Part shown: positions 1 to 64,000 of the stretch, one piece after another
Layout: each line of letters starts with the position of its first letter
How positions within the stretch are numbered: the first letter of the stretch is position 1
Source: Deltaproteobacteria bacterium
Lineage (GTDB): Bacteria > Desulfobacterota > GWC2-55-46 > UBA9637
Assembly: GCA_016219285.1 (NCBI GenBank)
Contig: JACRNJ010000032.1
Location: 21,721 to 85,720, forward strand
DNA length: 64,000 nt
Reading direction: 5' to 3'
Position numbers and translations under genes: made by a program
Notes under the pieces: model-generated
What the model was told of the DNA's origin: nothing
The model's input: the letters and a program-made list of their open reading frames with translations, nothing else
Databases searched by the model: none

Positions 1-36
1 TATCAATTGCCTGTCCTCTCCGTTCAGATTATATTT

Positions 37-732
37 ATGCTTATGATGATATTAAAAATTGCTATATCTCTTTTAATTGTTTCAGCCCTCTCAAGTAAGG
101 GTTATGCTGAGACTGATGTTAAAAAGATATACAATCTCAGGGAGAAAGAGGGGCTTTACAAAATTATAGATGGGGTTGAAAAGAAGATACATTCAGAGCC
201 TTCAGCTAAAGATAGCCTTAAAGTGCTGGGTATTGCATACCACAATTTAGCTGTCCTTGGGATGAAAGGGGCATCTGATAAGGCTGTGGAATACCTTGAA
301 AAGGCAAATCAATTATCACCAGAAGACTATGAAGTGATTGCCTATCTGGGCAGTGCGAAGACAATGGCTGCAAGGGATTCATGGAATTTATTTATCAAAC
401 TGAGTAAGGTGAATGATGGAATAAACATGATGGACAGGGCAGTAAGTAAATCACCTGATAATATTGCTATAAGGATGGTCAGGGCAAATAACAGCCTTAA
501 ACTGCCAAAGTTTTTTGGCAGGAGGGATATTGCAAATAAGGACTTCCTCCATATTGAGGGATTAATAAATGCCCAATCCGATATTGATTCAGATATAAAG
601 GCAGAGGTCTTTTATCATCTCGGTATGCTTTATAAAGAAGAGAATGAGGCATTATCAAAGGGGTATTTCAGGAAGACAATTGAGGCTTCTCCAAATTCAA
701 AATGGGGAGTCGAGGCAAGAAAGGGTTTATAA
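37..732 (+). CDS. secreted helical repeat (TPR-like) protein, function unknown; first gene of a putative exporter cluster
   Basis: ORF 7..732. The ATG at 37 gives a hydrophobic signal-peptide-like N-terminus (MLMMILKIAISLLIVSALSS). The protein is helical and repeat-rich. It is contiguous with the downstream ABC genes. Confidence 0.4.
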   Translation: MLMMILKIAISLLIVSALSSKGYAETDVKKIYNLREKEGLYKIIDGVEKKIHSEPSAKDSLKVLGIAYHNLAVLGMKGASDKAVEYLEKANQLSPEDYEVIAYLGSAKTMAARDSWNLFIKLSKVNDGINMMDRAVSKSPDNIAIRMVRANNSLKLPKFFGRRDIANKDFLHIEGLINAQSDIDSDIKAEVFYHLGMLYKEENEALSKGYFRKTIEASPNSKWGVEARKGL

Positions 733-1398
733 ATGATATCTCTAAAAGATGTAACAAAGGAATACAGGCTTGGTAAGTCCGTTATCAATGCCCTACGGGG
801 GATTGACCTTGAGATTAATGAGGGAGAGTTTATATCCCTTTGCGGACCATCGGGCAGTGGGAAATCTACGCTTCTCAATCTCATAGGGTGTTTAGATTTC
901 CCGACATCAGGAAAGATTATGGTGATGGATAAAGATGTGTCTGAATTATCGGATGCAGTGTTATCAAGATTAAGGAATAACACCATCGGTTTTATATTCC
1001 AGATGTTCAACCTTATCCCTGTTCTTACCGCCTATGAGAATACAGAGTATCCATTACTGATACTTGGCATGAATAGAAAGGAACGGCAGGCAAGGGTATC
1101 AAGGATGCTCGATGAGGTTGGACTTTCTAAATTTATTAAACATAAGCCTGATGAACTCTCCGGTGGGCAGAGACAGAGGGTTGCTATTGCAAGGGCGCTT
1201 GTTACAAACCCTAAAATTGTCCTTGCAGATGAGCCCACTGCAAATCTTGATTCACAAACAGGCATAGAAATACTTGAGCTTATGAAGATGATGAATGAGG
1301 AGCATAAAACCACATTTATCTTTTCAACCCACGATCAAAAAGTTGTGAGATATGCAAAAAAGGTATACAACATCACAGATGGGAGGATAAATAGTTGA
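733..1398 (+). CDS. ABC transporter ATP-binding protein (LolD/MacB/FtsE-like)
   Basis: Walker A GPSGSGKST, ABC signature LSGGQRQRVAIARAL, Walker B LADEPT. The stop overlaps the start of the permease gene. Confidence 0.9.
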   Translation: MISLKDVTKEYRLGKSVINALRGIDLEINEGEFISLCGPSGSGKSTLLNLIGCLDFPTSGKIMVMDKDVSELSDAVLSRLRNNTIGFIFQMFNLIPVLTAYENTEYPLLILGMNRKERQARVSRMLDEVGLSKFIKHKPDELSGGQRQRVAIARALVTNPKIVLADEPTANLDSQTGIEILELMKMMNEEHKTTFIFSTHDQKVVRYAKKVYNITDGRINS

Positions 1399-2618
1399 AG
1401 ACCATATTACTATCACTCCGTAATATATTCAGAAATAAGAGAAGGACTGCTATTACATTCATGGCAATTATCTCGGGTATGACAGGGATTATAGTCTTTG
1501 GCGGTTTTGTTAAATTTACCTATCAGGGCTTAAGGGAATCAACAATAAGGACTCAGCTCGGTCATGTCCAGATATATAAGAAGGGTTATTCGGAAAAGGG
1601 TGTTGCCAACCCAAACAAATACCTGATAAATAATCCGGAGGCTGTTGAAAAGGCATTATCAGTAATACCTGATATAAAGATGGTCAGCAGCAGGCTCACA
1701 TTTTCCGGTCTTATCAGCACAGGAGAAAAGACACTCACATGCAAGGGTATAGGTATTGCCGTAGAAAAGGAAGGAGAGATGAGCGACTTTGAAACCATTG
1801 TAGAGGGCGGACAACTTGAGCCGGATATGCCGGACGGCGGGGTAGTAGGCATCGAGCTCATGAAGGCGCTCGGTGCAAAGGTAGGGGATTATCTGACCAT
1901 CCTTACCACGACAACGGAGGGTGCTATAAATGCCTTAGATTTTAAAGTAGTCGGTGTGGCGCAGACAGGCTCACAAGATTATGACAGCGTATTCGTAAAA
2001 CTGCCGATTAAGCTCGTTCAGAGGGTTTTAGACACGGATTCTGCAGAAAAGATTATAGTTCTTTTAAATGATACTGATAATATCGGCAGGGTGTCCCTGG
2101 TATTGGAGGATATTATCAAAAAGAATGGATTCAATCTTGAGTATAAGCTATGGAGCGACCTTGCGATATTTTACAATAAGGTAGTTCAGCTCTATAACGG
2201 AATATTCGGTGTGATAAAAATCATTATAGGCGTTATTGTCCTTTTCAGCATAGCAAATACTATGAATATGTCCGTATTTGAGAGGGTGAGGGAGATAGGG
2301 ACATTAAGGGCAATCGGGACGACGAGGGCGGGTATTATGAGGTTGTTTATATCAGAGGGGATATTGGTCGGGATAATCGGCGGTTTGTTCGGTATTGCTG
2401 CCGGTATTTTAATAGCATACATCATCAACTTAAGCGGGGGGATATACATACCTCCGCCTCCTAACATGAACAAGGGATATATCGCACTTATATTGATTGT
2501 GCCGGAGGTAATACTCTATGCCTTTGTCTCAACAGTAATTGTATCCGCTCTATCATCAATCTATCCTGCATATAAGGCATCGAAACTAAAGGTAGTGGAG
2601 GCGCTGGGACATGTGTAA
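1395..2618 (+). CDS. ABC transporter permease, FtsX/MacB/LolCE family
   Basis: TTG start overlaps the upstream stop. An N-terminal transmembrane segment is followed by a large periplasmic domain and then three C-terminal transmembrane segments (FtsX fold). Length 407 aa. Confidence 0.85.
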   Translation: MKTILLSLRNIFRNKRRTAITFMAIISGMTGIIVFGGFVKFTYQGLRESTIRTQLGHVQIYKKGYSEKGVANPNKYLINNPEAVEKALSVIPDIKMVSSRLTFSGLISTGEKTLTCKGIGIAVEKEGEMSDFETIVEGGQLEPDMPDGGVVGIELMKALGAKVGDYLTILTTTTEGAINALDFKVVGVAQTGSQDYDSVFVKLPIKLVQRVLDTDSAEKIIVLLNDTDNIGRVSLVLEDIIKKNGFNLEYKLWSDLAIFYNKVVQLYNGIFGVIKIIIGVIVLFSIANTMNMSVFERVREIGTLRAIGTTRAGIMRLFISEGILVGIIGGLFGIAAGILIAYIINLSGGIYIPPPPNMNKGYIALILIVPEVILYAFVSTVIVSALSSIYPAYKASKLKVVEALGHV

Positions 2619-2628
2619 AAAAATCAAG

Positions 2629-3387
2629 ATGCAAGATTCAAGATGCAAGATTCAAGTTTTACATCTTAAGTTTCTACTCGCAACTATTTTCTTACAACTT
2701 GCAACTTGCAACCTGCAACTGTCTTTTGCCCTTACGCCGCAGGAGGTACTTGAAAAGGTAGATAATATAAGGGCGCCTGACAGGACATTCATCTTTAACT
2801 TAAAGGTAACTGTTAAAAAAGGGGATGATGAAGATGTTTCAGAATTTTCTGTAAGGGTCAAAGATGCAAAGAAAAGCCTTGTTGTCTTTAAATCACCCCC
2901 ATCAAATAAAGGACGGGTATTGCTTATGGTAGAAGATAATATGTGGATATACATACCAGGGACAAGAAACCCCATAAGAATATCGCCCCAGCAGCAGATT
3001 ATGGGGAGGGTATCAAACGGAGATGTTGCAAGGGTTGTATATAATCTCGATTACAACGTTGAATCATTGGAAAATGAAGGGGAAATTATAAAGATGACCC
3101 TCGCTGCAAAGACAAAGGGCGCAGCATATAAAAGTATAAATCTGTGGATAGAAAAGGAGACCTTTAAACCTATCAAGGCAGAATTTTTTGCCCTGTCTGG
3201 TAAACTTTTAAAAACAGGATATTACAAAGGCTACAAAGAGATACTTGGCAAAGAGAGACCAACCATCATAGAGATACATGATGGGATAAAGGAACCAGAG
3301 ATATCCATTATGGAATATAGCAACATAAAACTTGAAGACACTCCCGATGCACACTTTCAGAAGACATTTATGGAAAGGGTGAAATAA
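2629..3387 (+). CDS. LolA-like outer-membrane lipoprotein-sorting / periplasmic carrier-like protein
   Basis: About 250 aa periplasmic protein with a signal peptide (LLATIFLQLATCNLQLSFA). The N-terminal region is encoded by the tandem repeat at 2618-2735. The start could be 2611 or 2629. The gene sits in an ABC/FtsX operon, as expected for a LolA_like family member. Confidence 0.55.
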   Translation: MQDSRCKIQVLHLKFLLATIFLQLATCNLQLSFALTPQEVLEKVDNIRAPDRTFIFNLKVTVKKGDDEDVSEFSVRVKDAKKSLVVFKSPPSNKGRVLLMVEDNMWIYIPGTRNPIRISPQQQIMGRVSNGDVARVVYNLDYNVESLENEGEIIKMTLAAKTKGAAYKSINLWIEKETFKPIKAEFFALSGKLLKTGYYKGYKEILGKERPTIIEIHDGIKEPEISIMEYSNIKLEDTPDAHFQKTFMERVK

Positions 3388-3395
3388 AATGTAAA

Positions 3396-4673
3396 ATGCA
3401 AAATGTAAAATGCAAAATTAAGGTAACTTTTTTTGTCTTTTTTATTTTTCTCTCTTGCCTATCCCATGCGCAGGAATTTACCTATGAATTCAGCGGCAAG
3501 ATTATTGAACAGCCCGCATATTATTTTTTAAAAGATGATTATCTCCTGAACCCCAACGGAGAGATACTGGATTTTTCTCTCTCAAAAAACAGGTTTTATG
3601 GCGATATAAATTTCAACCTTGATTACCAGAATTTTAAATTCATCTCAAAATTTAGACCAACAGTTTTATCGGATAAAAAGGATACAAATATAAAAACCAT
3701 TATTGATGACGGGTATCTGGACATTGGTTTTAAAGATAGGTTTTTCCTCTATCTTGGCAAAAGGAATATAAGGGATGGGGTTGGGCTCGGCTCAAATCCT
3801 ACAGATTTCTTAGGTGAAGGAAAAGAGGTTGATATGGCAAAGAGGGAGGAGGAGAGGCGGGTGGAGAGGGAGGGTAATTACCTGATCGGTATGGATACCT
3901 ATTTTAAAGATATTACATTAACTGCAATATTTGCCCCCCATATAAAGGAACTACAGGATGAAAAGGATAGGGTCATTTTAAAGGCAGGTTTTCTGATGGA
4001 GCCGCTCAATACAGACATCTCTTTTCACTATTTTAACAGCAGCATACCGGGGGCGGGCATTAACATATCCACCACCATTGGAGAGAGTCTTGTTCTGCAC
4101 ACAGAGTCAGCCCTTCGATGGGGAAGCGATAGAAAGATAGTCAGGCTCATCCAGGAGGGAAGCCCAAACCTATACGAAATATATCATCCCGATGACAATC
4201 AAACAATCTATCCACATATAGCAGCAGGAGGACATTATACATTTAAAGACGGAACGAATGTTATATTAGAATACCTATATAATGGCGATGGATACAATAG
4301 CGAAGAATGGAATACTCTCAAAGGATTTATAAAATACAGCTATGACGAATACAAAACCGGCTTTTTAAAAGAGCTTATGAAAGGGAACCTACTGCAGGCA
4401 AACGAGATAATGAGATTCAGGGAGTTGAGGAGAAACTATATCTTTGCAAGGATAAGCAACTCCGGCATCACAGAAAAGATAGACGGGGCATTGGTCTTCC
4501 TTTTAAATACAGATGATAAGAGCTTTCTCATTTATCCATCCGTGGATTATAAGATCAAGGGCAATACTACCGTAGGATTTTCTGCCATAATATTTGTCGG
4601 TGAAAATGACACGGAATTTGGTATGACCCACTGGGGGAGCGAAGTTAGTATGGTATATAGGTATTTCTTTTGA
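3396..4673 (+). CDS. putative outer membrane beta-barrel protein
   Basis: Signal peptide ending SHAQEF. The sequence alternates amphipathic beta-like segments rich in Y and G. The C-terminus RYFF ends in an aromatic residue, typical of OMP beta-barrels. It is the last gene of the exporter cluster. Confidence 0.45.
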   Translation: MQNVKCKIKVTFFVFFIFLSCLSHAQEFTYEFSGKIIEQPAYYFLKDDYLLNPNGEILDFSLSKNRFYGDINFNLDYQNFKFISKFRPTVLSDKKDTNIKTIIDDGYLDIGFKDRFFLYLGKRNIRDGVGLGSNPTDFLGEGKEVDMAKREEERRVEREGNYLIGMDTYFKDITLTAIFAPHIKELQDEKDRVILKAGFLMEPLNTDISFHYFNSSIPGAGINISTTIGESLVLHTESALRWGSDRKIVRLIQEGSPNLYEIYHPDDNQTIYPHIAAGGHYTFKDGTNVILEYLYNGDGYNSEEWNTLKGFIKYSYDEYKTGFLKELMKGNLLQANEIMRFRELRRNYIFARISNSGITEKIDGALVFLLNTDDKSFLIYPSVDYKIKGNTTVGFSAIIFVGENDTEFGMTHWGSEVSMVYRYFF

Positions 4674-4707
4674 ATCTCCAAATGCGGGAGCCTTTATTTT
4701 CTTGATT

Positions 4708-6123
4708 TTATTTCTCTATACTTCCTGTCAGGGAATTCGGCGATGCCTTTATTATCCTGACCGGCACAATCCTTCCAATCATGTTTTTGTCAGCGGAAAG
4801 GTTTACCACCTTATTGCATGATGTCCTGCCTGTGAGCTGTGTTATTGCGTTTACAGCGTGATTGCGTTTTGCGTTATTTAATATGGCAGCTCCAACATCC
4901 TCTGCCTTGCTTTTCCCTTCTATTAAAATATCCACTGTCTTTCCTGCCATCTCTTGGTTTTTGCTATGGGTTATATTCATCTGCGTCTTCTGAAGTATTG
5001 CAAGTCTTTCCTCTTTTATTATATCAGGAATCTGTCTATCAAATGACGCAGCCATTGTCTCCTGTCTTGGAGAATACTTAAATGAAAATATATTGTCAAA
5101 CTCCAGTTCTTTTATTAAACTCATGGTATCTCTAAAATCAGCTTCTGTTTCTCCAGGAAAACCGACAATAATATCAGTTGTAATAGCCATGTCAGGATAT
5201 AGCATCTTCAGCTTTAATATTTTATTTGAATAACCTTCCCTTGTATATCCTCTATTCATTCTATTCAATATTGTATCGGAACCGGATTGAAGGGGCAGAT
5301 GAATATGTCTGCAAAGCCTGTCTTCCTCGTCAAACAATTTTATAAGCCCTTCAGACATATCCTTTGGATGCGAAGTTATAAATCTAACCCTTTCTATACC
5401 GTCCAGCCTGCATACCAGCTTAAGAAGTTCTGGAAATGAAATATCTGCGCCGTTATTGCCGTAGGAATTTACATTTTGCCCAAGAAGGGTTATCTCTTTC
5501 ACTCCTGCCTTTATCAGTTTTTTTGCCTCTTGAAGAATATCTGAGCTTTTCCTGCTCATTTCCCTTCCCCGCACATATGGGACTATACAGTATGAGCAGA
5601 AATTATCACATCCCCTCATTATAGTAATGGATGCCTTAACCATGCTGCCATGATTTTCCAATTTATTTTCCGGATATATATACTCCAAGGATTGCTCATC
5701 TTCAATAAAATTGAAGAATTCAGTAGCAGCAACCCTGCTTCTTGTGCTCTCAACCGTCTTAATCAAATCTGGCAGCCGATGAATATTGTGCGTGCCAAAT
5801 ACAACATCAAGATATGGAGCCCTCTTTAATAATCTATTCCCTTCTTGCTGCGCTACACAACCGCCTACACCAATAATTAAACCAGGCTTTTGTTTCTTAA
5901 GTTTTTTAAGCCTGCCCAATGCGCTATAAACCTTTTGTTCTGCCTTGTCCCTGATACTGCACGTATTGAGTATGACGATATCTGCCTTATCCGGACTATC
6001 GGTAGTTTTGCAGTTAAGGCGGTTCATCAGGCCAATTATCCTCTCTGAATCATTGTCATTCATCTGACAGCCAAAGGTTTCAATAAAAATGTATTTTTCT
6101 TTTTTATCTAATTGCGTTTCCAT
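4708..6123 (-). CDS. miaB: tRNA-i6A37 methylthiotransferase MiaB (radical SAM)
   Basis: N-terminal MTTase domain (ETFGCQMNDNDSE) and a radical SAM motif CDNFCSYCIVPYVRG. The ORF track starts at 6231, but the METQLDKK start at 6123 fits MiaB length better. Confidence 0.9.
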   Translation of the reverse strand: METQLDKKEKYIFIETFGCQMNDNDSERIIGLMNRLNCKTTDSPDKADIVILNTCSIRDKAEQKVYSALGRLKKLKKQKPGLIIGVGGCVAQQEGNRLLKRAPYLDVVFGTHNIHRLPDLIKTVESTRSRVAATEFFNFIEDEQSLEYIYPENKLENHGSMVKASITIMRGCDNFCSYCIVPYVRGREMSRKSSDILQEAKKLIKAGVKEITLLGQNVNSYGNNGADISFPELLKLVCRLDGIERVRFITSHPKDMSEGLIKLFDEEDRLCRHIHLPLQSGSDTILNRMNRGYTREGYSNKILKLKMLYPDMAITTDIIVGFPGETEADFRDTMSLIKELEFDNIFSFKYSPRQETMAASFDRQIPDIIKEERLAILQKTQMNITHSKNQEMAGKTVDILIEGKSKAEDVGAAILNNAKRNHAVNAITQLTGRTSCNKVVNLSADKNMIGRIVPVRIIKASPNSLTGSIEK

Positions 6124-6268
6124 AGCTGATGAGATTTGGTGATGGAAGATTATTAGAGGTAAGAAGTTAAGGGATGAGCAGGTCAGAGGCAAGAGATTTT
6201 TGCCTTCAACCTTCAAGCCTCCAACCTCCAACTTCGCTAATTATCTAATTCACTAATTAGACAATTCT

Positions 6269-6940
6269 CTAATTCATATGGTCCATTATCTCTTTTTTAA
6301 CAGGTCTAACCGGCCATATGCCATTTATATTGTAGCCGTTTGATATCTTCTGCCCTACAGCTCTTGCCTCGCTGGCCGAGGAATAAAACCCTATTCTGAG
6401 TCTATACCACTGCTTTCCTTTAAAGTCAAATTCCGTCACATATGCATTGTAATTATCCTGCTTAAATCTTTTTACCATAGCCTCTGCTTCTTCTCTTGAT
6501 ACATAAGATGCGATATGCACAACCCAAGGTTTATACGTCGTCTTCTTGCTGACAGATGGTTTTTGTTCCTCTTTCTTCACTGTTGTTTCCCTTTCAGGAG
6601 CAGATACTTTGTCCTGAGGTTTTTTCTCAATCATGGTTTTTACATCTTCTTTCTTTTTAACCTCAGGTTTCACAACACCAGGCTTGACAGGTGAAATTTC
6701 GGGTTTAGCCAATGCTGGCGCCTGCGCTTGAGCAGCGGCTGGTTTTGCTTCTTCTTTTTTTACTTCGGATGCCGCAGGAACCTCTATCTTCATCCTCTTG
6801 ACAATCTTCTCAGGCTCTGGAGGCGGAGTAACAGCCGTGCCGTGAAAAAATAAAAAATAGGCAATAATCCCTCCGCCTATTACTACAAGTGTAATAAGAA
6901 GCATGCTTGTTCTTTTGTTAAAACTATCGGCAATCCCCAT
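6269..6940 (-). CDS. SPOR-domain cell division protein (membrane anchored, Pro/Lys/Glu-rich linker)
   Basis: N-terminal transmembrane segment (LLITLVVIGGGIIAYFLFF), a low-complexity PEK-rich linker, and a C-terminal SPOR-like fold (HIASYVSREEAEAMVKRF ... YRLRIGFYSSASEARAV). Confidence 0.7.
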   Translation of the reverse strand: MGIADSFNKRTSMLLITLVVIGGGIIAYFLFFHGTAVTPPPEPEKIVKRMKIEVPAASEVKKEEAKPAAAQAQAPALAKPEISPVKPGVVKPEVKKKEDVKTMIEKKPQDKVSAPERETTVKKEEQKPSVSKKTTYKPWVVHIASYVSREEAEAMVKRFKQDNYNAYVTEFDFKGKQWYRLRIGFYSSASEARAVGQKISNGYNINGIWPVRPVKKEIMDHMN

Positions 6941-7065
6941 GGCCTCACCTCCCTAATGGTATTTGATTCACTCAGTCAAATGCTCTAAATTGGTTAGAGA
7001 TCATTATTTTATAACTTAGCAATGTACATCTCTCTAACATTTAACCTATTGATTTGTATAGACTC

Positions 7066-7128
7066 GCAGGGTGGGCTGTGCCCACCGCAAACATTGTCCT
7101 TTGTAATGGTGGGCAAAGCCCACCCTGC
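7066..7128. repeat. REPIN-like palindromic doublet (gggtgggcNNtgcccacc x2, inverted), copy 1 of 3
   Basis: gcagggtgggctgtgcccaccgcaaacattgtcctttgtaatggtgggcaaagcccaccctgc. Each half is itself a palindrome. Near-identical copies lie at 23151-23212 and 49400-49463. Confidence 0.85.
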
Positions 7129-7696
7129 TATTTTCATCCTCCTTTGTGAGCCAATGGCTCGTGAGGATTTGCCCCGAAAAATAAAAACTAAATGCATTTT
7201 TCGAGCAGGTTAACAAGCGCAGACCCAAAAATCAATTTTTGGAATAAGTATATCTTAAAAAAGAAACGTTTGAAAGGAGTTTTTCAGCAGCCTGCTGGAT
7301 TGCACAGATTAAAACTCCCTGGAATATCTGTGTCCTCGCTTTTCCTAATCTGCGCAATCAAGGCTGTTGGTGTCTTTTTCAACAATTTTTTCTTGTCTTT
7401 GGTTTCAACTCATCCTTGCTGTAAGAATAAAAATACATGCATTTTTATGGTTAACCCTTTGGCCATAGCAAAATGAAAAAGCAAATGGAAAAACGAAAAA
7501 AAGCATGTTGACCCTTAACAAATTATGTGTTTTACTTTTGTAAAATGTTTATCCATTTTTAACAAAGCAGCTGGTTTTGCGAGGCAAAATCAGCAAAAGA
7601 GGTTTAGGCATTGAATAAGCCGTCTAGTTGCATGCCTAACAGCATCTTGCACGGATGGCAGGTTGAATTTTATATGAATGGCTCTCTATAAATAAG

Positions 7697-8674
7697 ATGA
7701 AGATTAAGATTAAAATTTCACGCTGCGACCCTATGGGTAAAGGCTGGTGCGAGCCGTTTCTCCAAGCCTATGACATAGAGGTAAAAGAGGGTATGACTAT
7801 CCTTGATGCCATTCATCTTGTGAAGGATGTGCAGGATGGGACGTTGGCATTCAGACGGTCTTGCCGGAGCGCTATCTGCGGTTCCTGTGCTGTGAACATA
7901 AATGGTTTTCCAAAACTTGCTTGTAAGACACAGCTTATTACCGAATACAGGAAAAAAGAGTCAATGGTCATTGAACCCCTTTCAAACCACAGGGTGATAA
8001 AAGACCTTGTTGTTGATTTTAATCCATTCTGGGATAAGATAAATAAAGTGGAACCGTGGTTGAATCGTAAGTCGGCTATCAGCCATCAGCCATCAGCTGT
8101 CAGCAAAAAAGATGTTTTGAAGATAGATAATTCCAGCAAATGTATTATGTGCGGATGCTGTAATGGAGCCTGTAATACATTAGAGATTGATAAACATTTT
8201 ATTGCCCCGGCTGCTTTGGCAAAGGCATGGAGGTTTGTGGGTGATGTAAGGGAAGGGGAGAAGAAGAAAAGACTGGAAAAGCTCAGCGAGGCGCATGGTA
8301 TGTGGGATTGCGTAAGATGCGTAAACTGCACTCAGTATTGCCCAAAAGACGTAGCGCCACTTCAGGCAATAGAAAGATTAAGGGCAGAGGCAATAAATCA
8401 AGGAGTTATAGATAATCATGGCGCAAAACATGTAAAATCAATGGTTGATTCCGTGAAGAGGGTGGGCAGACTGGATGAGGCCGCAATGACTTTCAAGACG
8501 CTTGGTTTTTTGCGCTCTTTAGGCATGATACCCTTTGGGTTGAAAATGGAAATGCACGGAAAAATGCCTATGCCGCTCATATTTCCGCAGATTGAAAAAA
8601 TTGAAGAGGTGAAGAAAATATATGAGGAGATAGAGAAGAGAAAGGAGCAGGTTGAGGTTAAGGTAGAGAAGTAA
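7697..8674 (+). CDS. succinate dehydrogenase/fumarate reductase-type iron-sulfur subunit (FrdB/SdhB-like) with C-terminal extension
   Basis: 2Fe-2S ferredoxin motif CRSAICGSCAVNING plus two 4Fe-4S motifs CIMCGCCNGACN and CVRCVNCTQYCP. An in-frame simple-sequence insert lies at 8077-8104. A C-terminal extension of about 80 aa is present. Confidence 0.75.
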   Translation: MKIKIKISRCDPMGKGWCEPFLQAYDIEVKEGMTILDAIHLVKDVQDGTLAFRRSCRSAICGSCAVNINGFPKLACKTQLITEYRKKESMVIEPLSNHRVIKDLVVDFNPFWDKINKVEPWLNRKSAISHQPSAVSKKDVLKIDNSSKCIMCGCCNGACNTLEIDKHFIAPAALAKAWRFVGDVREGEKKKRLEKLSEAHGMWDCVRCVNCTQYCPKDVAPLQAIERLRAEAINQGVIDNHGAKHVKSMVDSVKRVGRLDEAAMTFKTLGFLRSLGMIPFGLKMEMHGKMPMPLIFPQIEKIEEVKKIYEEIEKRKEQVEVKVEK

Positions 8675-8748
8675 AACATAAAATCCTAATGTCTAATTTC
8701 TAATGAAATACCCACGAGCCTTTGGCTCACAAAGGGGCATGAAAATTA

Positions 8749-8836
8749 ACCCCACCCTCACCTTAATCCTCTCCCTGAGGGAGAGGAGACTTTTTTGTTC
8801 CCTCCCATTCAAGGGGAGGGTTAGGGTGGGGATGGG
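8749..8836. repeat. about 88 bp structured palindromic element (copy A), inverted partner at 9879-9963
   Basis: accccaccctcacc...ctccctgagggagagg...ccctcccattcaaggggaggg...gggtggggatggg. The ends are self-complementary and there are two internal mini-hairpins. Confidence 0.8.
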
Positions 8837-8948
8837 CTATTTTCGGAGCAAATACCCAATGACTGAATTTCTCATTTATGCTTTTTGTCATTTGATATTT
8901 TATTGGAAATTAGGATTTAGAAATTAGAAATTTTTAATTTAAATCGTT

Positions 8949-9839
8949 ATGGCCAAAACCTTGAAATACGCCTACTACCCCGGTTGTGCATCCCAGGCAG
9001 TAACAAAAGAGGCGAATTCAACAACCCGGAAGGTTGCCAAAATACTTGGTATAGAACTCCATGATATGCCAAAGGCAAACTGCTGCGGTGCTGGCCTCTT
9101 GACCGACTACGACTATGACCTTTCTGTCGCCCTGAATGCAAGGATCTTTGCGCAGGCAGAGGAGATAGGCATGGATATAATGACTATATGCTCCACATGC
9201 CTTATGGTGATGTCAACGGCAAACAGGGATTTAAAAAGCGACCCAAAGCTTTTAGAAAAGACAAATGCAATATTGGCAGCGGCAGGTTTACGATACAATG
9301 GCACTATAGAGGTAAAACAGCTTCTTTGGGTTTTAGCTGAAGATTATGGGTTGGAGAATTTGAAGAAGAAAGTGGCAATGCCGTTAAAGAATCTGAAAGT
9401 AGCTCCATTTTACGGATGCCATTCCTTAAGGCCGTCAGATGCATTGGGGTTTGATGACCCTGAAAGGACGTGGTCTCTGGAGGCGGTAATTACAATACTT
9501 GGGGCAGAGGTAGTAGAGTATGAAGGGAAAAACAAGTGCTGCGGATTTCAGGTGGATATGATAACAGAGGATACGGCAGTGGAGATGACAGGAAAGAGGC
9601 TTTTGGATGCTAAAAATGAAGGTGGAAATTGCATGGTTACACCGTGCCCTTTCTGTCATATAAACCTTGACAATTATCAGGGTATGGCAGAGAGAAAACT
9701 AAATATGAAGATAGGCATGCCGGTTTTTCATCTTGCTCAATTGGTTGGCCTTGCCATGGGTATGACAGCCGAGGATCTGGAGCTGTCAAGGCATCTTGTG
9801 TCAGCGAAGGATGTCCTGAAGGAGGCAAATCTTTTATAG
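8949..9839 (+). CDS. CCG-domain protein (HdrB / SdhE / GlpC-like cysteine-rich subunit)
   Basis: Two CCG-type cysteine-rich domains: CxnCCGAG ... CSTC, and CxnCCGF ... CPFC. It pairs with the upstream FrdB-like gene. Confidence 0.7.
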   Translation: MAKTLKYAYYPGCASQAVTKEANSTTRKVAKILGIELHDMPKANCCGAGLLTDYDYDLSVALNARIFAQAEEIGMDIMTICSTCLMVMSTANRDLKSDPKLLEKTNAILAAAGLRYNGTIEVKQLLWVLAEDYGLENLKKKVAMPLKNLKVAPFYGCHSLRPSDALGFDDPERTWSLEAVITILGAEVVEYEGKNKCCGFQVDMITEDTAVEMTGKRLLDAKNEGGNCMVTPCPFCHINLDNYQGMAERKLNMKIGMPVFHLAQLVGLAMGMTAEDLELSRHLVSAKDVLKEANLL

Positions 9840-9878
9840 CGTTCTAAATTGGAGGCTTTGAGGCAAAACCCATGAAAT

Positions 9879-9963
9879 CCCATCCCCACCTTTGTCCTCC
9901 CCTTGAAGGGGAGGAAACTATTTTCCTCTCCCTCAGGGAGAGGATGAAGGTGAGGGTGGGGTT
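9879..9963. repeat. about 88 bp structured palindromic element (copy B, reverse complement of copy A)
   Basis: cccatccccacc...ccccttgaaggggagg...ctccctcagggagagg...ggtgagggtggggtt. This is the reverse complement of 8749-8836, so the pair brackets the CCG gene in inverted orientation. Confidence 0.8.
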
Positions 9964-10025
9964 AAGGGATTTAATGTAAGGTCTCCTATTTTCTACGCTA
10001 CCAAATCTTTTATTAGGAGGTTAAT

Positions 10026-10679
10026 TTGAGCCTTTTTATCACATTTGAAGGAGTTGAGGGAAGCGGAAAAACAACGCAGATGGAGATGTTGAAAGAACAT
10101 CTGGAATGGAAAGGTTTCCATGTTGTTTCTACAAGGGAACCCGGTGGAACAGAACTGGGTGAAAAAATAAGAGGTGTGCTCTTAAATATGGAAGGCCAAA
10201 CTATTGCCCCATGGTCAGAACTTTTACTTTATGAAGTTTGCAGAGCGCAACTGGTTAGCGAGGTCATAAAGCCAGCGCTTCTTGATAAAAAAATAGTTTT
10301 ATGCGACAGATTTGCAGATTCTACTATAGTCTATCAAGGCTGTGTCAGAGGCCTAAACCTTGAGGCGATTGCCAGCCTTAATGAGTGGGTAAGTCAGGGT
10401 GTAATGCCAACCATTACATTTATTATAGATTGTCAGCCTGAAATTGGATTGAAACGCGCATTGGCACGGATAGACACCCGGCCAAACGGCAATAAGGAGG
10501 ATCGTTTTGAAAGGGAAAATATAGAGTTTCATAAACGTATACGGGACGGCTATCTGCAATTAGCTAAAGAATCGCCGGATAGAATTAAGGTTATAAACGG
10601 AAATAGAGATATTCCTGTAATTCACAAGGAGATATGTGGTATACTGGACACAAAATTTGAGGCGATGGGGGAGAAATAG
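10026..10679 (+). CDS. tmk: thymidylate kinase
   Basis: P-loop FEGVEGSGKTTQ, a DRF/DRY region, and a length of 217 aa. Gene order tmk-holB matches Bacillus. Confidence 0.9.
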   Translation: MSLFITFEGVEGSGKTTQMEMLKEHLEWKGFHVVSTREPGGTELGEKIRGVLLNMEGQTIAPWSELLLYEVCRAQLVSEVIKPALLDKKIVLCDRFADSTIVYQGCVRGLNLEAIASLNEWVSQGVMPTITFIIDCQPEIGLKRALARIDTRPNGNKEDRFERENIEFHKRIRDGYLQLAKESPDRIKVINGNRDIPVIHKEICGILDTKFEAMGEK

Positions 10680-10800
10680 GTATAATGCCAAATGTCAAAA
10701 TCCAAATTACAAATAAATTTCAAATGATAAATCTCAAATGACAAATTTAACGTTTGAATTTTGAAATTTGGGTTTTATTTGACATTTGGATTTTGATATT
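10680..10800. repeat. intergenic heptamer-type tandem/inverted simple repeat (caaatg/caaat units)
   Basis: aaatgtcaaaatccaaattacaaataaatttcaaatgataaatctcaaatgacaaattt ... followed by its near reverse complement, giving a long imperfect palindrome. Confidence 0.8.
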
Positions 10801-10820
10801 TGGATTTGTCTATCTATATT

Positions 10821-11882
10821 ATGTCATTCAAAGATATTTTAGGACATGATAGAGAAATAAGCATTTTGAAGAAAGCCATTTCAAATAATAGAGTTGCTCA
10901 TTCATTTTTATTTGCTGGGCATGAAGGGATAGGCAAACGGCTTGTTGCCATTTCCGTTGCAAAGGCGCTTAACTGCTCTGCTGCAAACAAGAGCCCCTCC
11001 TTATCGCCATTTAACAAAACAGGATGTGATGGAAGTAATAATGATTTTTGCGGGGTTTGTCAAAACTGCAAGGATATAGAGGCCTCTTCATACAGCGATG
11101 TCTTTCTGATTGAGCCGAGAGAGCCGGAATCCAAGGGCGGGAAAATAGACCATATAGCCGGCACAATAAAGATTGATGCTGTGAGAGATGTTCAGCAAAG
11201 GCTGTCTTACAGGGCAGCAAGAGGCGGCAAAAAGGTGTGTATAGTAGACTGCGCCGAGAAGATGAATAAAGAGGCTCAGAATGCATTCCTTAAAACACTT
11301 GAAGAGCCACCTTCTGATTCCATTATAATATTGGTTGTTAGCGATGGCGGAGCCATTTTGCCGACAATAACTTCTCGCTGCCAAAGGATCAATTTTACCC
11401 CGCTGCCGCAAAATGTTATGCTTGACATAGTCGGAGAACGATTGGGGGCAGCAAAAGAAACTGCTGTGCTGCTTGCTTGTTTGAGTGGAGGCAGCATAGG
11501 AAAGGCATTAAACTTGGATATGGATACCATGCTTGAACAAAGGAAAAAGATTGTTGAAGTATTATCACGGTTATCTTTGGATGATGCAGAAGGAATGTTC
11601 AAAGCAGCTGAAAAGATATCAAAAGGAGAGAGGCCTGTAGAGTCTCTGGAGTTTCTCAAAATATGGTATAGAGATATTGCGATATTAAAGGAAGGTGTGG
11701 AGGATATGGTTGTAAATTCAGACCTCCTGCCTGTTTTAAGACAGCATATGGAGCGCCAAACTTTTTCAAGGCTTATATCCGATTTTCAAATGGTGCTAAA
11801 TGCCCAATCTGATATTATGCCGCCAAGGTATGCAAATAAACAATTGACTATTGAAAATTTGCTTATGCAGCTTGCCACATAA
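10821..11882 (+). CDS. holB: DNA polymerase III subunit delta-prime
   Basis: AAA+ clamp-loader N-terminus (AHSFLFAGHEGIGKRLVA), a zinc-module-like CxxC...CxxC segment, and a SRC-like TSRCQ motif. Follows tmk. Confidence 0.8.
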   Translation: MSFKDILGHDREISILKKAISNNRVAHSFLFAGHEGIGKRLVAISVAKALNCSAANKSPSLSPFNKTGCDGSNNDFCGVCQNCKDIEASSYSDVFLIEPREPESKGGKIDHIAGTIKIDAVRDVQQRLSYRAARGGKKVCIVDCAEKMNKEAQNAFLKTLEEPPSDSIIILVVSDGGAILPTITSRCQRINFTPLPQNVMLDIVGERLGAAKETAVLLACLSGGSIGKALNLDMDTMLEQRKKIVEVLSRLSLDDAEGMFKAAEKISKGERPVESLEFLKIWYRDIAILKEGVEDMVVNSDLLPVLRQHMERQTFSRLISDFQMVLNAQSDIMPPRYANKQLTIENLLMQLAT

Positions 11883-12075
11883 TGATTTACGAATTACGAT
11901 TTACGAATTACGATTTTAAATACTTCACCTTACTTGCAAATCATAAATCTATACACAGCGACATAAATAGTTGCGCATACAGAGCGTCAGAACAAAGCAG
12001 ACCGAGGAGCAACACAGGTATGCGAAGTTATGACGCTCTGTATAAAATCGTAAATCATAATGGAGGATTGATATA

Positions 12076-12816
12076 ATGCCAAAGGTAGTAGGCGTAAGGT
12101 TTAAAAGGGCGTGCAAAATATATGATTTTGATGTCAATAATCTGGAGCTTAAAACTGGCGAACAGGTCGTTGTGGAGACACAAAAGGGGATGGGTCTGGG
12201 TTGGGTTGCGCGCAGCCCGCTTGACAAACCTGCCCCTGCAAGCAGTAAGCAGAGGGACGAGACAAACCTTGTTCAGCCGTTGAAAAAAGTAATAAGGAAG
12301 GCTACAGGTGGAGATAGGGAGCGGTTTGAATTCAACAAAGAGATGGAAGATGAAGCAGCTGCTGTATGCAGGAAAGAGATAGCCAAACACGGCCTTTCCA
12401 TGAAACTTGTAAATGTAGAATACCTTTTTGACTCAAGCAAGGTCATATTTTCATTTATTTCAGAAAACAGAGTTGATTTCAGGGATCTGGTCAAAGATAT
12501 GGCTAACGAGCTTCATACGAGAATAGAAATGCGTCAGATAGGGGTCAGGGATGAGGCTAAGATGTTAGGCGGTGTGGGCCCATGCGGAAGAATGCTCTGC
12601 TGTTCAACTCATCTTGTGGATTTTGAACCGGTAAGCGTTAAAATGGCAAAAGAGCAAAATATCTCTCTCAATCCTGCAAAGTTGTCAGGTGTTTGCGGCA
12701 GGCTTATGTGCTGTCTTTCGTATGAAGCATCGCAAGATGCCTGTGATTCAGGTTCAAATTGTTGCCATTCTCATAAGCCAGAACAAAGCCAACCATCCTC
12801 TTTACCAGGGGCATAA
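12076..12816 (+). CDS. PSP1 C-terminal domain protein (YaaT/RicT-like)
   Basis: Conserved PSP1 N-terminal region (VVGVRFKRACKIYDFD...) and a Cys-rich C-terminus (CGRMLCCSTH...CGRLMCCLSYE). Position after holB is as in Bacillus yaaT. Confidence 0.75.
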   Translation: MPKVVGVRFKRACKIYDFDVNNLELKTGEQVVVETQKGMGLGWVARSPLDKPAPASSKQRDETNLVQPLKKVIRKATGGDRERFEFNKEMEDEAAAVCRKEIAKHGLSMKLVNVEYLFDSSKVIFSFISENRVDFRDLVKDMANELHTRIEMRQIGVRDEAKMLGGVGPCGRMLCCSTHLVDFEPVSVKMAKEQNISLNPAKLSGVCGRLMCCLSYEASQDACDSGSNCCHSHKPEQSQPSSLPGA

Positions 12817-12822
12817 ATCCAG

Positions 12823-14367
12823 ATGCAGCAAAACAAGAAGGTATTTTACATAACAACGCCCATCTATTATGTCAATGATGTGCCGCATATCGGCCATGCT
12901 TATACCACCGTTGCAGCGGACTGCCTTGCAAGGTATAAAAGGCTCAAGGGGCGCAATGTCCTTTTTCTGACCGGCACGGATGAACATGGACAGAAGGTGG
13001 AGAAGGCCGCAAAGGACAGGGGAAGGACTCCAAAGGAACATGCAGACCTGATGGTGGATAATTTCAAGAACCTCTGGAAAACCTTAAATATAACCAACGA
13101 TGCATTCATACGGACGACAGATGATGGGCATAAAAATATTGTAAGAGAAGTTCTCCAGAAGCTGTGGGGCAAAGGAGAGATAGAGAAACGTTCATATCAA
13201 GGGCTCTACTGTACGCCGTGCGAGAGATTTTGGACAGAAAAGGATATTACGGAAGGCAGCTGTCCTGATTGCAAACGGCCTGTTGAACATATAGAAGAAG
13301 AGAATTATTTCTTCCTCATGTCAAAGTATCAGACGAGGCTTGTTGAACATATAGAAAAGAATCCCGGGTTTATACTTCCGGAGATGAGAAGAAATGAGGC
13401 GTTGGGCTTTCTCAAAAACAGAATCCTTGGAGACCTCTGCATATCACGGCCAAAGGCCAGACTTGCGTGGGGCATACCTCTTCCCTTTGATGAAAACTAC
13501 ACCACCTATGTCTGGTTTGACGCCCTGCTGAACTATTATTCCGCCACGAAATATCTTGCGCCCACAGATACAGAGTGGTGGCCTGCCGACCATCATCTTA
13601 TTGGAAAAGACATCCTTACTACCCATGCGGTTTATTGGTCTACCATGCTTATGGCCCTTGACATGAACCTGCCAAAGAATGTCTTTGCCCACGGCTGGTG
13701 GACCGTGGAAGGCCAGAAGATGAGCAAGTCTCTGGGAAATGTGGTTGACCCAAATGAGATAATTGATAAATACGGTGTTGACCAGTTCCGATATTTCTTA
13801 TTGCGTGAGGTTCCGTTCGGACTTGATGGAGATTTTTCAGTAAATGCATTGAAGGGAAGGATAAACGGGGATTTGGCCAATGATCTGGGGAATTTATTGA
13901 GCCGAGCGCTAACAATGATTGAAAAATATTGCGAGGGTAAAATTCCTGCTTATAGCTTTAATATTAGTACGGAACAGCAGAGTGAAGCCAATATCAAAAA
14001 CCGTTTTCCTATTGATATAGACCTTCACATGGGCAACCTTCAATTCCATCTGGTTTTGTTTGATATATGGTCTGTTATAAATAGTATGAACAGATATATT
14101 GAAGAAACTACGCCGTGGAAGGTATATAAACAAGGAAATAAAATAAAACTCAACGACATTCTTTACACCCTTGCCCAAGGTTTGAGAATAATTGCAATTT
14201 ATCTTTATCCCTTCATGCCATCCACTGCTGAAAAGATATGGCAACAGCTTGGCTTGGAAAAAAGTTTCAAAGGCATAGATTTTGATGAAGAAGTAACATG
14301 GGGCAAAGACATCAGCGGCACAAAGGTGTGTAAAGGAGATGTGCTGTTTCCTAAAGTAGAGACTTAA
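12823..14367 (+). CDS. metG: methionine--tRNA ligase
   Basis: HIGH motif (PHIGHAYT), a zinc knuckle CTPCERF...CPDCKRP, and KMSKS. Length 514 aa. Confidence 0.95.
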   Translation: MQQNKKVFYITTPIYYVNDVPHIGHAYTTVAADCLARYKRLKGRNVLFLTGTDEHGQKVEKAAKDRGRTPKEHADLMVDNFKNLWKTLNITNDAFIRTTDDGHKNIVREVLQKLWGKGEIEKRSYQGLYCTPCERFWTEKDITEGSCPDCKRPVEHIEEENYFFLMSKYQTRLVEHIEKNPGFILPEMRRNEALGFLKNRILGDLCISRPKARLAWGIPLPFDENYTTYVWFDALLNYYSATKYLAPTDTEWWPADHHLIGKDILTTHAVYWSTMLMALDMNLPKNVFAHGWWTVEGQKMSKSLGNVVDPNEIIDKYGVDQFRYFLLREVPFGLDGDFSVNALKGRINGDLANDLGNLLSRALTMIEKYCEGKIPAYSFNISTEQQSEANIKNRFPIDIDLHMGNLQFHLVLFDIWSVINSMNRYIEETTPWKVYKQGNKIKLNDILYTLAQGLRIIAIYLYPFMPSTAEKIWQQLGLEKSFKGIDFDEEVTWGKDISGTKVCKGDVLFPKVET

Positions 14368-14383
14368 AGATTTCAAACCTATA

Positions 14384-14622
14384 GTCAGCGACATAAATTT
14401 GTAGTATGCCGATTTACCCCGTTAGAAGCTTTTCAATTGAAGATTTTGATGAAACTTTATTAACATTAACTCCCTTAAAATGAACTTCTAACGGGGTTTA
14501 TCGGCGATTTTAAACTTGTCCCCGCAGGCTTTAAGCTGGGATACGCCCATGGGGGCACCCAACAGAAAGTTGGGTCGGGCAAACTACATCTACATTATTT
14601 TTATCGTCAACTATAAAGCCTT
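14384..14622. mobile_element. composite/nested MITE-like element (family: gtagtNtgcc...caaactac) directly after the metG stop
   Basis: Shares both ends (agcgacataaatttgtagt...ggcacccaacagaaNgttgggtcgggcaaactac...atttttNtcgtc) with the 45190-45312 copy. It carries an extra internal inverted-repeat insert (ccccgttagaag...cttctaacgggg). Confidence 0.8.
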
Positions 14623-14640
14623 GATAACACAGGAGATGCT

Positions 14641-15096
14641 ATGAAAAACTTACTGACTTTATTCACAATGCTTGCCTTTATTTCCAGTTGTTCAAAAGGA
14701 AACAATGCAGATGTGAAACCTGCTCAGGATAAGAAGCCTGCCAGAGTTGTGAAGTTGAATGTAGATATGACCGAGGAACAGAGACTTCAGAAGGCTGCGG
14801 ACAGTGGATATCAGTCATGGAGGAACAGCCCTGTAGATGTTGCGCAAGCCGCGCTTGTGAACGCAGGGGCAAATGTAAATATGGCGGACTGCAGATTATT
14901 GTCAGAGAAGGTAGACGAGGCAGTGGTTTCAGCAAGCAATAAAAAAGGCAGCTATAAGGTTATCTGTAAAAGAGTTGTAAAGGATGGAGGTATATGGACT
15001 GCAACAGAAGTTGAGGTCGGTGAATTATCAGGTGAAGCCGGCCATCAAATAGGTGGAGAAAATATGGAACATGAGCATAGGGAGCATGAACATTAA
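14641..15096 (+). CDS. lipoprotein with His-rich C-terminal tail, function unknown
   Basis: Signal peptide plus lipobox (FISSCSK). The C-terminus is GENMEHEHREHEH. Confidence 0.45.
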   Translation: MKNLLTLFTMLAFISSCSKGNNADVKPAQDKKPARVVKLNVDMTEEQRLQKAADSGYQSWRNSPVDVAQAALVNAGANVNMADCRLLSEKVDEAVVSASNKKGSYKVICKRVVKDGGIWTATEVEVGELSGEAGHQIGGENMEHEHREHEH

Positions 15097-15174
15097 AGAA
15101 AAGGTTAAGGCTGAGGTTAAGGTGAATGTATTTCTCAACCTTAACCTGTCTTTAGTATAGGTTAGGTTACCATA

Positions 15175-16599
15175 TTGTCAAACCAATATAAACTCATAGA
15201 CACCCATGCCCATCTTGACGACCCTAAATTTAAGAACGACCTGGATGACGTGATAAAAAGGGCAAAGGATGCAGGCGTTGGACATATAATCACTGTAGGC
15301 ACATGGCAAATTGAAAAAGGACTCAAGCATGTTGCAGAGCTTGCCGATGAATACGATTTTATCTATACTGCCCTTGGTGTTCATCCACATGATGCCAAAG
15401 ATGCAAATGATGACGCATTTAATGAAATCAAGGAACTGGCGCTCCATCCAAAGGTTATCGCCATTGGCGAAACAGGGCTTGATTATCATTACGAACACTC
15501 GCCGAGGGATGTTCAAAAAGCAGTATTTGCAAGGCAAATCCAAATAGCCCGTGAATTAAATCTGCCTCTTACCATTCACAGCAGGGAAGCACAGAACGAC
15601 ACTTTGGATATGCTTGCGCAGGAAGGTGTCAGAGACATCGGAGGTGTTTTGCATTGTTTTTCCGGCAGCTATGAAATGGCAAAGAAATGCCTTGATATGG
15701 GTCTCTATCTCTCCTTTACAGGTGTTGTCACATTTCCAAAGGCGGCAAATGTCCATGAGGTTGTAAAAAAGATTCCTATTGAAAGAATGCTCCTTGAAAC
15801 CGATTGCCCGTATCTGGCTCCTGAGCCGCACAGGGGCAAGAGGAATGAACCGGCATTTGTTGCAGAAACTGGAAAAAGGATTTCTGAGATAAAGGGATTA
15901 TCGTTTGACGATGTGGCAAGGATTACCACATTAAATGCAAAGGAACTATTCGGCATTGAGAAAGAAAATAAAGAAACCAGAATAGCGTATCCCATCAGGA
16001 ATTCACTTTACCTCAATATCACCAACCGATGCACCAACTACTGCACATTCTGCGCAAAGCATGCCCCCGCAGGCTTTAAGCGGGGGTCGAATGATTATAC
16101 TGTCAAGGGTCATTATTTGAGATTGAAGCAAGAGCCGGTCTTTCTTGATGTAATAATGGCTGTGGGCGACAGGCCTGCTGAAAAATATAACGAGATTGTA
16201 TTTTGCGGGTTTGGCGAGCCGCTTATAAGACTCGACCTTGTTAAAGAGGTTGGATTGTTTCTAAAAAAACAGGGTTGTAAGATACGGATAGATACAGACG
16301 GCCTTGCCAATCTTGTTCATGAAAGAAATATCCTGCCTGAACTTAAGTTTGTGGATACAATCTCCGTAAGTCTCAATGCCCCGGATTCAGCAACATATCA
16401 AAAACTCATCAAAACACCATTTGGCGACAAGGCATTTCCTGCCATAGTTTGGTTTTTGAAAGAGGCAAAAAAGCATATTTCAACGGTTGTTGCCACCGTA
16501 GTTGCTGTGCCAGAACTTGATATAGAGCCGTGCAGGAAATTGGCCGAAGATGAGCTCGGCGTTGGTTTCAGGGTGAGGGAGTATGATGAGGTGGGATAA
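15175..16599 (+). CDS. tatD: fusion protein: TatD-family metal-dependent hydrolase (N-terminal) plus TatD-associated radical SAM domain (C-terminal)
   Basis: TTG start. N-terminus DTHAHLDD ... GLDYHY ... ETDCPYL is a TatD fold. The C-terminal part of about 200 aa has CTNYCTFC (CxxxCxxC) and GFGEPL, a radical SAM core. It forms a single uninterrupted ORF of 474 aa downstream of metG, as Bacillus metS-yabD. Confidence 0.8.
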   Translation: MSNQYKLIDTHAHLDDPKFKNDLDDVIKRAKDAGVGHIITVGTWQIEKGLKHVAELADEYDFIYTALGVHPHDAKDANDDAFNEIKELALHPKVIAIGETGLDYHYEHSPRDVQKAVFARQIQIARELNLPLTIHSREAQNDTLDMLAQEGVRDIGGVLHCFSGSYEMAKKCLDMGLYLSFTGVVTFPKAANVHEVVKKIPIERMLLETDCPYLAPEPHRGKRNEPAFVAETGKRISEIKGLSFDDVARITTLNAKELFGIEKENKETRIAYPIRNSLYLNITNRCTNYCTFCAKHAPAGFKRGSNDYTVKGHYLRLKQEPVFLDVIMAVGDRPAEKYNEIVFCGFGEPLIRLDLVKEVGLFLKKQGCKIRIDTDGLANLVHERNILPELKFVDTISVSLNAPDSATYQKLIKTPFGDKAFPAIVWFLKEAKKHISTVVATVVAVPELDIEPCRKLAEDELGVGFRVREYDEVG

Positions 16600-16745
16600 A
16601 TACAAATTCCAAATTGCAAATCCCAAATAGCAAATAAATCTCAATCACCAATTCCCAATTTCCCAATCATATCCTTTGTTTGGCTATTGTAATTTGGTCA
16701 TTGGTTATTATTTGAATATTGATGCTTGCAATTTGGCGCTTATAT

Positions 16746-17831
16746 TTAATCCTTATATTTCTCAAATATCTCATCAAATGTTGAAGCAGGGAGTTCAATA
16801 AATGTCTTAAGCACTTCAGGGTCAAAGTGTTTCGGTTTTGTTCTTCCGTCACCCTCGGTTATTATTTTACAGGTTTCATTGTGGCTGAGAGGTTTTTTAT
16901 AAGGCCTTTTGCTCCTTAATGCGTCATACTGGTCAACGATTATAGTTATCCTGCCTTCTATTGGTATTCCCTCGCCTTTCAATCCTTGAGGGTATCCTGT
17001 GCCGTCCCATCTTTCGTGATGATTCAAGGCCACGGTTGCCGCCATCTGCAGATGAGGATGCATGGAATCTGCCATCATCTGCTTGCCTATGGTGGTATGC
17101 ATTTTCATAATATTGAACTCTTCCGGTGTGAGAGGGCCTGGCTTTAAGAGAATGTTATCAGAGATGCCTATCTTACCAATGTCATGCATGCTGCTTGCAA
17201 GGGTTATTGTCTCTATAAAATCTTTAGACATGCTCAACGTTTCTGCCAGTTTGCCGGAATACGCCCCTATCCTTTTAATATGCGCCCCGGTATCAATGTC
17301 CCTGTATTCAGATAGCACGGTCAGGCGGTGAACTACCTCTGTATTCATGCTCTTGACCATGATAAGGGCTTCAGCAAGTTCCTGTGTTCTTTCTTTTATA
17401 TCTTTTTCAAGTCTAAATTTATAATTTTTCTCCATCTGCATAAGCCTGTAATAGTCAACCGCCTTTTTTATGGAATGGGTAAGATAAGCAGTATCATAGG
17501 GTTTGAGAATAAAATCAGCCGCCCCTTTTTTAATGGCTTCAACTGCCATATTTAACTCTGCGTATCCGGTCATTAAAATTACCGGAATCTCCTTATTGAA
17601 GATGTGGATTTTTTCAAGAAGCTCAATGCCTGTCATCTCAGGCATGTTTATATCGCTCAGTACCACATCAAACTGTTTTTTTTGCAATTCAGCCAATGCC
17701 TCCCTGGCATTATCACAGGTAGCAACAAGATAACCTGACTCCCCGAAAATCAGAGAGGTGGCTTTAAGCACAGCAGGGTCATCGTCTACAATAATCATTG
17801 AAATCTGGTTTTCTATGTTTACAAGGGTCAT
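16746..17831 (-). CDS. response regulator with HD-GYP phosphodiesterase output domain
   Basis: REC domain (IVDDDP...DVVLSDINMPEMTG) followed by an HD-GYP domain (HDIGKIGI...HHERWDGTGYP). Confidence 0.85.
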   Translation of the reverse strand: MTLVNIENQISMIIVDDDPAVLKATSLIFGESGYLVATCDNAREALAELQKKQFDVVLSDINMPEMTGIELLEKIHIFNKEIPVILMTGYAELNMAVEAIKKGAADFILKPYDTAYLTHSIKKAVDYYRLMQMEKNYKFRLEKDIKERTQELAEALIMVKSMNTEVVHRLTVLSEYRDIDTGAHIKRIGAYSGKLAETLSMSKDFIETITLASSMHDIGKIGISDNILLKPGPLTPEEFNIMKMHTTIGKQMMADSMHPHLQMAATVALNHHERWDGTGYPQGLKGEGIPIEGRITIIVDQYDALRSKRPYKKPLSHNETCKIITEGDGRTKPKHFDPEVLKTFIELPASTFDEIFEKYKD

Positions 17832-20146
17832 TTATCCAGCGCCTCTCTTATCTTTGTTAAAAGCTCATTCGGCGCTATTGGTTTTGGAAGAAGAACAAAT
17901 CCTGGTTTAAGCAAATCTTTTGCCTTTATCACATCCGCTGTATATCCGCTTATAAAGATGGCCTTGATATTTAGGTCTAACTTTTTTATCCCTTCATAAG
18001 CCTGTCTGCCGTTTAGTCTTGGCATTATCATGTCAAGGATAAGGAGATTTATTTCATCTTTTTTATCAGTAAATTTGCTTATCGCATCTATTCCATCCAC
18101 AGCCTCTATAACCTTATAATTATATTCTTCAAGCACAGCTTTTATTGTTATTCTGCTGTCAGGGTCATCCTCTGCAACAAGAATGGTTTCCATATTGCCT
18201 TTTGGAGCGGCAGCCTCCGTCTCTTTCTTTTTACCCAAGACGCCTTTTTCTAACAGAGGCAAGTATATTTTAAATGCTGTGCCCTGCCCCGGTTCGCTGT
18301 AGACATTTATATAGCCGTTGTGTTGTTTAATAATACCATAGACCATTGACAGTCCAAGCCCTGTGCCTTTTCCAACCTCTTTGGTTGTGAAGAATGGCTC
18401 AAATATCCTTGATTGAATATTTTTATCAATGCCGATGCCTGTATCTGCAAAGGTTATAAGCGCATATTGTCCTTGAATACCGTAATCGTGGTTGTTTATA
18501 AGGTCATTGTCCAATTTCACACGGCTGACATCTATGGTTAATTTTCCCCCTTCCGGCATAGCATCTCTTGCGTTTGCGGCAAGATTTAAGAAAACCTGTT
18601 CAATCTGAGTGGTATCCATTTTCACTATCAGATTTTTATCTGCAAGGGTTACCTTAAGTTCAATGTGTTCGCCAATCACCCTTGCCAGAATCCTTTCAAC
18701 CATTTTTACAAGTTCATTCAAAAGAGCAGGCTGGGGGTTTATAGCATGTTTTCTGCTGAATGTAAGCAGATCCCTGGTAAGGACAGCCGCGCGGTTGGCC
18801 GAGGTTATTATCTCGCCTGTATATTCCTTTACAAGATTGTCGTCGGGTTTTTTTCTAATCAAAAGGGTTCCATATCCTATTATTGCAGTCAGGATATTGT
18901 TGAAATCATGGGCAATGCCGCTGGCAAGCTGGCCTATTGCCTCCATCTTCTGAGAATGTATTAATTGTTCTCCAAGCATCTTTTTTTCTGTGATGTCTCT
19001 GTATACCACCTGGATAGCTATAATTTTTCCATTCTTAAAAACAGGAGAACCATTTGCCTCTATAATGAAAGGATCCCCGTCTTTCCTTATTGCCTTAAGC
19101 TCTACCATCTCCAAAGTCTTGCTGCTCGCCATATCACAAAAGGCCTGTGAAGCCTTTGGGATATCAGTTTCAGCAATGAAATGCTTGAAGTGTTTTCCTA
19201 TAATTTCGTCGGGTTTGTATCCGGCAACCCTCTCCACCGCCGGGGAGGAGTAGATAAATATTCCATCCATATCTATAATATGTATCGCATCAAAGTTCCT
19301 CTCAACCATACTTCTAAACTTTTCCTCACTCTCCTTCAAACTGTCGGTCATGGTTTTGATATGATACGTCATAGTATTGAATGAGGTTGAGAGCATCCCT
19401 ATCTCGTCCCCGTATAATACCGGCACTGTCTGGGAAATGTCTCCTGAGGCCGCAGCCGTCACCGCCACGTTGAGCTTTTTGATTGGTTTAATGATAACAC
19501 TATAAAGAGCAATAAGGCTCCCCAATACAATGAGGCCGCTTAAAAATAAAAACGCAATTTGTAATTGGCGCAGCCTGTTAATCTTTTTCTCTGAAGGAAT
19601 CTTAAACAACATAACCAATCCATTTATATCATCAAGATATGTAAAAATCTCCTGCCTGTAGTCTTTTAATTTCCCTTTGATTCCCACTTTGTCAAAGGGG
19701 GATACAGGGGGATTATTTTCACTGCTTGATGCAAAAAGCATGTTTTGAAACATTGGCTTTACACTCTTATTCCATTTATCTATATTCTGATTAAGCTTGG
19801 CTATTATTTCAGGCGAGTCTTGCTTCTTAAGGTTATAGCTCTGATTACCGTCTCTGAGTCCGAAGAGGATATCTTCAAACAGATTTATCTCTTTATCAAG
19901 TTCGGTCTTTGCCCCTGCATCCTGTTCTATCCCCTCATCATAATTTTCTGCTAAAAACGCAATCTTCAATAATCTCACCCGCTCGGCACCAACCATATTT
20001 ATGATAACGGAGTTTCCCTTTAATGCAGCCACGGTATTTTCCCATATCATAAACAGCATGAGTTCAAGAAAACAGGCAGCAAACAAAACCACAGCAGTTT
20101 TGAAAAAAAGCGATTTTTTACCTTGGATATTAAACATATTTGTCAC
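17828..20146 (-). CDS. hybrid sensor histidine kinase (TM-sensor-HAMP-PAS-HisKA-HATPase-REC)
   Basis: HisKA H-box LASGIAHDFNNIL, an HATPase G-boxes region (DTGIGI...GTGLGLSMV), and a C-terminal receiver (ILVAEDDPD...LILDMIMPRLNG). Overlaps the downstream response regulator by 4 nt. Confidence 0.85.
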   Translation of the reverse strand: MTNMFNIQGKKSLFFKTAVVLFAACFLELMLFMIWENTVAALKGNSVIINMVGAERVRLLKIAFLAENYDEGIEQDAGAKTELDKEINLFEDILFGLRDGNQSYNLKKQDSPEIIAKLNQNIDKWNKSVKPMFQNMLFASSSENNPPVSPFDKVGIKGKLKDYRQEIFTYLDDINGLVMLFKIPSEKKINRLRQLQIAFLFLSGLIVLGSLIALYSVIIKPIKKLNVAVTAAASGDISQTVPVLYGDEIGMLSTSFNTMTYHIKTMTDSLKESEEKFRSMVERNFDAIHIIDMDGIFIYSSPAVERVAGYKPDEIIGKHFKHFIAETDIPKASQAFCDMASSKTLEMVELKAIRKDGDPFIIEANGSPVFKNGKIIAIQVVYRDITEKKMLGEQLIHSQKMEAIGQLASGIAHDFNNILTAIIGYGTLLIRKKPDDNLVKEYTGEIITSANRAAVLTRDLLTFSRKHAINPQPALLNELVKMVERILARVIGEHIELKVTLADKNLIVKMDTTQIEQVFLNLAANARDAMPEGGKLTIDVSRVKLDNDLINNHDYGIQGQYALITFADTGIGIDKNIQSRIFEPFFTTKEVGKGTGLGLSMVYGIIKQHNGYINVYSEPGQGTAFKIYLPLLEKGVLGKKKETEAAAPKGNMETILVAEDDPDSRITIKAVLEEYNYKVIEAVDGIDAISKFTDKKDEINLLILDMIMPRLNGRQAYEGIKKLDLNIKAIFISGYTADVIKAKDLLKPGFVLLPKPIAPNELLTKIREALDK

Positions 20147-20184
20147 AAAAATGGGATGAGGCCGCCCCTTGGTTAGGCACTGTT

Positions 20185-20218
20185 AAAACCGTGCCTACAA
20201 AAGTGTAGGCACGGTTTT
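20185..20218. promoter_or_regulatory. perfect 15-bp-stem palindrome in a divergent promoter region
   Basis: aaaaccgtgcctacaAAAGtgtaggcacggtttt, lying between the divergently transcribed histidine kinase gene and the cysteine desulfurase family gene. Confidence 0.4.
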
Positions 20219-20320
20219 ATTCGTGCTAAGAGCATAGCACAAACTTTATGAATTGCAAGGAGGGGCATTCTTTTCTTGAACAATCCATAGAAATTGATAT
20301 TATGATTGAGATTTTAGAAT

Positions 20321-20373
20321 GTAGTTTGCCCATTTATGGGCGTCTTAAAAATCGCCGATAAATCGGCAACTAC
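20321..20373. mobile_element. MITE-like palindromic element, canonical 53 bp copy
   Basis: gtagtt-tgcccatttatgggcg-tcttaaaaat-cgccgataaatcggca-actac. It has terminal inverted repeats and two internal perfect palindromes. Confidence 0.85.
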
Positions 20374-20392
20374 AACTTGAGGTTATAGAACC

Positions 20393-21523
20393 ATGATATA
20401 CTTAGACAATGCAGCCACATCATATCCAAAACCCGAATCGGTCTATCAAAGGATAGACCATATCTTGAGGCACACAGGCGGAAATCCGGGGAGGAGCGGC
20501 CACAGAATGGCCCTGGACGCAAGCCGTGTGATATTTGAGGCAAGGGAAAGCGCTGCCAGACTTTTTAACATCAAAAATGCCTCAAGGATTGTATTTACAA
20601 AGAATGCCACAGAGGCTATAAATATTGCGTTTAAGGGTATTTTAAGACAAGAAGAACATGTTGTTACGACATCCATTGAGCATAATGCGGTTGTAAAACC
20701 TCTAAAAAGACTGGAGGCGCGGGGGGTTCAAGTTACACAACTTAAGGTTGATAAAAACGGCTGGGTTGAGCCAAAGGATATTGAAAAGGCAATAAGAAAA
20801 GAGACAAAACTCATATCTGTTGTCCATGCCTCGAATGTGTTCGGCGCAATACTTCCTGTGGCAGAGATAGGCAGGATATGCAGAAAGAAAAATGTTTTAT
20901 TCATGGTTGATGCCGCTCAAACAGCAGGCGCAATGCCCATAGATATTGAGGCATTAAATGTGGATATATTCGCTGCCACAGGACACAAGAGCCTGTTTGG
21001 CCCGCAGGGCACAGGGTTATTGTATGTTAGGGAAGGGATTGAACCGTTGCCTTTTATTGACGGAGGCACAGGCGAGGATGATGAGCTGGTAGAAATCCCT
21101 GACAGGCTTGAATCAGGCACCATAAACACCCCAGGCATAGGAGGGCTTGGCGCAGGCATAGAATTTCTCTTAAAAGAGGGTGTTAAAAAGATAAGGCGGT
21201 ATGAAGAGGGGCTAATAAGGCAGATATTGGATGGTTTATCAGGCATAAAAGGCATAGAGATTATCGGGCCGCAGGATGAAAAAAAGAGAACACATCTTGT
21301 TTCGTTTAATATGCAAGGCAAAGACCCTTCGGATATCGGTTACAGACTGGATAATGAATTCGGCATTATGTTAAGATGCGGTCTTCACTGCGCCCCTTGC
21401 GCTCATAGGTCTGCCGGCACTTATCCATCAGGGGCTGTTAGGGTAAGCCCGGGATATTTTAATACGGCTGATGATATAGAGGAGTTTTTGAGGGGAGTGA
21501 GGGAGATAAGTTGCGGGTTTTAA
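20393..21523 (+). CDS. cysteine desulfurase family protein (aminotransferase class V, NifS/CsdA-like subgroup)
   Basis: PLP-dependent class V fold with a conserved lysine region (ATGHKSL) and a C-terminal Cys loop (RCGLHCAPCAH). Length 376 aa. Confidence 0.75.
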   Translation: MIYLDNAATSYPKPESVYQRIDHILRHTGGNPGRSGHRMALDASRVIFEARESAARLFNIKNASRIVFTKNATEAINIAFKGILRQEEHVVTTSIEHNAVVKPLKRLEARGVQVTQLKVDKNGWVEPKDIEKAIRKETKLISVVHASNVFGAILPVAEIGRICRKKNVLFMVDAAQTAGAMPIDIEALNVDIFAATGHKSLFGPQGTGLLYVREGIEPLPFIDGGTGEDDELVEIPDRLESGTINTPGIGGLGAGIEFLLKEGVKKIRRYEEGLIRQILDGLSGIKGIEIIGPQDEKKRTHLVSFNMQGKDPSDIGYRLDNEFGIMLRCGLHCAPCAHRSAGTYPSGAVRVSPGYFNTADDIEEFLRGVREISCGF

Positions 21524-21600
21524 GTTATTAAGATTTAAGTTGTAAGATTTAAGTCTTTTACTTACAACTTTCAACCTACAACTTGAATCTTTAATTTATT

Positions 21601-22716
21601 ATGTTAATCCTCGGTATTGAATCTTCATGCGATGATATGGCTGCTGCGGTTGTAAAAGACGGCAGGTATATCCTTTCCAATGTTGTGTCTTCTCAAGATG
21701 AGATACATAAAAAATATGGCGGTATTGTGCCTGAACTTGCGTCAAGAAGGCACCTTGAGACAGTTATACCGGTAGTAGAGGAGGCATTAAATCAGGCAAA
21801 AGTAACATTGGATGATATAGATGCCATTGGTGTCACGCAGGGTCCCGGGTTGGTTGGCTCCATACTTGTCGGTCTTTCATTTGCAAAGGCTATCTGCTAT
21901 GTAAAGGACATGTCATTTGTCGGAGTGAATCATATAACAGCGCATCCTATGGCAGTGTTTTTAGAGGCAGGGAGCAGGGAACAGGGAACAGGGAATGGAA
22001 ATGATAATATCCGACCCCCGATCCCTGATCCCCAATATCCGATTTTTCCCTTCATCGCCCTTGTTGTATCAGGCGGGCATACCACACTTTTTAAATTTAA
22101 AGACTTTGATAATTATGAAATCCTTGGCCAAACCAGAGACGACGCGGCAGGAGAGGCGTTTGACAAGGTTGCAAAACTTTTGGGGCTCGGCTATCCGGGC
22201 GGCGCTGTTATAGACAGGCTTGCAAAAAGCGGAAATGTTTCTGCAATAGAGTTTACACGGCCATATATATCAAAGGATACCCTTGATTTCAGCTTCAGCG
22301 GCATTAAGACAGCAGTTCTTAATTATCTTAAGGAAACTGAAAGTCATGGGTCAGGGGTCAGTGGTCAGGGGTCAGGGTTTAAATCGAAAATCGAAAATCG
22401 AAAATCGAAAATCAATATAAACGACCTTGCGGCCAGTTTTCAAGAGGCAATCGTTGATGTGCTGACAGACAAGGCTGTTTCGGCATGCAAGGCTAATAAC
22501 ATAGATAGCCTGGTAGTTTCCGGCGGAGTTGCCTGCAACAGCAGATTGAGAGAAAAAATGCGCATAAAATCTAAAGACAATAGCATAAAGATTTTTATCC
22601 CGGAGCCAGGACTGTGCAGCGATAACGGCGCTATGATTGCGGCGGCAGCGTATCATTTTTTAAAGAATGGAATCAGAGGCGGGCTTGATATGAATGCGAT
22701 ACCAAATATGGAATAA
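21601..22716 (+). CDS. tsaD: tRNA N6-adenosine threonylcarbamoyltransferase TsaD (Kae1/Gcp) carrying two in-frame repeat insertions
   Basis: Conserved motifs LGIESSCDD, GGIVPELASRRH, VSGGHT and GGVACN are present. There are two low-complexity inserts (EQGTGNGND..., HGSGVSGQGSGFKSKIENRKSKI), each encoded by DNA tandem repeats. Confidence 0.9.
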   Translation: MLILGIESSCDDMAAAVVKDGRYILSNVVSSQDEIHKKYGGIVPELASRRHLETVIPVVEEALNQAKVTLDDIDAIGVTQGPGLVGSILVGLSFAKAICYVKDMSFVGVNHITAHPMAVFLEAGSREQGTGNGNDNIRPPIPDPQYPIFPFIALVVSGGHTTLFKFKDFDNYEILGQTRDDAAGEAFDKVAKLLGLGYPGGAVIDRLAKSGNVSAIEFTRPYISKDTLDFSFSGIKTAVLNYLKETESHGSGVSGQGSGFKSKIENRKSKININDLAASFQEAIVDVLTDKAVSACKANNIDSLVVSGGVACNSRLREKMRIKSKDNSIKIFIPEPGLCSDNGAMIAAAAYHFLKNGIRGGLDMNAIPNME

Positions 22717-22721
22717 AGAAT

Positions 22722-22790
22722 GTAGTGTGCCCATTTATGGGCGTATTTAAAAACGTAGATAAACCGATAAGCTGCAAATCATTGACTACA
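22722..22790. mobile_element. MITE-like element, degenerate copy
   Basis: gtagtgtgcccatttatgggcg...cgtagataaaccgataagc...gactacaatc. Confidence 0.6.
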
Positions 22791-22797
22791 ATCAAGA

Positions 22798-23763
22798 TTG
22801 CCGATGTTAAACAAACCAAAGAAAAATTCTAAAACGCCGATAAATCGGCAACTACAATCTTACGGTTTTTCTCCCTTAAAAAGATTCAGCCAAAACTTTC
22901 TCACCGATGAACGGATTGCCGGCAAGATTATTGATGCGTTTGAACTGAAAGAGGACGATACGGTAATAGAAATAGGCCCCGGTCTTGGCATGCTGACAGA
23001 GCGGCTGTTGGACACAGGGGCAAAGGTTCTGGCAATAGAGATAGATAAGGGTTTTGCAGATATTCTTGATAAAAGATTCGGCAGCAGGGATAATTTTGAA
23101 AAAATAATATGTCAAGATGCATTAAAAATTTCGTATAAAGAATTGTTTTGTAGGGTGGGCTGCGCCCACCAAAAACAGACGGATAAAAATGGCGGGCAAA
23201 GCCCGCCCTACAACGATAACAAGAAGCTTGCCCCTGCGGGCATAAAACAGTGGTTTAAGGTTATTTCCAATCTCCCTTACAACATCTCAACACCCATTAT
23301 TTTTAAACTTCTTGAGGAGCGCGAGATATTTTCAATGTTCCTGCTTATGCTGCAAAAAGAGGTGGCCGAACGGATTGTATCGCAGCCTGACACAAAAGAG
23401 TACGGTGTTTTGTCTATATTTGTTCAACTGTTTGCAGATGTAAATATAGAGTTTGATGTGCCGCCATCTTCATTTTATCCAAAACCAAATGTCTATTCTT
23501 CTGTTGTTAGGTTCACTATATTGCAGAAACCGAGAGTTGAAATATATGACATCAGCTTTTTTAAAAGAGTTGTTAAGGCGTCTTTTGGGCAGAGGAGGAA
23601 AACCCTGCTAAATGCCTTAAAGGTTTTAAAACTGACAACCCAGGAGATTAGAAATGCCTTAGAGCAATCTGGTATAGAGCCGCAGGCAAGGGGGGAGACC
23701 CTTAGCCTTAAAGAATTTGGAATATTAAGCAATAACTTGAAGAAAATAGCAGAACATATTTAA
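22798..23763 (+). CDS. rsmA: 16S rRNA (adenine1518/1519-N6)-dimethyltransferase KsgA/RsmA with in-frame REPIN-derived insert
   Basis: Conserved motifs FSQNFL, IEIGPGLGMLT and NLPYNIST are present. A half-MITE (22832-22860) encodes part of the N-terminus. The full REPIN-like doublet at 23151-23212 is translated in frame as CRVGCAHQKQTDKNGGQSPPYN. Confidence 0.85.
   Translation: MPMLNKPKKNSKTPINRQLQSYGFSPLKRFSQNFLTDERIAGKIIDAFELKEDDTVIEIGPGLGMLTERLLDTGAKVLAIEIDKGFADILDKRFGSRDNFEKIICQDALKISYKELFCRVGCAHQKQTDKNGGQSPPYNDNKKLAPAGIKQWFKVISNLPYNISTPIIFKLLEEREIFSMFLLMLQKEVAERIVSQPDTKEYGVLSIFVQLFADVNIEFDVPPSSFYPKPNVYSSVVRFTILQKPRVEIYDISFFKRVVKASFGQRRKTLLNALKVLKLTTQEIRNALEQSGIEPQARGETLSLKEFGILSNNLKKIAEHI
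23151..23212. repeat. REPIN-like palindromic doublet, copy 2 of 3, located inside the rsmA coding sequence
   Basis: tagggtgggctgcgcccaccaaaaacagacggataaaaatggcgggcaaagcccgccctaca. Confidence 0.85.
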
Positions 23764-23830
23764 AAAGGCTTTTATAATTGGATATGACTTTAAAAATTTT
23801 AACAATGCGCAACTTGAAAGAGGAGACAAT

Positions 23831-24151
23831 ATGGAAAAATATATCATGGTTTTGATTGCTGCAGGCTCCTTGCAGGAGGGGGAGGAGATAGGGAGCGAAC
23901 TTGTGAAACATGGTTTGGCAGCCTGCTGCAATATCATACCTGAGATAAAATCCATGTTTAAGTGGAAGGGTGAAATATGCAAACAAACCGAGGTTCTGCT
24001 TTTGGTGAAAAGCAAGGCATCTCTCTTTAAAAAGCTGGAAAAACGGGTTAAAAAACTGCACAGTTACGAGGTGCCGGAGATTATAGCCTTTCCAATAGAG
24101 GCAGGGTTGCAGGATTACTTTAAATGGATGGATGAGGTATTGAAAACATAA
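23831..24151 (+). CDS. cutA: divalent-cation tolerance protein CutA
   Basis: Size 106 aa with the CutA1 pattern (HGLAACCNI...KWKGEI...SYEVPEI). Confidence 0.8.
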   Translation: MEKYIMVLIAAGSLQEGEEIGSELVKHGLAACCNIIPEIKSMFKWKGEICKQTEVLLLVKSKASLFKKLEKRVKKLHSYEVPEIIAFPIEAGLQDYFKWMDEVLKT

Positions 24152-24159
24152 AAACCGTG

Positions 24160-24230
24160 AGCCGTGACCGTTTCCAGTGTCCGTATTTGTATTTTACGGT
24201 CACGGTAAACGGACACTGACAACGATATTT
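24160..24230. repeat. long inverted repeat (ccgtgaccgt / acggacacgg family) in a 5' leader
   Basis: gtgaccgtttccagtgtccgta...tacggtcacggtaaacggacact. A related copy lies at 60395-60480. Confidence 0.7.
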
Positions 24231-24233
24231 TCT

Positions 24234-24899
24234 ATGTCCATTTCCGTCATAATTCCAACCTTGAATGAAGAAGATAATCTTGAACATACCTTGAAATCAG
24301 TTGGCCAAGATGCGGAGATTATTATTGCAGACGCCGGAAGCAGTGATTCCACAATCAAAATAGCCAATGGGTTCACAGACAAGATTATCATGTCGGAAAA
24401 AGGAAGAGGCGCTCAGATGGATAACGGGGCAAGAATGGCGACAGGCGATATATTCCTTTTCCTACATGCAGACACAAGGCTTCCTGATGGCTGGATGGAA
24501 AAAGTTGCAGAAGCGCTAAAAGATGCTAAAGTTGTTGGAGGGGGGTTCAGGTTAAAAATAAACTCAGGAAAATTCTCTTTTAGTATTATAGAGGCAATAG
24601 TTAATCTTCGGTCAAGACGCCTTGGCTTTATCTACGGGGACCAGGCTATATTTGTCAGAAGGGATGTCTTTTTATCGGTTGGAGGTTTTATGGGGCTTCC
24701 ACTGATGGAGGATGTGGACTTAATGAGAAGGCTCAAGAAGGTTGGCAAGGTTATTTTAGTGGATGCGCAGGCCTCTACATCTCCGAGGCGCTGGGAGAAG
24801 AGAGGTGTTTTGAGGACAACTTTAAGAAACTGGATGTTTTTGAGCCTTTATTATCTTGGTGTTTCTCCGCAAAAATTATATAAATGTTATTATCAGTAG
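24234..24899 (+). CDS. family 2 glycosyltransferase
   Basis: N-terminal pattern SVIIPTLNEE...IIADAGSSD...GRGAQMDNG...GDIFLFLHADT is a GT-A fold with a DxD region. The ATG at 24234 is preferred over the ORF-track start at 24177, which lies in the hairpin. Confidence 0.7.
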   Translation: MSISVIIPTLNEEDNLEHTLKSVGQDAEIIIADAGSSDSTIKIANGFTDKIIMSEKGRGAQMDNGARMATGDIFLFLHADTRLPDGWMEKVAEALKDAKVVGGGFRLKINSGKFSFSIIEAIVNLRSRRLGFIYGDQAIFVRRDVFLSVGGFMGLPLMEDVDLMRRLKKVGKVILVDAQASTSPRRWEKRGVLRTTLRNWMFLSLYYLGVSPQKLYKCYYQ

Positions 24900-25014
24900 T
24901 CTGCCGATTTATCGGCGATTGTAACTCAAACCTTCAGATTTGAGTTTTTCAAGGCTAAAGCCTTGAGTTACAAAATGCGCCCATAAATGGGCAGGCTGCA
25001 AAAATATTAACTAC
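24896..25014. mobile_element. MITE-like element, inverted orientation with nested internal hairpin insert
   Basis: gtagtctgccgatttatcggcg...(gtaactcaaa...ttgagttac insert)...cgcccataaatgggcag...aactac. Confidence 0.8.
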
Positions 25015-25062
25015 GTCCAATAAGATTAATCCTGCGGCTATAAAGCATTTACAGGTAATTTT

Positions 25063-25274
25063 ATGTGTAAAACTAAGATTGTTGCCACATTAGGACATTC
25101 TACTACGACTTTAGAAGGAATAAAAAACTTACCAGGACATGGCTTCTGAAAGACGGAAAACCAATAAGGCTTATTAAATCAGGAAACCATATTACCATAA
25201 CCACACGAGATATTTATGGCAAAGAAGGGCTTATTGCCGCATCGTATAATCAAAAATCAAAAAAAGATTCTTGA
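25063..25274 (+). pseudogene. pyk: pyruvate kinase remnant (severely deleted, frameshifted)
   Basis: MCKTKIVATLGHSTTTLEGIKNL matches the pyruvate kinase N-terminus (TKIVxTLGP). After a stop and frameshift, DGKPIRLIKSGNHITITT...GLIAASYNQ resembles the B-domain. Only about 0.2 kb of a roughly 1.4 kb gene remains. Confidence 0.5.
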
Positions 25275-25411
25275 AAAGGGGGGATGTGGTTGTTATAGTC
25301 TAGGGGGGCTTCACCGACAACGGGTGCAACAAATATGATGAAGGCGAGCAGGGTAGGGGAGTAAAAAGACTTTAAACTTCAAATTGAAATCCTAACAACA
25401 AGGAGGTTTTT

Positions 25412-26857
25412 ATGGAGCTTAAGAAAACGGTTTCGGATGTCTATGATTCCCTGAAAGGCGTTGTAAAGGTTGAAAAAGAAAAGGCAGATGTGCTGGATAT
25501 TAAAAGATTCAGGGATGCAGTGGATTGGCTTGTTTATAATGCAGTGTTTAATGACAGCAAAGAAATAAAGGCCAATTGCAGGTGGCTGATAAAATCTGCC
25601 GCATTATCTATGCAGACAGGCGCTGCATCAATCCAGAGGCTTTATGAGGCAATGGGGATGGGAGAGGTTTGCGGATTTACAGTTCCTGCCGTAAATGTAA
25701 GAGGCCTTGCCTATGATACTGCAAGGGCATTATTCCGTTCAGCAATTAAAAATAAGGCGGGAGCCTTTATCTTTGAGATAGCAAAAAGCGAGATGGGGTA
25801 TACAGACCAGAGCCCCTATGAATATGCAGCTGTGGTGCTTGCTGCTGCATTAAGAGAAGGTTACAAAGGCCCTGTATTTATTCAAGGAGACCATTTTCAG
25901 GTAAATCCTAAAAATTATGCGCAGGATAAGGAAAAAGAAATTGACGGCTTAAAAGACTTGATAACAAAGGCGGTTAATGCCGGTTTTTACAATATAGATA
26001 TTGATTCGTCAACAGTTGTGGATTTAAGCAAGCCGAATGTTGTGGATGAGCAGCGGCCTAATTTTGAGGTTACGGCGCAGCTTACTGAATTTATACGGGA
26101 TATTGAGCCTGATGAAACGCCGATATCAATAGGCGGAGAGATAGGCGAGGTAGGAGGCAAGAATTCAACCGAAGAGGATCTAATGGTATTTATGAACAAC
26201 TATCTTGCAACCCTCGCCGGCATGGGCAACAATATGAAAGGTATCAGCAAAATGAGCATCCAGACCGGCACAAGCCACGGCGGCGTTGTTTTGCCTGACG
26301 GCACAATCGCAAAGGTTAAGGTTGATTTTGACACCATTGAAAAACTTTCCAATCTGGCGCGCAAGGCTTACGGCCTTGCTGGCGTTGTCCAGCACGGCGC
26401 ATCAACCCTGCCTGATGATGCCTTTGACCTGTTTCAGAAAAAAGGGGCTGCGGAGGTTCATCTGGCCACAGGTTTTCAGAACATGATTTATGACAGCAGA
26501 TATCTTCCGGATAGCCTGAAACAGGAGATTTATAAATATCTGCGCGAGAATATGGCAAAAGAGAAAAAGCAAGGGGAAACAGATGAGCAGTTTATATACA
26601 AGACAAGGAAAAAGGGATTAGGGCCATTTAAAGAAAAATTATGGAATCTGCCGGTATCTGTCAGGCAAGGAATTGGAAAAGAGTTGGAGGAGAGGTTTGA
26701 CCTTCTATTTAAGAAATTAAAGGTAAACGATACATACAATCTGGTTCTCAAATGGGCAGTACCTGTAAGGTCAGGCTTAAAGCTTGAGAAGGAGATAGAG
26801 GGATCTGCCTCTGAAGCTAAAAAGGTAAAACAAGAAAAGGGAGACAGAGGAGAGTAG
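25412..26857 (+). CDS. class II fructose/ketose-bisphosphate aldolase family protein (long form)
   Basis: Aligns by eye to class II FBA motifs: IQGDHF (DHxx metal ligand), ISIGGEIGEVGG (ELG..GGEED), TSHGGV (NVHG) and VQHGAST (HGGSG). Length 481 aa. Confidence 0.55.
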   Translation: MELKKTVSDVYDSLKGVVKVEKEKADVLDIKRFRDAVDWLVYNAVFNDSKEIKANCRWLIKSAALSMQTGAASIQRLYEAMGMGEVCGFTVPAVNVRGLAYDTARALFRSAIKNKAGAFIFEIAKSEMGYTDQSPYEYAAVVLAAALREGYKGPVFIQGDHFQVNPKNYAQDKEKEIDGLKDLITKAVNAGFYNIDIDSSTVVDLSKPNVVDEQRPNFEVTAQLTEFIRDIEPDETPISIGGEIGEVGGKNSTEEDLMVFMNNYLATLAGMGNNMKGISKMSIQTGTSHGGVVLPDGTIAKVKVDFDTIEKLSNLARKAYGLAGVVQHGASTLPDDAFDLFQKKGAAEVHLATGFQNMIYDSRYLPDSLKQEIYKYLRENMAKEKKQGETDEQFIYKTRKKGLGPFKEKLWNLPVSVRQGIGKELEERFDLLFKKLKVNDTYNLVLKWAVPVRSGLKLEKEIEGSASEAKKVKQEKGDRGE

Positions 26858-26930
26858 TCTAATATTTAATCTTACTTTAATGTATCTTTTGGTAGTGTGG
26901 TATTGAAAAACAGCAAGGTGGAGATGGGAG

Positions 26931-27404
26931 ATGAAGAAAGGCAGAGTATTTTATATCGCACTATTTATTACGATTTTTGCGGCAGGCTGGTTCCTTTTTG
27001 GAAATGTTTTTTCTGGCGCAGAGATGGCTGATGATAAGAAGTTGTCAAAGGGTATATCCTACCACAGAGAAAAAGAAAAAATGGAGAACATAATGCAGCA
27101 GAATTTTGCACATGTCCATACAATGCTAAATGGGCTCATATATAGCAAATCCGATATTATCCTGGATGCAGCCCAGTTGTTAAGGAAACATGCATATGAA
27201 CTAAAACAATTAAAGCCCGATAAGAATCTGGGAAATATTAAAATATATCAATTTCTTGCAGAAGACTTGATTGCGCATACCGATAACATCATATTAGCTG
27301 CTAAAAATAATAATCTTGAACTTATTTCCACAGAGCTTGGAAAGATGGTAAACGAATGTGTTACATGTCATATAAAATTCAGAGATAAGCCTATTCAGAA
27401 ATAA
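26931..27404 (+). CDS. class II cytochrome c (cytochrome c-prime-like)
   Basis: Signal/anchor segment, a helical body, and a single CxxCH (CVTCH) six residues from the C-terminus, which is the cytochrome c-prime architecture. Confidence 0.55.
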   Translation: MKKGRVFYIALFITIFAAGWFLFGNVFSGAEMADDKKLSKGISYHREKEKMENIMQQNFAHVHTMLNGLIYSKSDIILDAAQLLRKHAYELKQLKPDKNLGNIKIYQFLAEDLIAHTDNIILAAKNNNLELISTELGKMVNECVTCHIKFRDKPIQK

Positions 27405-27453
27405 ACCTTGTCGGGAATGCATTTTCTGGGTGAAGCCGTAAAAGGAGATTTGG

Positions 27454-28122
27454 GTGGAAAATAATGAATATAAGGCAGTAAAGGTATGGGATTGGCAGAC
27501 AAGGATTTTGCACTGGTTTAATGCAATACTCATTATTACCCTTGCCATACTTGCATTTGGTTTTGAGATAGCAAAGGAGCTTGGCATGCCAAAACAGGGG
27601 AGAGGGGTCTTAAAGGAGATACATGCAATAATCGGCTACTTTTTTGTTGCCACCTTTACCTTGAGGATTTTATGGGGTTTTCTTGGGAATGAATATGCAA
27701 GATGGGGTGATATCATCCCTTACCATAGAGAGAAATGGCAGATGATAGGCTCTCATATAAAGTGGTATTTAAGCGGTTTTAAGGCAAAACCGCCGATTAT
27801 CCCAGGGCACAACCCCGTTGCTTCCCTTTTCTATATTTTTTTATTTATTATTCTAATCAGCCAGGTGATTACAGGCCTTACCCTTGCCGGCCTTGCATTT
27901 GATTTTTTCCCGGGCTCATTATTCTTTAGCGGATGGAGTGAAGGGGCAAAAGAGGCTTTGGAAGATGTTGCTGAAGAAATCCATGAATTTGGCTTTTTCT
28001 TCATTATATTATTTCTTGTTGCGCATATTGGCGGTCTGGTTGTTCATGAGATAGGTGAGAAAACAGGGCTTTTTTCCTCAATGATTCACGGAAGAAAGTA
28101 TTTGCCGAAGGATGGCGATTGA
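27454..28122 (+). CDS. cytochrome b561 / Ni-Fe hydrogenase b-type cytochrome family membrane protein
   Basis: Four transmembrane helices with conserved His residues in helices 1, 2 and 4 (HWFNAIL...HAIIGY...HIGGLVVH). Length 222 aa. Confidence 0.7.
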   Translation: MENNEYKAVKVWDWQTRILHWFNAILIITLAILAFGFEIAKELGMPKQGRGVLKEIHAIIGYFFVATFTLRILWGFLGNEYARWGDIIPYHREKWQMIGSHIKWYLSGFKAKPPIIPGHNPVASLFYIFLFIILISQVITGLTLAGLAFDFFPGSLFFSGWSEGAKEALEDVAEEIHEFGFFFIILFLVAHIGGLVVHEIGEKTGLFSSMIHGRKYLPKDGD

Positions 28123-28142
28123 ACATAGAGACAAGGGCGGCT

Positions 28143-29489
28143 TTATTTGGCGCTGACCGGTATTGTAAACCTAAAAGTGGTTCCTTTGTCCAGTTCACTT
28201 TCTATTGAAATAGTGCCGCCGTGCCTCTCAATTATATGCCTTGTCATGGCAAGGCCAAGACCTGTGCCTTTTGTTGTTTTTATAACATTACCAGCCCTGA
28301 AGAATTCTTCAAAGATGTGCGGCATGTCATTTGACGGTATGCCAATCCCTGTATCTTTTATCTCCGCAATAATGTAGCCATTTTTTCGTGAAACCTTTAT
28401 CCAGACATTTCCTCCATGTTGAGTATATTTGAACGCATTGGCAATGAGGTTTAGGAAGGCATAGGTTATTAATTCCCTGTCAGCCTTTATATCTGGCAAC
28501 TGCGCATCAATTTCTATGTTTAACTGTATATCCTTTTCTCCCATCTTCGACGATGCAATCTCCACAGCGGTATCTATAGCCTCTTTTATATTAAATATCT
28601 TCAGATTAAGATTTTTCTCCGCCCTTATTCTGGAGAGATCAAGAAGGTCTTTTGCATAATGATGGAGAAATTCTGTTTTTTTCTGAATTCTCTGCAAAAC
28701 CTCTTTTACCTTTTCATCAAGGGTACCGGCAAACCCGCCTATCACTACCTCCAAAAGGCTCTGAATGGAGGCAAGGGGAGACTTTAAATCATGGCTGACC
28801 ATCTTTACATATTCATCTTTAAGTCTATCCTTTTCCAATAATTTCAGGTGAGCCTCCTCTAACTCTTTTTCCCTGTTTTTAAGCTTTTCTGCCAGGGATG
28901 CAGTGAAAAAGGTGGCGATGAAAATGGTGGATGTCAATACGAATGATATAGCTGCCGTATATATCTTATTTTTGTAAAGGTCTATGCCCAAAAATCCATT
29001 TACAGAGTGGTGAGGTAGAGTGTTTAGATATTCAAGCGTAAAGAGGCCGACTGTCAGAATAGAAATAATGCATGCCTGGATATAGGCCTCTTTTTTTGAG
29101 AGGAGCATGCTCGTAAGTATAGTATGGAAGATGAAATAAAATATAAATGGGTTTTCAGCGCCGCCTGTAAAGTGTATGAGAACAGTCAGGCTCAAAATGT
29201 CCAGCATACTCTGAAGAATCGCAAATCTCCGTATGGTCTTATGCAGATTGCCGGCAGATCTCTTGTTTATATAAAACTTAAAAATGGCATTATAAAGAGC
29301 TATGAATATGGCGATGAGATATACAGGAAGGTCAGGAAAGGAGACATTGAATAGATAGATAGACGTAAACGTTGCGGCAATAATAAATATCACAGCAGCC
29401 CAGCGTATATTTATGAGCCACTTTAGTCTTTCTACGAGTTCTTCTTGCCACAGATCTGTCTTATGCACATTTGTTTGCAGTTGCCGCAT
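28143..29489 (-). CDS. membrane sensor histidine kinase
   Basis: N-terminal 5-6 transmembrane segments, HisKA H-box MVSHDLKSPL, and an HATPase (DTGIGIP...GTGLGLAM). Confidence 0.85.
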   Translation of the reverse strand: MRQLQTNVHKTDLWQEELVERLKWLINIRWAAVIFIIAATFTSIYLFNVSFPDLPVYLIAIFIALYNAIFKFYINKRSAGNLHKTIRRFAILQSMLDILSLTVLIHFTGGAENPFIFYFIFHTILTSMLLSKKEAYIQACIISILTVGLFTLEYLNTLPHHSVNGFLGIDLYKNKIYTAAISFVLTSTIFIATFFTASLAEKLKNREKELEEAHLKLLEKDRLKDEYVKMVSHDLKSPLASIQSLLEVVIGGFAGTLDEKVKEVLQRIQKKTEFLHHYAKDLLDLSRIRAEKNLNLKIFNIKEAIDTAVEIASSKMGEKDIQLNIEIDAQLPDIKADRELITYAFLNLIANAFKYTQHGGNVWIKVSRKNGYIIAEIKDTGIGIPSNDMPHIFEEFFRAGNVIKTTKGTGLGLAMTRHIIERHGGTISIESELDKGTTFRFTIPVSAK

Positions 29490-29530
29490 TTATTGGGCTT
29501 ATTAAAGGCGCCGATAAATCGGCACACTAC
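29476..29530. mobile_element. MITE-like element, degenerate copy
   Basis: gcagttgccgcatttattgggc...ggcgccgataaatcggcacactac. Confidence 0.55.
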
Positions 29531-29913
29531 TTTTTCCTAAGAAGTTTTTCAACTTTTACAAGCAGGTCTTTTGGTTTTATGGGTTTTTCAACCAATTCAT
29601 CCACTGGCAGATAATCTTCGTCGGTTTCTTTGCTGAATTTAAAACCAGTCTCTTTGCCTATAGATGTAAGCATAAGTATTGGTATCTTGGAAAGCTCCGC
29701 ATGGTTTTTTAATTTGTAGCTTGTTTGAAAGCCCTGATCCTTGGTTTTCATTACAACATCAAGGATTATGAGGTCTGGCTTCTCCGCCTCCGCTTTTTTA
29801 TAGCCAGCGTCGCCTTCACTGGCAGATATGACTTTATAACCCTTACTTTCAAGCACTATCTTGATTGCTTCAACTATATCAGCGTCATCGTCAATAATTA
29901 GGATTTTGGACAT
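29527..29913 (-). CDS. single-domain response regulator (CheY-like receiver)
   Basis: ILIIDDD...DLIILDVVM...LMLTS with Asp and Lys at canonical positions. Length 128 aa with no output domain. Confidence 0.85.
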   Translation of the reverse strand: MSKILIIDDDADIVEAIKIVLESKGYKVISASEGDAGYKKAEAEKPDLIILDVVMKTKDQGFQTSYKLKNHAELSKIPILMLTSIGKETGFKFSKETDEDYLPVDELVEKPIKPKDLLVKVEKLLRKK

Positions 29914-29996
29914 AATTCCTCCGCACTTAAAACAGGTTGGGGTTTAGGCTAAGTATTTTTTCCTCAGCCTTAACCTTGACCTTAATCTTTATGCTT

Positions 29997-31298
29997 TTAT
30001 ACAAACCTTACATCCATTATATGCGTAGAGCACGAAATACACGGGTCATACGCCCTGACCAGTGTCTCAATATTTCTCACTATCTCATGCTTTGGCTTAT
30101 CTAAAATTGTCGGCACAAAACCCCTTAAATCTTCTTCTATCATGCGCAGGTTTTGGGCAGTCGGTATAATGCAGTTTGCATCTGTTACAATGCCGTTCTT
30201 GTCAATAGTATATTCATGATACAGGGTTCCCCTCGGCGCCTCAACAATGCCTACGCCTGTGCTGCGCCCGGAGTGCGGCAGCTTTGGTTTTTTTAATTCT
30301 TCTTTTTTAAGGCCGCTTGATAAGAGTTTATCTATCAGCTTTATGGCATCCTCTGTGCAGTGGAATGACTCCACAAGTTGTGCGGTATTATTCATAAACG
30401 GGTTGAAGCAGAGGGGAGTAAGGCCCAGTTCTTTTGCAGCCTTTTTTGCCTTTGGAGAAAGCTGTTTAAAGTTATTGCATACCCTCGCAAGGGCGCCTAC
30501 CATATAAATACCTTTCTTACTTTTTGTATGTTTTGCGGTGGAGTAAGGGACAATGCTCTCTTTTATAAGTTTTCTGTAGTCCCTTGGTTTAGTGCTGTAT
30601 TTCAGGTTTGAAACCATATTGCCGTCATAGAAGGCAAACTCCCCCTCTTGTTTCAGCGACAGATATTCTCTTTCTTTAGAATATTCCAATGTCTTAAAGC
30701 CTTTGAAAAGTTCAAGCGTGGCCTCCAAATCTTCAAATGAATCTTCAAGTTTTTTCTTCAAGGTTTTCAACTCGCTGATTTTCGGCAGATGGGCAACGCC
30801 TCCTGGAAAAAGGGAAATAGGATGTATGTGTCTCCCTGCAATGATTTCGCATATCTCATTGCCAAGTTTTTTAAGTCGCAGTCCGCGTGTTACAGCATCA
30901 GGATTGGTCTTTGTCAAAGGCACGACACTGCCAACCTTGAAAAAATCCGGCAAGACAAGAAAATAGAGATGAAGGATGTGGCTCTGGAGTATTTCTCCAT
31001 GAAAGGCGAGTTTTCGCAATAAAGTTGCCTGCTTTGAAATGGTTATGCCGAGGGCATCCTCAATCGCCTTGAGCGATGCCGATGTATGGCTTACAGCGCA
31101 TATCCCGCATATCCTTGACATGATATGCTGAGCCTCATCATACTTTCTGCCTCTGAGCATTGCCTCATAAAACCGTGGAGACTCCACAATCTCAAGCTTC
31201 AGCTCTTTTATGACGCCCTTCTTAATATCAATAACCACATTCCCGTGTCCTTCAACACGGGTGATGTGGTGGATGTCTATTTTAATGTTTTTGTGCAT
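29997..31298 (-). CDS. [NiFe] hydrogenase large subunit (group 3-like, cytoplasmic)
   Basis: L1 motif RICGICAVSH near the N-terminus and L2 motif DPCISCSTH near the C-terminus. Only 7 residues follow the His. Length 433 aa. Confidence 0.9.
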   Translation of the reverse strand: MHKNIKIDIHHITRVEGHGNVVIDIKKGVIKELKLEIVESPRFYEAMLRGRKYDEAQHIMSRICGICAVSHTSASLKAIEDALGITISKQATLLRKLAFHGEILQSHILHLYFLVLPDFFKVGSVVPLTKTNPDAVTRGLRLKKLGNEICEIIAGRHIHPISLFPGGVAHLPKISELKTLKKKLEDSFEDLEATLELFKGFKTLEYSKEREYLSLKQEGEFAFYDGNMVSNLKYSTKPRDYRKLIKESIVPYSTAKHTKSKKGIYMVGALARVCNNFKQLSPKAKKAAKELGLTPLCFNPFMNNTAQLVESFHCTEDAIKLIDKLLSSGLKKEELKKPKLPHSGRSTGVGIVEAPRGTLYHEYTIDKNGIVTDANCIIPTAQNLRMIEEDLRGFVPTILDKPKHEIVRNIETLVRAYDPCISCSTHIMDVRFV

Positions 31299-31362
31299 AA
31301 GAGGTTTATATGAGTATTGAATGACTCTGTTTGTTCTGCCTGTAAGGGTCTGAAGGCAGCCA

Positions 31363-31554
31363 TCATGTCTTTTCGTATGCCTTTATGAAATCGTCTCTTG
31401 AAATGCCAGCTTGTGTGCAAATTGTTCTTAATGTGGAAGCCTTTATTTTGGGATGATTTGGCATGGTCAAAGGAGTTTTACTACCATCAGGGTTCTCCCG
31501 CACCATTGAGATATGTTCTTTTTCACGAACGATACGGAAACCTAAGATTTCCAA
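31363..31554 (-). CDS. hicA: HicA-family toxin (mRNA interferase)
   Basis: 63 aa with the pattern GF...E..HI.M....DGSKTPLTMPNHPKIKASTLRTICTQAGIS, typical of HicA/YcfA. Immediately downstream of hicB. Confidence 0.6.
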   Translation of the reverse strand: MEILGFRIVREKEHISMVRENPDGSKTPLTMPNHPKIKASTLRTICTQAGISRDDFIKAYEKT

Positions 31555-31602
31555 TGCCTTTACTACTTTCCGCTTTGTGGCGTCAACTGGAAACTTAGGT
31601 AT

Positions 31603-31827
31603 TTAAGCATCTACCCCTGTTTCGGCAACAAATGCCTCAAGGATAGGTGGTTCAATATCAAGGCCTTCTTCTCCAAAAGTCTCTATATGAAAACGGATTG
31701 CGGATTTAACATCCGCCAACGCCTCTTCGTATGTATCACCTTGGCCAACTACAATACTCTTGATTCCTAAAGGATATGCAACATAGCCATCAGTATGTTT
31801 TTCCACTATTATTTTATACTGTTTCAT
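31603..31827 (-). CDS. hicB: HicB-family antitoxin
   Basis: 74 aa with YKIIVEKHTDGYVAYPLGIKSIVVGQGDTYEEALADVKSAI, typical of the HicB N-domain (UPF0150). Confidence 0.65.
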   Translation of the reverse strand: MKQYKIIVEKHTDGYVAYPLGIKSIVVGQGDTYEEALADVKSAIRFHIETFGEEGLDIEPPILEAFVAETGVDA

Positions 31828-31890
31828 ACCATCTCCTTTGATTTTCTTTTGATTGAATTATATAACAAAAAAATGATTTGTTCATCATTT

Positions 31891-32100
31891 TTAAATGTTG
31901 CCTAACGTGATTGGTCTTTGTGAAGTCCCGCCCTTGGCGGGATTTGGGCGAATGAAGTGAGTCACAAACACCCTGTTATCTGCCGTTGCAGGCAATCTTA
32001 AAGTAAATCCATCCAATTTTTCTTCAAATGCTAAAAAGCAAGACCTGACCCCCATGCCCTCTGCTGGCACAGATACCAATCTTTCGCGTGACAATTTAGA
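31891..32100 (-). pseudogene. vapC: C-terminal half of a PIN-domain (VapC) toxin gene, displaced by the RAYT element insertion
   Basis: ...LDGFTLRLPATADNRVFVTHFIRP resembles the PIN C-terminal D..IAATA...LVT.N..DF region. It lies immediately outside the left inverted repeat of the RAYT element, while the N-terminal half lies outside the right inverted repeat. Confidence 0.45.
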
Positions 32101-32101
32101 G

Positions 32102-32723
32102 GTAGGTTGGGTTGAGCAAAGCGAAACCCAACAATTCATTCATACCCTACATCCTCATCAAATTGAATCTCACAACCTGCCCCCCAATCGCTCTTGTAAA
32201 TGCCCTGTTTAACATAACGATGAAAACTTGAATATGCCCAGTCGCGTGGCAATGTTACCAGACTATGTTTAACAGGATTGTAATGGATGTAATTACAATG
32301 CGCCTCAAAATCTTTCTCGTCTCTAATCTGATGCTCCCAAAACCGCCTCTGCCAAACCGCTTGTTCTCCCTTACTTAATTTTGAGGCAGATCTAAAGCCT
32401 TTATATCCATCCTGACATTGTCTGCTAAAATAGCTTTTTATAAGCCCCCATCGCAGAGAAAAATCATTATCGTTGTGCGGCAATGTCCAGATACAGTGAA
32501 TATGATCGGGCAGCAAAACAAATGCGTCAATCCGAAAGGTGTGTCTGTTGATAACATACTGAAACGCTTCTTTTATCAACCGTATGTTTGCTTCATGGCA
32601 TAAAATCCTTTTCCTCCCGTGCGTTACCACCGTAAAGAAAAATGCCGCCCCTTTTGCCTTTGACCTGCGATAACGCATTGCTTTTTATGATTATGTTGGG
32701 TTTCGTTCCTCAACCCAACCTAC
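32102..32723. mobile_element. RAYT (REP-associated tyrosine transposase) unit bounded by hairpin inverted repeats
   Basis: Left end is gtaggttgggttgagcaaagcgaaacccaaca. Right end is tgttgggtttcgttcctcaacccaacctac, its inverse, and each end is an 8-bp-stem hairpin. The unit encloses one transposase gene. Confidence 0.8.
32136..32678 (-). CDS. REP-associated tyrosine transposase (IS200/IS605 TnpA-like, Y1 HUH family)
   Basis: HuH motif LPDHIHCIW and catalytic Tyr region NYIHYNPVKH. Length 180 aa, which is longer than IS200 TnpA and typical of RAYTs. Confidence 0.8.
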   Translation of the reverse strand: MRYRRSKAKGAAFFFTVVTHGRKRILCHEANIRLIKEAFQYVINRHTFRIDAFVLLPDHIHCIWTLPHNDNDFSLRWGLIKSYFSRQCQDGYKGFRSASKLSKGEQAVWQRRFWEHQIRDEKDFEAHCNYIHYNPVKHSLVTLPRDWAYSSFHRYVKQGIYKSDWGAGCEIQFDEDVGYE

Positions 32724-32898
32724 CAACTTCAGTAAGGGTTATGACAGAAGAAAAAGCGCTCAATCTCTCTGACTGAAAAGAATCAACCACTTCTTTGGCA
32801 ATTGATCCAAACTGAGGATTAGCTTCGATGTAATAAATGATGGGCGCTGTATCTATGAAAATAGTATTTATTTGATCAAGTTCATCCGAGAGGGTCAT
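32710..32898 (-). pseudogene. vapC: N-terminal half of PIN-domain (VapC) toxin gene truncated at the RAYT element boundary
   Basis: IFIDTAPIIYYIE has the first PIN Asp and ITLTEV has the second acidic residue. The ORF ends inside the right inverted repeat of the RAYT unit. Confidence 0.5.
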
Positions 32899-33119
32899 AT
32901 CCGATCCTCTCTCAAACGATTAACATACTCTTGAGCATCTTCACCTTTCCATAACCCTTTCCCAAGGCCATAGAGTTTATTCCAGTCAAGTTCCTTTTTC
33001 ATAGCAAGTCCTGTCTTGCCTAATTGATGAACAAGCCTTTCTACTAATTTTAACTGTTCCTGAGGCGTAAGTTTTCCTATCTCTTTTCCAATCTTTTCTA
33101 AGGTAACTCCTTTTTTCAT
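32895..33119 (-). CDS. putative antitoxin partner of the disrupted PIN toxin
   Basis: 74 aa, 4-nt overlap with the vapC fragment, positioned upstream as antitoxins usually are. Family not recognised with confidence. Confidence 0.35.
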   Translation of the reverse strand: MKKGVTLEKIGKEIGKLTPQEQLKLVERLVHQLGKTGLAMKKELDWNKLYGLGKGLWKGEDAQEYVNRLREDRI

Positions 33120-33577
33120 TTTAACCCCCTTTCTTTAATTTATTATCATTCTCCAAGGTAAACAAATATGTCTGTATTATAATATCAACACAAAAGTTTT
33201 GCTATATTATTAAAGCGCCCCAAAAATAGATATTGATTTTTTGAGAAACCTGCAAGTCCTTGACAGACGTTTCACCTGTCAAGGGCAAGTTGGCTGTTAG
33301 ACAACACACCCCTAAATCCCCTCTCGAGAGGGGACTAAAGGGGCGTGTTATTTACAACGAGCCCTCCCCCTTTATCCCCCTCATGGAGGGGGACAGGGGG
33401 AGGATACGGTGAGGAGCAAAGATGTGCCGATAACGAAGTATGGCAGGCAAATCGCAGGTTTGTAAAATAGCGAGGTTTTTAATCGCTATTTTACGGAAGT
33501 GCTTAATGGTGTCTGACGTGTTCATAGGCGAATAATTCGCTTTTTTATTTGGGAACAGTCTCCTTGGAAGTCTTTTC

Positions 33578-34342
33578 TCATTTGCCTTCCCCATGCCTCT
33601 CCCACCCTCCATACAAATCAAATTTGTTTACTACCCCTTCTGCTGTCAATCCGTATCGTTTCAAGGTTTCCTCATGCGCCTCTATATTCGGGTCATCAAC
33701 CAGTCCTCTACATCCCCAGCATACACAGCCGTAGGTAACACATATTGCGGAGCAGCCTGCGCGTGTAACCGGGCCCACGCATGTCATGCCTTTTTCAAAT
33801 ACACAGATATTTCCTGCCATCTTGCAGTCAACACATACAGGGTAATTGGGTATTTCCGGTTTTTTGCCAAGAAGCAGAGACTTGAGCACATCCAGGAATT
33901 CTGATTTTGTTATGGGACAGCCGTGGATGTAGTAGTCTACAGGGATTACAGCATCAATCGGCCTTGCAGGTATGGTATCAAGGTGTTTGTATTTTTTAGC
34001 CTTGTCGCCATAAACGACTCTTTGCACCTCTTCCATGGGGAATCTATTTTTAAGGCAATTCAGCCCTCCGGTTGCAGAACATGCGCCTAAGGCCACAATA
34101 ATCTTTGCCTTTTCCCGTATCTTTTTAACCTCTTCTATCTCATGGTTTCTGCTAACGCTTCCTTCAATGAAGGCAATGTCATAGTCATCCCGTTTTTCAT
34201 CAATGGCCTCTCTGAAGTTTACGATGTCAACAAGGCTTAATATATCGGGGAGTTCGTCCTCGCATGCAAGGACCTGAAGCTGGCAGCCTTCACAGCAGGT
34301 GAAGGAGAAAAAGGCGAACTTGGGTTTGTGTTTGGTTTTCAT
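33578..34342 (-). CDS. [NiFe] hydrogenase small subunit (group 3-like, no Tat signal)
   Basis: N-terminal proximal-cluster motif FTCCEGCQLQV, as in group 3 delta/MvhG/FrhG small subunits. There are additional C-terminal Cys clusters. No twin-arginine leader is present. Confidence 0.85.
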   Translation of the reverse strand: MKTKHKPKFAFFSFTCCEGCQLQVLACEDELPDILSLVDIVNFREAIDEKRDDYDIAFIEGSVSRNHEIEEVKKIREKAKIIVALGACSATGGLNCLKNRFPMEEVQRVVYGDKAKKYKHLDTIPARPIDAVIPVDYYIHGCPITKSEFLDVLKSLLLGKKPEIPNYPVCVDCKMAGNICVFEKGMTCVGPVTRAGCSAICVTYGCVCWGCRGLVDDPNIEAHEETLKRYGLTAEGVVNKFDLYGGWERHGEGK

Positions 34343-34732
34343 GGTTCAATATAGACAAAAGTCCATATGAATGGGTAATCTGTCAAGTGCAAATAGTTTC
34401 TGCCCTCATCAATATTTTGAGGGATATCACAAAACAATAAGGAATACAAATAAAAAGAAAGAAAATGTTCCTTTATCAAACACATCGTCTGTCAAGATTG
34501 TATTGATTTTTAGGTTTAGTTTTGGTAAAAGGCAGAAAATATATTATATAGAGTGTGCTATAGCATCTCACTTTGGACATTTGAAACGATTCACGTTGCA
34601 AAATAGTGATGACGCTTCAAATGCGGAACCAAGAAGTAGAATCTATCGCTGCCTTGCCTGGCATAATAAACAATGTGGAGGTAATATCGTCCACTTTATA
34701 AATTTAGGTGTAGCAAGTTGGAATAGCGGTAG

Positions 34733-34969
34733 TTACATCTTTTTTGCGGGTTCTTCAGGTTTTGTTGCAGACGTAGGTTTTGTTCCTGCGGCAGATTCCA
34801 ATTTTTCCTTTTGGGGAGTTACATCTATCTCTTCTTCGGAAGATGACTTTTTAAAGTTTCTGATAGCCTCGCCAAGACCGCTGCCTATACTGGGCAGTTT
34901 CCCAACGCCAAATATTATCAGGATGATTACAAGGATAATTATAAGTTCAGTTGTTCCTATGCCAAACAT
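34733..34969 (-). CDS. tatA: twin-arginine translocase subunit TatA/E
   Basis: [26 protein letters not shown]...G.G.AIRNFKK is the canonical TatA transmembrane helix plus amphipathic helix. Confidence 0.8.
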
Positions 34970-35021
34970 ATAAAAATATACCTCCCAACGAGGCTTTTAT
35001 TATTGCAAGATTGTTTTATAT

Positions 35022-35873
35022 ATGTCAATAAAAATCTTATCTCTGGATAAAGGTCAGCTCTTTGTTTTTTTGATAATTTCCATTCTTCTCCATATTGGGA
35101 TTATTTTGATTGTTCCACATGCAAGAGAAGACAAAAAGGTTTTGCCAAGGTTGATACCTGTTGATGTAATAGAATTGCCGCAGCCAAAAAAGATAGAAGA
35201 AGGCAAGACGGTGGAGAAGGTTCAGGGTGGGGAACAAAAAAAAGAAATATTACCTGTGCCACCGCCGGCAAAAGAGGAAGAAACAGCAAACCATATTCCT
35301 ATTAAGGGGCATCCTGTAGAACCAGAACAAGCCCTGCCTCTAGAGACAAAAAATTCACTAAAAGAAGAAGAGCAGGAGATTCAAAGCCAGAAGTCAGAAA
35401 AAAACAAAGAAACACCTCAGTCACCAGAGGCATTAAAACAAGAAAAGCCTTTAAGTCTCTATCCCACAGGAGAACGTCTTTCAGAGTTATCAGAGAAATA
35501 TGAAAAGGAAACCCCTGTGGCAGAGGAGAATAAAAGCCTTTCCCTTGAGGCAAGCGACCCTAAATCTATTTCCTATCTTCAAGGGCTCAAAGGCAAAATT
35601 TATCACAAATGGGAATATCCTGAAGCTGCTGCAAGAACGGGACAGACAGGCAGGCTTTGGGTTCGGTTTATTATTAAGAAAGACGGGGAATTAGAAGAAG
35701 TAATAGTTATAAAATCCTCTGGCTATCCAATGCTTGACGATGCGGCGCTCTCTGCTATACGATTGGCAGCGCCCTATTATCCCTTTCCAAATGGCTTTGG
35801 CAGCCTTGAAAGGATTACCATTAATGCCTCTTTCGAATACATGATAGAATTTCTACCGCGTGTGAAGAGATAA
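35022..35873 (+). CDS. TonB-family energy transducer
   Basis: N-terminal transmembrane anchor, a Pro/Glu/Lys-rich spacer, and a C-terminal TonB fold (KIYHKWEYPEAAARTGQTGRLWVRFIIKKDGEL...SSGYPMLDDAAL). Confidence 0.75.
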   Translation: MSIKILSLDKGQLFVFLIISILLHIGIILIVPHAREDKKVLPRLIPVDVIELPQPKKIEEGKTVEKVQGGEQKKEILPVPPPAKEEETANHIPIKGHPVEPEQALPLETKNSLKEEEQEIQSQKSEKNKETPQSPEALKQEKPLSLYPTGERLSELSEKYEKETPVAEENKSLSLEASDPKSISYLQGLKGKIYHKWEYPEAAARTGQTGRLWVRFIIKKDGELEEVIVIKSSGYPMLDDAALSAIRLAAPYYPFPNGFGSLERITINASFEYMIEFLPRVKR

Positions 35874-35904
35874 TTTTACAGGATAATAAAGGAGTTTATT
35901 TATC

Positions 35905-36543
35905 GTGAAGATGTCCGAGATATTCTTAAGCATTCAAGGCGAGTCAAGCTACACAGGGCTTCCCTGTATATTTATCAGGCTTGCAGGCTGCAACCTGCGC
36001 TGTAGCTGGTGCGATACCACATATGCCCAGACTTCTGAGCAGGGTGAGAATCTTTCCATTGAACAGATAATCGGCGAGCTAAAAAAAATCAATTGCAAGT
36101 TGGTGGAGATTACCGGCGGCGAACCGCTGTTTCAGAAAGAGACACCTGTACTGGTAAACAGGCTGTTGAAACTGGGCTATGAAGTGCTCCTTGAAACCAA
36201 TGGCAGCATCAATCTTGAGCCAGTTAATACAAATGCAGTAAAGATAGTGGATGTCAAGTGCCCCTCCAGCGGTCATGACGGAAGCTTCTTCATGGAAAAT
36301 CTCAGATTTATTACATTGAAGGATGAGGTAAAATTTGTTATAGCGGACCGGAAAGATTACGAGTTTGCCTGCGATTTTTTGGAGACATGCATTAAAGATA
36401 AAGCCACAAAGATTCTTTTTGCTCCGGTGTATCCCGATATGCCTTCTCAGGAGCTTGCCAAATGGATACTTGCAGACGGGATTAAGGTAAGGCTTCAACT
36501 TCAGATGCATAAATTGATTTGGGGAGAAGAAAAAGGAAGGTAA
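35905..36543 (+). CDS. queE: 7-carboxy-7-deazaguanine synthase
   Basis: EIFLSIQGES...RLAGCNLRCSWCDT (QueE-type CxxxCxxC after a Gly-rich cap). Length 212 aa. Confidence 0.85.
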   Translation: MKMSEIFLSIQGESSYTGLPCIFIRLAGCNLRCSWCDTTYAQTSEQGENLSIEQIIGELKKINCKLVEITGGEPLFQKETPVLVNRLLKLGYEVLLETNGSINLEPVNTNAVKIVDVKCPSSGHDGSFFMENLRFITLKDEVKFVIADRKDYEFACDFLETCIKDKATKILFAPVYPDMPSQELAKWILADGIKVRLQLQMHKLIWGEEKGR

Positions 36544-37341
36544 ATGAGGTTATTTGTTTTCAGCGCTTTAATTCTATACATTTTAACTTTTCTGCTTGTT
36601 ATCTTCTATCACATAACAAAAAAAGAGAGCATTGAAACCCTTTCCAAATCTGCCGTCATAATCGGGCTTATCACCCATACCATTGCTTTATCTATAAGGA
36701 CATATGAATCAGGCCATGCGCCCATGATGGCCATGTATGAAACACTGCTTTTTTATAGCTGGTCAACTATTCTTGTAAGCGCCATTGTGATATTCCGATA
36801 CAATGAAAGACTTACAGAGCTTATAACCATCCCTGTTGCCATACTGGCAATGGTCTTCGCTCAACTCAATGAAACGTCTGCAAAACCATTAACGTTGATA
36901 TTAAAGACACGTTGGTTTGAAACCCATGTAATAGCGTCATTTGCAGCATACGCCATGTTTACACTATCATTTTCAGGAGCGCTGTTATATTTACTCTCTG
37001 AACTCCGCGTCAGTTCTGCGGGCGCCCAAAACGCTGAACTTAAAAAAGATTTCCAGGACATTGCCAATAGAAGCATCCTCTGGGGGTTTTTCTTCTTTTC
37101 CGCTTCCATGTTTGCAGGCGCGATATGGGCATACCTTGCATGGGGCACATACTGGCTTTGGGAGCCGAAGGTCATCTGGTCATTCATCGTCTGGTTTTAC
37201 TATGCAGGCGCAATGCATGCATATTATGTAAAGGAGTGGAGGGGCAGAGGCTTGGTAATTGCAACTGTGCTCGGATTTTTTGTGGTGCTGTTTACATATC
37301 TTGGGGTGAGTCTCTTAATGAAGAGTAGCCACAGTTTTTGA
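36544..37341 (+). CDS. ccsA: cytochrome c assembly protein CcsA/ResC family (heme handling)
   Basis: Polytopic membrane protein with a tryptophan-rich WWD-type segment (WAYLAWGTYWLWEPKVIWSFIVW) and conserved His residues. Confidence 0.7.
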   Translation: MRLFVFSALILYILTFLLVIFYHITKKESIETLSKSAVIIGLITHTIALSIRTYESGHAPMMAMYETLLFYSWSTILVSAIVIFRYNERLTELITIPVAILAMVFAQLNETSAKPLTLILKTRWFETHVIASFAAYAMFTLSFSGALLYLLSELRVSSAGAQNAELKKDFQDIANRSILWGFFFFSASMFAGAIWAYLAWGTYWLWEPKVIWSFIVWFYYAGAMHAYYVKEWRGRGLVIATVLGFFVVLFTYLGVSLLMKSSHSF

Positions 37342-37428
37342 CGGCTTTGTAAAAAGTCCATCTGTGGAGCCTGTTCCGAGCAAAGTGAGAAATCTTGGTC
37401 TTCGCTGCGGCTTCTGCGTTCAACACCT

Positions 37429-37483
37429 GTAGTTTGCCCATTTATGGGCGTTTTTTAAAAGCGCCGATAAATCGGCAGACTAC
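37429..37483. mobile_element. MITE-like element, canonical copy
   Basis: gtagtttgcccatttatgggcgttttttaaaagcgccgataaatcggcagactac. Confidence 0.85.
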
Positions 37484-37530
37484 ACCCATATTCTATAGAT
37501 ACAGAAGAAAGAAAAACCATTTTATTATTC

Positions 37531-37830
37531 ATGGCGATACTTAGTATTGTTTTGTCTTGGAGTTTTTATAATGTAATTAACAGTTATCAAATTATTTTGC
37601 CTTGGTGGGTTGAAAGTCCTTCTGTGTTGTTTTTCTATGGATTACTTTTTGTTGTCTTTGATAAATGGGCTTGGAAATATTTTAGGAAGATCGGTATTGT
37701 AAGAACTCCTAATCTAAATAGGGAGCGGAACGGACATTTAAAATTTTCTTTTGATGAGCATTCATCAGAAATAAAAGCAACTTTACGAATTTTTCAAACT
37801 TGGACAAAAATAAAAACTTTATATCTCTAA
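37531..37830 (+). CDS. small two-transmembrane-helix membrane protein, function unknown
   Basis: ORF only, with two hydrophobic helices. No recognisable family. Confidence 0.3.
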   Translation: MAILSIVLSWSFYNVINSYQIILPWWVESPSVLFFYGLLFVVFDKWAWKYFRKIGIVRTPNLNRERNGHLKFSFDEHSSEIKATLRIFQTWTKIKTLYL

Positions 37831-37943
37831 AAATTAGTCAGACTACCATCAAACACCGCATTGAACAGCGAACTCTATAACGTTGAGGAAAATAGAGGGA
37901 ACAGCAACCATTTAAATTGCCTTTGTCTGTAAGAATATATGGA

Positions 37944-38007
37944 AATAAAATCAGGACAGGCATTTTTCTTCTGTATTGCAAAAGTGGGAAACGCCACAGG
38001 CGCATTA
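37944..38007. repeat. direct repeat DR-left bracketing a toxin-antitoxin islet
   Basis: aatcaggacaggcatttttcttctgtattgcaa...gccacagg. A 35 bp near-identical core is repeated at 39497-39530. Confidence 0.8.
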
Positions 38008-38071
38008 TCTTTCAGAACAAAATGTAAGAGATTGCAATTGTGAAGGGGAAAGGGTAAAATGGAGAAAATCA

Positions 38072-38266
38072 ATGAAAGTGCGTGATATTATAAAGCTGAT
38101 AGAGGCTGATGGATGGTATAGAGTGGACACAAAGGGCAGTCATAGGCAATACAAACATGCATGGAAAACTGGCAGGGTTACTATTGCTGGACATCCGAAC
38201 TACGATTTAGCCCCTGGCACTCTGAACAGCATCTTAAAACAATCTAAGTTAAAGGAGGTAAAGTAG
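38072..38266 (+). CDS. hicA: HicA-family toxin
   Basis: MKVRDIIKLIEADGWYRVDTKGSHRQYKH...GRVTIAGHPNYDLAPGTLNSILKQ is the canonical HicA motif. A GGAG ribosome-binding site lies upstream. Confidence 0.75.
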   Translation: MKVRDIIKLIEADGWYRVDTKGSHRQYKHAWKTGRVTIAGHPNYDLAPGTLNSILKQSKLKEVK

Positions 38267-38479
38267 ATGCATCGTTTTCTTATTGTAATTGAAAAAGCCG
38301 AGGGTAACTACTCGGCATATTCTCCAGATTTGCCGGGTTGCATTGCAACAGGCGCAAGCAGGGAAGAAACGGAACGCAACATGCATGAAGCAATTGAAAT
38401 GCATGTGCGCGGTTTGATAGAGGATAATCTGCCTGTCCCTGTGTCAACATCTTTTGCTGAATATGTGGCAGTTCCCTGA
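38267..38479 (+). CDS. hicB: HicB-family antitoxin
   Basis: FLIVIEKAEGNYSAYSPDLPGCIATGASREETERNMHEAIEMHV is a HicB/UPF0150 fold. Confidence 0.7.
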   Translation: MHRFLIVIEKAEGNYSAYSPDLPGCIATGASREETERNMHEAIEMHVRGLIEDNLPVPVSTSFAEYVAVP

Positions 38480-38506
38480 ACCGGACTTGTATGAAACCAC
38501 GGTAAG

Positions 38507-38707
38507 TTGTCCCTCGCTGCTCAAATCCTCGCCGCCAAAAAGCAACACACCCCTCAATCCCCTCTTGATAGAGGGGAATTACCCAACGCCGATACCTCCG
38601 CCTTTGAGCGTCAGATTGATGAAATGGTTTATAAACTCTACGACCTCACACCGGAGGAGATTGCAATTGTGGAGGGGTTGGATATTGATGTTGACAAATT
38701 ACAATAA
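38507..38707 (+). pseudogene. C-terminal tail remnant of a DNA methyltransferase/restriction-modification type gene
   Basis: ERQIDEMVYKLYDLTPEEIAIVEG is the conserved C-terminal helix of many N6-adenine methyltransferase and type IIG restriction-modification proteins. Only about 66 aa are present. Confidence 0.35.
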
Positions 38708-38778
38708 GCCTATTGATACAACAGTCTGTTTCTGTTATGATAGTCTTAATTCTGGTCAACCAGAAAGGAGGTTAAAAA

Positions 38779-39039
38779 ATGAAAACATTGTCGCTCTCTG
38801 AGGCAAAGATGAAACTAAGCAGCCTTGTGGATTCGGTATATAAAACTGACGAGGAGGTCATCATTACAAAAAACGGCTCACCTGCTGCAGTCCTGATAAG
38901 CCCTGATGAATTTGAAGGATGGAAGGAGACTATTGCCATACGTTCTGATGCTGCCTTTATGGAGGAAATAAAGAAGGGGTTGGCATCCCTGAAAAAAGGC
39001 AGGGCAAAGTTCTATACACTCGAGGAGCTGTTCAGATAG
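38779..39039 (+). CDS. Phd/YefM-family antitoxin
   Basis: MKTLSLSEAKMKLSSLVD...EEVIITKNGSPAAVLISPDEFE is the Phd/YefM signature. Confidence 0.8.
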   Translation: MKTLSLSEAKMKLSSLVDSVYKTDEEVIITKNGSPAAVLISPDEFEGWKETIAIRSDAAFMEEIKKGLASLKKGRAKFYTLEELFR

Positions 39040-39330
39040 ATGAGCATTCTCAGGCTGAAAATGTCTGATGAGATGGCGGACTTAATCCGCTCCCTTCACC
39101 CTGATATAAAACGAAAGATTAAGGCCGCATTACAAACTGTTTTAAGTGACCCCCTGTCAGGCAAGGCATTAAAAGATGAACTTGAGGGACTGCAAAGTTT
39201 TAAAGTGGGGAAGTTCAGGGTGATTTATAAAACAACAAAAGACAAAGGAGTTATTGAAGTTGTAACCATTGGACCTCGAAAAACTATATATGAAGAAACT
39301 TTGAGGCTTTTAAAAAGGGGAAAATTATAA
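39040..39330 (+). CDS. relE: RelE/ParE-family toxin
   Basis: 96 aa. The 1-nt junction with the antitoxin and the pattern ...KVGKFRVIYKTTKDKGVIEVVTIGPRK is the RelE/ParE fold. Confidence 0.75.
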   Translation: MSILRLKMSDEMADLIRSLHPDIKRKIKAALQTVLSDPLSGKALKDELEGLQSFKVGKFRVIYKTTKDKGVIEVVTIGPRKTIYEETLRLLKRGKL

Positions 39331-39490
39331 GACAAGAATTTAGTCTTCTCTGAAGACAGCCTTATCGAACAACCAGCCATTTAGATTTTCAGGTCTCTCG
39401 CCTATGCACATCTGGACTGCTATAACGAAACCTTTGGCGAGACCGGCACTCTCGGCAGAGAGACTTCAACTGATGCTGTTTTAAAACCAG

Positions 39491-39568
39491 AATAAAAATC
39501 AGGACAGGCATTTTTCTTCTGTCTTGCAATCTGTCTTGCAATAGAGAAAAGCCACAGACATATAATGA
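39491..39568. repeat. direct repeat DR-right bracketing the toxin-antitoxin islet
   Basis: aatcaggacaggcatttttcttctgtcttgcaatctgtcttgcaa...gccacagac. The ttgcaa unit is duplicated relative to DR-left. Confidence 0.8.
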
Positions 39569-39613
39569 GTGCATTAATATTCGCAATGTGCTAATCAGTG
39601 CTTGCCAAAATAC

Positions 39614-39642
39614 TTGACAAAATTATTAAGGTATATTAGAAT
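39614..39642 (+). promoter_or_regulatory. sigma70-type promoter for the isc operon
   Basis: TTGACA, then a 17 bp spacer, then TAGAAT, lying 31 nt upstream of the iscR start. Confidence 0.55.
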
Positions 39643-39672
39643 TTTTGCAATTGATTAAACAGTATCAATACT

Positions 39673-40119
39673 ATGAGGTTATCTACCAAAGGGCAATATG
39701 CAGTAAGGGCGATGGTCAGCCTTGTTTGCCATGAAAATGGAGGGCCTATTACACTGAAAGATATATCTGAGAGCGAGGGTATATCACTGGCTTATCTTGA
39801 GCAGCTGTTTGTTAAGCTCAGGAAGGGCAATATTGTAAAGAGTGTAAGGGGGCCTGGCGGCGGATATGTGTTGGCGAGGCCGGCAAGCGAGATAAAAGTT
39901 GGAGAGGTTATAACCGTGGTAGAAGAGTCTTTAAACCCGGTTGCATGTCTTGATGGTGACATTTCCATGTGCACAAGGACAAATAAGTGCGTAACCCAAC
40001 GTGTTTGGAAAGGGCTGGGCGATAAGATGAAGGAGTTCTTGGATTCAATAACAATAGAAGATTTAAGCCGAGAGGCAAATGAGTTAAAGAGTGCTGGAGT
40101 TAAGGAGTTTAGGAGTTAA
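39673..40119 (+). CDS. iscR: Rrf2-family Fe-S cluster regulator IscR
   Basis: Rrf2 helix-turn-helix (LSTKGQYAVRAMVSL) and three Cys ligands (C...C....C) at IscR spacing. Sits upstream of iscS-iscU. Confidence 0.85.
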   Translation: MRLSTKGQYAVRAMVSLVCHENGGPITLKDISESEGISLAYLEQLFVKLRKGNIVKSVRGPGGGYVLARPASEIKVGEVITVVEESLNPVACLDGDISMCTRTNKCVTQRVWKGLGDKMKEFLDSITIEDLSREANELKSAGVKEFRS

Positions 40120-40164
40120 CTCCTAAACTCCTTAACTCTCAACTTAAAAAATAAGGAGGTTGTT

Positions 40165-41376
40165 TTGAAGAGAATATACCTTGATAACAATGCAACAACA
40201 CCAATCCACCCTGAGGTTTTTGATGCGATGCTTCCATATCTGAAACATGAATTTGGAAATCCATCCAGCATCCATTGGGCAGGGAGGAATCCCAGAAGGG
40301 TTGTTGATGATGCGAGAGAGAAAGTGACGAAGCTTCTCAATTGTGATGCAAATGAAATCATTTTCACAAGCTGCGGGTCAGAAAGTAACAATCTTGCTAT
40401 AAAGGGAGTTGCCGAATCAAAAAAAGATAAAGGCAACCATATTATTACTACTAAAGTGGAGCATCCAGCCGTTTTGAGTACTTGCAAATACCTTGCAAAA
40501 AACGGTTTTGATGTAACCTTTCTTGATGTTGATAATCATGGCATGCTGGATTTAGACCAGCTTAAAAAGGCAATAACTCCAAAGACAATACTTATTACGA
40601 TAATGTTTTCAAATAATGAGACGGGAGTGATATTTCCCATAGAGGAGATAGGCAAGATTGCAAAAGAGCATAATATTCCTTTCCATACCGATGCTGTTCA
40701 GGGTGTGGGAAAGGTTCCTATAGATGTAAAGAAAATGAATGTAGACCTGTTGACGCTTTCAGGCCATAAGCTCTATGCGCCAAAGGGGATTGGCGCACTC
40801 TATGTCAAAAGAGGTGTAAGGTTGGTGCCATTAATTCATGGCGGTCATCAGGAGCGGAACAGAAGGGGCGGCACAGAAAATGTCGCCGGTATTGTTGCAC
40901 TTGGAAAGGCGTGCGAGATTGCCGCCAGAGACATGGAGCAAGAGATAAAACATATTACAGCTTTAAGAGACAGACTTGAAAAAGGACTGATGCAAAGGGT
41001 AACGCATGTGCGGCTTAATGGCCATCCAATAGAGAGGATTCCTAACACGGTAAACCTAAGTTTTGAATTTGCAGAGGGAGAGTCGCTGCTTTTAAACCTT
41101 GATATGAAGGGGATAGCTGCATCGTCTGGTTCGGCATGCACATCCGGAACATTGGAGCCGTCCCATGTGCTTGTGGCTATGGGTGTTCCGATGGAGGCAT
41201 CTCACAGTTCTGTGCGATTTAGCCTTGGGCGTGGGAATACGATAGAGGATATTGACTATGTTATAGATGTCTTGCCGGCAATGGTGGAAAGGATGAGGAG
41301 CATGTCGCCGCTTTATTCTACGATTACCGGAAAAGGTGAGAATATAACGTTCAGTGAAAGCAATTGCAGCCATTAA
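40165..41376 (+). CDS. iscS: cysteine desulfurase IscS/NifS
   Basis: PLP Lys motif SGHKLYAPKGIGALYV and active-site Cys loop SSGSACTSG. Length 403 aa. Confidence 0.9.
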   Translation: MKRIYLDNNATTPIHPEVFDAMLPYLKHEFGNPSSIHWAGRNPRRVVDDAREKVTKLLNCDANEIIFTSCGSESNNLAIKGVAESKKDKGNHIITTKVEHPAVLSTCKYLAKNGFDVTFLDVDNHGMLDLDQLKKAITPKTILITIMFSNNETGVIFPIEEIGKIAKEHNIPFHTDAVQGVGKVPIDVKKMNVDLLTLSGHKLYAPKGIGALYVKRGVRLVPLIHGGHQERNRRGGTENVAGIVALGKACEIAARDMEQEIKHITALRDRLEKGLMQRVTHVRLNGHPIERIPNTVNLSFEFAEGESLLLNLDMKGIAASSGSACTSGTLEPSHVLVAMGVPMEASHSSVRFSLGRGNTIEDIDYVIDVLPAMVERMRSMSPLYSTITGKGENITFSESNCSH

Positions 41377-41509
41377 GAAAGATTCAAGATTTAAGATACA
41401 AGATTTAAGATACAAGATGCAATATGCAAGATTCAATATTTATAATTATTTTTGGCTGCAATCTGAAACTTGTAACTTGCAACCATATTCATTGAAAGGA
41501 GATTGAGAT
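41377..41509. repeat. intergenic tandem simple repeat (aagatttaagatacaagat units) plus tgcaa-type tail
   Basis: gattcaagatttaagatacaagatttaagatacaagatgcaatatgcaagattcaa...ctgcaatctgaaacttgtaacttgcaacc. Confidence 0.8.
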
Positions 41510-41881
41510 ATGTATAGCGAAAAGGTAATGGATCATTTCAGCAACCCACGTAATGTAGGAGAGATAGATAATGCCGATGGTGTAGGTACGGTTGGAAACC
41601 CTGCCTGTGGTGATATCATGAAGCTTTCTATCAAAATAGAAGACGATGTTATTAAGGATGTCAAATTCAAGACATTCGGATGCGGCGCTGCCATTGCAAC
41701 AAGTTCAATGGTGACAGAGCTTGTAAAGGGAAAGCACCTCGCTGAGGCGGAGACAATATCCAATGCGACTGTTGCAGAGGCGCTTGATGGGCTTCCGCCA
41801 GTCAAGCAGCACTGTTCAAACCTGGCAGCAGATGCGCTTCATGCTGCGATTGAGGATTATAAGAAAAAGCATACAAAATAG
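41510..41881 (+). CDS. iscU: Fe-S cluster scaffold IscU/NifU
   Basis: Contains the conserved segments GNPACGD, FKTFGCGAAIATSS and LPPVKQHCS, giving three Cys ligands. Confidence 0.9.
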   Translation: MYSEKVMDHFSNPRNVGEIDNADGVGTVGNPACGDIMKLSIKIEDDVIKDVKFKTFGCGAAIATSSMVTELVKGKHLAEAETISNATVAEALDGLPPVKQHCSNLAADALHAAIEDYKKKHTK

Positions 41882-41941
41882 TTTTTAGCTGATAGTTATT
41901 AAGTTAAAAATAAAAATCAACAGCTAAAAGCTGTATTGCTT

Positions 41942-41972
41942 GGCGGACTTTTTGTCCGCCACTTTTTATTTA
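41942..41972 (+). terminator. rho-independent terminator-like hairpin after iscU
   Basis: ggcggactttttgtccgcc (7-bp GC-rich stem) followed by the T-rich tract actttttattta. Confidence 0.55.
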
Positions 41973-41992
41973 TGGATGCAGTTTCTAATACA

Positions 41993-43087
41993 ATGGTCCG
42001 AAAAAAGTCAAGGGTAGTTATTGCCATGAGCGGTGGCGTGGATTCATCCACTGCCGCAGCGCTGCTCAAGGAGCAGGGTTATGATGTAATCGGCATATCC
42101 ATGCAGTTATGGGATTATACGGATGGAGAGAGAGACAGGTTTGGAAGCTGTTGTTCTCTGGATGACCTCTATGATGCGAGGAGGGTTGCGGATAAGTTAG
42201 ATATACCGTTTTATGTGGTCAATTTTGAAGAGGCATTTTCGAAATCAGTTGTGAATTACTTTGTAGAAGGTTACCTCAATGGAGAGACCCCAAATCCTTG
42301 CCTTAAATGTAATCAGATTTTAAAATTTGAGGCGCTTTTAAAAAGGGCATTGGAATTGGAGGCAGATTATCTTGCCACAGGCCATTATGCAAGGGTTGCC
42401 TATGATGACAAAAGCGGCAGATATCTTCTCTTAAGAGGAAAGGATGCGTCAAAAGATCAGTCTTATTTCCTTTTTACCATGACGCAGGAGCAGCTTGCAA
42501 AGACCATTTTCCCTCTGGGAGATTTAACAAAACCTGAAGTCAGAAAGCTTGCAGCAAGATTCAACCTGAATGTTGCCGATAAAAAAGACAGCCAGGAGAT
42601 ATGTTTTGCGCCGGAGGATTATCCATCTTTTATCATGCAGCGCGCAGGTAACGCTATTACTGCAAAAGGTGAGATAGTTGATATAAGCGGCAATGTCCTT
42701 GGAATGCATAACGGGCTTTATAAATACACAATTGGCCAGAGAAAGGGTATAGGGGTAGCTAATGGAGGGCCTCTTTATGTGCTTAAGATAGATAGTAAAA
42801 GGAATAGGCTTGTGGTTGGCGCTGAGGAAGGTTTATTATCAAATGGTCTTGTCGCAAAAGAAACGAATTGGTTCGGGATTTCTTTTCCAAAGGATGAGAT
42901 AGAGGTTATTGCCAAAATAAGATACAGACATAAGGGTATGGAGGCTAAAGTTGTGCCTTTGGACAACAAAAGGGTTGATGTTCGTTTTAAAAGGCCTGAA
43001 AAATCTGTAACACCCGGGCAGGCAGTCGTGTTTTATAATGGAGATGAGGTGATTGGAGGAGGATGGATTGAAAAATATAACTCCTAA
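41993..43087 (+). CDS. mnmA: tRNA-specific 2-thiouridylase MnmA
   Basis: PP-loop VIAMSGGVDSS, catalytic Cys region, and an OB-fold C-terminus. The start at 41993 is preferred because the ORF-track start at 41936 lies inside the terminator hairpin. Confidence 0.9.
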   Translation: MVRKKSRVVIAMSGGVDSSTAAALLKEQGYDVIGISMQLWDYTDGERDRFGSCCSLDDLYDARRVADKLDIPFYVVNFEEAFSKSVVNYFVEGYLNGETPNPCLKCNQILKFEALLKRALELEADYLATGHYARVAYDDKSGRYLLLRGKDASKDQSYFLFTMTQEQLAKTIFPLGDLTKPEVRKLAARFNLNVADKKDSQEICFAPEDYPSFIMQRAGNAITAKGEIVDISGNVLGMHNGLYKYTIGQRKGIGVANGGPLYVLKIDSKRNRLVVGAEEGLLSNGLVAKETNWFGISFPKDEIEVIAKIRYRHKGMEAKVVPLDNKRVDVRFKRPEKSVTPGQAVVFYNGDEVIGGGWIEKYNS

Positions 43088-43154
43088 TTTCTAATTACAA
43101 ATTCCAAATGCGGTTGGGGAATTAAGTATTCCATTGGAAACTTATCATTAGAAA

Positions 43155-44489
43155 TTGGAAATTGATCCGGAGGTTTTCTTGCGGGCTTCCATAACAACAC
43201 TTGGCTGCAAATCCAACCAGTATGATTCGGCTGCCATAGAGGATATTTTAAAGGAAAATAACTTTAATATAACCGCGTCCAAAGGGCGTCAGTCTGAGCC
43301 GGCAGATGTCTGTATAATAAATACATGCACTGTTACAGGCAATACAGACTACCAATCACGTCAGCTTATAAGAAAGGCGGTGGCGGCAAACCCGGACGCT
43401 ATTATCCTGGTAACCGGTTGTTATGCCCAGGTTTCATCACAGGAGATTGCCGATATAGAAGGTGTTGATTATGTAGTGGGAAATCTGGAAAAGGAAAGGG
43501 TTTTGCACTACATACTTGAAGGGAAGAGAAAACATCCAAAAATAGATATAAACGGGGCAGTTCAAGACAGGCCTTTGACCCTTAGGGCAAAAGGTTCTTC
43601 CAATAGAACGCGGGCATATATCAAGGTGCAGGATGGCTGCAACAATTCATGCTCCTACTGCATCATCCCTGCGGCAAGAGGCATATCTAGAAGTTTATCG
43701 CTATCTAGTATTCTTAAAGAGATAGACATCCTTATTGCAAATGGATATAAAGAGATTATACTTACAGGCATACATCTTGGCGCATATGGGTTGGATTTGG
43801 ATTCAAAGGTTAATATTACAGGCCTTATAAAGGCTATCGCAGATAAAGATTATCCGTGCAGATTCAGGATTAGTTCGTTAGACCCTGACGAGGTGTCAGA
43901 TGAACTGATTGAGATAATGGCCGATTCCAAAACCATTTGCAACCATCTCCATTTGCCGTTGCAAAGCGGGGATGATGATATTGTAAAGATGATGAACAGG
44001 CGATATACAGGAAGGTTATTTGCGGAGCTGATAGAAAAGATAGTAAAGGCAGTCCCTGAAATTTCTATAGGTGTGGATGTGATTGCCGGTTTTCCGGGAG
44101 AAGGAGAAAAAGAATTTTTAAATACATACAACCTGCTCAGAGATTTGCCTATTGCCTATATGCACGTTTTTCCATTTTCAAGGAGAAAGGGAACGTTTGC
44201 GGCAGAATTTTCAAATCAGGTAGATGCAAAAATTGCAAAACAAAGATGTGAAATGCTTAAGAATCTGGATAAGATAAAGAGGAGGAATTTCTATGAAGGT
44301 TTTATTGGGAAAAGGGTCTCTGTTTTGGTTGAAGCCTCACGGGATAAAGACACAGGGTTTTTCACAGGCAGATCCAGAAATTATATTCCATTTCTTATAA
44401 AAAACCATAACGGCCTTAAAAATGTTGAGATAGATTTCATTTGCAGCGCAATTGATGGAGACAGGGCGGTGGGCTATGCAGGCAGCTAA
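43155..44489 (+). CDS. MiaB/RimO/MtaB-family radical SAM methylthiotransferase (MtaB-like)
   Basis: MTTase N-domain (TLGCKSNQYDS), radical SAM CNNSCSYCIIPAARG, and a C-terminal TRAM-like domain. Length 444 aa. Confidence 0.8.
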   Translation: MEIDPEVFLRASITTLGCKSNQYDSAAIEDILKENNFNITASKGRQSEPADVCIINTCTVTGNTDYQSRQLIRKAVAANPDAIILVTGCYAQVSSQEIADIEGVDYVVGNLEKERVLHYILEGKRKHPKIDINGAVQDRPLTLRAKGSSNRTRAYIKVQDGCNNSCSYCIIPAARGISRSLSLSSILKEIDILIANGYKEIILTGIHLGAYGLDLDSKVNITGLIKAIADKDYPCRFRISSLDPDEVSDELIEIMADSKTICNHLHLPLQSGDDDIVKMMNRRYTGRLFAELIEKIVKAVPEISIGVDVIAGFPGEGEKEFLNTYNLLRDLPIAYMHVFPFSRRKGTFAAEFSNQVDAKIAKQRCEMLKNLDKIKRRNFYEGFIGKRVSVLVEASRDKDTGFFTGRSRNYIPFLIKNHNGLKNVEIDFICSAIDGDRAVGYAGS

Positions 44490-44493
44490 TAAG

Positions 44494-45183
44494 ATGGATT
44501 TGGAAGAGTTGGCTTTAAAGCTTTCCTACACATTCAATAATCTTAACATCCTTGAGCAAGCCCTTATACACCGTTCTTTTCTTAATGAAAAGAGCGACCA
44601 GAATAGAAAAAACAACGAGAGATTGGAATTTATGGGCGACGCCGTTCTTTCTGCCGCTATAAGCCATCTTCTTATTAACAAGTTTCCTGATGCAGATGAA
44701 GGAATACTTTCCAAATTCAGGGCAAGATTGGTAAACGAGAATACACTGGCCAAACTTGCAATGGATATTGAATTGGGAAAGTATCTTTTGCTTGGCAAGG
44801 GTGAATATCTTACTGGCGGCAGAGAAAAGCCATCTATACTTTCTGACGCATACGAAGCAGTGATAGCGGCTGTATATCTGGACGGAGGATTTGAAAAGGC
44901 GTTTTCTCTGGTATCAAGGCAGTTTTCCGTTATTATGGAAGATGTCTCTATGGCAGAGAGTTCCAGAGATTATAAGACAGAGCTGCAGGAGCAGACCCAG
45001 GAATTATTTAAGGTTGCGCCAATATATGAACTCATTAGCGAAAAAGGGCCGGAGCATAACAAAATTTTTGAGGTTGAGGTTTTAATTAAAGGTGAAAGAT
45101 TTGGAAAAGGGCATGGAAAGGCAAAGAAAGAGGCTGAACAGCGGGCCGCGATGGAGACACTGAGGATATTAAAAGAGCCATAG
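44494..45183 (+). CDS. rnc: ribonuclease III
   Basis: RNase III signature ERLEFMGDAVL and a C-terminal dsRBD (KTELQEQTQ...GPEHNKIFEVEV...GKGHGKAKKEAEQRAA). Confidence 0.9.
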   Translation: MDLEELALKLSYTFNNLNILEQALIHRSFLNEKSDQNRKNNERLEFMGDAVLSAAISHLLINKFPDADEGILSKFRARLVNENTLAKLAMDIELGKYLLLGKGEYLTGGREKPSILSDAYEAVIAAVYLDGGFEKAFSLVSRQFSVIMEDVSMAESSRDYKTELQEQTQELFKVAPIYELISEKGPEHNKIFEVEVLIKGERFGKGHGKAKKEAEQRAAMETLRILKEP

Positions 45184-45189
45184 ATTATA

Positions 45190-45312
45190 GGCAGCGACAT
45201 AAATTTGTAGTCTGCCGATTTATCGGCGGTTTTAAAATACGCCCATGGGGCACCCAACAGAAGGTTGGGTCGGGCAAACTACAGCTACTTATTTTTGTCG
45301 TCCACTATAGAA
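45190..45312. mobile_element. MITE-like element (long form) directly after the rnc stop
   Basis: agcgacataaatttgtagtctgccgatttatcggcgg...cgcccatggggcacccaacagaaggttgggtcgggcaaactacagctac...atttttgtcgtc. It is the un-nested counterpart of 14384-14622. Confidence 0.8.
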
Positions 45313-45398
45313 GTTAGAGATTAGATATTGCCCATTAAGCTGGCAGAAAGCAGAGTTTGACGCCAGAAGAATGGAAATGATGAGTTTGAAAAATGTTT

Positions 45399-45890
45399 TT
45401 ATATCTTTCCACATTCTTCCTGGCTTCCCTTTATCTTTTCTATAGTATGACTTATGGTTGGCAAAACAACAGTCAGGTTTTCTCTGACAGCCTTCGGGCT
45501 CCCTGGAAGATTTATGATAAGAGAGTTTTTCCTGATACCGCATACAGCCCTTGATATCATTGCATTTGGCGTCTTCTTAAGCGACTCAAATCTCATTGCC
45601 TCTGACATGCCTGGGAGTTCTCTTTCAATGACCGCCTTTGTAGCCTCTGGCGTAACATCTCGGGGGGTAACACCTGTCCCGCCTGTTGTTACGATTAAAT
45701 CAAGTTTTTTATCATCAACGTATTCAATTAGTTTTTTAGAAATTATTTCTGACTCATCAGGGATTATCTCATAAGCCTTTACCTCTGCAGGAAGGGCTTT
45801 TATCATCCTCTCTATTTCCTTTCCGCTAAGGTCTTCCCGTTCACCACGAAAGCCTTTATCACTCATTGTAAGTATGCCGACTGTTATCAT
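45399..45890 (-). CDS. mogA: molybdenum cofactor biosynthesis protein MogA/MoaB family
   Basis: ITVGILTMSDKG ... TTGGTGVTPRDVTPEA (the GGTG motif). The start at 45890 gives an ATGA overlap with the moaE stop. Confidence 0.8.
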   Translation of the reverse strand: MITVGILTMSDKGFRGEREDLSGKEIERMIKALPAEVKAYEIIPDESEIISKKLIEYVDDKKLDLIVTTGGTGVTPRDVTPEATKAVIERELPGMSEAMRFESLKKTPNAMISRAVCGIRKNSLIINLPGSPKAVRENLTVVLPTISHTIEKIKGSQEECGKI

Positions 45891-46309
45891 GGGCGCTCCT
45901 CCACCCATACATCGCCCTTTTTCGTTGTCTCTTTCTTCCATATGGGCGTTATCCTCTTTAGTTCTGATATTGCCCACTCGCAAGCCATGAACGCATCGTT
46001 TCTGTGTCTTGCAGCAGCAATGATGAGGACAATATTTTCGCCAATGGCAATCTTCCCAATCCGGTGAATCAAAGCCATCTCAATTATATTAAAGTTCTTA
46101 ATCGCCCTCTCTCTTATATCATTAAGTTTTTTCTCCGCCATCTCAGGATAACTTTCAAACTCAAGTTCAATTATGTCCTCTCCCTTTGATACATCTCTTG
46201 CGGTACCAAGAAATACAACAACACCCCCGATGCTCATGGAGGATGCCTTTACCATTTCAACTTCTTCTGAAACTGAAAAATCCTTTTTCTGTATTCTGAC
46301 AAGACTCAT
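45887..46309 (-). CDS. moaE: molybdopterin synthase catalytic subunit MoaE
   Basis: 140 aa with the MoaE pattern (GAVVTFLG..R...G ... HRIG.L.IGE) and a conserved Lys region. Confidence 0.8.
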   Translation of the reverse strand: MSLVRIQKKDFSVSEEVEMVKASSMSIGGVVVFLGTARDVSKGEDIIELEFESYPEMAEKKLNDIRERAIKNFNIIEMALIHRIGKIAIGENIVLIIAAARHRNDAFMACEWAISELKRITPIWKKETTKKGDVWVEERP

Positions 46310-46342
46310 TGTTATAACCCCTCTCTAATGTTCTTGAACGGA

Positions 46343-46588
46343 TTAGCCTCCTGAAAAAGGCGGCAGTAGCGCAACTTCGTCGCCATCTTTAATGATTGTG
46401 CCTGATGCGGCAAATTCCTGATTAACTGAAATCAGTACACTTTTATCTATAAATCCGCTTATGCATGGAAATTCTTTTTTAAGAATGTCCTTAAATTCCA
46501 TAAGGGTAATCTGACCAGGGATTGATATAGCGGCTTCGTCCCTGCCAACCTTATTCTTCAGCATGGCAAAAAACTTGATTGTAATCAT
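46343..46588 (-). CDS. moaD: molybdopterin synthase sulfur-carrier subunit MoaD
   Basis: 81 aa ThiS/MoaD fold ending in Gly-Gly (PPFSGG). Confidence 0.8.
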   Translation of the reverse strand: MITIKFFAMLKNKVGRDEAAISIPGQITLMEFKDILKKEFPCISGFIDKSVLISVNQEFAASGTIIKDGDEVALLPPFSGG

Positions 46589-46870
46589 TAAGTGAAAAAA
46601 TAGCAGAAGAGAATAGAAAAGTCAATCAGGCGTTATAGGTAATGTCAATCATTACCGGTATTAGCACAAAACTTGCCTTTTCTAATATATTGATATATCC
46701 TTTGTAAAAATGAAGATATGCACTTGAAGAGCCGCACAGCTTGCCAGGAACAGAAATTGCAGCACTCTGTTTAGAAATCAAAATACAAAAAGAAAAATTT
46801 AAAAAACTATTCATCAGATTTTAATTTCGACATTTCATTTTACATTTTCTCATTCACCGGAGGCCTTTGT

Positions 46871-48256
46871 ATGCGCAAGTTTGATGTCCTGATAATCGGC
46901 TCTGGGCCAGGGGGGCAAAGGGCTGCCTTCCAGGCATCAAAACTCAGGAAAAAGGTTGCAGTCATAGAGCGGCAGCCGTATATCGGCGGCGCAGGCATTC
47001 ACACAGGCACGTTGCCTAGCAAGACCTTAAGAGAGGCTGCGCTTTTTCTCGCAGGCTTTAAACAGAGGGCTGTCTTCGGCTTCCAGCTCGCAATCGGCAG
47101 GGAAGTAACCTTGCAAGAGCTAATGCACAGAAAGATGGATGTCATAAAAAGACAGATGGAGGTCATCATAGAGCAGTTCAGCAGAAACAATGTAGAGATA
47201 ATCTATGGAGAGGCTTCATTCATAGACGGGCATAAGTTAACTGTAAAAGGCGCAACCACCTCAGAACAAATCTATGCAGAGGTTATAATAATAGCAACAG
47301 GCACAAGGCCGCTTCGGCCAAGAGATGTTCCGTTTGATGAAGCGCATATATACGATACAGACACGATTCTGAAGATAGATAATATCCCATCAACACTTAC
47401 TATAATCGGCGGCGGCGTAATAGGCTGCGAATATGCATGTATATTTGCATCTCTGGGAGTAAAAGTTACGCTTATAGAAAAAAAGCCAAGGCTATTGCCA
47501 TTTGCAGATGAGGAGATTGTAAACAATCTGAGCTACTGGATGAGGCAGAGCGGAATTACACTGAGACTTAGCGAAGAGGTAGTAAAGATAACTGTAGAGA
47601 CAAAGAATAGAGTTGTTACAACATTAAAAAGCGGCAAACAGGCTGCTTCTGAAAAGCTGCTCTATACCATGGGACGGGTTGGGAATACGGATATGCTCAA
47701 TCTTGAGGCTATAGGAATTAAGCCAAATGAACGCGGCGGCCTGAATGTGAATGAAAATTTTCAAACTACCCTGCCGCATATCTATGCAATCGGAGATGTT
47801 ATAGGATTTCCAGCCCTTGCATCCACCTCAATGGATCAGGGCAGAAGGGCAGTTTGCAACGCATTTCATACAGAAGGCGTTACCTGCGAGGTTGTATCCC
47901 ATCTTCCTTTTGGGATATACACAATACCGGAAATTTCCATGGTTGGGGCAACAGAAGAAGAATTGACTAAAAAAAGAGCGCCTTATGAAATCGGATGCGC
48001 GCTCTTTCAGGAAGTTGCAAAGGGACAAATAATAGGCGATACCCACGGCATGTTAAAGCTTTTGTTTAATAGAGAAAACAGGGGGCTTTTAGGCGTTCAT
48101 ATAATTGGAGAAAGGGCTACAGAACTGATTCATATAGGCCAGGCGGTCATGAGCTTTGGCGGAACAATAGATTATTTCAAGGATACGGTATTTAATTATC
48201 CCACCCTTTCTGACGCATACAAGGTTGCGGCATTGAACGGATTGAACAGGCTATAG
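46871..48256 (+). CDS. FAD/NAD(P)-binding pyridine nucleotide-disulfide oxidoreductase family protein (SthA/Lpd-like, lacking redox-active CxxxxC)
   Basis: FAD site VLIIGSGPGG, NAD site TIIGGGVIGCEYA, and a C-terminal dimerisation domain with HxxxxE-like region. The usual GGxCxxxGCxP disulfide is replaced by GGAGIHTGTLP. Confidence 0.75.
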   Translation: MRKFDVLIIGSGPGGQRAAFQASKLRKKVAVIERQPYIGGAGIHTGTLPSKTLREAALFLAGFKQRAVFGFQLAIGREVTLQELMHRKMDVIKRQMEVIIEQFSRNNVEIIYGEASFIDGHKLTVKGATTSEQIYAEVIIIATGTRPLRPRDVPFDEAHIYDTDTILKIDNIPSTLTIIGGGVIGCEYACIFASLGVKVTLIEKKPRLLPFADEEIVNNLSYWMRQSGITLRLSEEVVKITVETKNRVVTTLKSGKQAASEKLLYTMGRVGNTDMLNLEAIGIKPNERGGLNVNENFQTTLPHIYAIGDVIGFPALASTSMDQGRRAVCNAFHTEGVTCEVVSHLPFGIYTIPEISMVGATEEELTKKRAPYEIGCALFQEVAKGQIIGDTHGMLKLLFNRENRGLLGVHIIGERATELIHIGQAVMSFGGTIDYFKDTVFNYPTLSDAYKVAALNGLNRL

Positions 48257-48268
48257 GGCGCTGCCTAA

Positions 48269-48979
48269 TTATCTGCCTAACCGGAGATATTTTTTTCTTC
48301 TTTCTTCAGGAAACTTTTTTATTGCGTACCGCAACATAGTACGGGGCATAGCCTTGTAATGTTTTTTTAAAAAACCCTCTTCTGCTCTGATATTTAGTTT
48401 CCCTATCTCCCTGAGCATCCAACCAACAGCTTTATGAATTAAATCTTCTTTATCATGTAATAAAATCTCTGAAACCTTCAATGACTCAATAAATTCATTA
48501 TTTTTTATAAAATGGAAAGTAGACATTATTGAAATTCTACGTTCCCATAAACTTTTGGAAACAGCAAGATTATAAATCGGCTGCTTATTGCGTTCCCGCA
48601 GATAAGCGCCAACAATATGTTCGGCAGAACAGTCAACAATATCCCAATTGTTAATAAATTTTGTGTTATTGAGATACAGGGTGTAAATGAGTTCTTTGTC
48701 TTCCTCATTTGTCTTTTTGAAGATATTTATAAGCATAAGAAGGGACAACAATCGTTCTTCGTGGAATTGAGATTTAAGCAGCCGAGAGGCTTCTTCAATG
48801 GATACTCCTTGATACTTCCTTGCCAATTTCCTTAATACAGGAACCCGAACTCCCAAAAATCTATCTCCTTCACCATACCCTCCCTCTCCTGTTCTAAAGA
48901 ATCTTTGAGAATGTTCTGCTATTTTTTTATTGCCTAACTTTCTTAGTTCATTCTGAATGCTTAGTAGTTTACCGTTCAT
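48269..48979 (-). CDS. DNA alkylation repair protein (AlkD/AlkC-like HEAT-repeat glycosylase family)
   Basis: N-terminus L..L...G....A.....FF.TG.G.YGEGD.FLG..VP.LR is characteristic of the DNA_alkylation family. Length 236 aa. Confidence 0.7.
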   Translation of the reverse strand: MNGKLLSIQNELRKLGNKKIAEHSQRFFRTGEGGYGEGDRFLGVRVPVLRKLARKYQGVSIEEASRLLKSQFHEERLLSLLMLINIFKKTNEEDKELIYTLYLNNTKFINNWDIVDCSAEHIVGAYLRERNKQPIYNLAVSKSLWERRISIMSTFHFIKNNEFIESLKVSEILLHDKEDLIHKAVGWMLREIGKLNIRAEEGFLKKHYKAMPRTMLRYAIKKFPEERRKKYLRLGR

Positions 48980-49047
48980 TGGGAGGTATTAATTATTTAA
49001 CGCTGGAACTGTGCGGCAGGCAACAGCCTGTCCGCATAAGTGAAATG

Positions 49048-49269
49048 TTATGCCATTACCAGTTCTAATTTTTCTTTTGTAGCAGTAGGTAGCCTTACAG
49101 GAGCAAAAAAACTTTCAGGATATAAATAATCCTCCCCTGATTCATCAATAACTCTTATTTGGTGATGTTTTTCAGCCATCCTGTCCGTCAACACCTCATA
49201 TAGTTTTCTTGCCTCCAATGACGATTCGTAGCCACGATTATCTACACATATCATGAAATGCTTTCTCAT
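49048..49269 (-). CDS. small hypothetical protein
   Basis: ORF only, 73 aa. Sits in a decayed region next to a small ORF disrupted by a REP-like element. Confidence 0.3.
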   Translation of the reverse strand: MRKHFMICVDNRGYESSLEARKLYEVLTDRMAEKHHQIRVIDESGEDYLYPESFFAPVRLPTATKEKLELVMA

Positions 49270-49399
49270 AGTTACCTCCTCATAAATACCTTTTGATTTT
49301 TATTTCTTTCTTACCTATGCCGTGTCCTTCATACCAGTGAACTTCCGCCTTCAAAACAGCGCCATCTTCCAGTTCTACATTGCAAATGCCTTTGATCTG

Positions 49400-49463
49400 G
49401 TAGGGTGGGCTATGCCCACCTTTTTGATTGTGCCGCAATTTTGGTGGGCATAGCCCACCCTAC
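49400..49463. repeat. REPIN-like palindromic doublet, copy 3 of 3, interrupting a small ORF
   Basis: gtagggtgggctatgcccacctttttgattgtgccgcaattttggtgggcatagcccaccctac. The minus-strand ORF 49375-49566 reads through it and is then frameshifted. Confidence 0.85.
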
Positions 49464-49583
49464 TACCTTTTCCATGCACCTTGTTTAAGCGATTCAAATT
49501 CTTTATTCCATGCCCTGTTGCAATAATTTCAATCTCCAGAATTTCCCCTTTTATCTTAAAAGGCATATCTCATTTAACCATTT

Positions 49584-49928
49584 TTATGAATTTTTGCATA
49601 GGTATAACAAAGAGCTCAAAAGCGGAAGATTAGCGCCGCCCTTGCCGCCTGCCGCAAAAAATCCCAAATCCTTTTCTATCCCCTTTATCCCCTCCTTTAC
49701 AGCGCCGCAGACCGTTGTAGTAACACCACTGCTGTGCCAGTCAAAACCCAATGCACAGCCAAAGGCCTGAAACCAGTGGGGGTCTGACAATCGTTTTAAA
49801 GTCTCTTCTGGCCCAAACTCCTGTATGATGATTATAATAATCTCCCTCGCAAGCCTCGTCATCCTCTCAAAAAGCCAGCGAGGGGCTTTGCCGCCATGAA
49901 GCGGCAGGTGAGCAATACCAGTTTTCAT
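49584..49928 (-). pseudogene. N-terminal fragment of a DUF763-like protein (truncated)
   Basis: KTGIAHLPLHGGKAPRWLFERMTRLAREI...GPEETLKRLSDPHWFQAFGCALGFDWHSSGVTT matches, from memory, the conserved DUF763 N-terminus. Only 114 aa remain of a family that is usually about 400 aa. Confidence 0.4.
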
Positions 49929-49978
49929 AGGACATAATTATAGCAACAATATGGGGATTATGATATAGATTTGCCCTT

Positions 49979-52900
49979 ATGCTAAAAAACCCATTACATA
50001 TGCAAGAAAATACAGCCTTGCTTCATGTAAAAGGTTTAGGCTTTTCTGAAGAGGCAAAGACGCTCCAGAACCTAAGGCTTTTAAATGAAACACCTTTTAA
50101 AGAACATATTGAAGAGCTGATAAATCTTATTCTAACCGCACCCTCTCCTGATGATGCCATGAATAATATGGAGAGAGTAGTTTCACAGCTTTACGTAAAA
50201 AGCATAAATGCATTTATAGCTGATAGAGAAAAACTTAAAAATCTCGTCATTATATGCGGCTCATCTAATCTTTTATCAAATACTATTGTAACCAATCTTA
50301 TCTATGCAGAGCAGCTTTTTTTAGAACAAGGCCTTTATAAGAAAAAGGATATAACACTTTTTCTCAAAGAATTAGAAATGGAGGCTCAAAACCTCTCCAA
50401 TCTTAACTCTGCTGCCACGGCGCTTCGTCTTTACAAACAAAAGGAGTATCTGAGGATAGGGACAAGAGATATTCTTGGACTGGCGTCCATGCAAGAAACA
50501 ACATTGGAACTGTCCGACCTTGCAAGCGCATGCCTTGAGATTGCATACAGATTTTGCCTCAAACAACTCAAGGCAGAATACGGGACGCCTCTCTACAAAG
50601 ATATTGACGACAAAGATGTGGAATCAGAATTTGCAGTCATAGGAATGGGAAAGCTGGGCGGCAGGGAGTTAAACTTTAACTCAGATATTGATATTATCTA
50701 TATATATTCCTCTGACAAGGGGGAAACATCCGGAATAGAAAATCCTCCCTCACCCCCCTTTACTAAAGGGGGGATGGGGGGATTTAATAACAAAATATCA
50801 CTCCATGCCTTTTATGTAAAACTCTCAGAGATGATAACAAAAATCATAGGTAATGTGACAGAGGATGGAATTGTATTCAGGGTTGATTTGAATCTCAGGC
50901 CTGAGGGAAAGGGCGGCGACCTTGCCAACTCTATCAGAAGCGCAGAGATTTATTACGAATCATGGGGGCAGGCATGGGAGCGGGCAGCTATGATAAAGGC
51001 AAGGGTTGTTGCAGGAAGCTTAAAACTCGGAGAGGCATTTTTAAGTATGATTGAGCCCTTTGTCTACCGCAGATATCTTGACTTTACGGCTATTGAAGAG
51101 ATACGGGGCATGAAGGAAAAGATTGACGTAAGCCTGCTGCGGGCAGCCCCCGATGCAGTTGATGTCAAATTAGGGGTTGGAGGAATACGAGAGATAGAAT
51201 TCTTTGTTCAGGCTATTCAACTTATAAACGGAGGAAAGGATAAGGCTATCAGGGAGAAGAACAGCCTCCGTGCTATAGAGTTACTAAAACAAAAGGGATA
51301 CATTAATGAACAAGATGCATCTGCAATAAGCAATGCATATATATTTTTAAGAAATTTAGAGCACAGGATTCAGATTGTGGAAGGGAGGCAGACACAGGTA
51401 ATTCCATCAAAGGCAGGGGAGATAGAAAGGCTTGCCAGAATGCTTGGATTTGAAGATACCGCTTCGCCCACTCCACTTGAAGCAGGGGGAAAGATAAGCG
51501 CGGCGGAACAATTCCGGGACGAATATAAAAAACAGACCAACATTGTGCATGAGATATACAACACGCTTTTTTTCAAGGCTTCAAAGGATCTGGATGAAAA
51601 AATATCAAAATATGTGATCCTTATCCTTGGCGAAAGTTTAGATAAGCAGGAAGTGGTCTCAAGATTATCTCAATCCGGCTTCCATGAGCCGGAAGCTGCC
51701 TATGAAAACCTTAAGCTCTTAAAAGACGGGCCTCCCTTTGCACACTTTCCTGTCAGGACAAAGATGCTTTTAAAAAAGATAGCCCCGTTTCTCCTGACCT
51801 GCATTATGGAGTCCCCTGCCCCGGACATGGCACTTAATCACCTTGAACGATTTCTTTCCGCCATCGGCGCAAGAACCACCTTCTATTCGCTCCTTGCAGA
51901 AAACAGGAAGGTAATGGAGCTGCTCGTCAAATTATTTGGCACAAGCATATTTTTGTCAATGGCAATCATTGAGCATCCTGAAAATATTGATACCCTTCTC
52001 TCGCCTGAATTAAACAAGCCATTCAAGAATAAACAAGAGCTTCTGCAAGAACTTTCAGCAATGCTTGATGCGGCTGCAGACCATGAAGAACATCTGGATT
52101 GTATAAGGAGGTTCAGAAATGGCGAGATATTAAGGATAGGGATACATGACATATTTGAAGAACTAAAACCGGCAGAGGTCTCGAGGCAGATTACCTGTCT
52201 CGCAGACGTTTGTCTGATCAAGGCATATGAGATTTCATTGCTGGAGTTGAAAAAAAGATTCGGCACTCCCGGACAAGACGATGGTGAAAATGCTCAGTTT
52301 GCCGTCCTTGCCCTTGGCAAGATGGGCAGCGAGGAACTCATCTACAGCTCGGACCTTGATATAATCTTTATCTATTCAAAAGGCGGAGAAACTTCAGGGC
52401 CGAAGGTCATATCAAATCACGAGTTTTTTGCAAAGTTGTCGCAGCGCATTATATCAACCCTGTCAATCATTACCAGGGAAGGGGTTGCCTTTAAAATTGA
52501 TGCGCGGCTCAGGCCATCCGGCAGCTCAGGCCCCCTTGTCATATCCGAGGATACCTTTATAAAATACCATAAGGAAACCGCTCATATGTGGGAAAAGCAG
52601 GCCATGCTCAAGGCAAAATTTGCTGCAGGGGACGATAAGTTCGGGGCTAAGGTGTTAGATGAAATACAAAAACATATATACGCAGCAGCGCCAAATCATG
52701 AGGATTTGAAAGAACTTTATCGGATTAGGAAACGGATGGAGGCGGAGATTGCTAAAGAAGATTTTGGAAAGTATAATATCAAATTTGGAAAGGGAGGGCT
52801 TGTAGATGTGGAGTTTGCTGTTCAGGTTCTTCAGTTAAAGTTCGGCAGGCAAAAACTATCTATAAGAAAACCAAACACTGCTGATGCAATACATGCATTA

Positions 52901-53209
52901 AAAGATATTGACATAATCTCAAAAACGGATTATGAGATTCTCATAAATGCTTATAATTTCTACAGACTGCTGGAAAACCGCTTGAGGATTGTGCAAAACA
53001 GGGCAGAAGGCGAGATTGTAAAGGATTCCAGAGAACTTCTTATCCTTGCGAAAAGGCTTGGTTACAAAGGTGAGGGTGCCGGCGCAAAACTTCTTGAAGA
53101 TTATCTGAGCCATGCAGCCAAGGTAAGGAATTTATACGAGAGGGTAATGAATTTTTTGGTGAACTGTGATTTTACACCTCATAGCAGAATCGGATGGAGT
53201 GCGCAATAA
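49979..53209 (+). CDS. glnE: bifunctional glutamine synthetase adenylyltransferase/deadenylyltransferase
   Basis: Two nucleotidyltransferase cores (GKLGGRELNFNSDIDIIYIYS and GKMGSEELIYSSDLDIIFIYS). Length 1076 aa. A palindrome-encoded insert lies at 50747-50784. Confidence 0.9.
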   Translation: MLKNPLHMQENTALLHVKGLGFSEEAKTLQNLRLLNETPFKEHIEELINLILTAPSPDDAMNNMERVVSQLYVKSINAFIADREKLKNLVIICGSSNLLSNTIVTNLIYAEQLFLEQGLYKKKDITLFLKELEMEAQNLSNLNSAATALRLYKQKEYLRIGTRDILGLASMQETTLELSDLASACLEIAYRFCLKQLKAEYGTPLYKDIDDKDVESEFAVIGMGKLGGRELNFNSDIDIIYIYSSDKGETSGIENPPSPPFTKGGMGGFNNKISLHAFYVKLSEMITKIIGNVTEDGIVFRVDLNLRPEGKGGDLANSIRSAEIYYESWGQAWERAAMIKARVVAGSLKLGEAFLSMIEPFVYRRYLDFTAIEEIRGMKEKIDVSLLRAAPDAVDVKLGVGGIREIEFFVQAIQLINGGKDKAIREKNSLRAIELLKQKGYINEQDASAISNAYIFLRNLEHRIQIVEGRQTQVIPSKAGEIERLARMLGFEDTASPTPLEAGGKISAAEQFRDEYKKQTNIVHEIYNTLFFKASKDLDEKISKYVILILGESLDKQEVVSRLSQSGFHEPEAAYENLKLLKDGPPFAHFPVRTKMLLKKIAPFLLTCIMESPAPDMALNHLERFLSAIGARTTFYSLLAENRKVMELLVKLFGTSIFLSMAIIEHPENIDTLLSPELNKPFKNKQELLQELSAMLDAAADHEEHLDCIRRFRNGEILRIGIHDIFEELKPAEVSRQITCLADVCLIKAYEISLLELKKRFGTPGQDDGENAQFAVLALGKMGSEELIYSSDLDIIFIYSKGGETSGPKVISNHEFFAKLSQRIISTLSIITREGVAFKIDARLRPSGSSGPLVISEDTFIKYHKETAHMWEKQAMLKAKFAAGDDKFGAKVLDEIQKHIYAAAPNHEDLKELYRIRKRMEAEIAKEDFGKYNIKFGKGGLVDVEFAVQVLQLKFGRQKLSIRKPNTADAIHALKDIDIISKTDYEILINAYNFYRLLENRLRIVQNRAEGEIVKDSRELLILAKRLGYKGEGAGAKLLEDYLSHAAKVRNLYERVMNFLVNCDFTPHSRIGWSAQ

Positions 53210-53397
53210 CTTAAAAAAACAGACTTTGTTTTTATATGGTGATATTGAGTATCATTTTCAATATTTGTCAAGTTTTTTTAGAACGTGAAAAACATGGGAT
53301 TTGTGTTTTGTCATAAAACAACATGCAAGATATAAAAATATATCCGAGCATGGATAGAGGGGCGGAATGTATAAGAAGATAAATTTACCTTAAGCCA

Positions 53398-54513
53398 TCA
53401 GCCTTTCGCCTGCCTTTCAGGTATTATCCAGATACTCTCTTTTTTCAAAGATACTGTTATGGTTTTGCCTTTGCTGAGTTTAAGCTTTCTATATGCGAAG
53501 TTTGGGATTTCTATCTTAATGGTTGCGTCTCTGTCTCTTACCTTAAAATAAATGGTATGGCTCGCCCCTTTACCAAGGGTTGTCAATACCTCGCCTTCCA
53601 ACAGATTATCCTGCACCTTTTTGTCTATCGGCTTGTCGGGTCTTATAATCATAATCTCTTCAGGCCTTATTCCAAATGTCACCTTTTCTCCAACAGTCAT
53701 GCGCTGCTCTTCATGGTGGAGCAATGCCTTAATCTCTCCAATATCGGGGTTTTCTATTGCCACTGCTTTTTCATACAGAGAAACAATTATGCCGCTAAAG
53801 ATATTCCTTGCCCCCAAAAACCTTGCGACATTTTTAGTCTTTGGCTTATAAAATACATCTTCCCTTGCGCCGAACTGTTCAAGCCTGCCGTTGTTTATTA
53901 TGGCTATATTTTCCCCCATAACAAATGACTCCTCAAGGTCGTGGGTAACAAAGAGTGTTGTTATCGGGTATTTCTGATGTATGAGCAACAGGTCTGCCCT
54001 GAGCTTTTCCCTGACCTGATAGTCAAGGGCTGAAAACGGTTCATCCAGAAGCAGTATACTTGGTTCTGCTGCAAGCGTTCTTGCAAGGGCTGCCCTCTGT
54101 TTTTGCCCGCCCGACAGCTCCTTTGGAAATCTGTGTTCAAGCCCGCCAAGCCGCATGAGGTCAAGAAGTTCTTCTACTTTTGTCTTGCTCTTATTTTTAG
54201 GTTCATGGCTTATGCCGTAAGCTATATTCTCAAAAACAGTCATGTGCGGGAAAAGGGCATAATCCTGAAAAAGATAGCCTATCTTTCTCTCTCTTATGGG
54301 AATATTTATTCCGGTTGCAGAATTAAAAATTTCCCTGCCTTCAATTCTCACAAAACCTTCATCAGGTTTTATAATGCCAGAGATTAAATTTAACAAGAGG
54401 CTCTTGCCGGCGCCTGATGGGCCAAACACAACAGCCATGTTTTCCTCAATGGAAAACGCTATATCAATTGAAAAGTCGCGGAAATGCTTTTTGAGATGAA
54501 AGGAAAGAGACAT
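53398..54513 (-). CDS. modC: molybdate/tungstate ABC transporter ATP-binding protein with C-terminal TOBE/Mop domain
   Basis: Walker A GPSGAGKS and signature LSGGQKQRAALAR, with a TOBE-like C-terminal domain of about 130 aa. Operon with modB and modA. Confidence 0.85.
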   Translation of the reverse strand: MSLSFHLKKHFRDFSIDIAFSIEENMAVVFGPSGAGKSLLLNLISGIIKPDEGFVRIEGREIFNSATGINIPIRERKIGYLFQDYALFPHMTVFENIAYGISHEPKNKSKTKVEELLDLMRLGGLEHRFPKELSGGQKQRAALARTLAAEPSILLLDEPFSALDYQVREKLRADLLLIHQKYPITTLFVTHDLEESFVMGENIAIINNGRLEQFGAREDVFYKPKTKNVARFLGARNIFSGIIVSLYEKAVAIENPDIGEIKALLHHEEQRMTVGEKVTFGIRPEEIMIIRPDKPIDKKVQDNLLEGEVLTTLGKGASHTIYFKVRDRDATIKIEIPNFAYRKLKLSKGKTITVSLKKESIWIIPERQAKG

Positions 54514-54586
54514 AAAAAAATTGTAGATTTACGAATTACGAATTACGATTTAAAATCTAAAATCATAAATCTAAAATAGTAAATCC
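54514..54586. repeat. intergenic tandem simple repeat (attacga / aaatcta units)
   Basis: gtagatttacgaattacgaattacgatttaaaatctaaaatcataaatctaaaatagtaaatc. Confidence 0.8.
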
Positions 54587-55246
54587 CTAATACCTGCCTT
54601 TGGTAAATCTATTTACAAAATAAATAACTGAAAACGAAAACAGCGTTATAATTCCTACAAGGATGTTTGCCAAACTTGTATTTCCCATTTGAACCGCATC
54701 GTATATGGCAATAGGGATGGTCTGGGTCATGCCTGGGATATTTCCTGCAACCATAAGTGTTGCGCCGAACTCGCCTGTCGCCCTTGCAAATGCTATGATG
54801 CTGCCCGCCGCTATTCCTCTCCAGGCCAGAGGAATTGTTATGGTCTTCAATACCGCCCACTCTGTTTTGCCCAGAAGCCTTGCCGCATTTTCCAGATTTT
54901 TATCCACCCCTTCAATTGCAGCCCTTGCCGGTCTCACAAATAGCGGCAGAGAGGCTACAAATGCCGCAACTACGGCCGCCTTCCATGTAAATACAAGGGT
55001 TATGCCTAATGTATCTTCAAGAATCCTTCCGAACGGGCTTGACCTTCCAAGAAGCACAAGAAGGTAATATCCAAGAACAGTCGGTGGAATAACAATGGGC
55101 TGCATAACAAGGGCATCCAGAATTCCTTTTCCAAAAAATTCCTTTCTCGCCATGAGCCATGCCAGACAAAGCCCTATAATTATGGAAAAAAAGGTGGCAA
55201 CAAAAGAAACCTTTAAGGTAAGGTATAGTGGGAATAAGTCTATCAT
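54587..55246 (-). CDS. modB: molybdate ABC transporter permease
   Basis: Five transmembrane helices with the MetI-type EAA loop (ARLLGKTEWAVLKTITIPL). Length 219 aa. Confidence 0.85.
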   Translation of the reverse strand: MIDLFPLYLTLKVSFVATFFSIIIGLCLAWLMARKEFFGKGILDALVMQPIVIPPTVLGYYLLVLLGRSSPFGRILEDTLGITLVFTWKAAVVAAFVASLPLFVRPARAAIEGVDKNLENAARLLGKTEWAVLKTITIPLAWRGIAAGSIIAFARATGEFGATLMVAGNIPGMTQTIPIAIYDAVQMGNTSLANILVGIITLFSFSVIYFVNRFTKGRY

Positions 55247-56067
55247 TAAAATTCTCCCGGCAGAAGAAAACCGTATTTTTTCATGATTGGCCTGCCTATA
55301 GGGCTGGTTACATAGTGTATAAATTCCCTTGCCTCTTTTTCAGCCTTTGTCTTTTTTATCACAGCCGCCGCCTGATTGATAGGGTTATGAAGGATATTAT
55401 CAATAGGTGTATAGGTTATTTCAGGCACATTGGCAACCGATAATGCAATAATGCCAACAGGCACATCTCCTGTCTGGAGATACTGCAATGCCTGTCTTAT
55501 AATTTCGCCATAAACAAGTTTGGGTTTAAGTTTATCCCATAATTCAAGTTTTAGCAGTGCCTCTTTTGCGGCAATGCCATAAGGCGCATGGTCTGGATTG
55601 GCAATAGAAATCTTTTTAATAGACGGGTCAAGGAGGTCTTCAAGTTTTTTTGCGTTTATCCCATATGTTTTATTCGCAGCCAGAACGATCCTGCCCTGGG
55701 CATACAGTTTTTGTGTATCTGGAATAATGAGCCCGCCGTTTTTTAATTCATCAATATATTTTTCGTTGGCAGCAAAAAAAATATCAAATGGGGCGCCGTT
55801 TTCTATTTGCCTGGCAAGCATGCCTGTGGAACCGAATGACAGTACAACCCTCGTGCCGGTATTTATCTCAAATTGTTTGGCTATTTCCTTTAATGCAAAA
55901 GAAAGGTCGCTGGCGGCGGCAATAGTGAGAGATTTTTGTTCCGCAAAAATAGCAGCAGGCAGTAGGCAGTAGGCAGTAAGCAGTAACAGGATTTTAGATT
56001 TTAGATTTACGATTTTAGATTTATGATTTTTTAATTCGTAATTCGTAATTCGTAATTCGTAAATCAT
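55246..56067 (-). CDS. modA: molybdate-binding periplasmic protein ModA; N-terminus and start codon encoded by an intergenic-type tandem repeat
   Basis: Mature part LTIAAASDLSFALKEIAKQFE...GTRVVLSFGSTGMLARQIENGAPFDIFFAA is the ModA fold. The only in-frame canonical start is the ATG at 56067, inside the repeat atgatttacgaattacgaattacg. Confidence 0.8.
   Translation of the reverse strand: MIYELRITNYELKNHKSKIVNLKSKILLLLTAYCLLPAAIFAEQKSLTIAAASDLSFALKEIAKQFEINTGTRVVLSFGSTGMLARQIENGAPFDIFFAANEKYIDELKNGGLIIPDTQKLYAQGRIVLAANKTYGINAKKLEDLLDPSIKKISIANPDHAPYGIAAKEALLKLELWDKLKPKLVYGEIIRQALQYLQTGDVPVGIIALSVANVPEITYTPIDNILHNPINQAAAVIKKTKAEKEAREFIHYVTSPIGRPIMKKYGFLLPGEF
55985..56066. repeat. tandem simple repeat (gattttagat and aattcgt units) spanning the gpsA-modA junction
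   Basis: gattttagattttagatttacgattttagatttatgattttttaattcgtaattcgtaattcgtaattcgtaaatcat. Confidence 0.85.
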
Positions 56068-56068
56068 A

Positions 56069-57067
56069 TCACTCTTCCTTCAATCTCCTTGTCATCAAAT
56101 CCATAACTGCATGCTTTGGCGATTTATTTTCATACAGGACGCGGTATACCTGCTCTGTAATCGGCATTTCCACACCATGCTTTTTAGCAAGCGCATACGC
56201 CGCTTCTGCGGTTTTTACGCCTTCTGCCACCATTTTCATCTCCGACAGAATGTCAGGAAGTTTTATCCCCTTTCCTATCAATATGCCGACAGACCTGTTT
56301 CTGCTAAGTTCGCCTGTGCATGTCAGAACAAGGTCGCCAAGCCCGGATAACCCTGCAAATGTTGCGGCGTCAGCGCCCATGCTTATGCCAAGCCTTGACA
56401 TCTCAGCAAGCCCTCTGGTTATTAGCGCCGCCCTTGCATTCATGCCCAACCCCAGCCCATCGGATATGCCGGCCGATATGGCGATGACATTTTTTAACGC
56501 GCCGCCGAGTTCTACGCCGAGCATGTCGTTGTTGGTGTAAACCCTGAAGGAGCTGGTGTTGAAGAGCTTCTGCACCTTTTCCGCCGCCGCCTTTTTATTA
56601 GATGCAACACAAATAGCGGTCGGGAGTTTCCGGCTTACCTCTTTTGCAAAGGTCGGCCCTGAAAGCACGGATAGATTTTTATGCATTGCCTTCGGAAGGG
56701 TTTGTTTTAAAATCTGAGATACGGTTAGCAGGGTTTCCTGCTCAATCCCCTTTGATGCGTTCACGACTATTGCATCTTTAGGCAAGATAACGGCTGCTTT
56801 TTGGAATACGTCTCTTACGCCGTGAGACGGAACCACGCATACGACAACAGCCCTGCCTTTTACAGCCTCTTCTATAGAATTTGCAGGTGTTATATTTTGG
56901 GCAAGCTTTATACCGGGCAGAAAAAAGGCATTCTCTCTCGTTTTCAGTACGATATGATATAATTCTTCTTCCCTTATCCAGAGGCTTATATCAAAACCTT
57001 TCTCAGCCAGTATATTGGCAAGGGTTGTTCCCCAGCTTCCGGCGCCAAGAACGCAAATCTTTTCCAT
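56069..57067 (-). CDS. gpsA: NAD(P)H-dependent glycerol-3-phosphate dehydrogenase
   Basis: Rossmann N-terminus ICVLGAGSWGT plus the catalytic domain, 332 aa. The conserved GxxKN (GGALKNV) region is present. Confidence 0.9.
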   Translation of the reverse strand: MEKICVLGAGSWGTTLANILAEKGFDISLWIREEELYHIVLKTRENAFFLPGIKLAQNITPANSIEEAVKGRAVVVCVVPSHGVRDVFQKAAVILPKDAIVVNASKGIEQETLLTVSQILKQTLPKAMHKNLSVLSGPTFAKEVSRKLPTAICVASNKKAAAEKVQKLFNTSSFRVYTNNDMLGVELGGALKNVIAISAGISDGLGLGMNARAALITRGLAEMSRLGISMGADAATFAGLSGLGDLVLTCTGELSRNRSVGILIGKGIKLPDILSEMKMVAEGVKTAEAAYALAKKHGVEMPITEQVYRVLYENKSPKHAVMDLMTRRLKEE

Positions 57068-57068
57068 G

Positions 57069-57944
57069 TCAATTCTCCTTAAGCGCCATCGGCGTATTCT
57101 TTTTCTCTCTTGCCTCTATTGCATCTAATCTTATCTTTATGACACCAGGGTTGGGATAGCTTTTTTCCAATGCCTTATAAAGCCCTATTGCCTCTGCAAG
57201 GTTTCCTGTTTCTTCAATGCAGACGGCCTTGCCGAGTTGCGCCTCATAAGCGTATTGGCTGTTTGGATATGATGAAAATACCAGTTCGTATGCCTTTATA
57301 GCCTCTTTGTAATTACCCTCCATGTAATAGGTGTTTGCCATCTCATAATAAACATTAGGGCCAAGCTCAGAAGACGGAGAGTTTTTGATAATTTCCTGAA
57401 GTTCAATCCTTGCCTGTTTGATGTCAGTGAGTTTAAGATATGCCATTGCTATCTGATATTGAAAATTGTCGCTCAGGGCCCCGCCTGTATTTTTTATAAG
57501 CCATTGATATTCCCCTATTGCCTTTCTATAATTGCCACTTTTAACATATATCTCCGCTATATCCTGCCTTGCCAGTACTATTTCTTTGCTGTTTGGATAC
57601 AACAGCATCAATGTCGCATATGCATTCATGGCCTTTTTAACATCCTTTAGATAAAGGTTATAGATAAGGCCAATCTTATACTGGCTTGCAGAGGCATACT
57701 GGCTTTCCGGATATTTGGTTACAATATTACTGTACCTCGCAATAGCCTTTACATATGCGCGTTGGCCGAAAAGTTCTTCTGCCTTTTCATAAGCAGGAAG
57801 GGTGTGGTCCTGGGAGCAGGATAAAAGAAAAATACATATTGCAAGTTGTAAAATGCAAAGGGGAAAATGCAAATTTAAAGGAAAAGACTTTAAGTTTTGT
57901 AATTTACAATTTACAATTTGCAATTTGCAATTTGCATTTTGCAT
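57069..57944 (-). CDS. TPR-repeat lipoprotein (BamD/YbgF-like)
   Basis: Lipobox LLSCSQ and multiple TPRs (AYEKAEELFGQRAYVKAIARY...). The N-terminal 17 aa are encoded by a tgcaaat tandem repeat, and an internal TTG is a plausible alternative start. Confidence 0.5.
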   Translation of the reverse strand: MQNANCKLQIVNCKLQNLKSFPLNLHFPLCILQLAICIFLLSCSQDHTLPAYEKAEELFGQRAYVKAIARYSNIVTKYPESQYASASQYKIGLIYNLYLKDVKKAMNAYATLMLLYPNSKEIVLARQDIAEIYVKSGNYRKAIGEYQWLIKNTGGALSDNFQYQIAMAYLKLTDIKQARIELQEIIKNSPSSELGPNVYYEMANTYYMEGNYKEAIKAYELVFSSYPNSQYAYEAQLGKAVCIEETGNLAEAIGLYKALEKSYPNPGVIKIRLDAIEAREKKNTPMALKEN

Positions 57945-60383
57945 TTAAGATTCCTCCTCCTCTTCCTCTTTCTCCGCAATCGGCGCGATGCCTGTTACCC
58001 GTTCTTCTTTTTCAACATCTATCAGCTTCACGCCCTGCGTATTTCTGCCGATGACCGATACGCCCTTCATGGCGATTCTGATGATCTTGCCTATATCGGT
58101 AGTAATCATGAGTTCATCTTCAGAAGTTACCTGTGCAATGCCGACCACAGGGCCGTTCTTTTCCGTAACCTTGATATTTATTATGCCCATGCCCCCGCGG
58201 AGTTGGCTCCTGTATTCTTCTGTTTCCGTCCTCTTGCCATATCCCCTCTCGGTTACGGTCAGGATGGTTCTGTTTTCCTCAAGCGCCTCCATTGCCACAA
58301 CCGCATCTCCTTTGCCGAGTTTTATTGCCCGCACCCCTCTTGCAATCCTTCCCATGTCTCTTACCTGCGATTCATTGAATCTTATTGCCTGGCCATCTCT
58401 TGTGCCGAGGAATATTTCTTTAGAGCCGTCGGTAAGCCGCGTTGCGATGAGCTCATCCCCTTCATCCAATCCAAGCGCAATCAGGCCGCCGGAGCGGATA
58501 TTGGCAAAGACTGTCAAATCCGTCTTTTTTATTACACCGTGCTTAGTGGCCATAACAATAAATTTACCTTCGGTAAATTCCTTGACCGAAAGAAATGCAG
58601 TCATTTTTTCGCCTTGAGAAAGATTTAAGAGATTTACAATGGCCTTGCCCTTTGCGGCGGGGCCTGCCTGAGGGATGTCATAGACCTTGAGTGAATACGC
58701 CTTGCCCTTGTCTGTAAAGAAGAGTATGTAACTGTGGGTAGAGGCAACAAACATATTTTCCACAAAGTCTTCTTCCTTTGTCGTCATGCCTGTCCTGCCT
58801 TTGCCTCCGCGTCTCTGTGTTCTGAACAGGCTTGTCGGATTTCTCTTGATGTATCCGCCGTGGCTGATGTTCACCATCATGTCCTCTTCGGCAATGATGT
58901 CTTCCATGGTTATCTCTCCGGTCTTTTCAATAATCTCTGTTCGCCTTTCATCGCCAAATTGTTTTTTAATCTCCTTAAGCTCATTGACAATGACCTCTAT
59001 AAGAAGTTTTTCACTTGCCAGTATTTCCTCAAGCCTTTTTATCAGATTTAAAACTTCCTTATATTCCTCAACTATTTTTTCTCTCTCAAGCGCAGTGAGC
59101 CTCTGTAGTCTCATATCAAGGATTGCCTGTGCCTGAATCTCGGAGAGCTTAAACTTATTCATCAGGCCTTCTTTGGCCTCTTGCGGACCCTTGCTCTTTC
59201 GTATCAGGGTTATGACAGCATCAAGATTGTCTAATGCAATCTTCAATCCCTCTAATATGTGCACCCTTTCCCTGGCCTTTTTAAGTTCAAAGATTGTCCT
59301 GCGTGTTACAACCTCTTTTCTGAACCGCACAAATTGCTGAAGAAGTTGCTTGAGGTTTAAAACACGCGGCTGGCCATCCACAATGGCAAGATTTATTATG
59401 CCGAAGGTGCCTTGCATCTGAGTATGCAAAAACAGATTGTTGAGGACAACCTCTCCAACTTCATCCCTTTTTAAATCAACAACAATTCTCATTCCGTCCC
59501 TGTCAGACTCATCCCTTATATCTGAAATGCCTTCAATCTTCTTATCCCTTACCAGTTCGGCAATCTTTTCAATCAGCTTTGCCTTATTGACCTGATAGGG
59601 GATTTCGGTGATGACAATTGCCTGCCTGTTTGTCCTCGGATTTTTTTCAATTGATGCCCTTGCACGCATCTGTATAATGCCCCTGCCTGTTTCATACGCG
59701 GCCTTAATCCCTTCCCTTCCGTGGATAAAACCTGCGGTCGGGAAATCAGGGCCTGGAATAAATTTCATCAGTTCTTTGATGGTTGCGTCGGGTTTATTTA
59801 TGATATGTATGATGCCGTCTATTACCTCTGAAAGGTTATGAGGGGGCATGTTCGTTGCCATGCCCACGGCAATGCCTGATGAGCCGTTCACCAGCAGATT
59901 GGGGAAGGCGGCAGGCATGACAAGCGGTTCTTTTAAAGAGTCATCATAGTTTGGACCCCAGTCAACGGTTTCTTTTTCTATATCAGCCAGAAGCCCGCCG
60001 GCAAGCCTTGACATTCTGACTTCCGTATATCGCATAGCAGCAGGCGAATCTCCGTCAACAGAGCCAAAGTTGCCCTGACCGTCTATGAGAGGATATCTAA
60101 GGGAGAAATCCTGCACCATCCTTGTTATTGCATCATATACTGCTGTATCTCCGTGCGGATGATATTTGCCGATTACATCTCCAACCACACGGGCAGATTT
60201 TTTGTATGGCTTATTCCATTCAACGCCCATCTCATGCATGGCATAAAGAATTCGCCGGTGAACAGGTTTTAAGCCGTCCCGCACATCAGGCAATGCCCTT
60301 CCCACAATGACGCTCATTGCATAGCCAAGATATGATTTTTTCATCTCGTCTTCAATATAAACCGGAATCTTTTCCTGTGACAT
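57945..60383 (-). CDS. gyrA: DNA gyrase subunit A
   Basis: [29 protein letters not shown] with active-site Tyr region. A C-terminal beta-pinwheel is followed by an acidic tail. The start at 60383 ([14 protein letters not shown]) is preferred. Confidence 0.95.
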
Positions 60384-60394
60384 TGAACCTCCAA

Positions 60395-60480
60395 AAATAC
60401 CGTGTTTCGTGTCCGTTGTCCGTGTCCGTATAAAAGCTGCATTTGTTTCTACGGACACGGGATACGGTCACGGATAACGT
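60395..60480. repeat. long inverted repeat (cgtgtccgt / acggacacg family) between gyrA and rarA
   Basis: cgtgtccgttgtccgtgtccgta ... tacggacacgggatacggtcacgg. Related to 24160-24230. Confidence 0.7.
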
Positions 60481-60644
60481 TTTTTATCTCCGATATAATA
60501 AGGTGGAATTATAGGGCTGTCAAGATTATAAAGAAGATTATAAAGGAGCCCCAAAAATCAATGTCTATCTTGTGGAGAAGGCCAAAAACCTGATAGGATT
60601 CAGGAAGTATTACCTATTTGCCCTCTTTTTGATTCTATAGTATA

Positions 60645-61952
60645 TTGAAAGCTATTATGGAACTTTTTGAAAAAAAGATTAAGAGGGAAGAAAGCAAAAC
60701 AAGCCCTCTGGCAGACAGAATGAGGCCAAGGAATAGAGAAGAGGTTGTTGGCCAGAGGCATTTGCTGGGAGCAGGAAGGTTTATAACAAGGCTTATAGAT
60801 AAAAAGGGACTCATATCTTTAATCCTCTGGGGGCCTCCGGGTACCGGCAAGACAACCCTCGCCAATATTATTGCTGAGGCATCGGGCGTAAATTTTGTAT
60901 CTTTTTCGGCAGTGCTTTCAGGGGTAAAGGATATAAGGGCGGTAATAGATGAGGCAAAGGGTGAGTTAAGGCTCCGCAACCGCAGGACAATCCTTTTTGT
61001 AGATGAGATACATAGGTTTAACAAGGCACAGCAGGATGCATTTCTCCATTATGTGGAGGATGGCACCATAACCTTAATCGGCGCTACAACAGAAAACCCT
61101 TCCTTCGAGGTTAATGCCCCGCTTTTGTCCAGATGCAAGGTTCTGGTCCTTGAACAGCTTGTGTCCGAGGATCTAAAAATTATCATCAAAAGGGCCATTG
61201 AGGATAAGGAAAGGGGCATGGGAAATCTCAATGTCTCGTTTGGTGAAGACGCCCTTGATTTTCTGGCCGATTATTCCCAGGGTGATGCAAGGGCTGCGCT
61301 CAATGGATTGGAGGCCTCTGTTATGATAACCCCCGATAGAGGCATTCGGGGGCAGGCTCAGCCGGATAAGGATAACAGCCGCAGGATTACCCTGGAGATA
61401 ATGCAGGAAGCTGTTCAGAAGATGGCCATTTTGTATGATAAAGGCGGCGAGGATCACTACAATATAATATCTGCATTTATAAAATCCATGAGGGGAAGCG
61501 ACCCTGATGCAGCCCTTTACTGGCTTGCAAGGATGTTAGAGGCAGGTGAAGCTCCTTTGTTTATTGTCAGAAGAATGGTTATATTTGCCTCAGAGGATAT
61601 TGGCAATGCAGACCCCAATGCCATATCTGTTGCCGTTGCTGTAAAAGATGCAGTGGATTTTGTGGGTATGCCTGAGGCATGGATTCCCCTTGCCCAGGGC
61701 GTTACCTATCTTGCAACAGCGCCCAAGAGCAATGCTTCATATCTGGCATATCTTGAAGCCTTGGAGGATGTGAAGAAAAAAGGCGCTTTGCCGGTTCCCC
61801 ATCATATAAGAAATGCGCCCACAGGGCTTATGAAAGAACTTGGATATGGAAAAGGCTATAAGTATCCCCATAATTATGAAGGCGCAAAGATAGAGCAGGA
61901 GTATCTGCCGGAGGCCTTGAAAGGAAGGAAATATTATAAAAAGAAAGGATAA
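60645..61952 (+). CDS. rarA: replication-associated recombination protein A (AAA+ ATPase)
   Basis: Walker A GPPGTGKTT, Walker B/sensor VDEIHRFNKAQQDAFL, and a MgsA C-terminal domain. Length 435 aa. Confidence 0.9.
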   Translation: MKAIMELFEKKIKREESKTSPLADRMRPRNREEVVGQRHLLGAGRFITRLIDKKGLISLILWGPPGTGKTTLANIIAEASGVNFVSFSAVLSGVKDIRAVIDEAKGELRLRNRRTILFVDEIHRFNKAQQDAFLHYVEDGTITLIGATTENPSFEVNAPLLSRCKVLVLEQLVSEDLKIIIKRAIEDKERGMGNLNVSFGEDALDFLADYSQGDARAALNGLEASVMITPDRGIRGQAQPDKDNSRRITLEIMQEAVQKMAILYDKGGEDHYNIISAFIKSMRGSDPDAALYWLARMLEAGEAPLFIVRRMVIFASEDIGNADPNAISVAVAVKDAVDFVGMPEAWIPLAQGVTYLATAPKSNASYLAYLEALEDVKKKGALPVPHHIRNAPTGLMKELGYGKGYKYPHNYEGAKIEQEYLPEALKGRKYYKKKG

Positions 61953-62207
61953 TTTTGTTCCCTGTTTTCTTTAAATTTTACCGCCGCTATACCAACCATC
62001 TGCCTCAATCAATTTTGTAATATCACGAATCTTCATTACAACTCTTTTATTCGGGCATTTCCGCTAACGGTTTGGGGCTTGCCGCTGTGTGGGATTAACT
62101 GCTACGGAATTGTCCCACGAAAAAAACTCTGGAAACCGCACCAACTGTCGCATTGCTTGGCAGCCCGCATAATAGCAAGCCATTGTTATTTGCTGCGCTT
62201 TTTATTT

Positions 62208-63209
62208 TTAAATCTTCCACCCTCTAAGTTTGTTTGCTTCTCTGATGAAATTAATATTCGGTCTGTCGTTCACTGCTGGCGGAACATTTATGATTGGTCG
62301 TAGGTCTTTCATAAACCTGTCCATTCCACCATCAAAGCCAATTTTTTTGAGCTTTTTCATTTCGTTTGTATTCACGATGATTTGATATTGCTCATTGAAA
62401 GTTACAAGTCCTTTGTCGTATGCACGATGATATAAAGCCGAAAGTGATATGCCGTTCGCTGTGTCATCAGTTGAATCATTGTAGTTAACAGGAACGATGT
62501 GAGCAGCGTCAACAAGTTTCAACTGCATTCCGCTAAATGCACATTTGTTGCTGTATGCTGTCAAAACTCTTGTCTTGAAACTTGTATCGCGAAGTTTTTT
62601 GCTTAACTGAATAACCGCTGTCTGCCTTTGCTTGCTTACTTGCTGAATAAGTTCTGCGTTTAATTCAAGAGGCTGGTCTGAAACTTCCGCTAAAACCTTG
62701 AAGTCTTTTGTGGAAACTCCGAAGCTGTGTAGTTGTTCTAAACTCTGAACATAGTTCACAAAAAAATCAGGACGAAATGCAGTTGCAATTTCTCCATTGC
62801 CTTTGTCGCAAGGGGAGAAACCATTGATGAGGGCTTTACGCAGAAATTCCTCTCTGATTTGCATTGATGGCGAAAAGCCAAGTTTTCCAGTGTGTTTCGT
62901 ATAATCAAAACCCGCGAAAACGCCAACTTCACTCCACCAGCCAAGTATTAATGTTTTCTCACCTTCTTTTTGTTCAAAATGGTCAGCGCCCGTAATTTGA
63001 ATACGATACTCGTCTTTTGGTCTTGCTGTACCACCCCCGTGAGTTAAATTCCAAATATAAATTCGGAGTAAATAACTTTCTTCATTGTTGTAAATTTTGA
63101 TGACAAAAGGATGGTTTGAAATGTCGCCAACATATAGCACATTCCAACCGCTATCGTTTATTGATTGAACGATAATATCAAGTAAGTCATACTTTCTGTG
63201 CTTTGTCAT
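62208..63209 (-). CDS. putative type II restriction endonuclease with C-terminal HNH nuclease motif
   Basis: C-terminal HNH core (CAFSGMQLKLVDAAHIVPV...NGISLSALYHRAYDKGL). Overlaps the upstream methyltransferase gene by 23 nt on the same strand. The segment is compositionally distinct. Confidence 0.5.
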   Translation of the reverse strand: MTKHRKYDLLDIIVQSINDSGWNVLYVGDISNHPFVIKIYNNEESYLLRIYIWNLTHGGGTARPKDEYRIQITGADHFEQKEGEKTLILGWWSEVGVFAGFDYTKHTGKLGFSPSMQIREEFLRKALINGFSPCDKGNGEIATAFRPDFFVNYVQSLEQLHSFGVSTKDFKVLAEVSDQPLELNAELIQQVSKQRQTAVIQLSKKLRDTSFKTRVLTAYSNKCAFSGMQLKLVDAAHIVPVNYNDSTDDTANGISLSALYHRAYDKGLVTFNEQYQIIVNTNEMKKLKKIGFDGGMDRFMKDLRPIINVPPAVNDRPNINFIREANKLRGWKI

Positions 63210-64000
63210 TTAGTTTATGCTCTGAATAGAAAAGGTCATGTTCTTCTTCAAAACGGATTTTACTTCCTTCTAAATATGGTTCGTTTATTTCTATTGCTAT
63301 CCATTTCCGATTAAGCAACTCAGCGACATAGCCAGTCGTATTGCTACCGGCAAAAGGGTCAAGGACTAAATCCCCCCTGTTTGTTGTGAACTTGATAAAG
63401 AAGTCCGCAAAGTCCTTCGGAAATCTTGCGGGGTGTGATTTTATTTCTAATTCTTTACAACGCCTCATATATTGGCTGTTGCTCTCAGTGTTTGCAAGTC
63501 CCAAAAGGTTTGGTGGAATTGCCCCGCCATTATCCGTTTTAAATTTTTCAGAAATGTCGTGCCCGCTTGGACGCATTTGTGCTTTGTAGCCATTTTTCAA
63601 AAGAGCTTTCATGCTGTCGCTGTATGGCTTCAAAACTTTTCTGTTGTCCGATTTTGGATATTCCGATTTTGAAAGCCACCAAACAACATTAACACTGTCC
63701 TTAACTCTTATTCTGCGAACTGTTACCCACTCGGCGGGTGTTGGTAGCCGTGCAGGGTTGTAATGAAAAAACTCTTGTGCAAGAAAAAAGTTTTGCTCTC
63801 GGCAAAGTCGCACAAGTAATTCATATTGATAAATGCTTCTTACAGGATGTCCAGGTAAATATGCACCCCCTAAGTCAATTACAAGTGAGCCATCATTTTT
63901 AAGCAGACGATGAAACTCTTTTGAGAACTGTAAAAACCAGCCAATGTAATGTTCTTCCAGTTTGTTGCCGTATTCCTTTTGTCGTGTCAGTGCAAAAGGT
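63187..64000 (-). CDS. DNA methyltransferase, N4/N6 beta-class (5' end beyond window)
   Basis: C-terminal motif I DPFAGSNTT preceded by the HPARFP (HPtxKP-like) motif. The reading frame stays open to position 64000 (…KNDGSLVIDLGG…), so the N-terminus with the DPPY motif lies outside the window. Confidence 0.8.
   Translation of the reverse strand, partial: PFALTRQKEYGNKLEEHYIGWFLQFSKEFHRLLKNDGSLVIDLGGAYLPGHPVRSIYQYELLVRLCREQNFFLAQEFFHYNPARLPTPAEWVTVRRIRVKDSVNVVWWLSKSEYPKSDNRKVLKPYSDSMKALLKNGYKAQMRPSGHDISEKFKTDNGGAIPPNLLGLANTESNSQYMRRCKELEIKSHPARFPKDFADFFIKFTTNRGDLVLDPFAGSNTTGYVAELLNRKWIAIEINEPYLEGSKIRFEEEHDLFYSEHKLNDKAQKV

What the first reader, a model, noticed from the sequence alone, without database searches (positions are those of the whole stretch)
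2611..2735. Tandem repeats supply start codons and signal-peptide N-termini of secreted proteins in three genes
- LolA-like gene at 2611: begins MCKKIKMQDSRCKIQVLHLKFLLATIF..., encoded by gatgcaagattcaa units followed by cttgcaa units.
- ModA at 56067: begins MIYELRITNYELKNHKSKIVNLKSKI before the hydrophobic core. The only in-frame canonical start is the ATG inside the aattcgtaaatcat repeat.
- TPR lipoprotein at 57944: begins MQNANCKLQIVNCKLQ from tgcaaat repeats.
- The otherwise non-coding repeat ORF at 11882 begins with the same MIYELRFTNY.
- These repeats sit exactly where translation initiation and export signals are specified, so repeat-number changes could switch N-terminal length and start-codon context (possible phase variation).
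Basis: partly seen in the sequence, partly recalled or inferred. Interest (0 to 1): 0.55.

Follow-up and report, generated by a model that had tools for sequence, protein, structure and literature searches.

The report
Heptamer repeats encode hypervariable signal peptides
In this uncultured groundwater bacterium and its close relatives, short 7-base tandem repeats that fill most gaps between genes also run in frame through the export signals of several secreted proteins, so these signals differ completely between near-identical strains; there is no good evidence that this is an on/off switch.

Summary
The window holds 18 period-7 tandem arrays, against 0-2 at any other period and 0-1 after shuffling.

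Comparative data show the arrays are translated:
- Orthologous junctions in five to seven related assemblies carry different heptamer units, but the frame stays open.
- 14 non-redundant leaders of close ModA homologs show strong 7-residue periodicity (96 lag-7 identities against 38.7±5.8 shuffled). 67 distant leaders show none.
- ModA proteins at least 90% identical carry unrelated leaders.
- The window's TPR leader element is the ModA leader in a relative.

The repeats supply the start codon in three of the four genes. They do not at the flagged LolA-like gene, whose ATG 2611 is ancestral.

Phase variation is not supported. Arrays are short, imperfect, genome-wide and mostly non-coding, and the genes are housekeeping. 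Only one of 7 ModA loci read at DNA level is out of frame, at an A7 run.

Best reading: heptamer-array elements are tolerated in signal-peptide coding regions and so generate them. This is a new variant of known kinds.

The parts
2611..2730 (+). Leader (40 codons) of the LolA-like protein: MCKKIKMQDSRCKIQVLHLKFLLATIFLQLATCNLQLSFA | LTPQE. ATG 2611 overlaps the FtsX-permease stop (ATGTGTAA).
   Evidence: The same ATGTGTAA start and the 'A|LTPQE' site occur in orthologs with a 22-aa ordinary leader (L081/L082; P0203, P0204, P0206). Signal-peptide features.
2624..2656 (+). Array (CAAGATG/CAAGATT), period 14 x2.4. Encodes the n-region KMQDSRCKIQ and contains a second in-frame ATG at 2629.
   Evidence: TRF; codon view.
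2691..2720 (+). Array (CTTGCAA) x4.3. Encodes h-region residues LQLATCNLQ.
   Evidence: TRF.
2611..3387 (+). LolA-like (outer-membrane lipoprotein-sorting family) gene.
   Evidence: Pfam PF17131 E=9.5e-41, aa 87-256. An identical NCBI protein, P0202, is annotated with the same start.
3385..3418 (+). Array (TAAAATG/TGCAAAA) x4.9. Holds the LolA-like stop codon, a minimal ATG-TAA, and ATG 3396 of the next gene. Encodes MQNVKCKI.
   Evidence: TRF.
3396..4673 (+). Exported protein of unknown family (no Pfam hit, ends ...YRYFF). Leader is MQNVKCKIKVTFFVFFIFLSCLSHA | QEF (3396-3470).
   Evidence: The ortholog in L083 has the ordinary leader MKSKKRRFFCFFLSLILMPVIAHG.
55942..56067 (-). ModA leader (42 codons): MIYELRITNYELKNHKSKIVNLKSKILLLLTAYCLLPAAIFA | EQK. 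ATG 56067 lies one base after the gpsA stop.
   Evidence: An identical NCBI protein, P0001, has the same start.
56032..56062 (-). Array (CGAATTA on the gene strand) x4.4, 100% matches. Encodes YELRITNYEL. The ATG sits in the degenerate edge unit ATGATTTA (56060-56067).
   Evidence: TRF. The same ATGATTTACGAATTACGA occurs at 11882.
55990..56030 (-). Array (TAAAATC on the gene strand) x5.9. Encodes HKSKIVNLKSKI. The in-frame TAA is avoided by the unit variant GTAAATC.
   Evidence: TRF; codon view.
55952..55985 (-). Array (CTACTGC on the gene strand) x4.9. Encodes the hydrophobic core LLLLTAYCLLPAA.
   Evidence: TRF. The same core is conserved in P0013, P0015, P0016 and P0025.
55246..56067 (-). 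modA (molybdate ABC transporter substrate-binding protein).
   Evidence: Pfam PF13531 E=6.8e-62 from aa 47.
57819..57944 (-). TPR-lipoprotein leader: MQNANCKLQIVNCKLQNLKSFPLNLHFPLCILQLAICIFLLS | C. ATG 57944 directly follows the gyrA stop TAA (57945-57947).
   Evidence: The RNA hairpin has z=-4.4. The element is 93% identical over 73 nt to the ModA leader of L085/L087/L088.
57896..57943 (-). Array (TGCAAAT on the gene strand) x6.9, first hairpin arm. Supplies the ATG and the n-region.
   Evidence: TRF.
57835..57879 (-). Degenerate complementary arm (ATTTGCA-like units). Encodes LNLHFPLCILQLAI of the h-region.
57069..57944 (-). TPR/YfiO-like lipoprotein gene.
   Evidence: Pfam TPR_6, TPR_2 and YfiO; lipobox FLLS|C.
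54526..54585 (+). Non-coding inverted copy of the ModA-leader element, (TTACGAA)n-(TAAAATC)n, in the modB-modC spacer.
   Evidence: 89% identity over 62 nt to 56004-56065. Both ends of the independent contig L084 break in these two copies.
11882..11916 (+). Third copy of the ATGATTTACGAATTACGA array, just after the holB stop. It heads a 64-codon ORF that is probably non-coding.

Best explanation
**Background.** The genome belongs to an uncultured groundwater lineage annotated as 'Deltaproteobacteria bacterium' and, like its close relatives, is peppered with short heptanucleotide tandem arrays. Often an A/G-rich array is followed, after an A-rich loop, by a roughly complementary C/T-rich array. 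These arrays occupy most spacers between genes and begin right at the upstream stop codon.

**What happens at exported-protein genes.** Where the downstream gene encodes an exported protein, the arrays are not 5' UTR. They lie inside the ORF, between a start codon that abuts or overlaps the upstream stop and the signal-peptidase I site or lipobox. Seven is not a multiple of three, so an array is read in all three frames and gives a 7-residue peptide repeat.
- A/G-rich units give K/R/Q/N/S/E-rich n-regions.
- The A-rich loop gives Lys-Lys.
- C/T-rich units give L/F/C/A/I/P/S hydrophobic cores.

Together these make a workable Sec or lipoprotein signal peptide.

**Why the leaders vary so much.** Export demands only an open frame, positive charge and hydrophobicity. 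The arrays can therefore expand, contract and be swapped for other array elements. Only changes that keep the frame survive, for example 21 nt, which is 3 units. This makes the leaders hypervariable while the mature proteins stay conserved. Sometimes the element replaces the ancestral overlapping ATGA/GTGA junction, donating a stop codon to the upstream gene and an ATG to the downstream one.

**Shown:**
- the arrays and their positions;
- frames kept open across species;
- 7-residue periodicity of the leaders;
- leader replacement among proteins at least 90% identical;
- the same element on different genes;
- signal-peptide-like properties.

**Inferred:**
- actual initiation at those ATGs;
- actual export and cleavage;
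- the mutational mechanism (slippage, or recombination between dispersed copies).
For: 1. Period-7 arrays are specific and abundant: 18 at lag 7 against 0-2 at other lags, and 0-1 after shuffling.
2. All four exported genes have 42-46 open codons upstream of the mature N-terminus, running through the arrays. For 7 of 9 cytoplasmic genes preceded by arrays, the frame closes 1-8 codons upstream of the start.
3. Pfam places the mature domains downstream of the leaders. The leaders have net-positive n-regions, 10-aa hydrophobic windows with KD 2.3-3.0, and a small residue at -1 or a lipobox Cys.
4. Orthologous gyrA-TPR-gpsA-modA loci (L001, L002, L085, L086) carry other heptamers at the same junctions: AGAAGTC/TCTTGCA, GTCAGGA/CTATTGC, AATTTCA/TTACTGC. 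The gene frame stays open, while the other frames of the two repeat-bearing relatives checked (L001, L002) hold 1-4 stops.
5. LolA-like orthologs keep the start and the cleavage site but have a 22-aa ordinary leader. The window leader is therefore the ancestral leader plus in-frame arrays.
6. In 14 non-redundant leaders of close ModA homologs there are 96 lag-7 identities, against 23-58 at other lags and 38.7±5.8 in shuffles (maximum 58 in 1000). 67 distant leaders show no lag-7 peak.
7. ModA clusters at 90% identity contain 2 to at least 4 unrelated leaders each.
8. The window TPR leader element equals the L085/L087/L088 ModA leader element. This includes the TCTTAA-ATG junction and the lipobox-like end. 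The copies differ by 21-nt and 12-nt indels.
9. Arrays also sit in frame as two roughly 22-aa loop insertions in TsaD, shown against PDB 8iey_A.
10. An independent assembly (L084) is 100% identical through the ModA leader.
Against: - No experimental start-site, export or cleavage data exist, and no SignalP run was possible; only a heuristic was used.
- Some leaders are unusually long: 59 aa in L001 ModA and 64 aa in P0127. Internal TTG starts could be used instead.
- Starts in database proteins are gene-caller choices. NCBI picked downstream TTG/GTG starts for P0121, P0122 and P0010.
- Short-read MAG assemblies can mis-size tandem arrays, and contigs break at them.
- Two cytoplasmic genes (MiaB-like and GyrA) also have 28-39 open codons upstream, so an open frame alone is weak evidence.
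- The mechanism of array turnover is unknown.
Confidence: 0.7

Rival explanations
1. Contingency-locus phase variation. Slipped-strand changes of one or two heptamers, or of the A-run in the loop, shift the frame and switch export or expression of these proteins on and off, as CTCTT repeats do in the Neisseria opa leader.
For: - The unit length is not a multiple of 3 and the arrays lie inside the ORF, 5' of the mature domain.
- The locus is clearly hypermutable among close relatives.
- One allele (L089) has its ATG out of frame by 1 nt at an A7 tract between the two arrays.
- The literature notes SSR enrichment near N-termini (Lin and Kussell, as cited in PMC4692102).
Against: - Arrays are short and mostly imperfect: 2.4-6.9 copies, mostly 79-92% matches.
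- They occur in most spacers, including 3' ends and convergent junctions, and upstream of cytoplasmic genes.
- ModA and the LolA-like protein are housekeeping, not surface-variable antigens.
- 6 of 7 ModA, 5 of 5 TPR and all LolA-like loci read at DNA level are in frame.
- Indels between copies are 21 and 12 nt.
- The single frameshift is in a homopolymer of a MAG and may be a sequencing error.
Confidence: 0.12
2. The arrays are primarily nucleic-acid elements: RNA hairpins that act as intercistronic terminators, stabilisers, or devices for translational coupling or occlusion. Their translation as leaders is an incidental by-product.
For: - Paired complementary arrays fold into long hairpins: 10690-10815 z=-6.4, TPR leader z=-4.4, 21510-21600 z=-3.8, L001 TPR leader z=-2.85.
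- The orthologous gyrA 5'-UTR hairpins in the window and in L001 use different units but keep arm complementarity.
- Most arrays are non-coding.
Against: - Several arrays, including leaders, show no significant fold: 3396 z=-0.1, 41370 z=+0.9, L001 ModA z=-0.5, LolA z=-1.6.
- ModA's three arrays are not mutually complementary.
- No Rfam family matches.
- This reading does not conflict with the leaders being translated. It addresses why arrays exist, not what they do in these four genes.
Confidence: 0.25
3. The repeats are purely intergenic. Real translation starts lie downstream of all arrays at non-canonical codons.
For: The element's ATG also occurs where nothing exported follows (11882). 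NCBI chose shorter starts for some homologs.
Against: - Downstream of the arrays there is no room for a hydrophobic core before the mature domain. ModA has only PAAIFA left before EQK, and the hydrophobic cores themselves are array-encoded.
- ModA and the LolA-like protein are periplasmic families.
- The frame is conserved across species despite unit turnover.
- The leaders show 7-aa periodicity.
Confidence: 0.03

Closest known systems
Neisseria opa (and similar) genes: CTCTT pentamer repeats in the signal-peptide coding region that drive phase variation (PMC3960869, PMC5354566)
   Same: A tandem repeat whose unit is not a multiple of 3 lies inside the leader-peptide coding sequence. It is translated as hydrophobic leader residues, and copy number determines the frame.
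   Different: - Here there are several different heptamer units per leader, in short imperfect arrays.
- They are part of a genome-wide family that is mostly intergenic.
- The genes are housekeeping.
- No ON/OFF polymorphism was demonstrated.
- Leaders are replaced wholesale rather than only changing in length.
Genome-wide heptanucleotide simple-sequence repeats in bacteria: TAACTGA in Beggiatoaceae, cyanobacteria and Bacteroidetes (PMC4679880); GGGAATC in Xanthomonas and Nostoc (PMC4692102); heptanucleotide elements in Geobacter metallireducens (PMC2700814); cyanobacterial STRR heptamers (own knowledge)
   Same: - Period 7, 2-10 copies, dispersed over many spacers.
- Often directly upstream of start codons or just after stop codons.
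- Sometimes tandemly inverted.
- Occasionally at the periphery of ORFs.
- Indels in 7-nt steps between strains.
   Different: - Unit sequences differ: no TAACTGA, STRR1-3, GGGAATC or GGGACCG dimers occur in the window.
- Those papers describe the repeats as regulatory or intergenic. In the one checked for the term (PMC4679880), 'signal peptide' never occurs. None of the passages read from the other two report repeats building the signal peptides of exported proteins or hypervariable leaders.
[quoted passage not shown]
   Same: A dispersed non-autonomous repeat is read through in frame. In one reported case it contributes to a predicted signal peptide. Orthologs elsewhere have unrelated signal peptides.
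   Different: - Here the elements are built from heptamer arrays rather than a fixed 100-170-nt sequence.
- The phenomenon recurs in 4 genes within 64 kb and across many relatives.
- The same element serves different exported proteins.
- No transposase link was found.
Low information content of signal peptides: random sequences can replace a secretion signal (Kaiser et al. 1987; own knowledge, not checked here)
   Same: This explains why repeat-generated peptides with charge plus hydrophobicity can work, and why leaders can turn over freely.
   Different: That was a laboratory demonstration. Here a natural mutational process appears to exploit the same tolerance.

Membership tests
Sec (SPase I) / lipoprotein (SPase II) signal peptide | Positively charged n-region | tested here: met
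   K+R 3-6 against D+E 0-2 before the hydrophobic window in all four window leaders.
Sec (SPase I) / lipoprotein (SPase II) signal peptide | Hydrophobic h-region of about 7-15 residues or more | tested here: met
   The best 10-aa Kyte-Doolittle window is 2.29-3.00, the same range as the array-free orthologs at 2.28-3.28.
Sec (SPase I) / lipoprotein (SPase II) signal peptide | Small residues at -3/-1 (AXA-like), or a lipobox ending in Cys at +1 | tested here: met
   SFA|L, SHA|Q and IFA|E; FLLS|C for the TPR protein. A heuristic was used, not SignalP.
Sec (SPase I) / lipoprotein (SPase II) signal peptide | Mature part belongs to an extracytoplasmic family | tested here: met
   SBP_bac_11, LolA_like, and TPR/YfiO-type lipoprotein.
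Sec (SPase I) / lipoprotein (SPase II) signal peptide | Demonstrated translation from that start, export and cleavage | not testable with these tools
   Needs proteomics or reporter fusions.
SSR-driven phase-variable contingency locus (opa type) | Repeat with a unit not divisible by 3, inside the ORF or promoter | tested here: met
   Heptamer arrays lie within the leaders.
SSR-driven phase-variable contingency locus (opa type) | Long, near-perfect tract prone to slippage | tested here: not met
   2.4-6.9 copies, mostly 79-92% matches, with alternating unit variants. Only (CGAATTA)x4.4 and the 14-nt x2.4 array are perfect.
SSR-driven phase-variable contingency locus (opa type) | ON and OFF frames co-occurring among sibling strains or within populations | tested here: inconclusive
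   1 of 7 ModA loci is out of frame, at an A7 run (L089). All the others are in frame. No read-level data were available.
SSR-driven phase-variable contingency locus (opa type) | Repeats concentrated in a set of surface or host-interaction genes | tested here: not met
   Arrays are in most spacers and next to housekeeping genes.
Genome-wide heptanucleotide SSR / STRR-type arrays | Period 7, tandem, dispersed, predominantly intergenic | tested here: met
   18 arrays in 64 kb. Also present in L001, L002 and several Desulfobacterales/Thermodesulfovibrionia loci.
Genome-wide heptanucleotide SSR / STRR-type arrays | Same unit sequence as a described family (TAACTGA, STRR1-3, GGGAATC, GGGACCG) | tested here: not met
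   0 tandem dimers of any of them, in any rotation, on either strand.
Dispersed MITE/REP-like mobile element | Multiple copies similar beyond the repeat unit itself | tested here: met
   89% over 62 nt between 56004-56065 and 54526-54585. 93% over 73 nt between the window TPR leader and the L085 ModA leader, including the non-repetitive loop.
Dispersed MITE/REP-like mobile element | Defined termini or target-site duplication, and a cognate transposase | tested here: inconclusive
   No target-site duplications were recognised. The only Y1/RAYT-like transposase (32136-32678) is flanked by a different 19-nt inverted repeat, not by heptamer arrays.

The most novel reading that the evidence does not exclude
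The heptamer-array hairpins are portable 'leader cassettes'. They are dispersed elements that land at gene junctions and carry four things: a stop codon for the upstream gene, their own ATG, a Lys-coding A-rich loop and a hydrophobic-coding arm. On this reading they move between junctions and replace the signal peptides of exported proteins. For example, the gyrA-TPR junction element of the window appears, with its lipobox-like end, at the gpsA-modA junction of L085/L087/L088. The hairpin, heptamer slippage or A-run slippage might additionally tune or switch translation and export. This would be a natural generator of signal-peptide diversity, and possibly of new exported proteins, in a whole bacterial lineage.
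Probability: 0.2. Interest if true: 0.75.

Novelty: new variant of a known kind. Interest (0 to 1): 0.58.

Why it matters
- It is a natural, recurrent case in which a mutational process that generates repeats writes functional protein-targeting signals. This illustrates how little information a signal peptide needs.
- It shows a route by which non-coding repeats become coding, and possibly by which proteins gain or swap export signals.
- It has practical consequences for annotating starts and signal peptides in MAGs. NCBI and Prodigal-type calls disagree on these genes.
- It affects assembly, because contigs break at the arrays.
- It cautions against reading every 5' coding repeat as a phase-variation switch.
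- The heptamer arrays themselves, including the orthologous hairpins whose two arms change unit sequence together, remain mechanistically unexplained. This lineage offers rich comparative material for studying them.

Tried and rejected
- **Other strains of the window organism.** Exact-protein look-ups for GpsA and NifU found nothing. ModB found only a 1.5-kb contig identical to the window, with both ends breaking in arrays, so no copy-number comparison was possible.
- **Rfam scan at gathering thresholds.** 0 hits, so no known RNA family explains the arrays.
- **A universal hairpin role.** Rejected, because several arrays, including three of the window's four leaders, do not fold better than shuffles.
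- **Link to the RAYT/IS200-like transposase at 32136-32678.** Its flanks are a different 19-nt inverted repeat, so no link was shown.
- **Identity with known heptamer families.** TAACTGA, STRR1-3, GGGAATC and GGGACCG are all absent.
- **Short NCBI ModA proteins (P0121, P0122) as candidate frameshifted OFF alleles.** Rejected. Their DNA is in frame with the array ATG, and the annotator simply chose a downstream TTG.
- **Open frame as proof of coding.** Tempered, because two cytoplasmic genes also have long open upstream stretches.
- **Literature searches.** Searches for heptamer repeats together with signal peptides found no description of this phenomenon.
Full report
**1. The observation**

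The sequence at 2611-2735 is as described. The ORF 2611-3387(+) begins MCKKIKMQDSRCKIQVLHLKFLLATIFLQLATCNLQLSFA|LTPQE. Tandem Repeats Finder reports TCAAGATGCAAGAT x2.4 (100% matches) at 2624-2656 and CTTGCAA x4.3 at 2691-2720.

The other three statements also hold:
- ModA 55246-56067(-) begins MIYELRITNYELKNHKSKIVNLKSKI. It runs over three arrays at 56032-56062, 55990-56030 and 55952-55985. ATG 56067 is the only in-frame ATG/GTG/TTG.
- The TPR lipoprotein 57069-57944(-) begins MQNANCKLQIVNCKLQ, encoded by TTTGCAA x6.9 at 57896-57943.
- The ORF at 11882 begins MIYELRFTNY.

Pfam confirms the gene identities: LolA_like aa 87-256, SBP_bac_11 from aa 47, and TPR/YfiO.

ORF 3396-4673(+) begins MQNVKCKIK, with its only in-frame start inside (TAAAATG)n at 3385-3418.

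**2. More than chance, and not special to these genes**

A lag-identity scan finds 18 arrays at period 7. Periods 4-13 and 15 give 0-2. Period 14 also gives 18, being the double period of the same arrays. Twenty locally shuffled windows give 0-1.

The arrays sit in nearly every intergenic spacer:
- between co-directional genes;
- inside operons (modB-modC);
- at convergent 3' ends (16598-16740);
- upstream of cytoplasmic genes.

Many come as an array followed by a roughly complementary array. Some of these fold into long hairpins and others do not.

| Region | z-score |
|---|---|
| 10690-10815 | -6.4 |
| TPR leader | -4.4 |
| 21510-21600 | -3.8 |
| 3396 leader | -0.1 |
| 41370-41495 | +0.9 |

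The same period-7 arrays, with other unit sequences, occur in the two closest genomes and in several Desulfobacterales and Thermodesulfovibrionia loci.

**3. Source organism**

The organism is an uncultured groundwater bacterium annotated as 'Deltaproteobacteria bacterium'.
- Identical ModA and LolA-like proteins are on a 96.8-kb NCBI MAG contig, annotated with the same starts (P0001; P0202).
- A Logan contig from SRR12113394 is 100% identical. Both its ends break in arrays.
- The nearest species-level relatives are L001 (JACRML010000017, GpsA 93% identical) and L002.

**4. Are the arrays translated?**

*Within the window:*
- All four exported genes have 42-46 open codons upstream of the mature N-terminus, running through the arrays. 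They reach back to an ATG that abuts or overlaps the upstream stop.
- For 7 of 9 cytoplasmic genes preceded by arrays, the frame closes 1-8 codons upstream of the probable start. MiaB-like and GyrA are exceptions.
- The hydrophobic cores are themselves array-encoded. Examples are (CTACTGC)n giving LLLLTAYCLLPAA and (CTTGCAA)n giving LQLATCNLQ. No alternative signal peptide can lie downstream.
- The leaders have positive n-regions, hydrophobic windows of KD 2.3-3.0, and SFA|L, SHA|Q, IFA|E or the lipobox FLLS|C. These values are indistinguishable from the array-free orthologs (heuristic only).

*Across species.* The syntenic gyrA-TPR-gpsA-modA block was recovered in L001, L002, L085, L086, L087, L088 and L089. 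Nucleotide alignment with L001 and L002, the two relatives aligned to the window, breaks exactly at the leaders.

The TPR leaders are:

| Locus | TPR leader | Array units |
|---|---|---|
| window | MQNANCKLQIVNCKLQNLKSFPLNLHFPLCILQLAICIFLLS\|C | TGCAAAT and its complement |
| L001 | MREVRSKKSEIRSKKLEVRNRKKSCILHLASCFLSLASRLLPLFLLLTAVIG\|C | AGAAGTC/TCTTGCA |
| L002 | MKQVRSQESEVKSHWQKKLLPIAYCLLPLFFLFAA\|C | GTCAGGA/CTATTGC |
| L086 | MKKNRSQKPEVRSQKFLFCILYSVFCLLLFTS\|C | AGAAGTC/TTCTGTA |
| L085 | MIAVEKARKVVTVFLLVAVITG\|C | none (ordinary leader) |

ModA leaders are equally diverse. In every case the gene frame is open. In the two repeat-bearing relatives checked (L001, L002) the other frames hold 1-4 stops.

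*The flagged LolA-like gene.* Orthologs at 69-78% identity keep the ATGTGTAA start ('MCK') and the A|LTPQE site. L081 and L082 have the ordinary 22-aa leader MCKTKVFWFLASCFLSLTHASA. P0203 and P0204 have other array-type leaders. The window leader is therefore an ancestral leader expanded in frame by arrays.

*ORF 3396.* Its ortholog in L083 has the ordinary leader MKSKKRRFFCFFLSLILMPVIAHG.

**5. Leader hypervariability**

A DNA heptamer array translates to a 7-residue period, which gives a direct test.
- In 14 non-redundant leaders of close ModA homologs there are 96 identities at lag 7. Other lags give 23-58. Shuffles give 38.7±5.8, with a maximum of 58 in 1000.
- In 67 leaders of more distant homologs there is no lag-7 peak.

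Within single 90%-identity clusters of ModA, the mature sequence is nearly identical but the leaders are unrelated. Examples:
- MQNANCKLQNLKPFPLNLHFPICILQLLLLSCLLLAASVFA
- MKVASGQWSVVRKAKKVVSDQWTKGTEV...VTGHWPLTTVVFA
- MKKPEVRSQKSEKKIKSFFCILNSVFCILFFATMVFA

One leader looks recombinant (P0156).

**6. The same element serves different genes**

The element at the window's gyrA-TPR junction is also found at the gpsA-modA junction of L085, L087 and L088. In those genomes the TPR gene has an ordinary leader.
- It is 93% identical over 73 nt. This includes the TCTTAA-ATG junction, the non-repetitive loop and the ...TTCTTTTRTCCTGCT end, which is the lipobox in the TPR gene.
- The copies differ by a 21-nt (3-heptamer) and a 12-nt indel. 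Both preserve the frame.
- Likewise, L086's TPR leader resembles P0021's ModA leader.

Inside the window, the n-region element of the ModA leader has two further copies:
- an inverted non-coding copy in the modB-modC spacer (54526-54585, 89% over 62 nt);
- a partial copy at 11882.

**7. Start codons**

Relatives show that the ancestral junctions were overlapping ATGA or GVGA stop-starts (L001, L085 and L086).
- In the window's TPR gene that junction is destroyed. The element provides the TAA for gyrA, adding one Ser, and provides the ATG.
- In the window's ModA the old GTG is out of frame and the array ATG is used.
- In ORF 3396 the array ATG is the only candidate.
- The LolA-like ATG is ancestral.

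So 'repeats supply start codons' holds for three of the four genes, but not at the flagged coordinates.

**8. Phase variation**

*For:*
- the unit is not divisible by 3 and lies 5' within the ORF;
- the locus is obviously mutable;
- one allele (L089) has its ATG shifted by 1 nt at an A7 run between the arrays.

*Against:*
- the arrays are short and mostly imperfect, genome-wide and mostly non-coding;
- the genes are housekeeping;
- 6 of 7 ModA, 5 of 5 TPR and all LolA-like loci read at DNA level are in frame;
- the short NCBI proteins are annotation choices, not frameshifts.

I rate it at about 0.12. Read-level data would settle it.

**9. Mechanism proposed**

Heptamer-array elements accumulate at gene junctions. 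Signal-peptide coding regions tolerate them, because export needs only an open frame, charge and hydrophobicity. An A/G-rich array, an A-rich loop and a C/T-rich array translate into K/R/Q-rich, KK and L/F/C/A-rich segments. Selection filters out everything that is not in frame and free of stops.

Support for in-frame tolerance elsewhere comes from TsaD. It carries two array-encoded loop insertions of about 22 aa each. These are query residues 124-148 and 247-268, which have no counterpart in PDB 8iey_A.

Why heptamers arise, and how the two arms of a hairpin change unit together between species, remains unexplained. The gyrA 5' UTR in the window against L001 is an example.

**10. Comparison with what is known**

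- Heptamer SSR excess in bacteria and intergenic heptamer families are documented (PMC4679880, PMC4692102, PMC2700814). The units here are different. In the passages read, those papers do not report signal peptides built from such repeats.
- The nearest functional analogue is the opa CTCTT leader repeat.

This is a new variant of known kinds, not a new system.

**11. Caveats**

- No experimental data exist.
- The signal-peptide test is heuristic.
- Database starts are gene-caller choices.
- MAG assemblies may mis-size arrays.
- Leader boundaries were set by a regular expression on the conserved mature motif.

Noticed in passing
window 21967-22033 and 22343-22413 (inside tsaD 21601-22716, +): Heptamer arrays sit in frame inside the essential TsaD gene. 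The units are CAGGGAA with TCCCYGA complement, GTCAGGG, and AAATCGA x4.7 (perfect). They give two roughly 22-aa insertions (aa 124-148 and 247-268) that are absent from the solved TsaD structure used for comparison (8iey_A).
   Followed up: partly
window 8078-8104 (inside ORF 7697-8674, +): (ATCAGCC) x3.9 lies in frame (ISHQPSAVS) in the linker between the 2Fe-2S and 4Fe-4S domains of an SdhB/FrdB-like protein. Not compared with orthologs.
   Followed up: no
window 60395-60480 (gyrA 5' UTR) vs L001 2700-2770: The orthologous 5'-UTR hairpins are built from different repeat units: CCGTGTC/ACGGACA in the window and AACAGGA/TTCCTGA in L001. Both arms have changed together between species. How this happens is unexplained.
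   Followed up: partly
L089 1426-1500 (ModA junction of GCA_041643075): The ATG of the array leader is out of frame by 1 nt relative to mature ModA, at an A7 run between the two arrays. This is either a homopolymer sequencing error or a genuine OFF or frameshift allele.
   Followed up: partly
window 32136-32678 (-), flanks 32101-32119 / 32706-32724: An IS200/RAYT-like Y1 transposase (PF01797, E=1e-7) is flanked by a 19-nt inverted repeat that is 95% complementary (GGTAGGTTGGGTTGAGCAA). The arrangement is REP/RAYT-like and has no evident link to the heptamer arrays.
   Followed up: partly
window ~33285-33500; L001 7833-8105: A MITE-like element with G/C-rich palindromes (CCCCTAAATCCCCTCTCGAGAGGGGACTAAAGGGG...) is 94% identical over 158 nt to an insertion between modA and modB in L001. 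It is absent from that site in the window.
   Followed up: partly
window 10690-10815 and 16598-16745: Very long imperfect hairpins are made of CAAAT-type heptamers and their complements (10690-10815: -39.7 kcal/mol, z=-6.4). They lie between tmk-like/holB and at a convergent gene junction. Their function is unknown.
   Followed up: partly
window 11950-12050: A 14-nt inverted repeat, CATACAGAGCGTCA...TGACGCTCTGTATA, lies in the holB-PSP1 spacer downstream of the array. No Rfam hit.
   Followed up: no
L002 1865-4158: A 2.3-kb insertion lies between gyrA and the TPR gene in L002. The sequence just before the TPR start (...AAGAAAAAAAGAGGAAGGGGAATGA) mimics the gyrA 3' end, which suggests the junction was duplicated.
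   Followed up: no
window 37976-38266, 39040-39330, 62208-63813: HicA and ParE toxin genes, and a DNA methylase with an MTaX1/HNH partner, indicate toxin-antitoxin and restriction-modification islands in the window.
   Followed up: no

Follow-up and report, generated by a model that had tools for sequence, protein, structure and literature searches.

The window analysed here is a 64-kb stretch of DNA from a deltaproteobacterial MAG. It holds three palindromic doublets (d1 to d3) and a RAYT gene with hairpins of its own at both ends:

7066-7128, no strand assigned: doublet d1, 63 nt, intergenic; family A REPIN, head-to-head dimer
23150-23211, no strand assigned: doublet d2, 62 nt; family A REPIN inside ksgA
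49400-49463, no strand assigned: doublet d3, 64 nt; family A REPIN within an ORF of a 76-aa family
32136-32678, minus strand: RAYT gene, 180 aa, intact; HUH motif H59-I-H61, catalytic tyrosine Y130
32102-32132, plus strand: family C hairpin GTAGGTTGGGTT-N11-AACCCAAC, ending 3 nt beyond the RAYT stop codon; one end of the REPtron
32695-32723, minus strand: opposite end of the REPtron, a family C hairpin GTAGGTTGGGTT-N9-AACCCAAC placed 16 nt before the RAYT start codon
32102-32723, minus strand: whole REPtron (hairpin-RAYT-hairpin), 622 bp; homology begins and ends at the GTAG heads

The three doublets were found where the original prediction had placed REPINs, at 7066, 23151 and 49400, with the extents given above. 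Their repeated unit, family A, is GTAG-GGTGGGC-NNN-GCCCACC, that is, a 7-bp stem with a 3-nt loop and GTAG in front. In doublet form, this becomes G(T/C)AG-GGTGGGC-NNN-GCCCACC, a spacer of 20-22 nt, and GGTGGGC-NNN-GCCCACC-CT(A/G)C, with the GTAG termini outermost, and the text of PMC3733652 calls such GTAG-outside dimers head-to-head dimers. The inverted pair and the gap of about 20 nt were therefore as predicted, whereas the palindrome had to be redrawn with regard to its stem, its loop and the preceding GTAG. When searched with up to two mismatches, GGTGGGCNNNGCCCACC matched six times in the 64-kb window, as compared to 0.07 matches expected from shuffles. Upon addition of the GTAG head, with up to three mismatches allowed, all 11 matches fell within the d1, d2 and d3 sites (0 expected). 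Since every GTAG-headed match was located there, the window contains no family A singlets at this threshold, and each of its REPs sits in a doublet, this being a statement on three doublets with poorly conserved spacers. The units display the properties of GTAG-tagged REPs, namely a terminal GTAG or GYAG, a 7-bp stem with a 3-nt loop, and a copy number of six in 64 kb. Likewise, all three doublets display those of REPINs: two inverted REPs, a short spacer and a sequence that can fold into a single long hairpin.

The spacers of d1, d2 and d3 are similar in length (21, 20 and 22 nt, respectively) despite their poorly conserved sequence. Both heads of d1 read GCAG/CTGC, not GTAG/CTAC, while d2 and d3 have the GTAG/CTAC form. 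Degeneracy to GYAG is described for some GTAG families in the text of PMC3733652, and the GCAG of d1 is within that range. The right arm of d2, GGCGGGC..GCCCGCC, carries a compensated double change, by which the short REP stem is still paired but the long hairpin is not; in d3, both arms are perfectly complementary. Folding as single-stranded DNA gave -27.9 kcal/mol for d1, -19.4 for d2 and -28.1 for d3, with z-scores of -7.9, -4.5 and -9.7, respectively. Having lost both GTAG heads, d1 is probably immobile. Because the spacers are poorly conserved and d1 is without GTAG, the activity of the doublets may be old rather than current. Directly adjoining d1 is one copy (7130-7170) of a 41-nt inverted repeat pair, the other copy lying at 8706-8746; the two are 88% complementary and have a hairpin of their own, TGTGAGCC..GGCTCGTGAGG.

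The RAYT ORF scored 193.3 bits against the NCBIfam model REP_Tyr_transpos (NF047646; cut-off 80) and also matched Pfam Y1_Tnp. An identical protein has been deposited as MBI5327650.1 from a Deltaproteobacteria bacterium MAG. Residues 2-167 could be aligned with E. coli TnpA-REP (4er8) at E = 1.8e-36, and in this alignment H59-I60-H61 and Y130 of the window RAYT fall upon H59-M60-H61 and Y115 of 4er8. The catalytic residues are thus intact, and the earlier concern that the RAYT could be a pseudogene can be set aside. The predicted gene and its HIH motif were indeed found; a predicted YxxxY was not, as the local tyrosine motif at Y130 is Y-I-H-Y. With E. coli TnpA-REP (Messing et al. 2012, PMC3479197), the window RAYT has in common the HUH motif, the catalytic tyrosine and the N/H metal ligands (YNPVKH). 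It differs by 15 extra residues placed between the region of the HUH motif and that of the tyrosine, and by a predicted cognate hairpin with a perfect 8-bp stem and a 9-11-nt loop instead of an imperfect BIME-type REP. By analogy with this enzyme, the window RAYT would be expected to cleave and join its cognate REP on single-stranded DNA. No second RAYT-like sequence is present within the 64-kb window.

The RAYT gene shows the organisation of a REPtron, being bracketed by inverted GTAG hairpins, as is the case at 24 homologous loci with type C hairpins (see below). Within the window, these flanking hairpins and the dispersed copies are not a cognate pair, since the former read GTAGGTTGGGTT..AACCCAAC and the latter GTAGGGTGGGC..GCCCACC. 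The stems of the two families have different sequences, and their loops are of different size, with 3 nt in family A versus 9-11 nt in family C. The proposal that the flanking hairpins belong to another family was correct in this respect, but the families are not unrelated: both are GTAG-tagged, they have GTAGG-TGGG in common, and 10 of their first 12 bases are alike (GTAGGTTGGGTT versus GTAGGGTGGGCT).

Comparison of the REPtron with that of locus L122 showed 94.5% identity over 638 aligned positions including gaps, or approximately 96% when a 13-nt duplication is left aside. The homology starts at ..TTGGTAGGTTGGG and stops at ..CCCAACCTAC, and the sequences outside these borders are unrelated. 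In its other context, which was found on at least 24 contigs from many samples, the REPtron is accompanied by genes for a phosphomutase, DUF4139, BrnT and RF-1 in the order phosphomutase, DUF4139, RAYT, BrnT, RF-1. The RAYT alleles in this context encode an intact protein of 180 aa, a protein of 173 aa (due to the 13-nt duplication) or one of 140 aa. Since homology in two contexts is bounded by the GTAG heads, this comparison indicates that the hairpin-RAYT-hairpin unit has moved as a whole at least once. An IS200-type tnpA gene lies 4 kb downstream of the RAYT gene in the other context. This second Y1 gene of contig L218 (9674-10120) was considered as a type A RAYT and rejected; it encodes an ordinary IS200-type TnpA of 148 aa with an HVH motif.

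In the window, the REPtron is part of a toxin-antitoxin islet (31363-33119), which is located between the genes for the large (29997-31298) and small (33578-34342) subunits of a NiFe-hydrogenase. The islet comprises, in addition to the RAYT gene:

31363-31554: HicA
31603-31827: HicB-like gene
32710-32898, minus strand: truncated PIN/VapC ORF, residues 1-58 native; the frame ends inside the REPtron hairpin
32895-33119: antitoxin-like ORF

A 147-aa homologue from Nostoc aligns with the VapC ORF over residues 1-65, and searches of the 58-aa PIN fragment against Pfam and NCBIfam returned nothing significant. The C-terminal half of vapC is absent throughout the 64-kb window. For this reason, we conclude on a truncation of vapC at the hairpin edge, and not on an event in which the REPtron simply entered a complete vapC gene. 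The strain has also been assembled independently: Logan contig L001 (SRR12113393; 2.4 kb), which was the one Logan match in an exact-protein search with the RAYT, corresponds to positions 30281-32723 of the window and ends exactly at the outer edge of the RAYT hairpin, at 32723. Exact-protein searches with two other ORFs, among them ksgA read from a TTG start, gave no match. Such an endpoint would be expected if the sequence past the hairpin were repeated or variable in that population.

Hairpin types and RAYT clades across genomes

Genomes, one per species, were scanned for family A with GTAGGGTGGGCNNNGCCCACC, which yielded at least 120 stretches. The original prediction would have been called into question if no further hairpin copies existed, and family A turned out to have many in other genomes. 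Among the matches listed, the hosts include Cyanobacteria, Planctomycetota, Poribacteria, Nitrospirota, Thermodesulfobacteriota, Gammaproteobacteria and others, and the hairpins occur as singlets as well as doublets, the latter with spacers of 12-79 nt. A RAYT is also encoded at four of the family A loci among these matches, and the genes at L073 and L054 are bracketed by inverted family A hairpins. The same arrangement, with inverted family A hairpins on both sides of a RAYT, was found at L145, L148, L155, L161, L163, L168 and L199.

A metagenome scan with the window RAYT identified at least 80 further loci. Altogether, 82 RAYT loci from metagenomes and genomes were scored by taking the strongest GTAG hairpin on each side and assigning types by regular expressions; 10 of them were not typable. 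Type C flanks were assigned at 24 loci and type A flanks at 11. In the clade of the window RAYT, the members of which are approximately 54-99% identical to it, every typed flank was of type C, reading GTTGGGTT / GTAGGTTGGGT..ACCCAAC. Type C flanks were also observed for some more distant homologues with 47-53% identity. Overall, the window RAYT is 48-99% identical to RAYTs with type C flanks, as compared to 43-54% for RAYTs with type A flanks (GGGTGGGC). Homologues in this latter range of 43-54% are flanked by GTAGGGTGGGC-NNN-GCCCACC or by the variants GTAGGGTGGGT (with a long loop), GTAGGGTGCGC and GTAGGATGCGG.

In a neighbour-joining tree of the RAYTs, which carries no support values and in which type C is not monophyletic, all type A loci except L054 were placed in one clade, separate from that of the window RAYT. 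In 54 of 72 comparisons, a RAYT and its nearest neighbour had flanks of one type, whereas 14.9 were expected, and none of 2000 label permutations reached 54. As judged from these flanking sequences, hairpin type tracks RAYT clade. No type A hairpins were found at the long-flanked type C RAYT loci, the flanks of which extended over up to 10 kb. Likewise, no type C hairpins away from RAYT genes were detected in the window or in the flanks, of up to 10 kb, of the long-flanked type C loci. For RAYT groups in general, abundant flanking 16-mers are described in only some groups (PMC5581495). Going by the group descriptions of Bertels 2017, the scarcity of the flanking hairpin is closer to Groups 1 and 4 than to Groups 2 and 3, which we take as a lead only.

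These data provide a rule for annotation: which REP family a RAYT serves can be predicted from its flanking hairpin, as was the case throughout the 82 loci, which come from many phyla. They also imply that a nearby RAYT should not be presumed to be the driver of the nearest REPINs.

Intragenic doublets in ksgA and in a small gene

Two of the three doublets lie within coding sequences, which involve the following genes:

22804-23763, plus strand: ksgA/rsmA, 319 aa as annotated (MBI5327639.1); carries d2 and a further palindrome-encoded insert of 9 aa
49280-49566, minus strand: ORF of a 76-aa family, into which d3 introduces a split and a frameshift; leading gene of a conserved cassette of two genes
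49048-49269, minus strand: partner gene of the split ORF; second gene of the cassette

As predicted, one doublet is inside ksgA. The ORF stays open through d2, and its product is recognised by the ksgA equivalog model. In a comparison with the solved KsgA structure of B. subtilis, residues 9-116 and 154-316 could be aligned, and between strand beta-4 and the NLPY motif there are 37 residues in the window KsgA versus 11 in the B. subtilis structure. When the 14 closest homologues were aligned, the insert CRVGCAHQKQTDKNGGQSPPY amounted to exactly 20 additional codons relative to the empty alleles. Besides the window KsgA, P0122 and P0130 (77% and 69% identical, respectively) contain it, whereas it is absent from the other aligned homologues, including P0136 and P0140, the nearest relatives of P0130. 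An AlphaFold model of KsgA was poor overall (mean pLDDT 55.7 with a 15-sequence alignment), so that nothing particular to the insert can be read from the low confidence of residues 120-149.

The 62-nt d2 element including its spacer is identical to the window at 61 of 62 positions in L204 and at 58 of 62 in L202, the ksgA genes of which are 70% and 76% identical to that of the window, respectively. The filled allele of L204 and the empty allele of L206 are approximately 96% identical except for some 120 nt around the element. Within this stretch, L204 is 92% identical to the window but only 68% to L206. The patch takes in non-REPIN codons on both sides of the element, which argues against an independent insertion at the same ksgA site. 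Moreover, the d2 spacer variant was found nowhere else among the sequences compared. Together with the pattern of the patch, this shows, at the level of the alignments, that the filled ksgA allele reached the L204 lineage by short-patch homologous recombination. In comparison with L205, the identity of the window ksgA shifts at d2 from approximately 92% upstream to approximately 75% downstream, which places the element at a mosaic or recombination boundary. The copy is no clean insertion, as the neighbouring target bases differ from those of the empty alleles, and a simple model of insertion leaves this unexplained.

One may go further and regard the ksgA REPIN not as a passive scar but as an allele that is spreading, as a conversion patch of approximately 120 nt together with its flanking codons, among deltaproteobacterial lineages that are 25-30% diverged in ksgA, with the type C REPtron as an autonomous, IS-like and not domesticated element; this wider view we put forward only tentatively, and we consider it rather doubtful. 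Spread of the allele could be due to local recombination promoted by the hairpin, at which the identity of the window ksgA to L205 also shifts, or the 20-residue loop could be of benefit to KsgA. That a conserved rRNA methyltransferase tolerates an in-frame REPIN, which was subsequently recombined across lineages, bears on the contribution of "extragenic" repeats to protein variation.

Other small inserts were observed in ksgA. A second palindrome-containing insert of 27 nt (23224-23252) encodes LAPAGIKQW, and it is present only in some homologues, namely P0121, P0125, P0131 and P0133. The sites 14512-14540 and 16057-16085 also belong here; a similar hairpin, CCCCCGC-AGGCTTTAA-GCGGGGG, is located inside a 474-aa ORF (15175-16599), in which it encodes APAGFKRG. 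The ksgA homologues P0125 and P0126 have yet other small inserts.

The small ORF hit by d3 was analysed by tblastn searches of plasmids and by searches of the protein database. When d3 was spliced out, the encoded protein was 57% identical to a 78-aa protein on the Thiodictyon plasmid pTs485, on which the adjacent gene of the cassette is conserved as well (48% identity). In the protein database, 227 homologues were found; among the entries listed, almost every one is 76 aa in length, and the best has 87% identity. Pfam and NCBIfam searches with the split ORF and its partner gene returned nothing significant. Relative to two intact orthologous loci, approximately 17 nt at the d3 site are replaced by 73 nt, which consist of GTA, the 64-nt element and six altered bases. 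This net change of +56 nt is a frameshift, in agreement with the predicted disruption of a small ORF at 49375-49566. The gene, which is intact in relatives, is a pseudogene here. As for d2, the insertion is not a clean one: target bases are altered relative to the empty alleles, which the simple model leaves unexplained.

What moves the doublets

Since all typed members of the clade of the window RAYT have type C flanks and family A flanks a separate clade, the A doublets most likely depend on a second RAYT outside the window. The original prediction had left two options, and the comparative data favour this one. We give a probability of roughly two in three to the overall reading that the doublets are GTAG-tagged REPINs, that the window RAYT is not their driver but part of a separate family C REPtron, and that an A-clade RAYT resides elsewhere or has since been lost. 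In the text of PMC3733652, species with several GTAG families are stated to have repeat-specific REPtrons, and REPtrons are also reported in species without dispersed repeats.

The course of events that we propose is modelled on E. coli TnpA-REP and on the transposases of IS200/IS605. As an HUH/Y1 enzyme, a RAYT would bind the hairpin and the 5' GTAG on single-stranded DNA and would then cut and rejoin the strand, by which the doublet would be copied to new sites as a non-autonomous unit. The A doublets would be served by an A-clade RAYT elsewhere in the genome, or by one that was later lost, while the window RAYT is contained in a separate, compact REPtron with the family C ends GTAGGTTGGGTT-N9-11-AACCCAAC. 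After insertion, d1 lost both GTAG heads, d2 was kept in frame in a loop of KsgA, and d3 destroyed its small gene; d2 later moved between lineages by homologous recombination. The sequence comparisons demonstrate the architecture, the borders of the REPtron, the correspondence of RAYT clade and hairpin type, the effects of d2 and d3 on the reading frames, and the recombination patch. We infer the transposition chemistry, the existence of the second RAYT and the specificity of RAYTs, the latter from their association with flanking hairpins.

Alternatively, the doublets could be orphan relics, the RAYT having been lost from the lineage and the copies spreading passively by vertical descent and homologous recombination. 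The missing GTAG heads of d1, the divergence between the arms of d2, the dissimilar spacers of the three doublets and the spread of the ksgA copy as a recombination patch instead of by clean transposition would all fit this idea, and the text of PMC3733652 reports REPtron loss by deletion in many E. coli strains. However, d3 has perfectly complementary arms and an intact GTAG, and its target gene is intact in relatives that are 86-87% identical at the protein level, which suggests that d3 was inserted fairly recently. Furthermore, the presence of three copies in 64 kb without decayed singlets argues against a long decay. We consider the orphan reading unlikely.

A still smaller chance is given to the idea that the window RAYT itself mobilises the A doublets via the GTAGG-TGGG head, its own hairpins being merely a diverged variant. 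Indeed, cross-recognition between families A and C is conceivable because they have this head in common, and 10 of their first 12 bases agree behind a GTAG tag in both. The gene is also the sole RAYT in 64 kb, and a single REPtron of E. coli can contain REPs of different hairpin consensus, y and z1 (PMC3479197). Yet, none of the window-clade RAYTs among the 82 loci has type A flanks and the reverse was not found either, no A hairpins accompany type C RAYT loci over flanks of up to 10 kb, and the loops of 3 and 9-11 nt are far apart. As to the common tag, mutation of any GTAG base abolished binding and cleavage by E. coli TnpA-REP, but GTAG alone was insufficient, since hairpin identity also mattered (PMC3479197). 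Finally, we find it hardly credible that the doublets are immobile structural or regulatory palindromes of the host, such as terminators or protein-binding sites: roles of REPs in DNA gyrase targeting and mRNA stability are reported in the text of PMC3733652, but two of the three copies are within coding sequence, one of them destroying its gene, filled and empty alleles at both intragenic sites contradict this interpretation, and family A hairpins flank RAYT genes in other genomes.

The preferred reading, in which the doublets rely on an A-clade RAYT, is in line with known systems. The REPIN-RAYT systems of Pseudomonas fluorescens and E. coli (Bertels and Rainey 2011, PMC3116915, PMC3337134) likewise have an inverted hairpin pair with a short spacer that can form a long hairpin, arms that are conserved above the spacer, and a RAYT flanked by inverted REPs. 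In those systems the doublet is the repeated unit, and the three copies in the window are all doublets. In contrast to those systems, the window RAYT is flanked by hairpins other than the dispersed ones, and its host is not a gammaproteobacterium but is represented by an uncultured deltaproteobacterial MAG. Moreover, intragenic positions account for two of the three copies, and the RAYT unit behaves as a discrete, relocatable element instead of a fixed domesticated gene.

The GTAG REP superfamily and its REPtrons (Di Nocera, De Gregorio and Rocco 2013, PMC3733652) provide the closest set of parallels in the text of that paper: a terminal GTAG, stems of 6-13 bp with loops of 2-3 nt, head-to-head dimers 20-100 bp apart, the coexistence of several GTAG families in a genome, each served by its specific REPtron, REPtrons that lack dispersed copies, and dimers within genes that contribute 20-30 amino acids. 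The motif GGGTGGGC..GCCCACC does not appear among the 24 numbered families in the main text and supplements of that paper, its consensus figure excepted. Nor is ksgA among the target genes that its text names; ksgA or a dimethyltransferase is absent as a target from its supplements, and those parts of the paper contain no description of the lateral spread of an intragenic copy. A literature text search for GTAGGGTGGGC and related strings returned unrelated papers only. The Rickettsia palindromic elements (RPE) are comparable in being in-frame palindromes in a housekeeping gene, with about 20 residues in a loop and an open ORF. However, according to the text of PMC3733652, RPE-4 and RPE-6 are CGTC-type repeats that are linked to no transposase gene, whereas the window element is a REPIN of the GTAG type, for which cognate RAYTs are known; the two are alike in the way they act and not as members of one family.

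REPIN and REPtron biology has been worked out mostly in Gammaproteobacteria. The present findings widen its host range to an uncultured deltaproteobacterial lineage that is crowded with several small palindromic families. None of them overturns current understanding. The main features all have precedent in GTAG-REP, REPIN and REPtron biology. What is added here is the link between hairpin type and RAYT clade over 82 loci, together with one REP family that spans many phyla, an in-frame REPIN allele of ksgA that was moved between lineages by recombination, and a REPtron the ends of which could be sharply delimited in two genomic contexts.

Other palindrome families in the window

Another family of GTAG-tagged REPs and REPINs (family B), of the form GTAGTNTGCC[C/G]ATTTAT[G/C]GGC (consensus GTAGTNTGCCSATTTATSGGC), is represented in the window by at least nine units. 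Several of its sites are head-to-head dimers:

20321-20373: family B
22722-22778: family B
22836-22855: family B
24896-24916: family B
29510-29530: family B
37429-37483: family B
45207-45227: family B

One family B unit overlaps the annotated 5' end of ksgA and encodes KTPINRQLQ. The family B hairpin was not found as a RAYT flank at any of the 82 RAYT loci. At 14401-14590 and 45206-45290, palindromes are nested, the loops of family B REPs being interrupted by other small hairpin elements. The nested inserts comprise approximately 80 nt bounded by CCCCGTTAGAAG/CTTCTAACGGGG, and a CACCCAAC-AGAAR-GTTGGGTC hairpin in the loop of the right arm. This nesting in family B loops suggests that hairpin loops are preferred targets. 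The CACCCAAC..GTTGGGTC hairpins (14552-14601 and 45247-45296) were also considered as dispersed copies of family C, which was rejected on account of their opposite arm order and the absence of an adjacent GTAG.

Many intergenic regions contain tandem heptamers of the CAAGATT/CAAGATG, TTACGAA or ACAACTTGCA type:

2616-2675: tandem heptamers
11862-11935: tandem heptamers
41362-41456: tandem heptamers
54511-54570: tandem heptamers
55982-56067: tandem heptamers
57833-57946: tandem heptamers

A further hairpin family, TCCYCTC(C)-N3-4-(G)GAGRGGA, occurs at 8746-8836, 9879-9965, 33317, 33375, 38558 and 50753-50773, and composite copies of approximately 90 nt form inverted repeats around a CCG-domain gene (8949-9839). 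A related hairpin, CCCCCCTTTACTAAAGGGGGG, lies in frame in glnE, where it coincides with approximately 17 extra residues relative to E. coli GlnE (1v4a).

Follow-up and report, generated by a model that had tools for sequence, protein, structure and literature searches.

The locus was studied in a 64-kb window, which denotes the whole stretch of DNA analysed. Its neighbouring genes are MiaB-like, SPOR, sdhB, tmk and holB, and the sdhE-like gene between sdhB and tmk is bracketed by two palindromic repeats. The features are listed below with their window coordinates and strands.

7062-7176, no strand assigned: third composite repeat, upstream of sdhB, made of a different palindrome (7062-7130) and an inverted module X (7130-7176)
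7697-8674, + strand: sdhB/frdB-like gene for an iron-sulfur subunit, 325 aa, with a C-terminal extension
8706-8714, + strand: left one of the two 9-nt direct repeats (AAATACCCA) at the edges of the upstream insertion; present as a single copy at the empty sites of relatives
8715-8858, + strand: upstream insertion, 144 nt, a clean 144-nt gap in the alignment with the L003 spacer
8750-8836, + strand: upstream core, 87 nt, canonical orientation (CCCCACCC arm first)
8949-9839, + strand: sdhE-like gene with two CCG domains, 296 aa, stop codon TAG at 9837-9839
9827-9834, + strand: left 8-bp target-site duplication AAATCTTT, in the last codons of the CCG gene
9835-10002, + strand: non-autonomous MITE of 168 bp with ISH6-type termini (left end TATAGCGTTCTAAATTGGAGG, right end AAGGTCTCCTATTTTCTACGCTACC) and the core as cargo
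9879-9965, - strand: downstream core, in the opposite orientation to the upstream one
10003-10010, + strand: right 8-bp target-site duplication AAATCTTT, an exact match to the left copy
10026-10679, + strand: tmk (thymidylate kinase; Pfam Thymidylate_kin, 1.2e-48), a conserved neighbour 3' of sdhE
10800-11882: holB, after tmk

The reductase genes and the missing flavoprotein

The translated SdhB-like protein contained the 2Fe-2S motif CRSAICGSC, a CxxCxxCxxxC motif (CIMCGCCNGAC) and a second full four-cysteine motif, CVRCVNCTQYCP, which we take to be typical of type E enzymes. It matched Fer2_3 (1.6e-31) and Fer4_8 in Pfam and passed the NCBIfam cutoffs of TIGR00384 (227 bits; cutoff 88) and NF004616 (235.8; cutoff 228), while its score for NF009227 was 263, under the cutoff of 349. 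In the SdhE-like protein, both CCG motifs were intact (C13...CCG45-47...CSTC and C157...CCG...CPFC), and all ten cysteines were readable in the translation. The Pfam CCG domain was found twice (4.3e-30), and the scores stayed below the NCBIfam cutoffs of NF042965 (MFR_anch_SdhE, 250.7 bits; equivalog cutoff 500) and TIGR03288 (HdrB, 234; cutoff 345). The domain models and translations agreed with the original prediction, made from the sequence alone, of a FrdB-like iron-sulfur protein paired with an HdrB/SdhE-like CCG protein. Judged by these sequences, sdhB and sdhE encode what appear to be the Fe-S and CCG subunits of a type-E-like succinate:quinone or fumarate reductase, and both look intact. 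The same prediction had offered thiol:fumarate reductase as a second possibility, which is unlikely because TfrB of that enzyme is one polypeptide with its Fe-S and CCG parts fused. Here the two parts are encoded by separate genes, and the TfrB model NF004898 gave only 166 and 36.8 bits for the two proteins, far under its cutoff of 385.

It had also been noticed that no flavoprotein gene lies adjacent, and this held across the window. None of the window ORFs of at least 150 aa encoded a protein with FAD_binding_2 and Succ_DH_flav_C, and tblastn with the SdhA of a relative gave no match in the 64 kb at E <= 1e-3. The order sdhB-sdhE-tmk-holB without sdhA was also observed in L003, L004 and L009, tblastn found no SdhA match in L132 either, and the synteny of tmk was kept in L003, L004, L009, L011 and L012. 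More distant relatives carried sucCD-sdhA-sdhB-sdhE (L152, L153) or sdhA-sdhB-sdhE (L005, L006). When an orphan sdhA was sought in sister MAGs by homologue search, only canonical sucCD-sdhABE clusters were found. The lack of an adjacent sdhA is a trait of the whole clade (L003, L004, L009, L132) and is not peculiar to this locus; sdhA in this clade is probably just unlinked to sdhB and sdhE, and the locus can be explained without the palindromic elements.

Two palindromic cores and their vehicles

The two inverted cores are 1.04 kb apart with exactly one gene between them. Positions 8746-8802 are complementary to 9909-9965 (57 nt, 88%), and 8797-8836 to 9879-9918 (40 nt, 85%). In an alignment of the upstream core with the reverse complement of the downstream core, the mean column identity was 88%, and the longest exact identity was 22 nt. 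These results confirmed the predicted reverse complementarity of 8749-8836 and 9879-9963, with coordinates within 1-2 nt. The self-complementary ends (CCCCACCCTCACC / GGTTAGGGTGGGG) and the internal hairpins (ctccctgagggag and cccctt(c)gaagggg) were likewise found in each copy. The elements had been described as 88 bp long; palindromes of about 87 nt are real, but the repeated units are larger, namely 144 nt (8715-8858) and 168 bp (9835-10002). Each core folded at -50 to -65 kcal/mol (z of about -5 to -6), and no shuffled sequence folded as well. The inner hairpin gave four strand-hits in the 64-kb window against 0.01 expected, and the outer arm six against 0.72; the cores were the only two copies, a count for the source genome that covers this window. 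A search of 6900-10900 against Rfam at relaxed thresholds returned only sub-threshold matches to eukaryotic miRNA precursors, that is, generic long hairpins, and the small ORFs over the palindromes (74 aa at 8703-8927; a 35-aa gene-caller ORF in L012) were rejected as mechanical ORFs on repeat DNA.

In both cores, an 'AGAG' motif forms a doublet with a 'GGAG' motif. The upstream core forms an inverted pair of triplex motifs, which read CCTCTCCC-TCA-GGGAGAGG-ATTAA-GGTGAGGG on the - strand and, with one mismatch, CCCTCCCa-TTCAA-GGGGAGGG-TTA-GGGTGGGG on the + strand. Three of the four half-units, starting at 8786 (-), 9925 (+) and 9915 (-), were perfect purine-motif triplex motifs of 8-9 triads with 0 mismatches, and the 8-triad motif of the downstream core was perfect in both halves. 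The fourth half-unit, the one with the mismatch (+ strand, about 8800-8831), was read by eye, the pyrimidine filter of the scan having skipped it. No triplex motif occurred in 20 shuffled windows. A regular expression for the strict TM_ECO consensus, CCCTCNCCC-N3-6-GGGNGAGGG-N3-GGGNGAGGG, had no match in the window on either strand. The cores were therefore filed as of the TM_ECO kind and not as strict members, because their stems have 8 nt rather than 9 and their second loop has 3-5 nt. The core is thus of the BoxC / PIT / TM_ECO kind, in an A/T-adapted form with 8-nt stems, and a triplex is predicted from its sequence. The variation among 38 full two-hairpin copies fitted two local hairpins, with 98.5% of cells paired and 12 two-sided changes, a number reached by 0 of 500 shuffles. 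One long hairpin fitted worse, with 94.9% of cells paired and seven changes, which 275 of the 500 shuffles reached.

The upstream copy is part of a composite, which comprises module X (8715-8749; a small hairpin, CGAGCCTTTGGCTC, then ...CATGAAAATTAA), the core (8750-8836), the tail CTATTTTCGGAGC (8837-8849) and the second AAATACCCA (8850-8858). This insertion was seen in this genome alone. The orthologous spacer was empty in L003, L151 and L012, and in L003 and L151 it ran unbroken as ...GAAATACCCA|ATGACT.... The comparison suggested that the 144-nt composite of module X, core and tail entered the spacer between sdhB and sdhE on the lineage of this genome itself. The bounding repeat may be 6-10 nt long, or a diverged 22-mer (CTAATTTCTAATGAAATACCCA / CTATTTTCGGAGCAAATACCCA, 77%), and the target resembles the element's own flank. 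The flanks of the upstream core, module X and the tail, recurred around cores in other genomes. Within the window, the palindrome of the third composite (GCAGGGTGGGC...GCCCACCCTGC) abuts an inverted copy of module X, and 7130-7170 is 88% complementary to 8706-8746.

The downstream copy lies inside a MITE, the boundaries of which were set by a rule derived from five F1 copies with 8-bp duplications, four of the five exact; the termini of these five copies were AGTAGCG...CGCTACC. Its interior consists of the palindrome only, with no transposase. The right-end pattern was found in 24 metagenome contigs, including MITEs of 224-227 bp with 8-bp duplications, and in L135 the same left and right ends bounded an IS of about 1526 bp. 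Intact versions of this IS in L134 and L137 encode a 411-aa ISH6-family transposase; the L134 ORF matched the ISH6 model NF041731 with E = 4.4e-53 and 180.5 bits, under the curated NCBIfam cutoff of 240, and in Pfam it had a marginal IS66-type match only. ISH6 elements duplicate an AT-rich 8-bp target with the consensus AANATNTT, and a bacterial member, ISDesp5, comes from Desulfobacterium (Guerillot et al. 2014, PMC3942029). The same MITE occupied the same site in L012, L132, L150 and L151 and was absent in L003, L004, L009 and L011, and L094 carried the same type of MITE with the core in an unrelated context. In L012 and L132 the left target duplication had diverged (AGATCTTT vs AAATCTTT), which favours a single old insertion over separate fresh ones. 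A single, earlier insertion would thus have placed the MITE at the extreme end of the CCG gene and duplicated 8 bp (AAATCTTT); an ISH6-family (Mutator-superfamily DDE) transposase probably moved it in trans. Since the TAG of the sdhE-like gene sits within the left end of the MITE, the insertion appears to have supplied the present stop codon.

The core is widely dispersed. Its 24-base pattern was found in 113 stretches of the genome collection, spread over many genomes; MAG JAUSKU01 alone had 26 matches in 23 stretches, and several other MAGs had 3-7. Among the 38 full copies, 31 lay outside all stop-to-stop ORFs of 150 aa or more. L114, which belongs to the same assembly as the empty-site L003, had a full copy at a different locus, and the flanks of that copy were the same. 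Single half-units occurred in Beta- and Gammaproteobacteria, with matches in Yokenella, Phytobacter and Betaproteobacteria that fit the TM_ECO consensus, and full doublets in the family of this locus; E. coli genomes had a median of five similar places. Viral contigs matched neither pattern, and an association with phages was rejected.

The two copies differ in origin and age, because L003, L151 and L012 lack the upstream copy and the downstream copy belongs to a MITE with its own termini and duplication. Collectively, the dispersed family, the empty and filled sites in relatives, the MITE termini with their target duplication and the link between these termini and a transposase led us to conclude, with a probability of roughly 85%, that the CCG gene is bracketed by two independently acquired dispersed BoxC-like repeats, an upstream 144-nt composite and a downstream MITE cargo, and does not form a cassette. 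That the two cores are inverted to each other is a coincidence. Some repetitive extragenic palindromes of E. coli attenuate read-through or stabilise RNA. In the sdhB-sdhE-(tmk) transcript, the copies may act in the same way, because the hairpin is very stable and the first arm-hairpin is followed by a T-run (+ strand; 8767-8787 then GACTTTTTTG, and 9895-9915 then AACTATTTTC).

Conservation of the MITE and rival explanations

Across L012, L132, L150 and L151, the MITE was 97.6-98.8% identical. In the same genome pairs, the CCG gene was 85-88% identical (68-72% at third codon positions) and the other spacer 67.5%. The difference between MITE and flanks had a binomial P of about 1e-7 to 1e-22, and the boundaries of high identity coincided with the MITE ends. 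A purely selfish, neutral reading leaves the contrast between 97.6-98.8% in the MITE and 67-88% in its flanks unexplained. Independent recent insertions at the same site were disfavoured as a cause of the 98% identity, as the duplication copies differ in L012 and L132.

One tentative, less likely answer is domestication, in which selection keeps the MITE with its triplex/hairpin core, and perhaps the upstream copy too, at the sdhE-tmk junction as a cis-element. It could serve as a terminator or insulator between the reductase genes and tmk-holB, as an RNA-stability element, or as a protein-binding or replication-pausing site. Such a role is compatible with a mobile origin, and both can hold. 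The identity values, the match between the limits of high identity and the element ends, the single old insertion indicated by the diverged left duplication, and the T-run behind the first inner hairpin of each copy are all consistent with domestication. However, the orientation of the 38 copies relative to neighbouring genes was unbiased (20 vs 12; 18 vs 11; p > 0.2), and PIT/BoxC elements showed neither promoter nor terminator activity in E. coli (PMC4666352). A directional terminator role was rejected on these two grounds in spite of the T-runs. In addition, four related lineages manage without the MITE, the upstream copy is unique to one genome, and extreme identity among copies is a general, unexplained property of this kind of repeat, which concerted evolution or repeated replacement could equally produce. 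We consider it rather unlikely that an ISH6-type MITE with a BoxC-like doublet was domesticated at sdhE-tmk and that selection keeps it near-invariant, at about 98% identity where neighbouring synonymous sites show about 68%. If true, it would imply a sequence-specific function for a long-enigmatic kind of repeat. On a related view, MITEs of this type may be a vehicle that spreads BoxC/PIT-like motifs.

Far less probable is an origin as REP doublets moved by a REP-associated tyrosine transposase (RAYT). The doublet-of-singlets pattern, with half-units in Beta- and Gammaproteobacteria and doublets here, recalls REP/REPIN elements, other GTAG-headed palindrome families occur in the window, and the MITE termini open with GTAGCG. 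However, these GTAGCG termini are those of an IS with a DDE (ISH6-like) transposase and not a Y1 enzyme, and the core opens with CCCC, not GTAG. The single-strand HUH transposition of IS200/IS605-type elements would not be expected to leave an 8-bp target duplication such as that at the MITE. No RAYT-like ORF was found among the scanned window ORFs or between the paired copies of L045 and L051, where the ORFs, judged by their sequences, look ordinary.

The least probable explanation, which we consider very improbable, is the one originally proposed, in which the two inverted cores bound an invertible, phase-variable or hairpin-insulated cassette that controls the CCG gene. Two inverted 87-nt copies, 88% alike and 1.04 kb apart, do bracket exactly one gene, and triplex-motif loci have been linked to local genome instability in E. 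coli (Holder et al., PMC4666352). Against this, the two copies differ in vehicle and age, the upstream one is missing in L003, L151 and L012 and the downstream one in L003, L004, L009 and L011, and their longest exact identity is only 22 nt. No recombinase gene lies adjacent or inside, the bounded segment holding the CCG gene only, and an inversion would detach sdhE from sdhB. Only the reference orientation was seen in L001 and all relatives; L001, an independent assembly of the same sequence, has the same CCG-element-tmk orientation. L001 begins 69 nt downstream of the upstream element, and this breakpoint is uninformative about the repeats. In line with the refuting condition set with the original proposal, the palindromes proved to be copies of a ubiquitous repeat, pairs of which also flank ordinary genes elsewhere, because the repeat is dense: a 241-aa ORF lies between direct core copies in L045, and two ORFs lie between inverted copies in L051. 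The proposal of an invertible or insulated unit is therefore not supported.

The preferred reading, two independently acquired dispersed repeats, carries a general caution: a gene between inverted palindromes looks like a switch, yet where a dispersed repeat is dense, chance produces this layout. Of use for annotation is that uncultured Thermodesulfobacteriota-like and Nitrospirae-labelled MAGs commonly carry BoxC/PIT-type triplex-motif doublets, which can occupy spacers inside an operon. One doublet subfamily moves within an ISH6-type MITE that leaves clean 8-bp target duplications, and the stop codon of a gene can be re-defined by such an insertion. That the MITE is so extremely conserved compared with its flanks offers a testable case for why BoxC-like repeats are so uniform.

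Comparison with known systems

The reductase genes resemble type E succinate:quinone reductase and the Campylobacter MfrABE in that SdhB has two four-cysteine ferredoxin motifs and a C-terminal extension, SdhE has two CCG domains, which take the place of haem-b membrane subunits, and relatives carry sdhA-sdhB-sdhE beside sucCD. They differ in the unlinked sdhA of this clade, in the equivalog cutoffs that were missed, and in the repeat-rich spacer of 52-275 nt that parts sdhB from sdhE in place of translational coupling.

With the REP/BIME/REPIN elements of Enterobacteria and Pseudomonas, the repeats share the form of short intergenic palindromes, single or as inverted doublets, the mosaics with other short motifs, and the ability to sit inside operons and form stable RNA hairpins. 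Unlike them, the repeats here showed no associated RAYT among the ORFs scanned in the window and between paired copies in L045 and L051, the core has no GTAG head, and one copy has clear DDE-type inverted termini with a target duplication.

The MITE corresponds to the ISH6 family (p-MULT 2, Mutator superfamily) in its termini, which are those of an IS of about 1.5 kb with an ISH6-like DDE transposase, in its non-autonomous nature, and in its AT-rich 8-bp target duplication (AAATCTTT here; family consensus AANATNTT). It departs from the family in that the cargo, a triplex-motif palindrome, does not derive from an IS, the left end begins with TA instead of AG, the transposase scored 180.5 bits against a cutoff of 240, and conservation among orthologous copies far exceeds that of the flanks.

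The closest likeness of the core is to the BoxC/PIT/TM_ECO elements of E. coli and other Proteobacteria, which include the PIT (potential intrastrand triplex) elements of Hoyne et al. 2000, as cited in PMC4666352. Both have a C-rich stem, a loop, a G-rich stem, a short loop (often TTA) and a mirror G-rich stem that can give G.G-C / T.A-T triads. Both are multi-copy, dispersed and strictly or mostly intergenic, with nearly identical copies, presence or absence that differs among close relatives, and frequent inverted pairs that together form one long palindrome. Holder et al. 2015 described such inverted pairs of type A and type B motifs in E. coli, and observed the triplex in vitro and not stably in vivo (PMC4666352). 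Geobacter and Desulfobacca genomes are among those listed in the supplement of that paper. The stems here have 8 nt rather than 9, the loops are A/T-rich with a second loop of 3-5 nt, and the doublet is the standard form, with conserved extra flanks (module X). Holder et al. found no tie between triplex motifs and mobile elements (PMC4666352), but here a MITE carries one subfamily. The hosts differ as well: those here are groundwater and sediment MAGs of about 40-45% GC labelled Deltaproteobacteria, Thermodesulfobacteriota or Nitrospirae.

Inverted palindromes around the CCG gene

The original prediction described inverted palindromes on both sides of the CCG gene (sdhE-like, 8949-9839, + strand), and the repeat finder, alignment and folding analyses confirmed that the pair is real. 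The upstream and downstream copies were 88% identical when the latter was reverse-complemented, and each had a folding energy of -50 to -65 kcal/mol (z of about -5 to -6). Within the 64-kb window, the inner hairpin and outer arm were confined to these two sites, which is far more than expected by chance. The repeat finder located the following features:

8746-8802 / 9909-9965, inverted arm pair 1, 57 nt, 88% complementary
8797-8836 / 9879-9918, inverted arm pair 2, 40 nt, 85% complementary
8750-8762 / 8819-8831, self-complementary ends of the upstream copy

A 24-base core pattern, CCCCACCCTNACC-N3-12-CTCCCTNAGGGAG, was run against a species-representative genome collection and matched 113 stretches. 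The MAG JAUSKU01 carried 26 matches spread over 23 stretches, and other MAGs labelled Deltaproteobacteria, Desulfuromonadales, Geobacteraceae, Deferrisomatales or Nitrospirae carried 3-7 each. The full two-hairpin core was present in 38 copies (31 outside any long ORF), and single half-units were seen in Betaproteobacteria, Yokenella, Phytobacter and one planctomycete. At other loci (contigs L045 and L051), paired cores bracketed ordinary genes. These results indicated that the palindrome is not specific to the CCG gene but a repeat found in many genomes, an outcome that the original prediction itself had set against its reading. An Rfam search of the palindrome region returned no matching family, and viral contigs gave no matches to the core pattern or to the downstream right flank.

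Two insertions with different histories

The sdhB-CCG spacers of two relatives, L003 (CCG 86% identical) and L151 (88%), were colinear with that of the window, and their empty sites were unbroken, with ...GAAATACCCA running directly into ATGACT... The window spacer was longer by 144 nt (8715-8858), with AAATACCCA at both edges. A third relative, L012, likewise lacked the element; the upstream insertion is private to the genome of the window. The inserted unit was a composite in which a small-hairpin module (module X) and a tail flank the core. At 12 or more loci of other genomes, L114 among them, cores had these flanks too; the assembly of L114 is shared with the empty-site genome L003. A third composite was observed in the window:

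7062-7176, upstream of sdhB, inverted module X adjoining a palindrome of different sequence (GCAGGGTGGGC...GCCCACCCTGC)

Therefore, inverted copies of module X (7130-7170 / 8706-8746, 88%) flank sdhB as well. Nitrospirae-labelled MAGs (L068, L069, L118) carried the same core and module-X flanks as window 8715-8849, the L068 core being about 94% identical to the upstream core. This suggests that the repeat spread horizontally, that the taxonomic labels are loose or that contigs were misbinned. Among modular core variants (L041, L047, L115; L065, L020, L079), some had a third inserted hairpin and others an 18-nt insert, GTTTATGCCCTGTGGGTA, within the loop of hairpin 2.

The sequence flanking the downstream copy on the right, AGGTCTCCTNTTTTCTACGCTAC, matched 24 contigs when metagenomes were scanned with it. 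These included MITEs of 224-227 bp whose termini were AGTAGCG...CGCTACC and whose target duplications were 8 bp long (exact in four of five), short MITEs carrying different cargo (L149, L138) and, on L135, an IS of about 1526 bp bearing both ends. Intact IS copies encoded a 411-aa transposase that matched the ISH6 family model with E = 4.4e-53, at a score below the curated cutoff. ISH6-family elements duplicate an AT-rich 8-bp target and are present in Desulfobacterium (PMC3942029). The apparently active IS and the uniform MITE family were present in several JGI metagenomes:

L134 3299-4534 (+), also L137 and L135, ISH6-like IS, about 1.5 kb, 411-aa transposase
L126, L133, L136, L143, L146, uniform 224-227-bp MITE family, 8-bp target duplications (4/5 exact)

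Applying the boundary rule taken from the MITE copies with 8-bp duplications, we delimited a 168-bp MITE in the window (9835-10002), with an exact duplication, AAATCTTT, at 9827-9834 / 10003-10010; the CCG stop codon (9837-9839) fell within it. The MITE occupied the same site in four relatives (L012, L132, L150, L151) and was absent from the orthologous site in L003, L004, L009 and L011. Of the two insertions, the downstream one is therefore the older and is shared, the upstream one is private, and the two copies differ in history, vehicle and age. The same MITE type with the core also occurred in an unrelated context (L094). With the MITE and one copy of its target duplication taken out of window 9827-10030, the CCG ORF would read ...ANLLLGG* at its end, and this TAA would overlap both the TTG start of tmk and its ribosome-binding site. 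This predicted overlap implies that the CCG gene and tmk may once have been tightly coupled.

MITE identity of the window to four other lineages was 97.6-98.8%, compared with 85-88% for the adjacent CCG gene (68-72% at third codon positions) and 67.5% for the other spacer in the same genome pairs, and the high-identity region stopped at the element ends. In L012 and L132 the left target duplication had diverged, suggesting a single old insertion. The high identity could be due to any of selection, concerted evolution and repeated replacement.

The proposal that the CCG gene sits in an invertible or hairpin-insulated cassette was not supported. The copies differ in vehicle and age, their longest exact identity was 22 nt, no recombinase gene was found near the segment among the window ORFs examined, and L001, in which this sequence was assembled independently, kept the reference orientation. 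On the + strand, a T-run followed the first inner hairpin in both copies; the transcript would contain the hairpins, which may thus cause some attenuation or stabilise the RNA. No orientation bias of family copies relative to neighbouring genes was found.

The SdhB/SdhE pair and other window sequences

The gene assignments of the original prediction were correct, as was its statement that no flavoprotein gene is adjacent:

7697-8674 (+), SdhB/FrdB-type protein
8949-9839 (+), two CCG domains, SdhE and HdrB models closest

The window contained no SdhA-type ORF, and tblastn of a relative's SdhA against its 64 kb found nothing. The order sdhB-sdhE-tmk-holB without sdhA recurred in L003, L004 and L009, and L132 gave no SdhA matches. 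Genomes with a CCG protein about 73-77% identical (L005, L006, L152, L153) had sdhA-sdhB-sdhE, usually following sucCD, and the contigs of many SdhA hits were equal in length to those of these more distant CCG hits. In the translations, all cluster and CCG cysteines were present, and both proteins look intact. The pair would therefore most simply supply the Fe-S and CCG proteins of a type-E-like enzyme, with sdhA unlinked in the clade. The thiol:fumarate reductase alternative is unlikely, and TfrB was rejected as a model, because TfrB is one fused polypeptide, versus two genes here, and its profile score was far below the cutoff. About 170 nt upstream of sdhB (7509-7527) lay a motif, TTGACCCTTAACAAATTAT, with a near-identical counterpart, TTGACCCTTGACAAATTAT, at L004 8778-8796 in otherwise unalignable spacers; it may be a promoter or FNR/CRP-like operator.

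Two other repeat classes occupied many spacers of the window, namely GTAG-headed REP-like palindromes (GTAGTCTGCCGATTTATCGGCG / TGTAGTTTGCCCATTTATGGGCG), another dispersed family, and heptamer-periodic AT-rich low-complexity repeats (e.g. ATTTACGAATTACG). Sequences similar to the latter occurred in L003, L011 and L012, and the tmk-holB spacer held a heptamer-repeat palindrome with 58-nt arms.

GTAG-headed palindromes: 14398-14420 (approximate), 20316-20375, 22717-22857, 24895-25000, 29472-29531, 37424-37484, 45186-45246
Heptamer-periodic repeats: 2616-2675, 3383-3448, 8679-8703, 8884-8941, 10688-10803, 11862-11935, 16578-16635, 41362-41456, 54511-54586, 55982-56067, 57833-57966

A single 474-aa ORF (15175-16599) contained a complete TatD_DNase domain and a Radical_SAM domain; it would be either a fusion of an unusual kind or a pair of genes misread as a single ORF.

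Comparison with known triplex-forming repeats

The TM_ECO motif of E. coli, formerly BoxC and PIT, was described by Holder et al. 2015 (PMC4666352) as a very uniform sequence that forms an intrastrand purine-motif triplex, with the consensus CCCTCNCCC-N3-6-GGGNGAGGG-N3-GGGNGAGGG. It occurs 3610 times in 262 proteobacterial genomes, with Geobacter and Desulfobacca in the supplement, is intergenic without exception in E. coli K-12, where two motifs form inverted repeats at five loci, lacks promoter or terminator activity and is tied to local instability (PMC4666352). In the window, three of the four half-units were perfect motifs of 8-9 triads (e.g. CCTCTCCC-TCA-GGGAGAGG-ATTAA-GGTGAGGG), the fourth had one mismatch, and the same scan of shuffled windows gave none. 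No half-unit matched the strict consensus because the window stems are 8 nt; the core is therefore of the BoxC/PIT/TM_ECO kind, not a strict TM_ECO member. Across the 38 copies, whose left half was fixed by the search pattern, a model of two local hairpins gave 98.5% pairing and 12 two-sided changes (matched by 0 of 500 shuffles), and one long hairpin gave 94.9%, with shuffles doing equally well. This variation supports two local hairpins, as the triplex reading requires. More palindromes of triplex type, belonging to different sequence families (e.g. ACACACCCCTAAATCCCCTCTCGAGAGGGG), lay at 33302-33400, 38543-38577 and 50753-50773, and L003 shared one such family at a different locus (8600-8645).

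Both elements belong to known kinds, as BoxC/PIT-type triplex-motif doublets of which one lies within an ISH6-type MITE.
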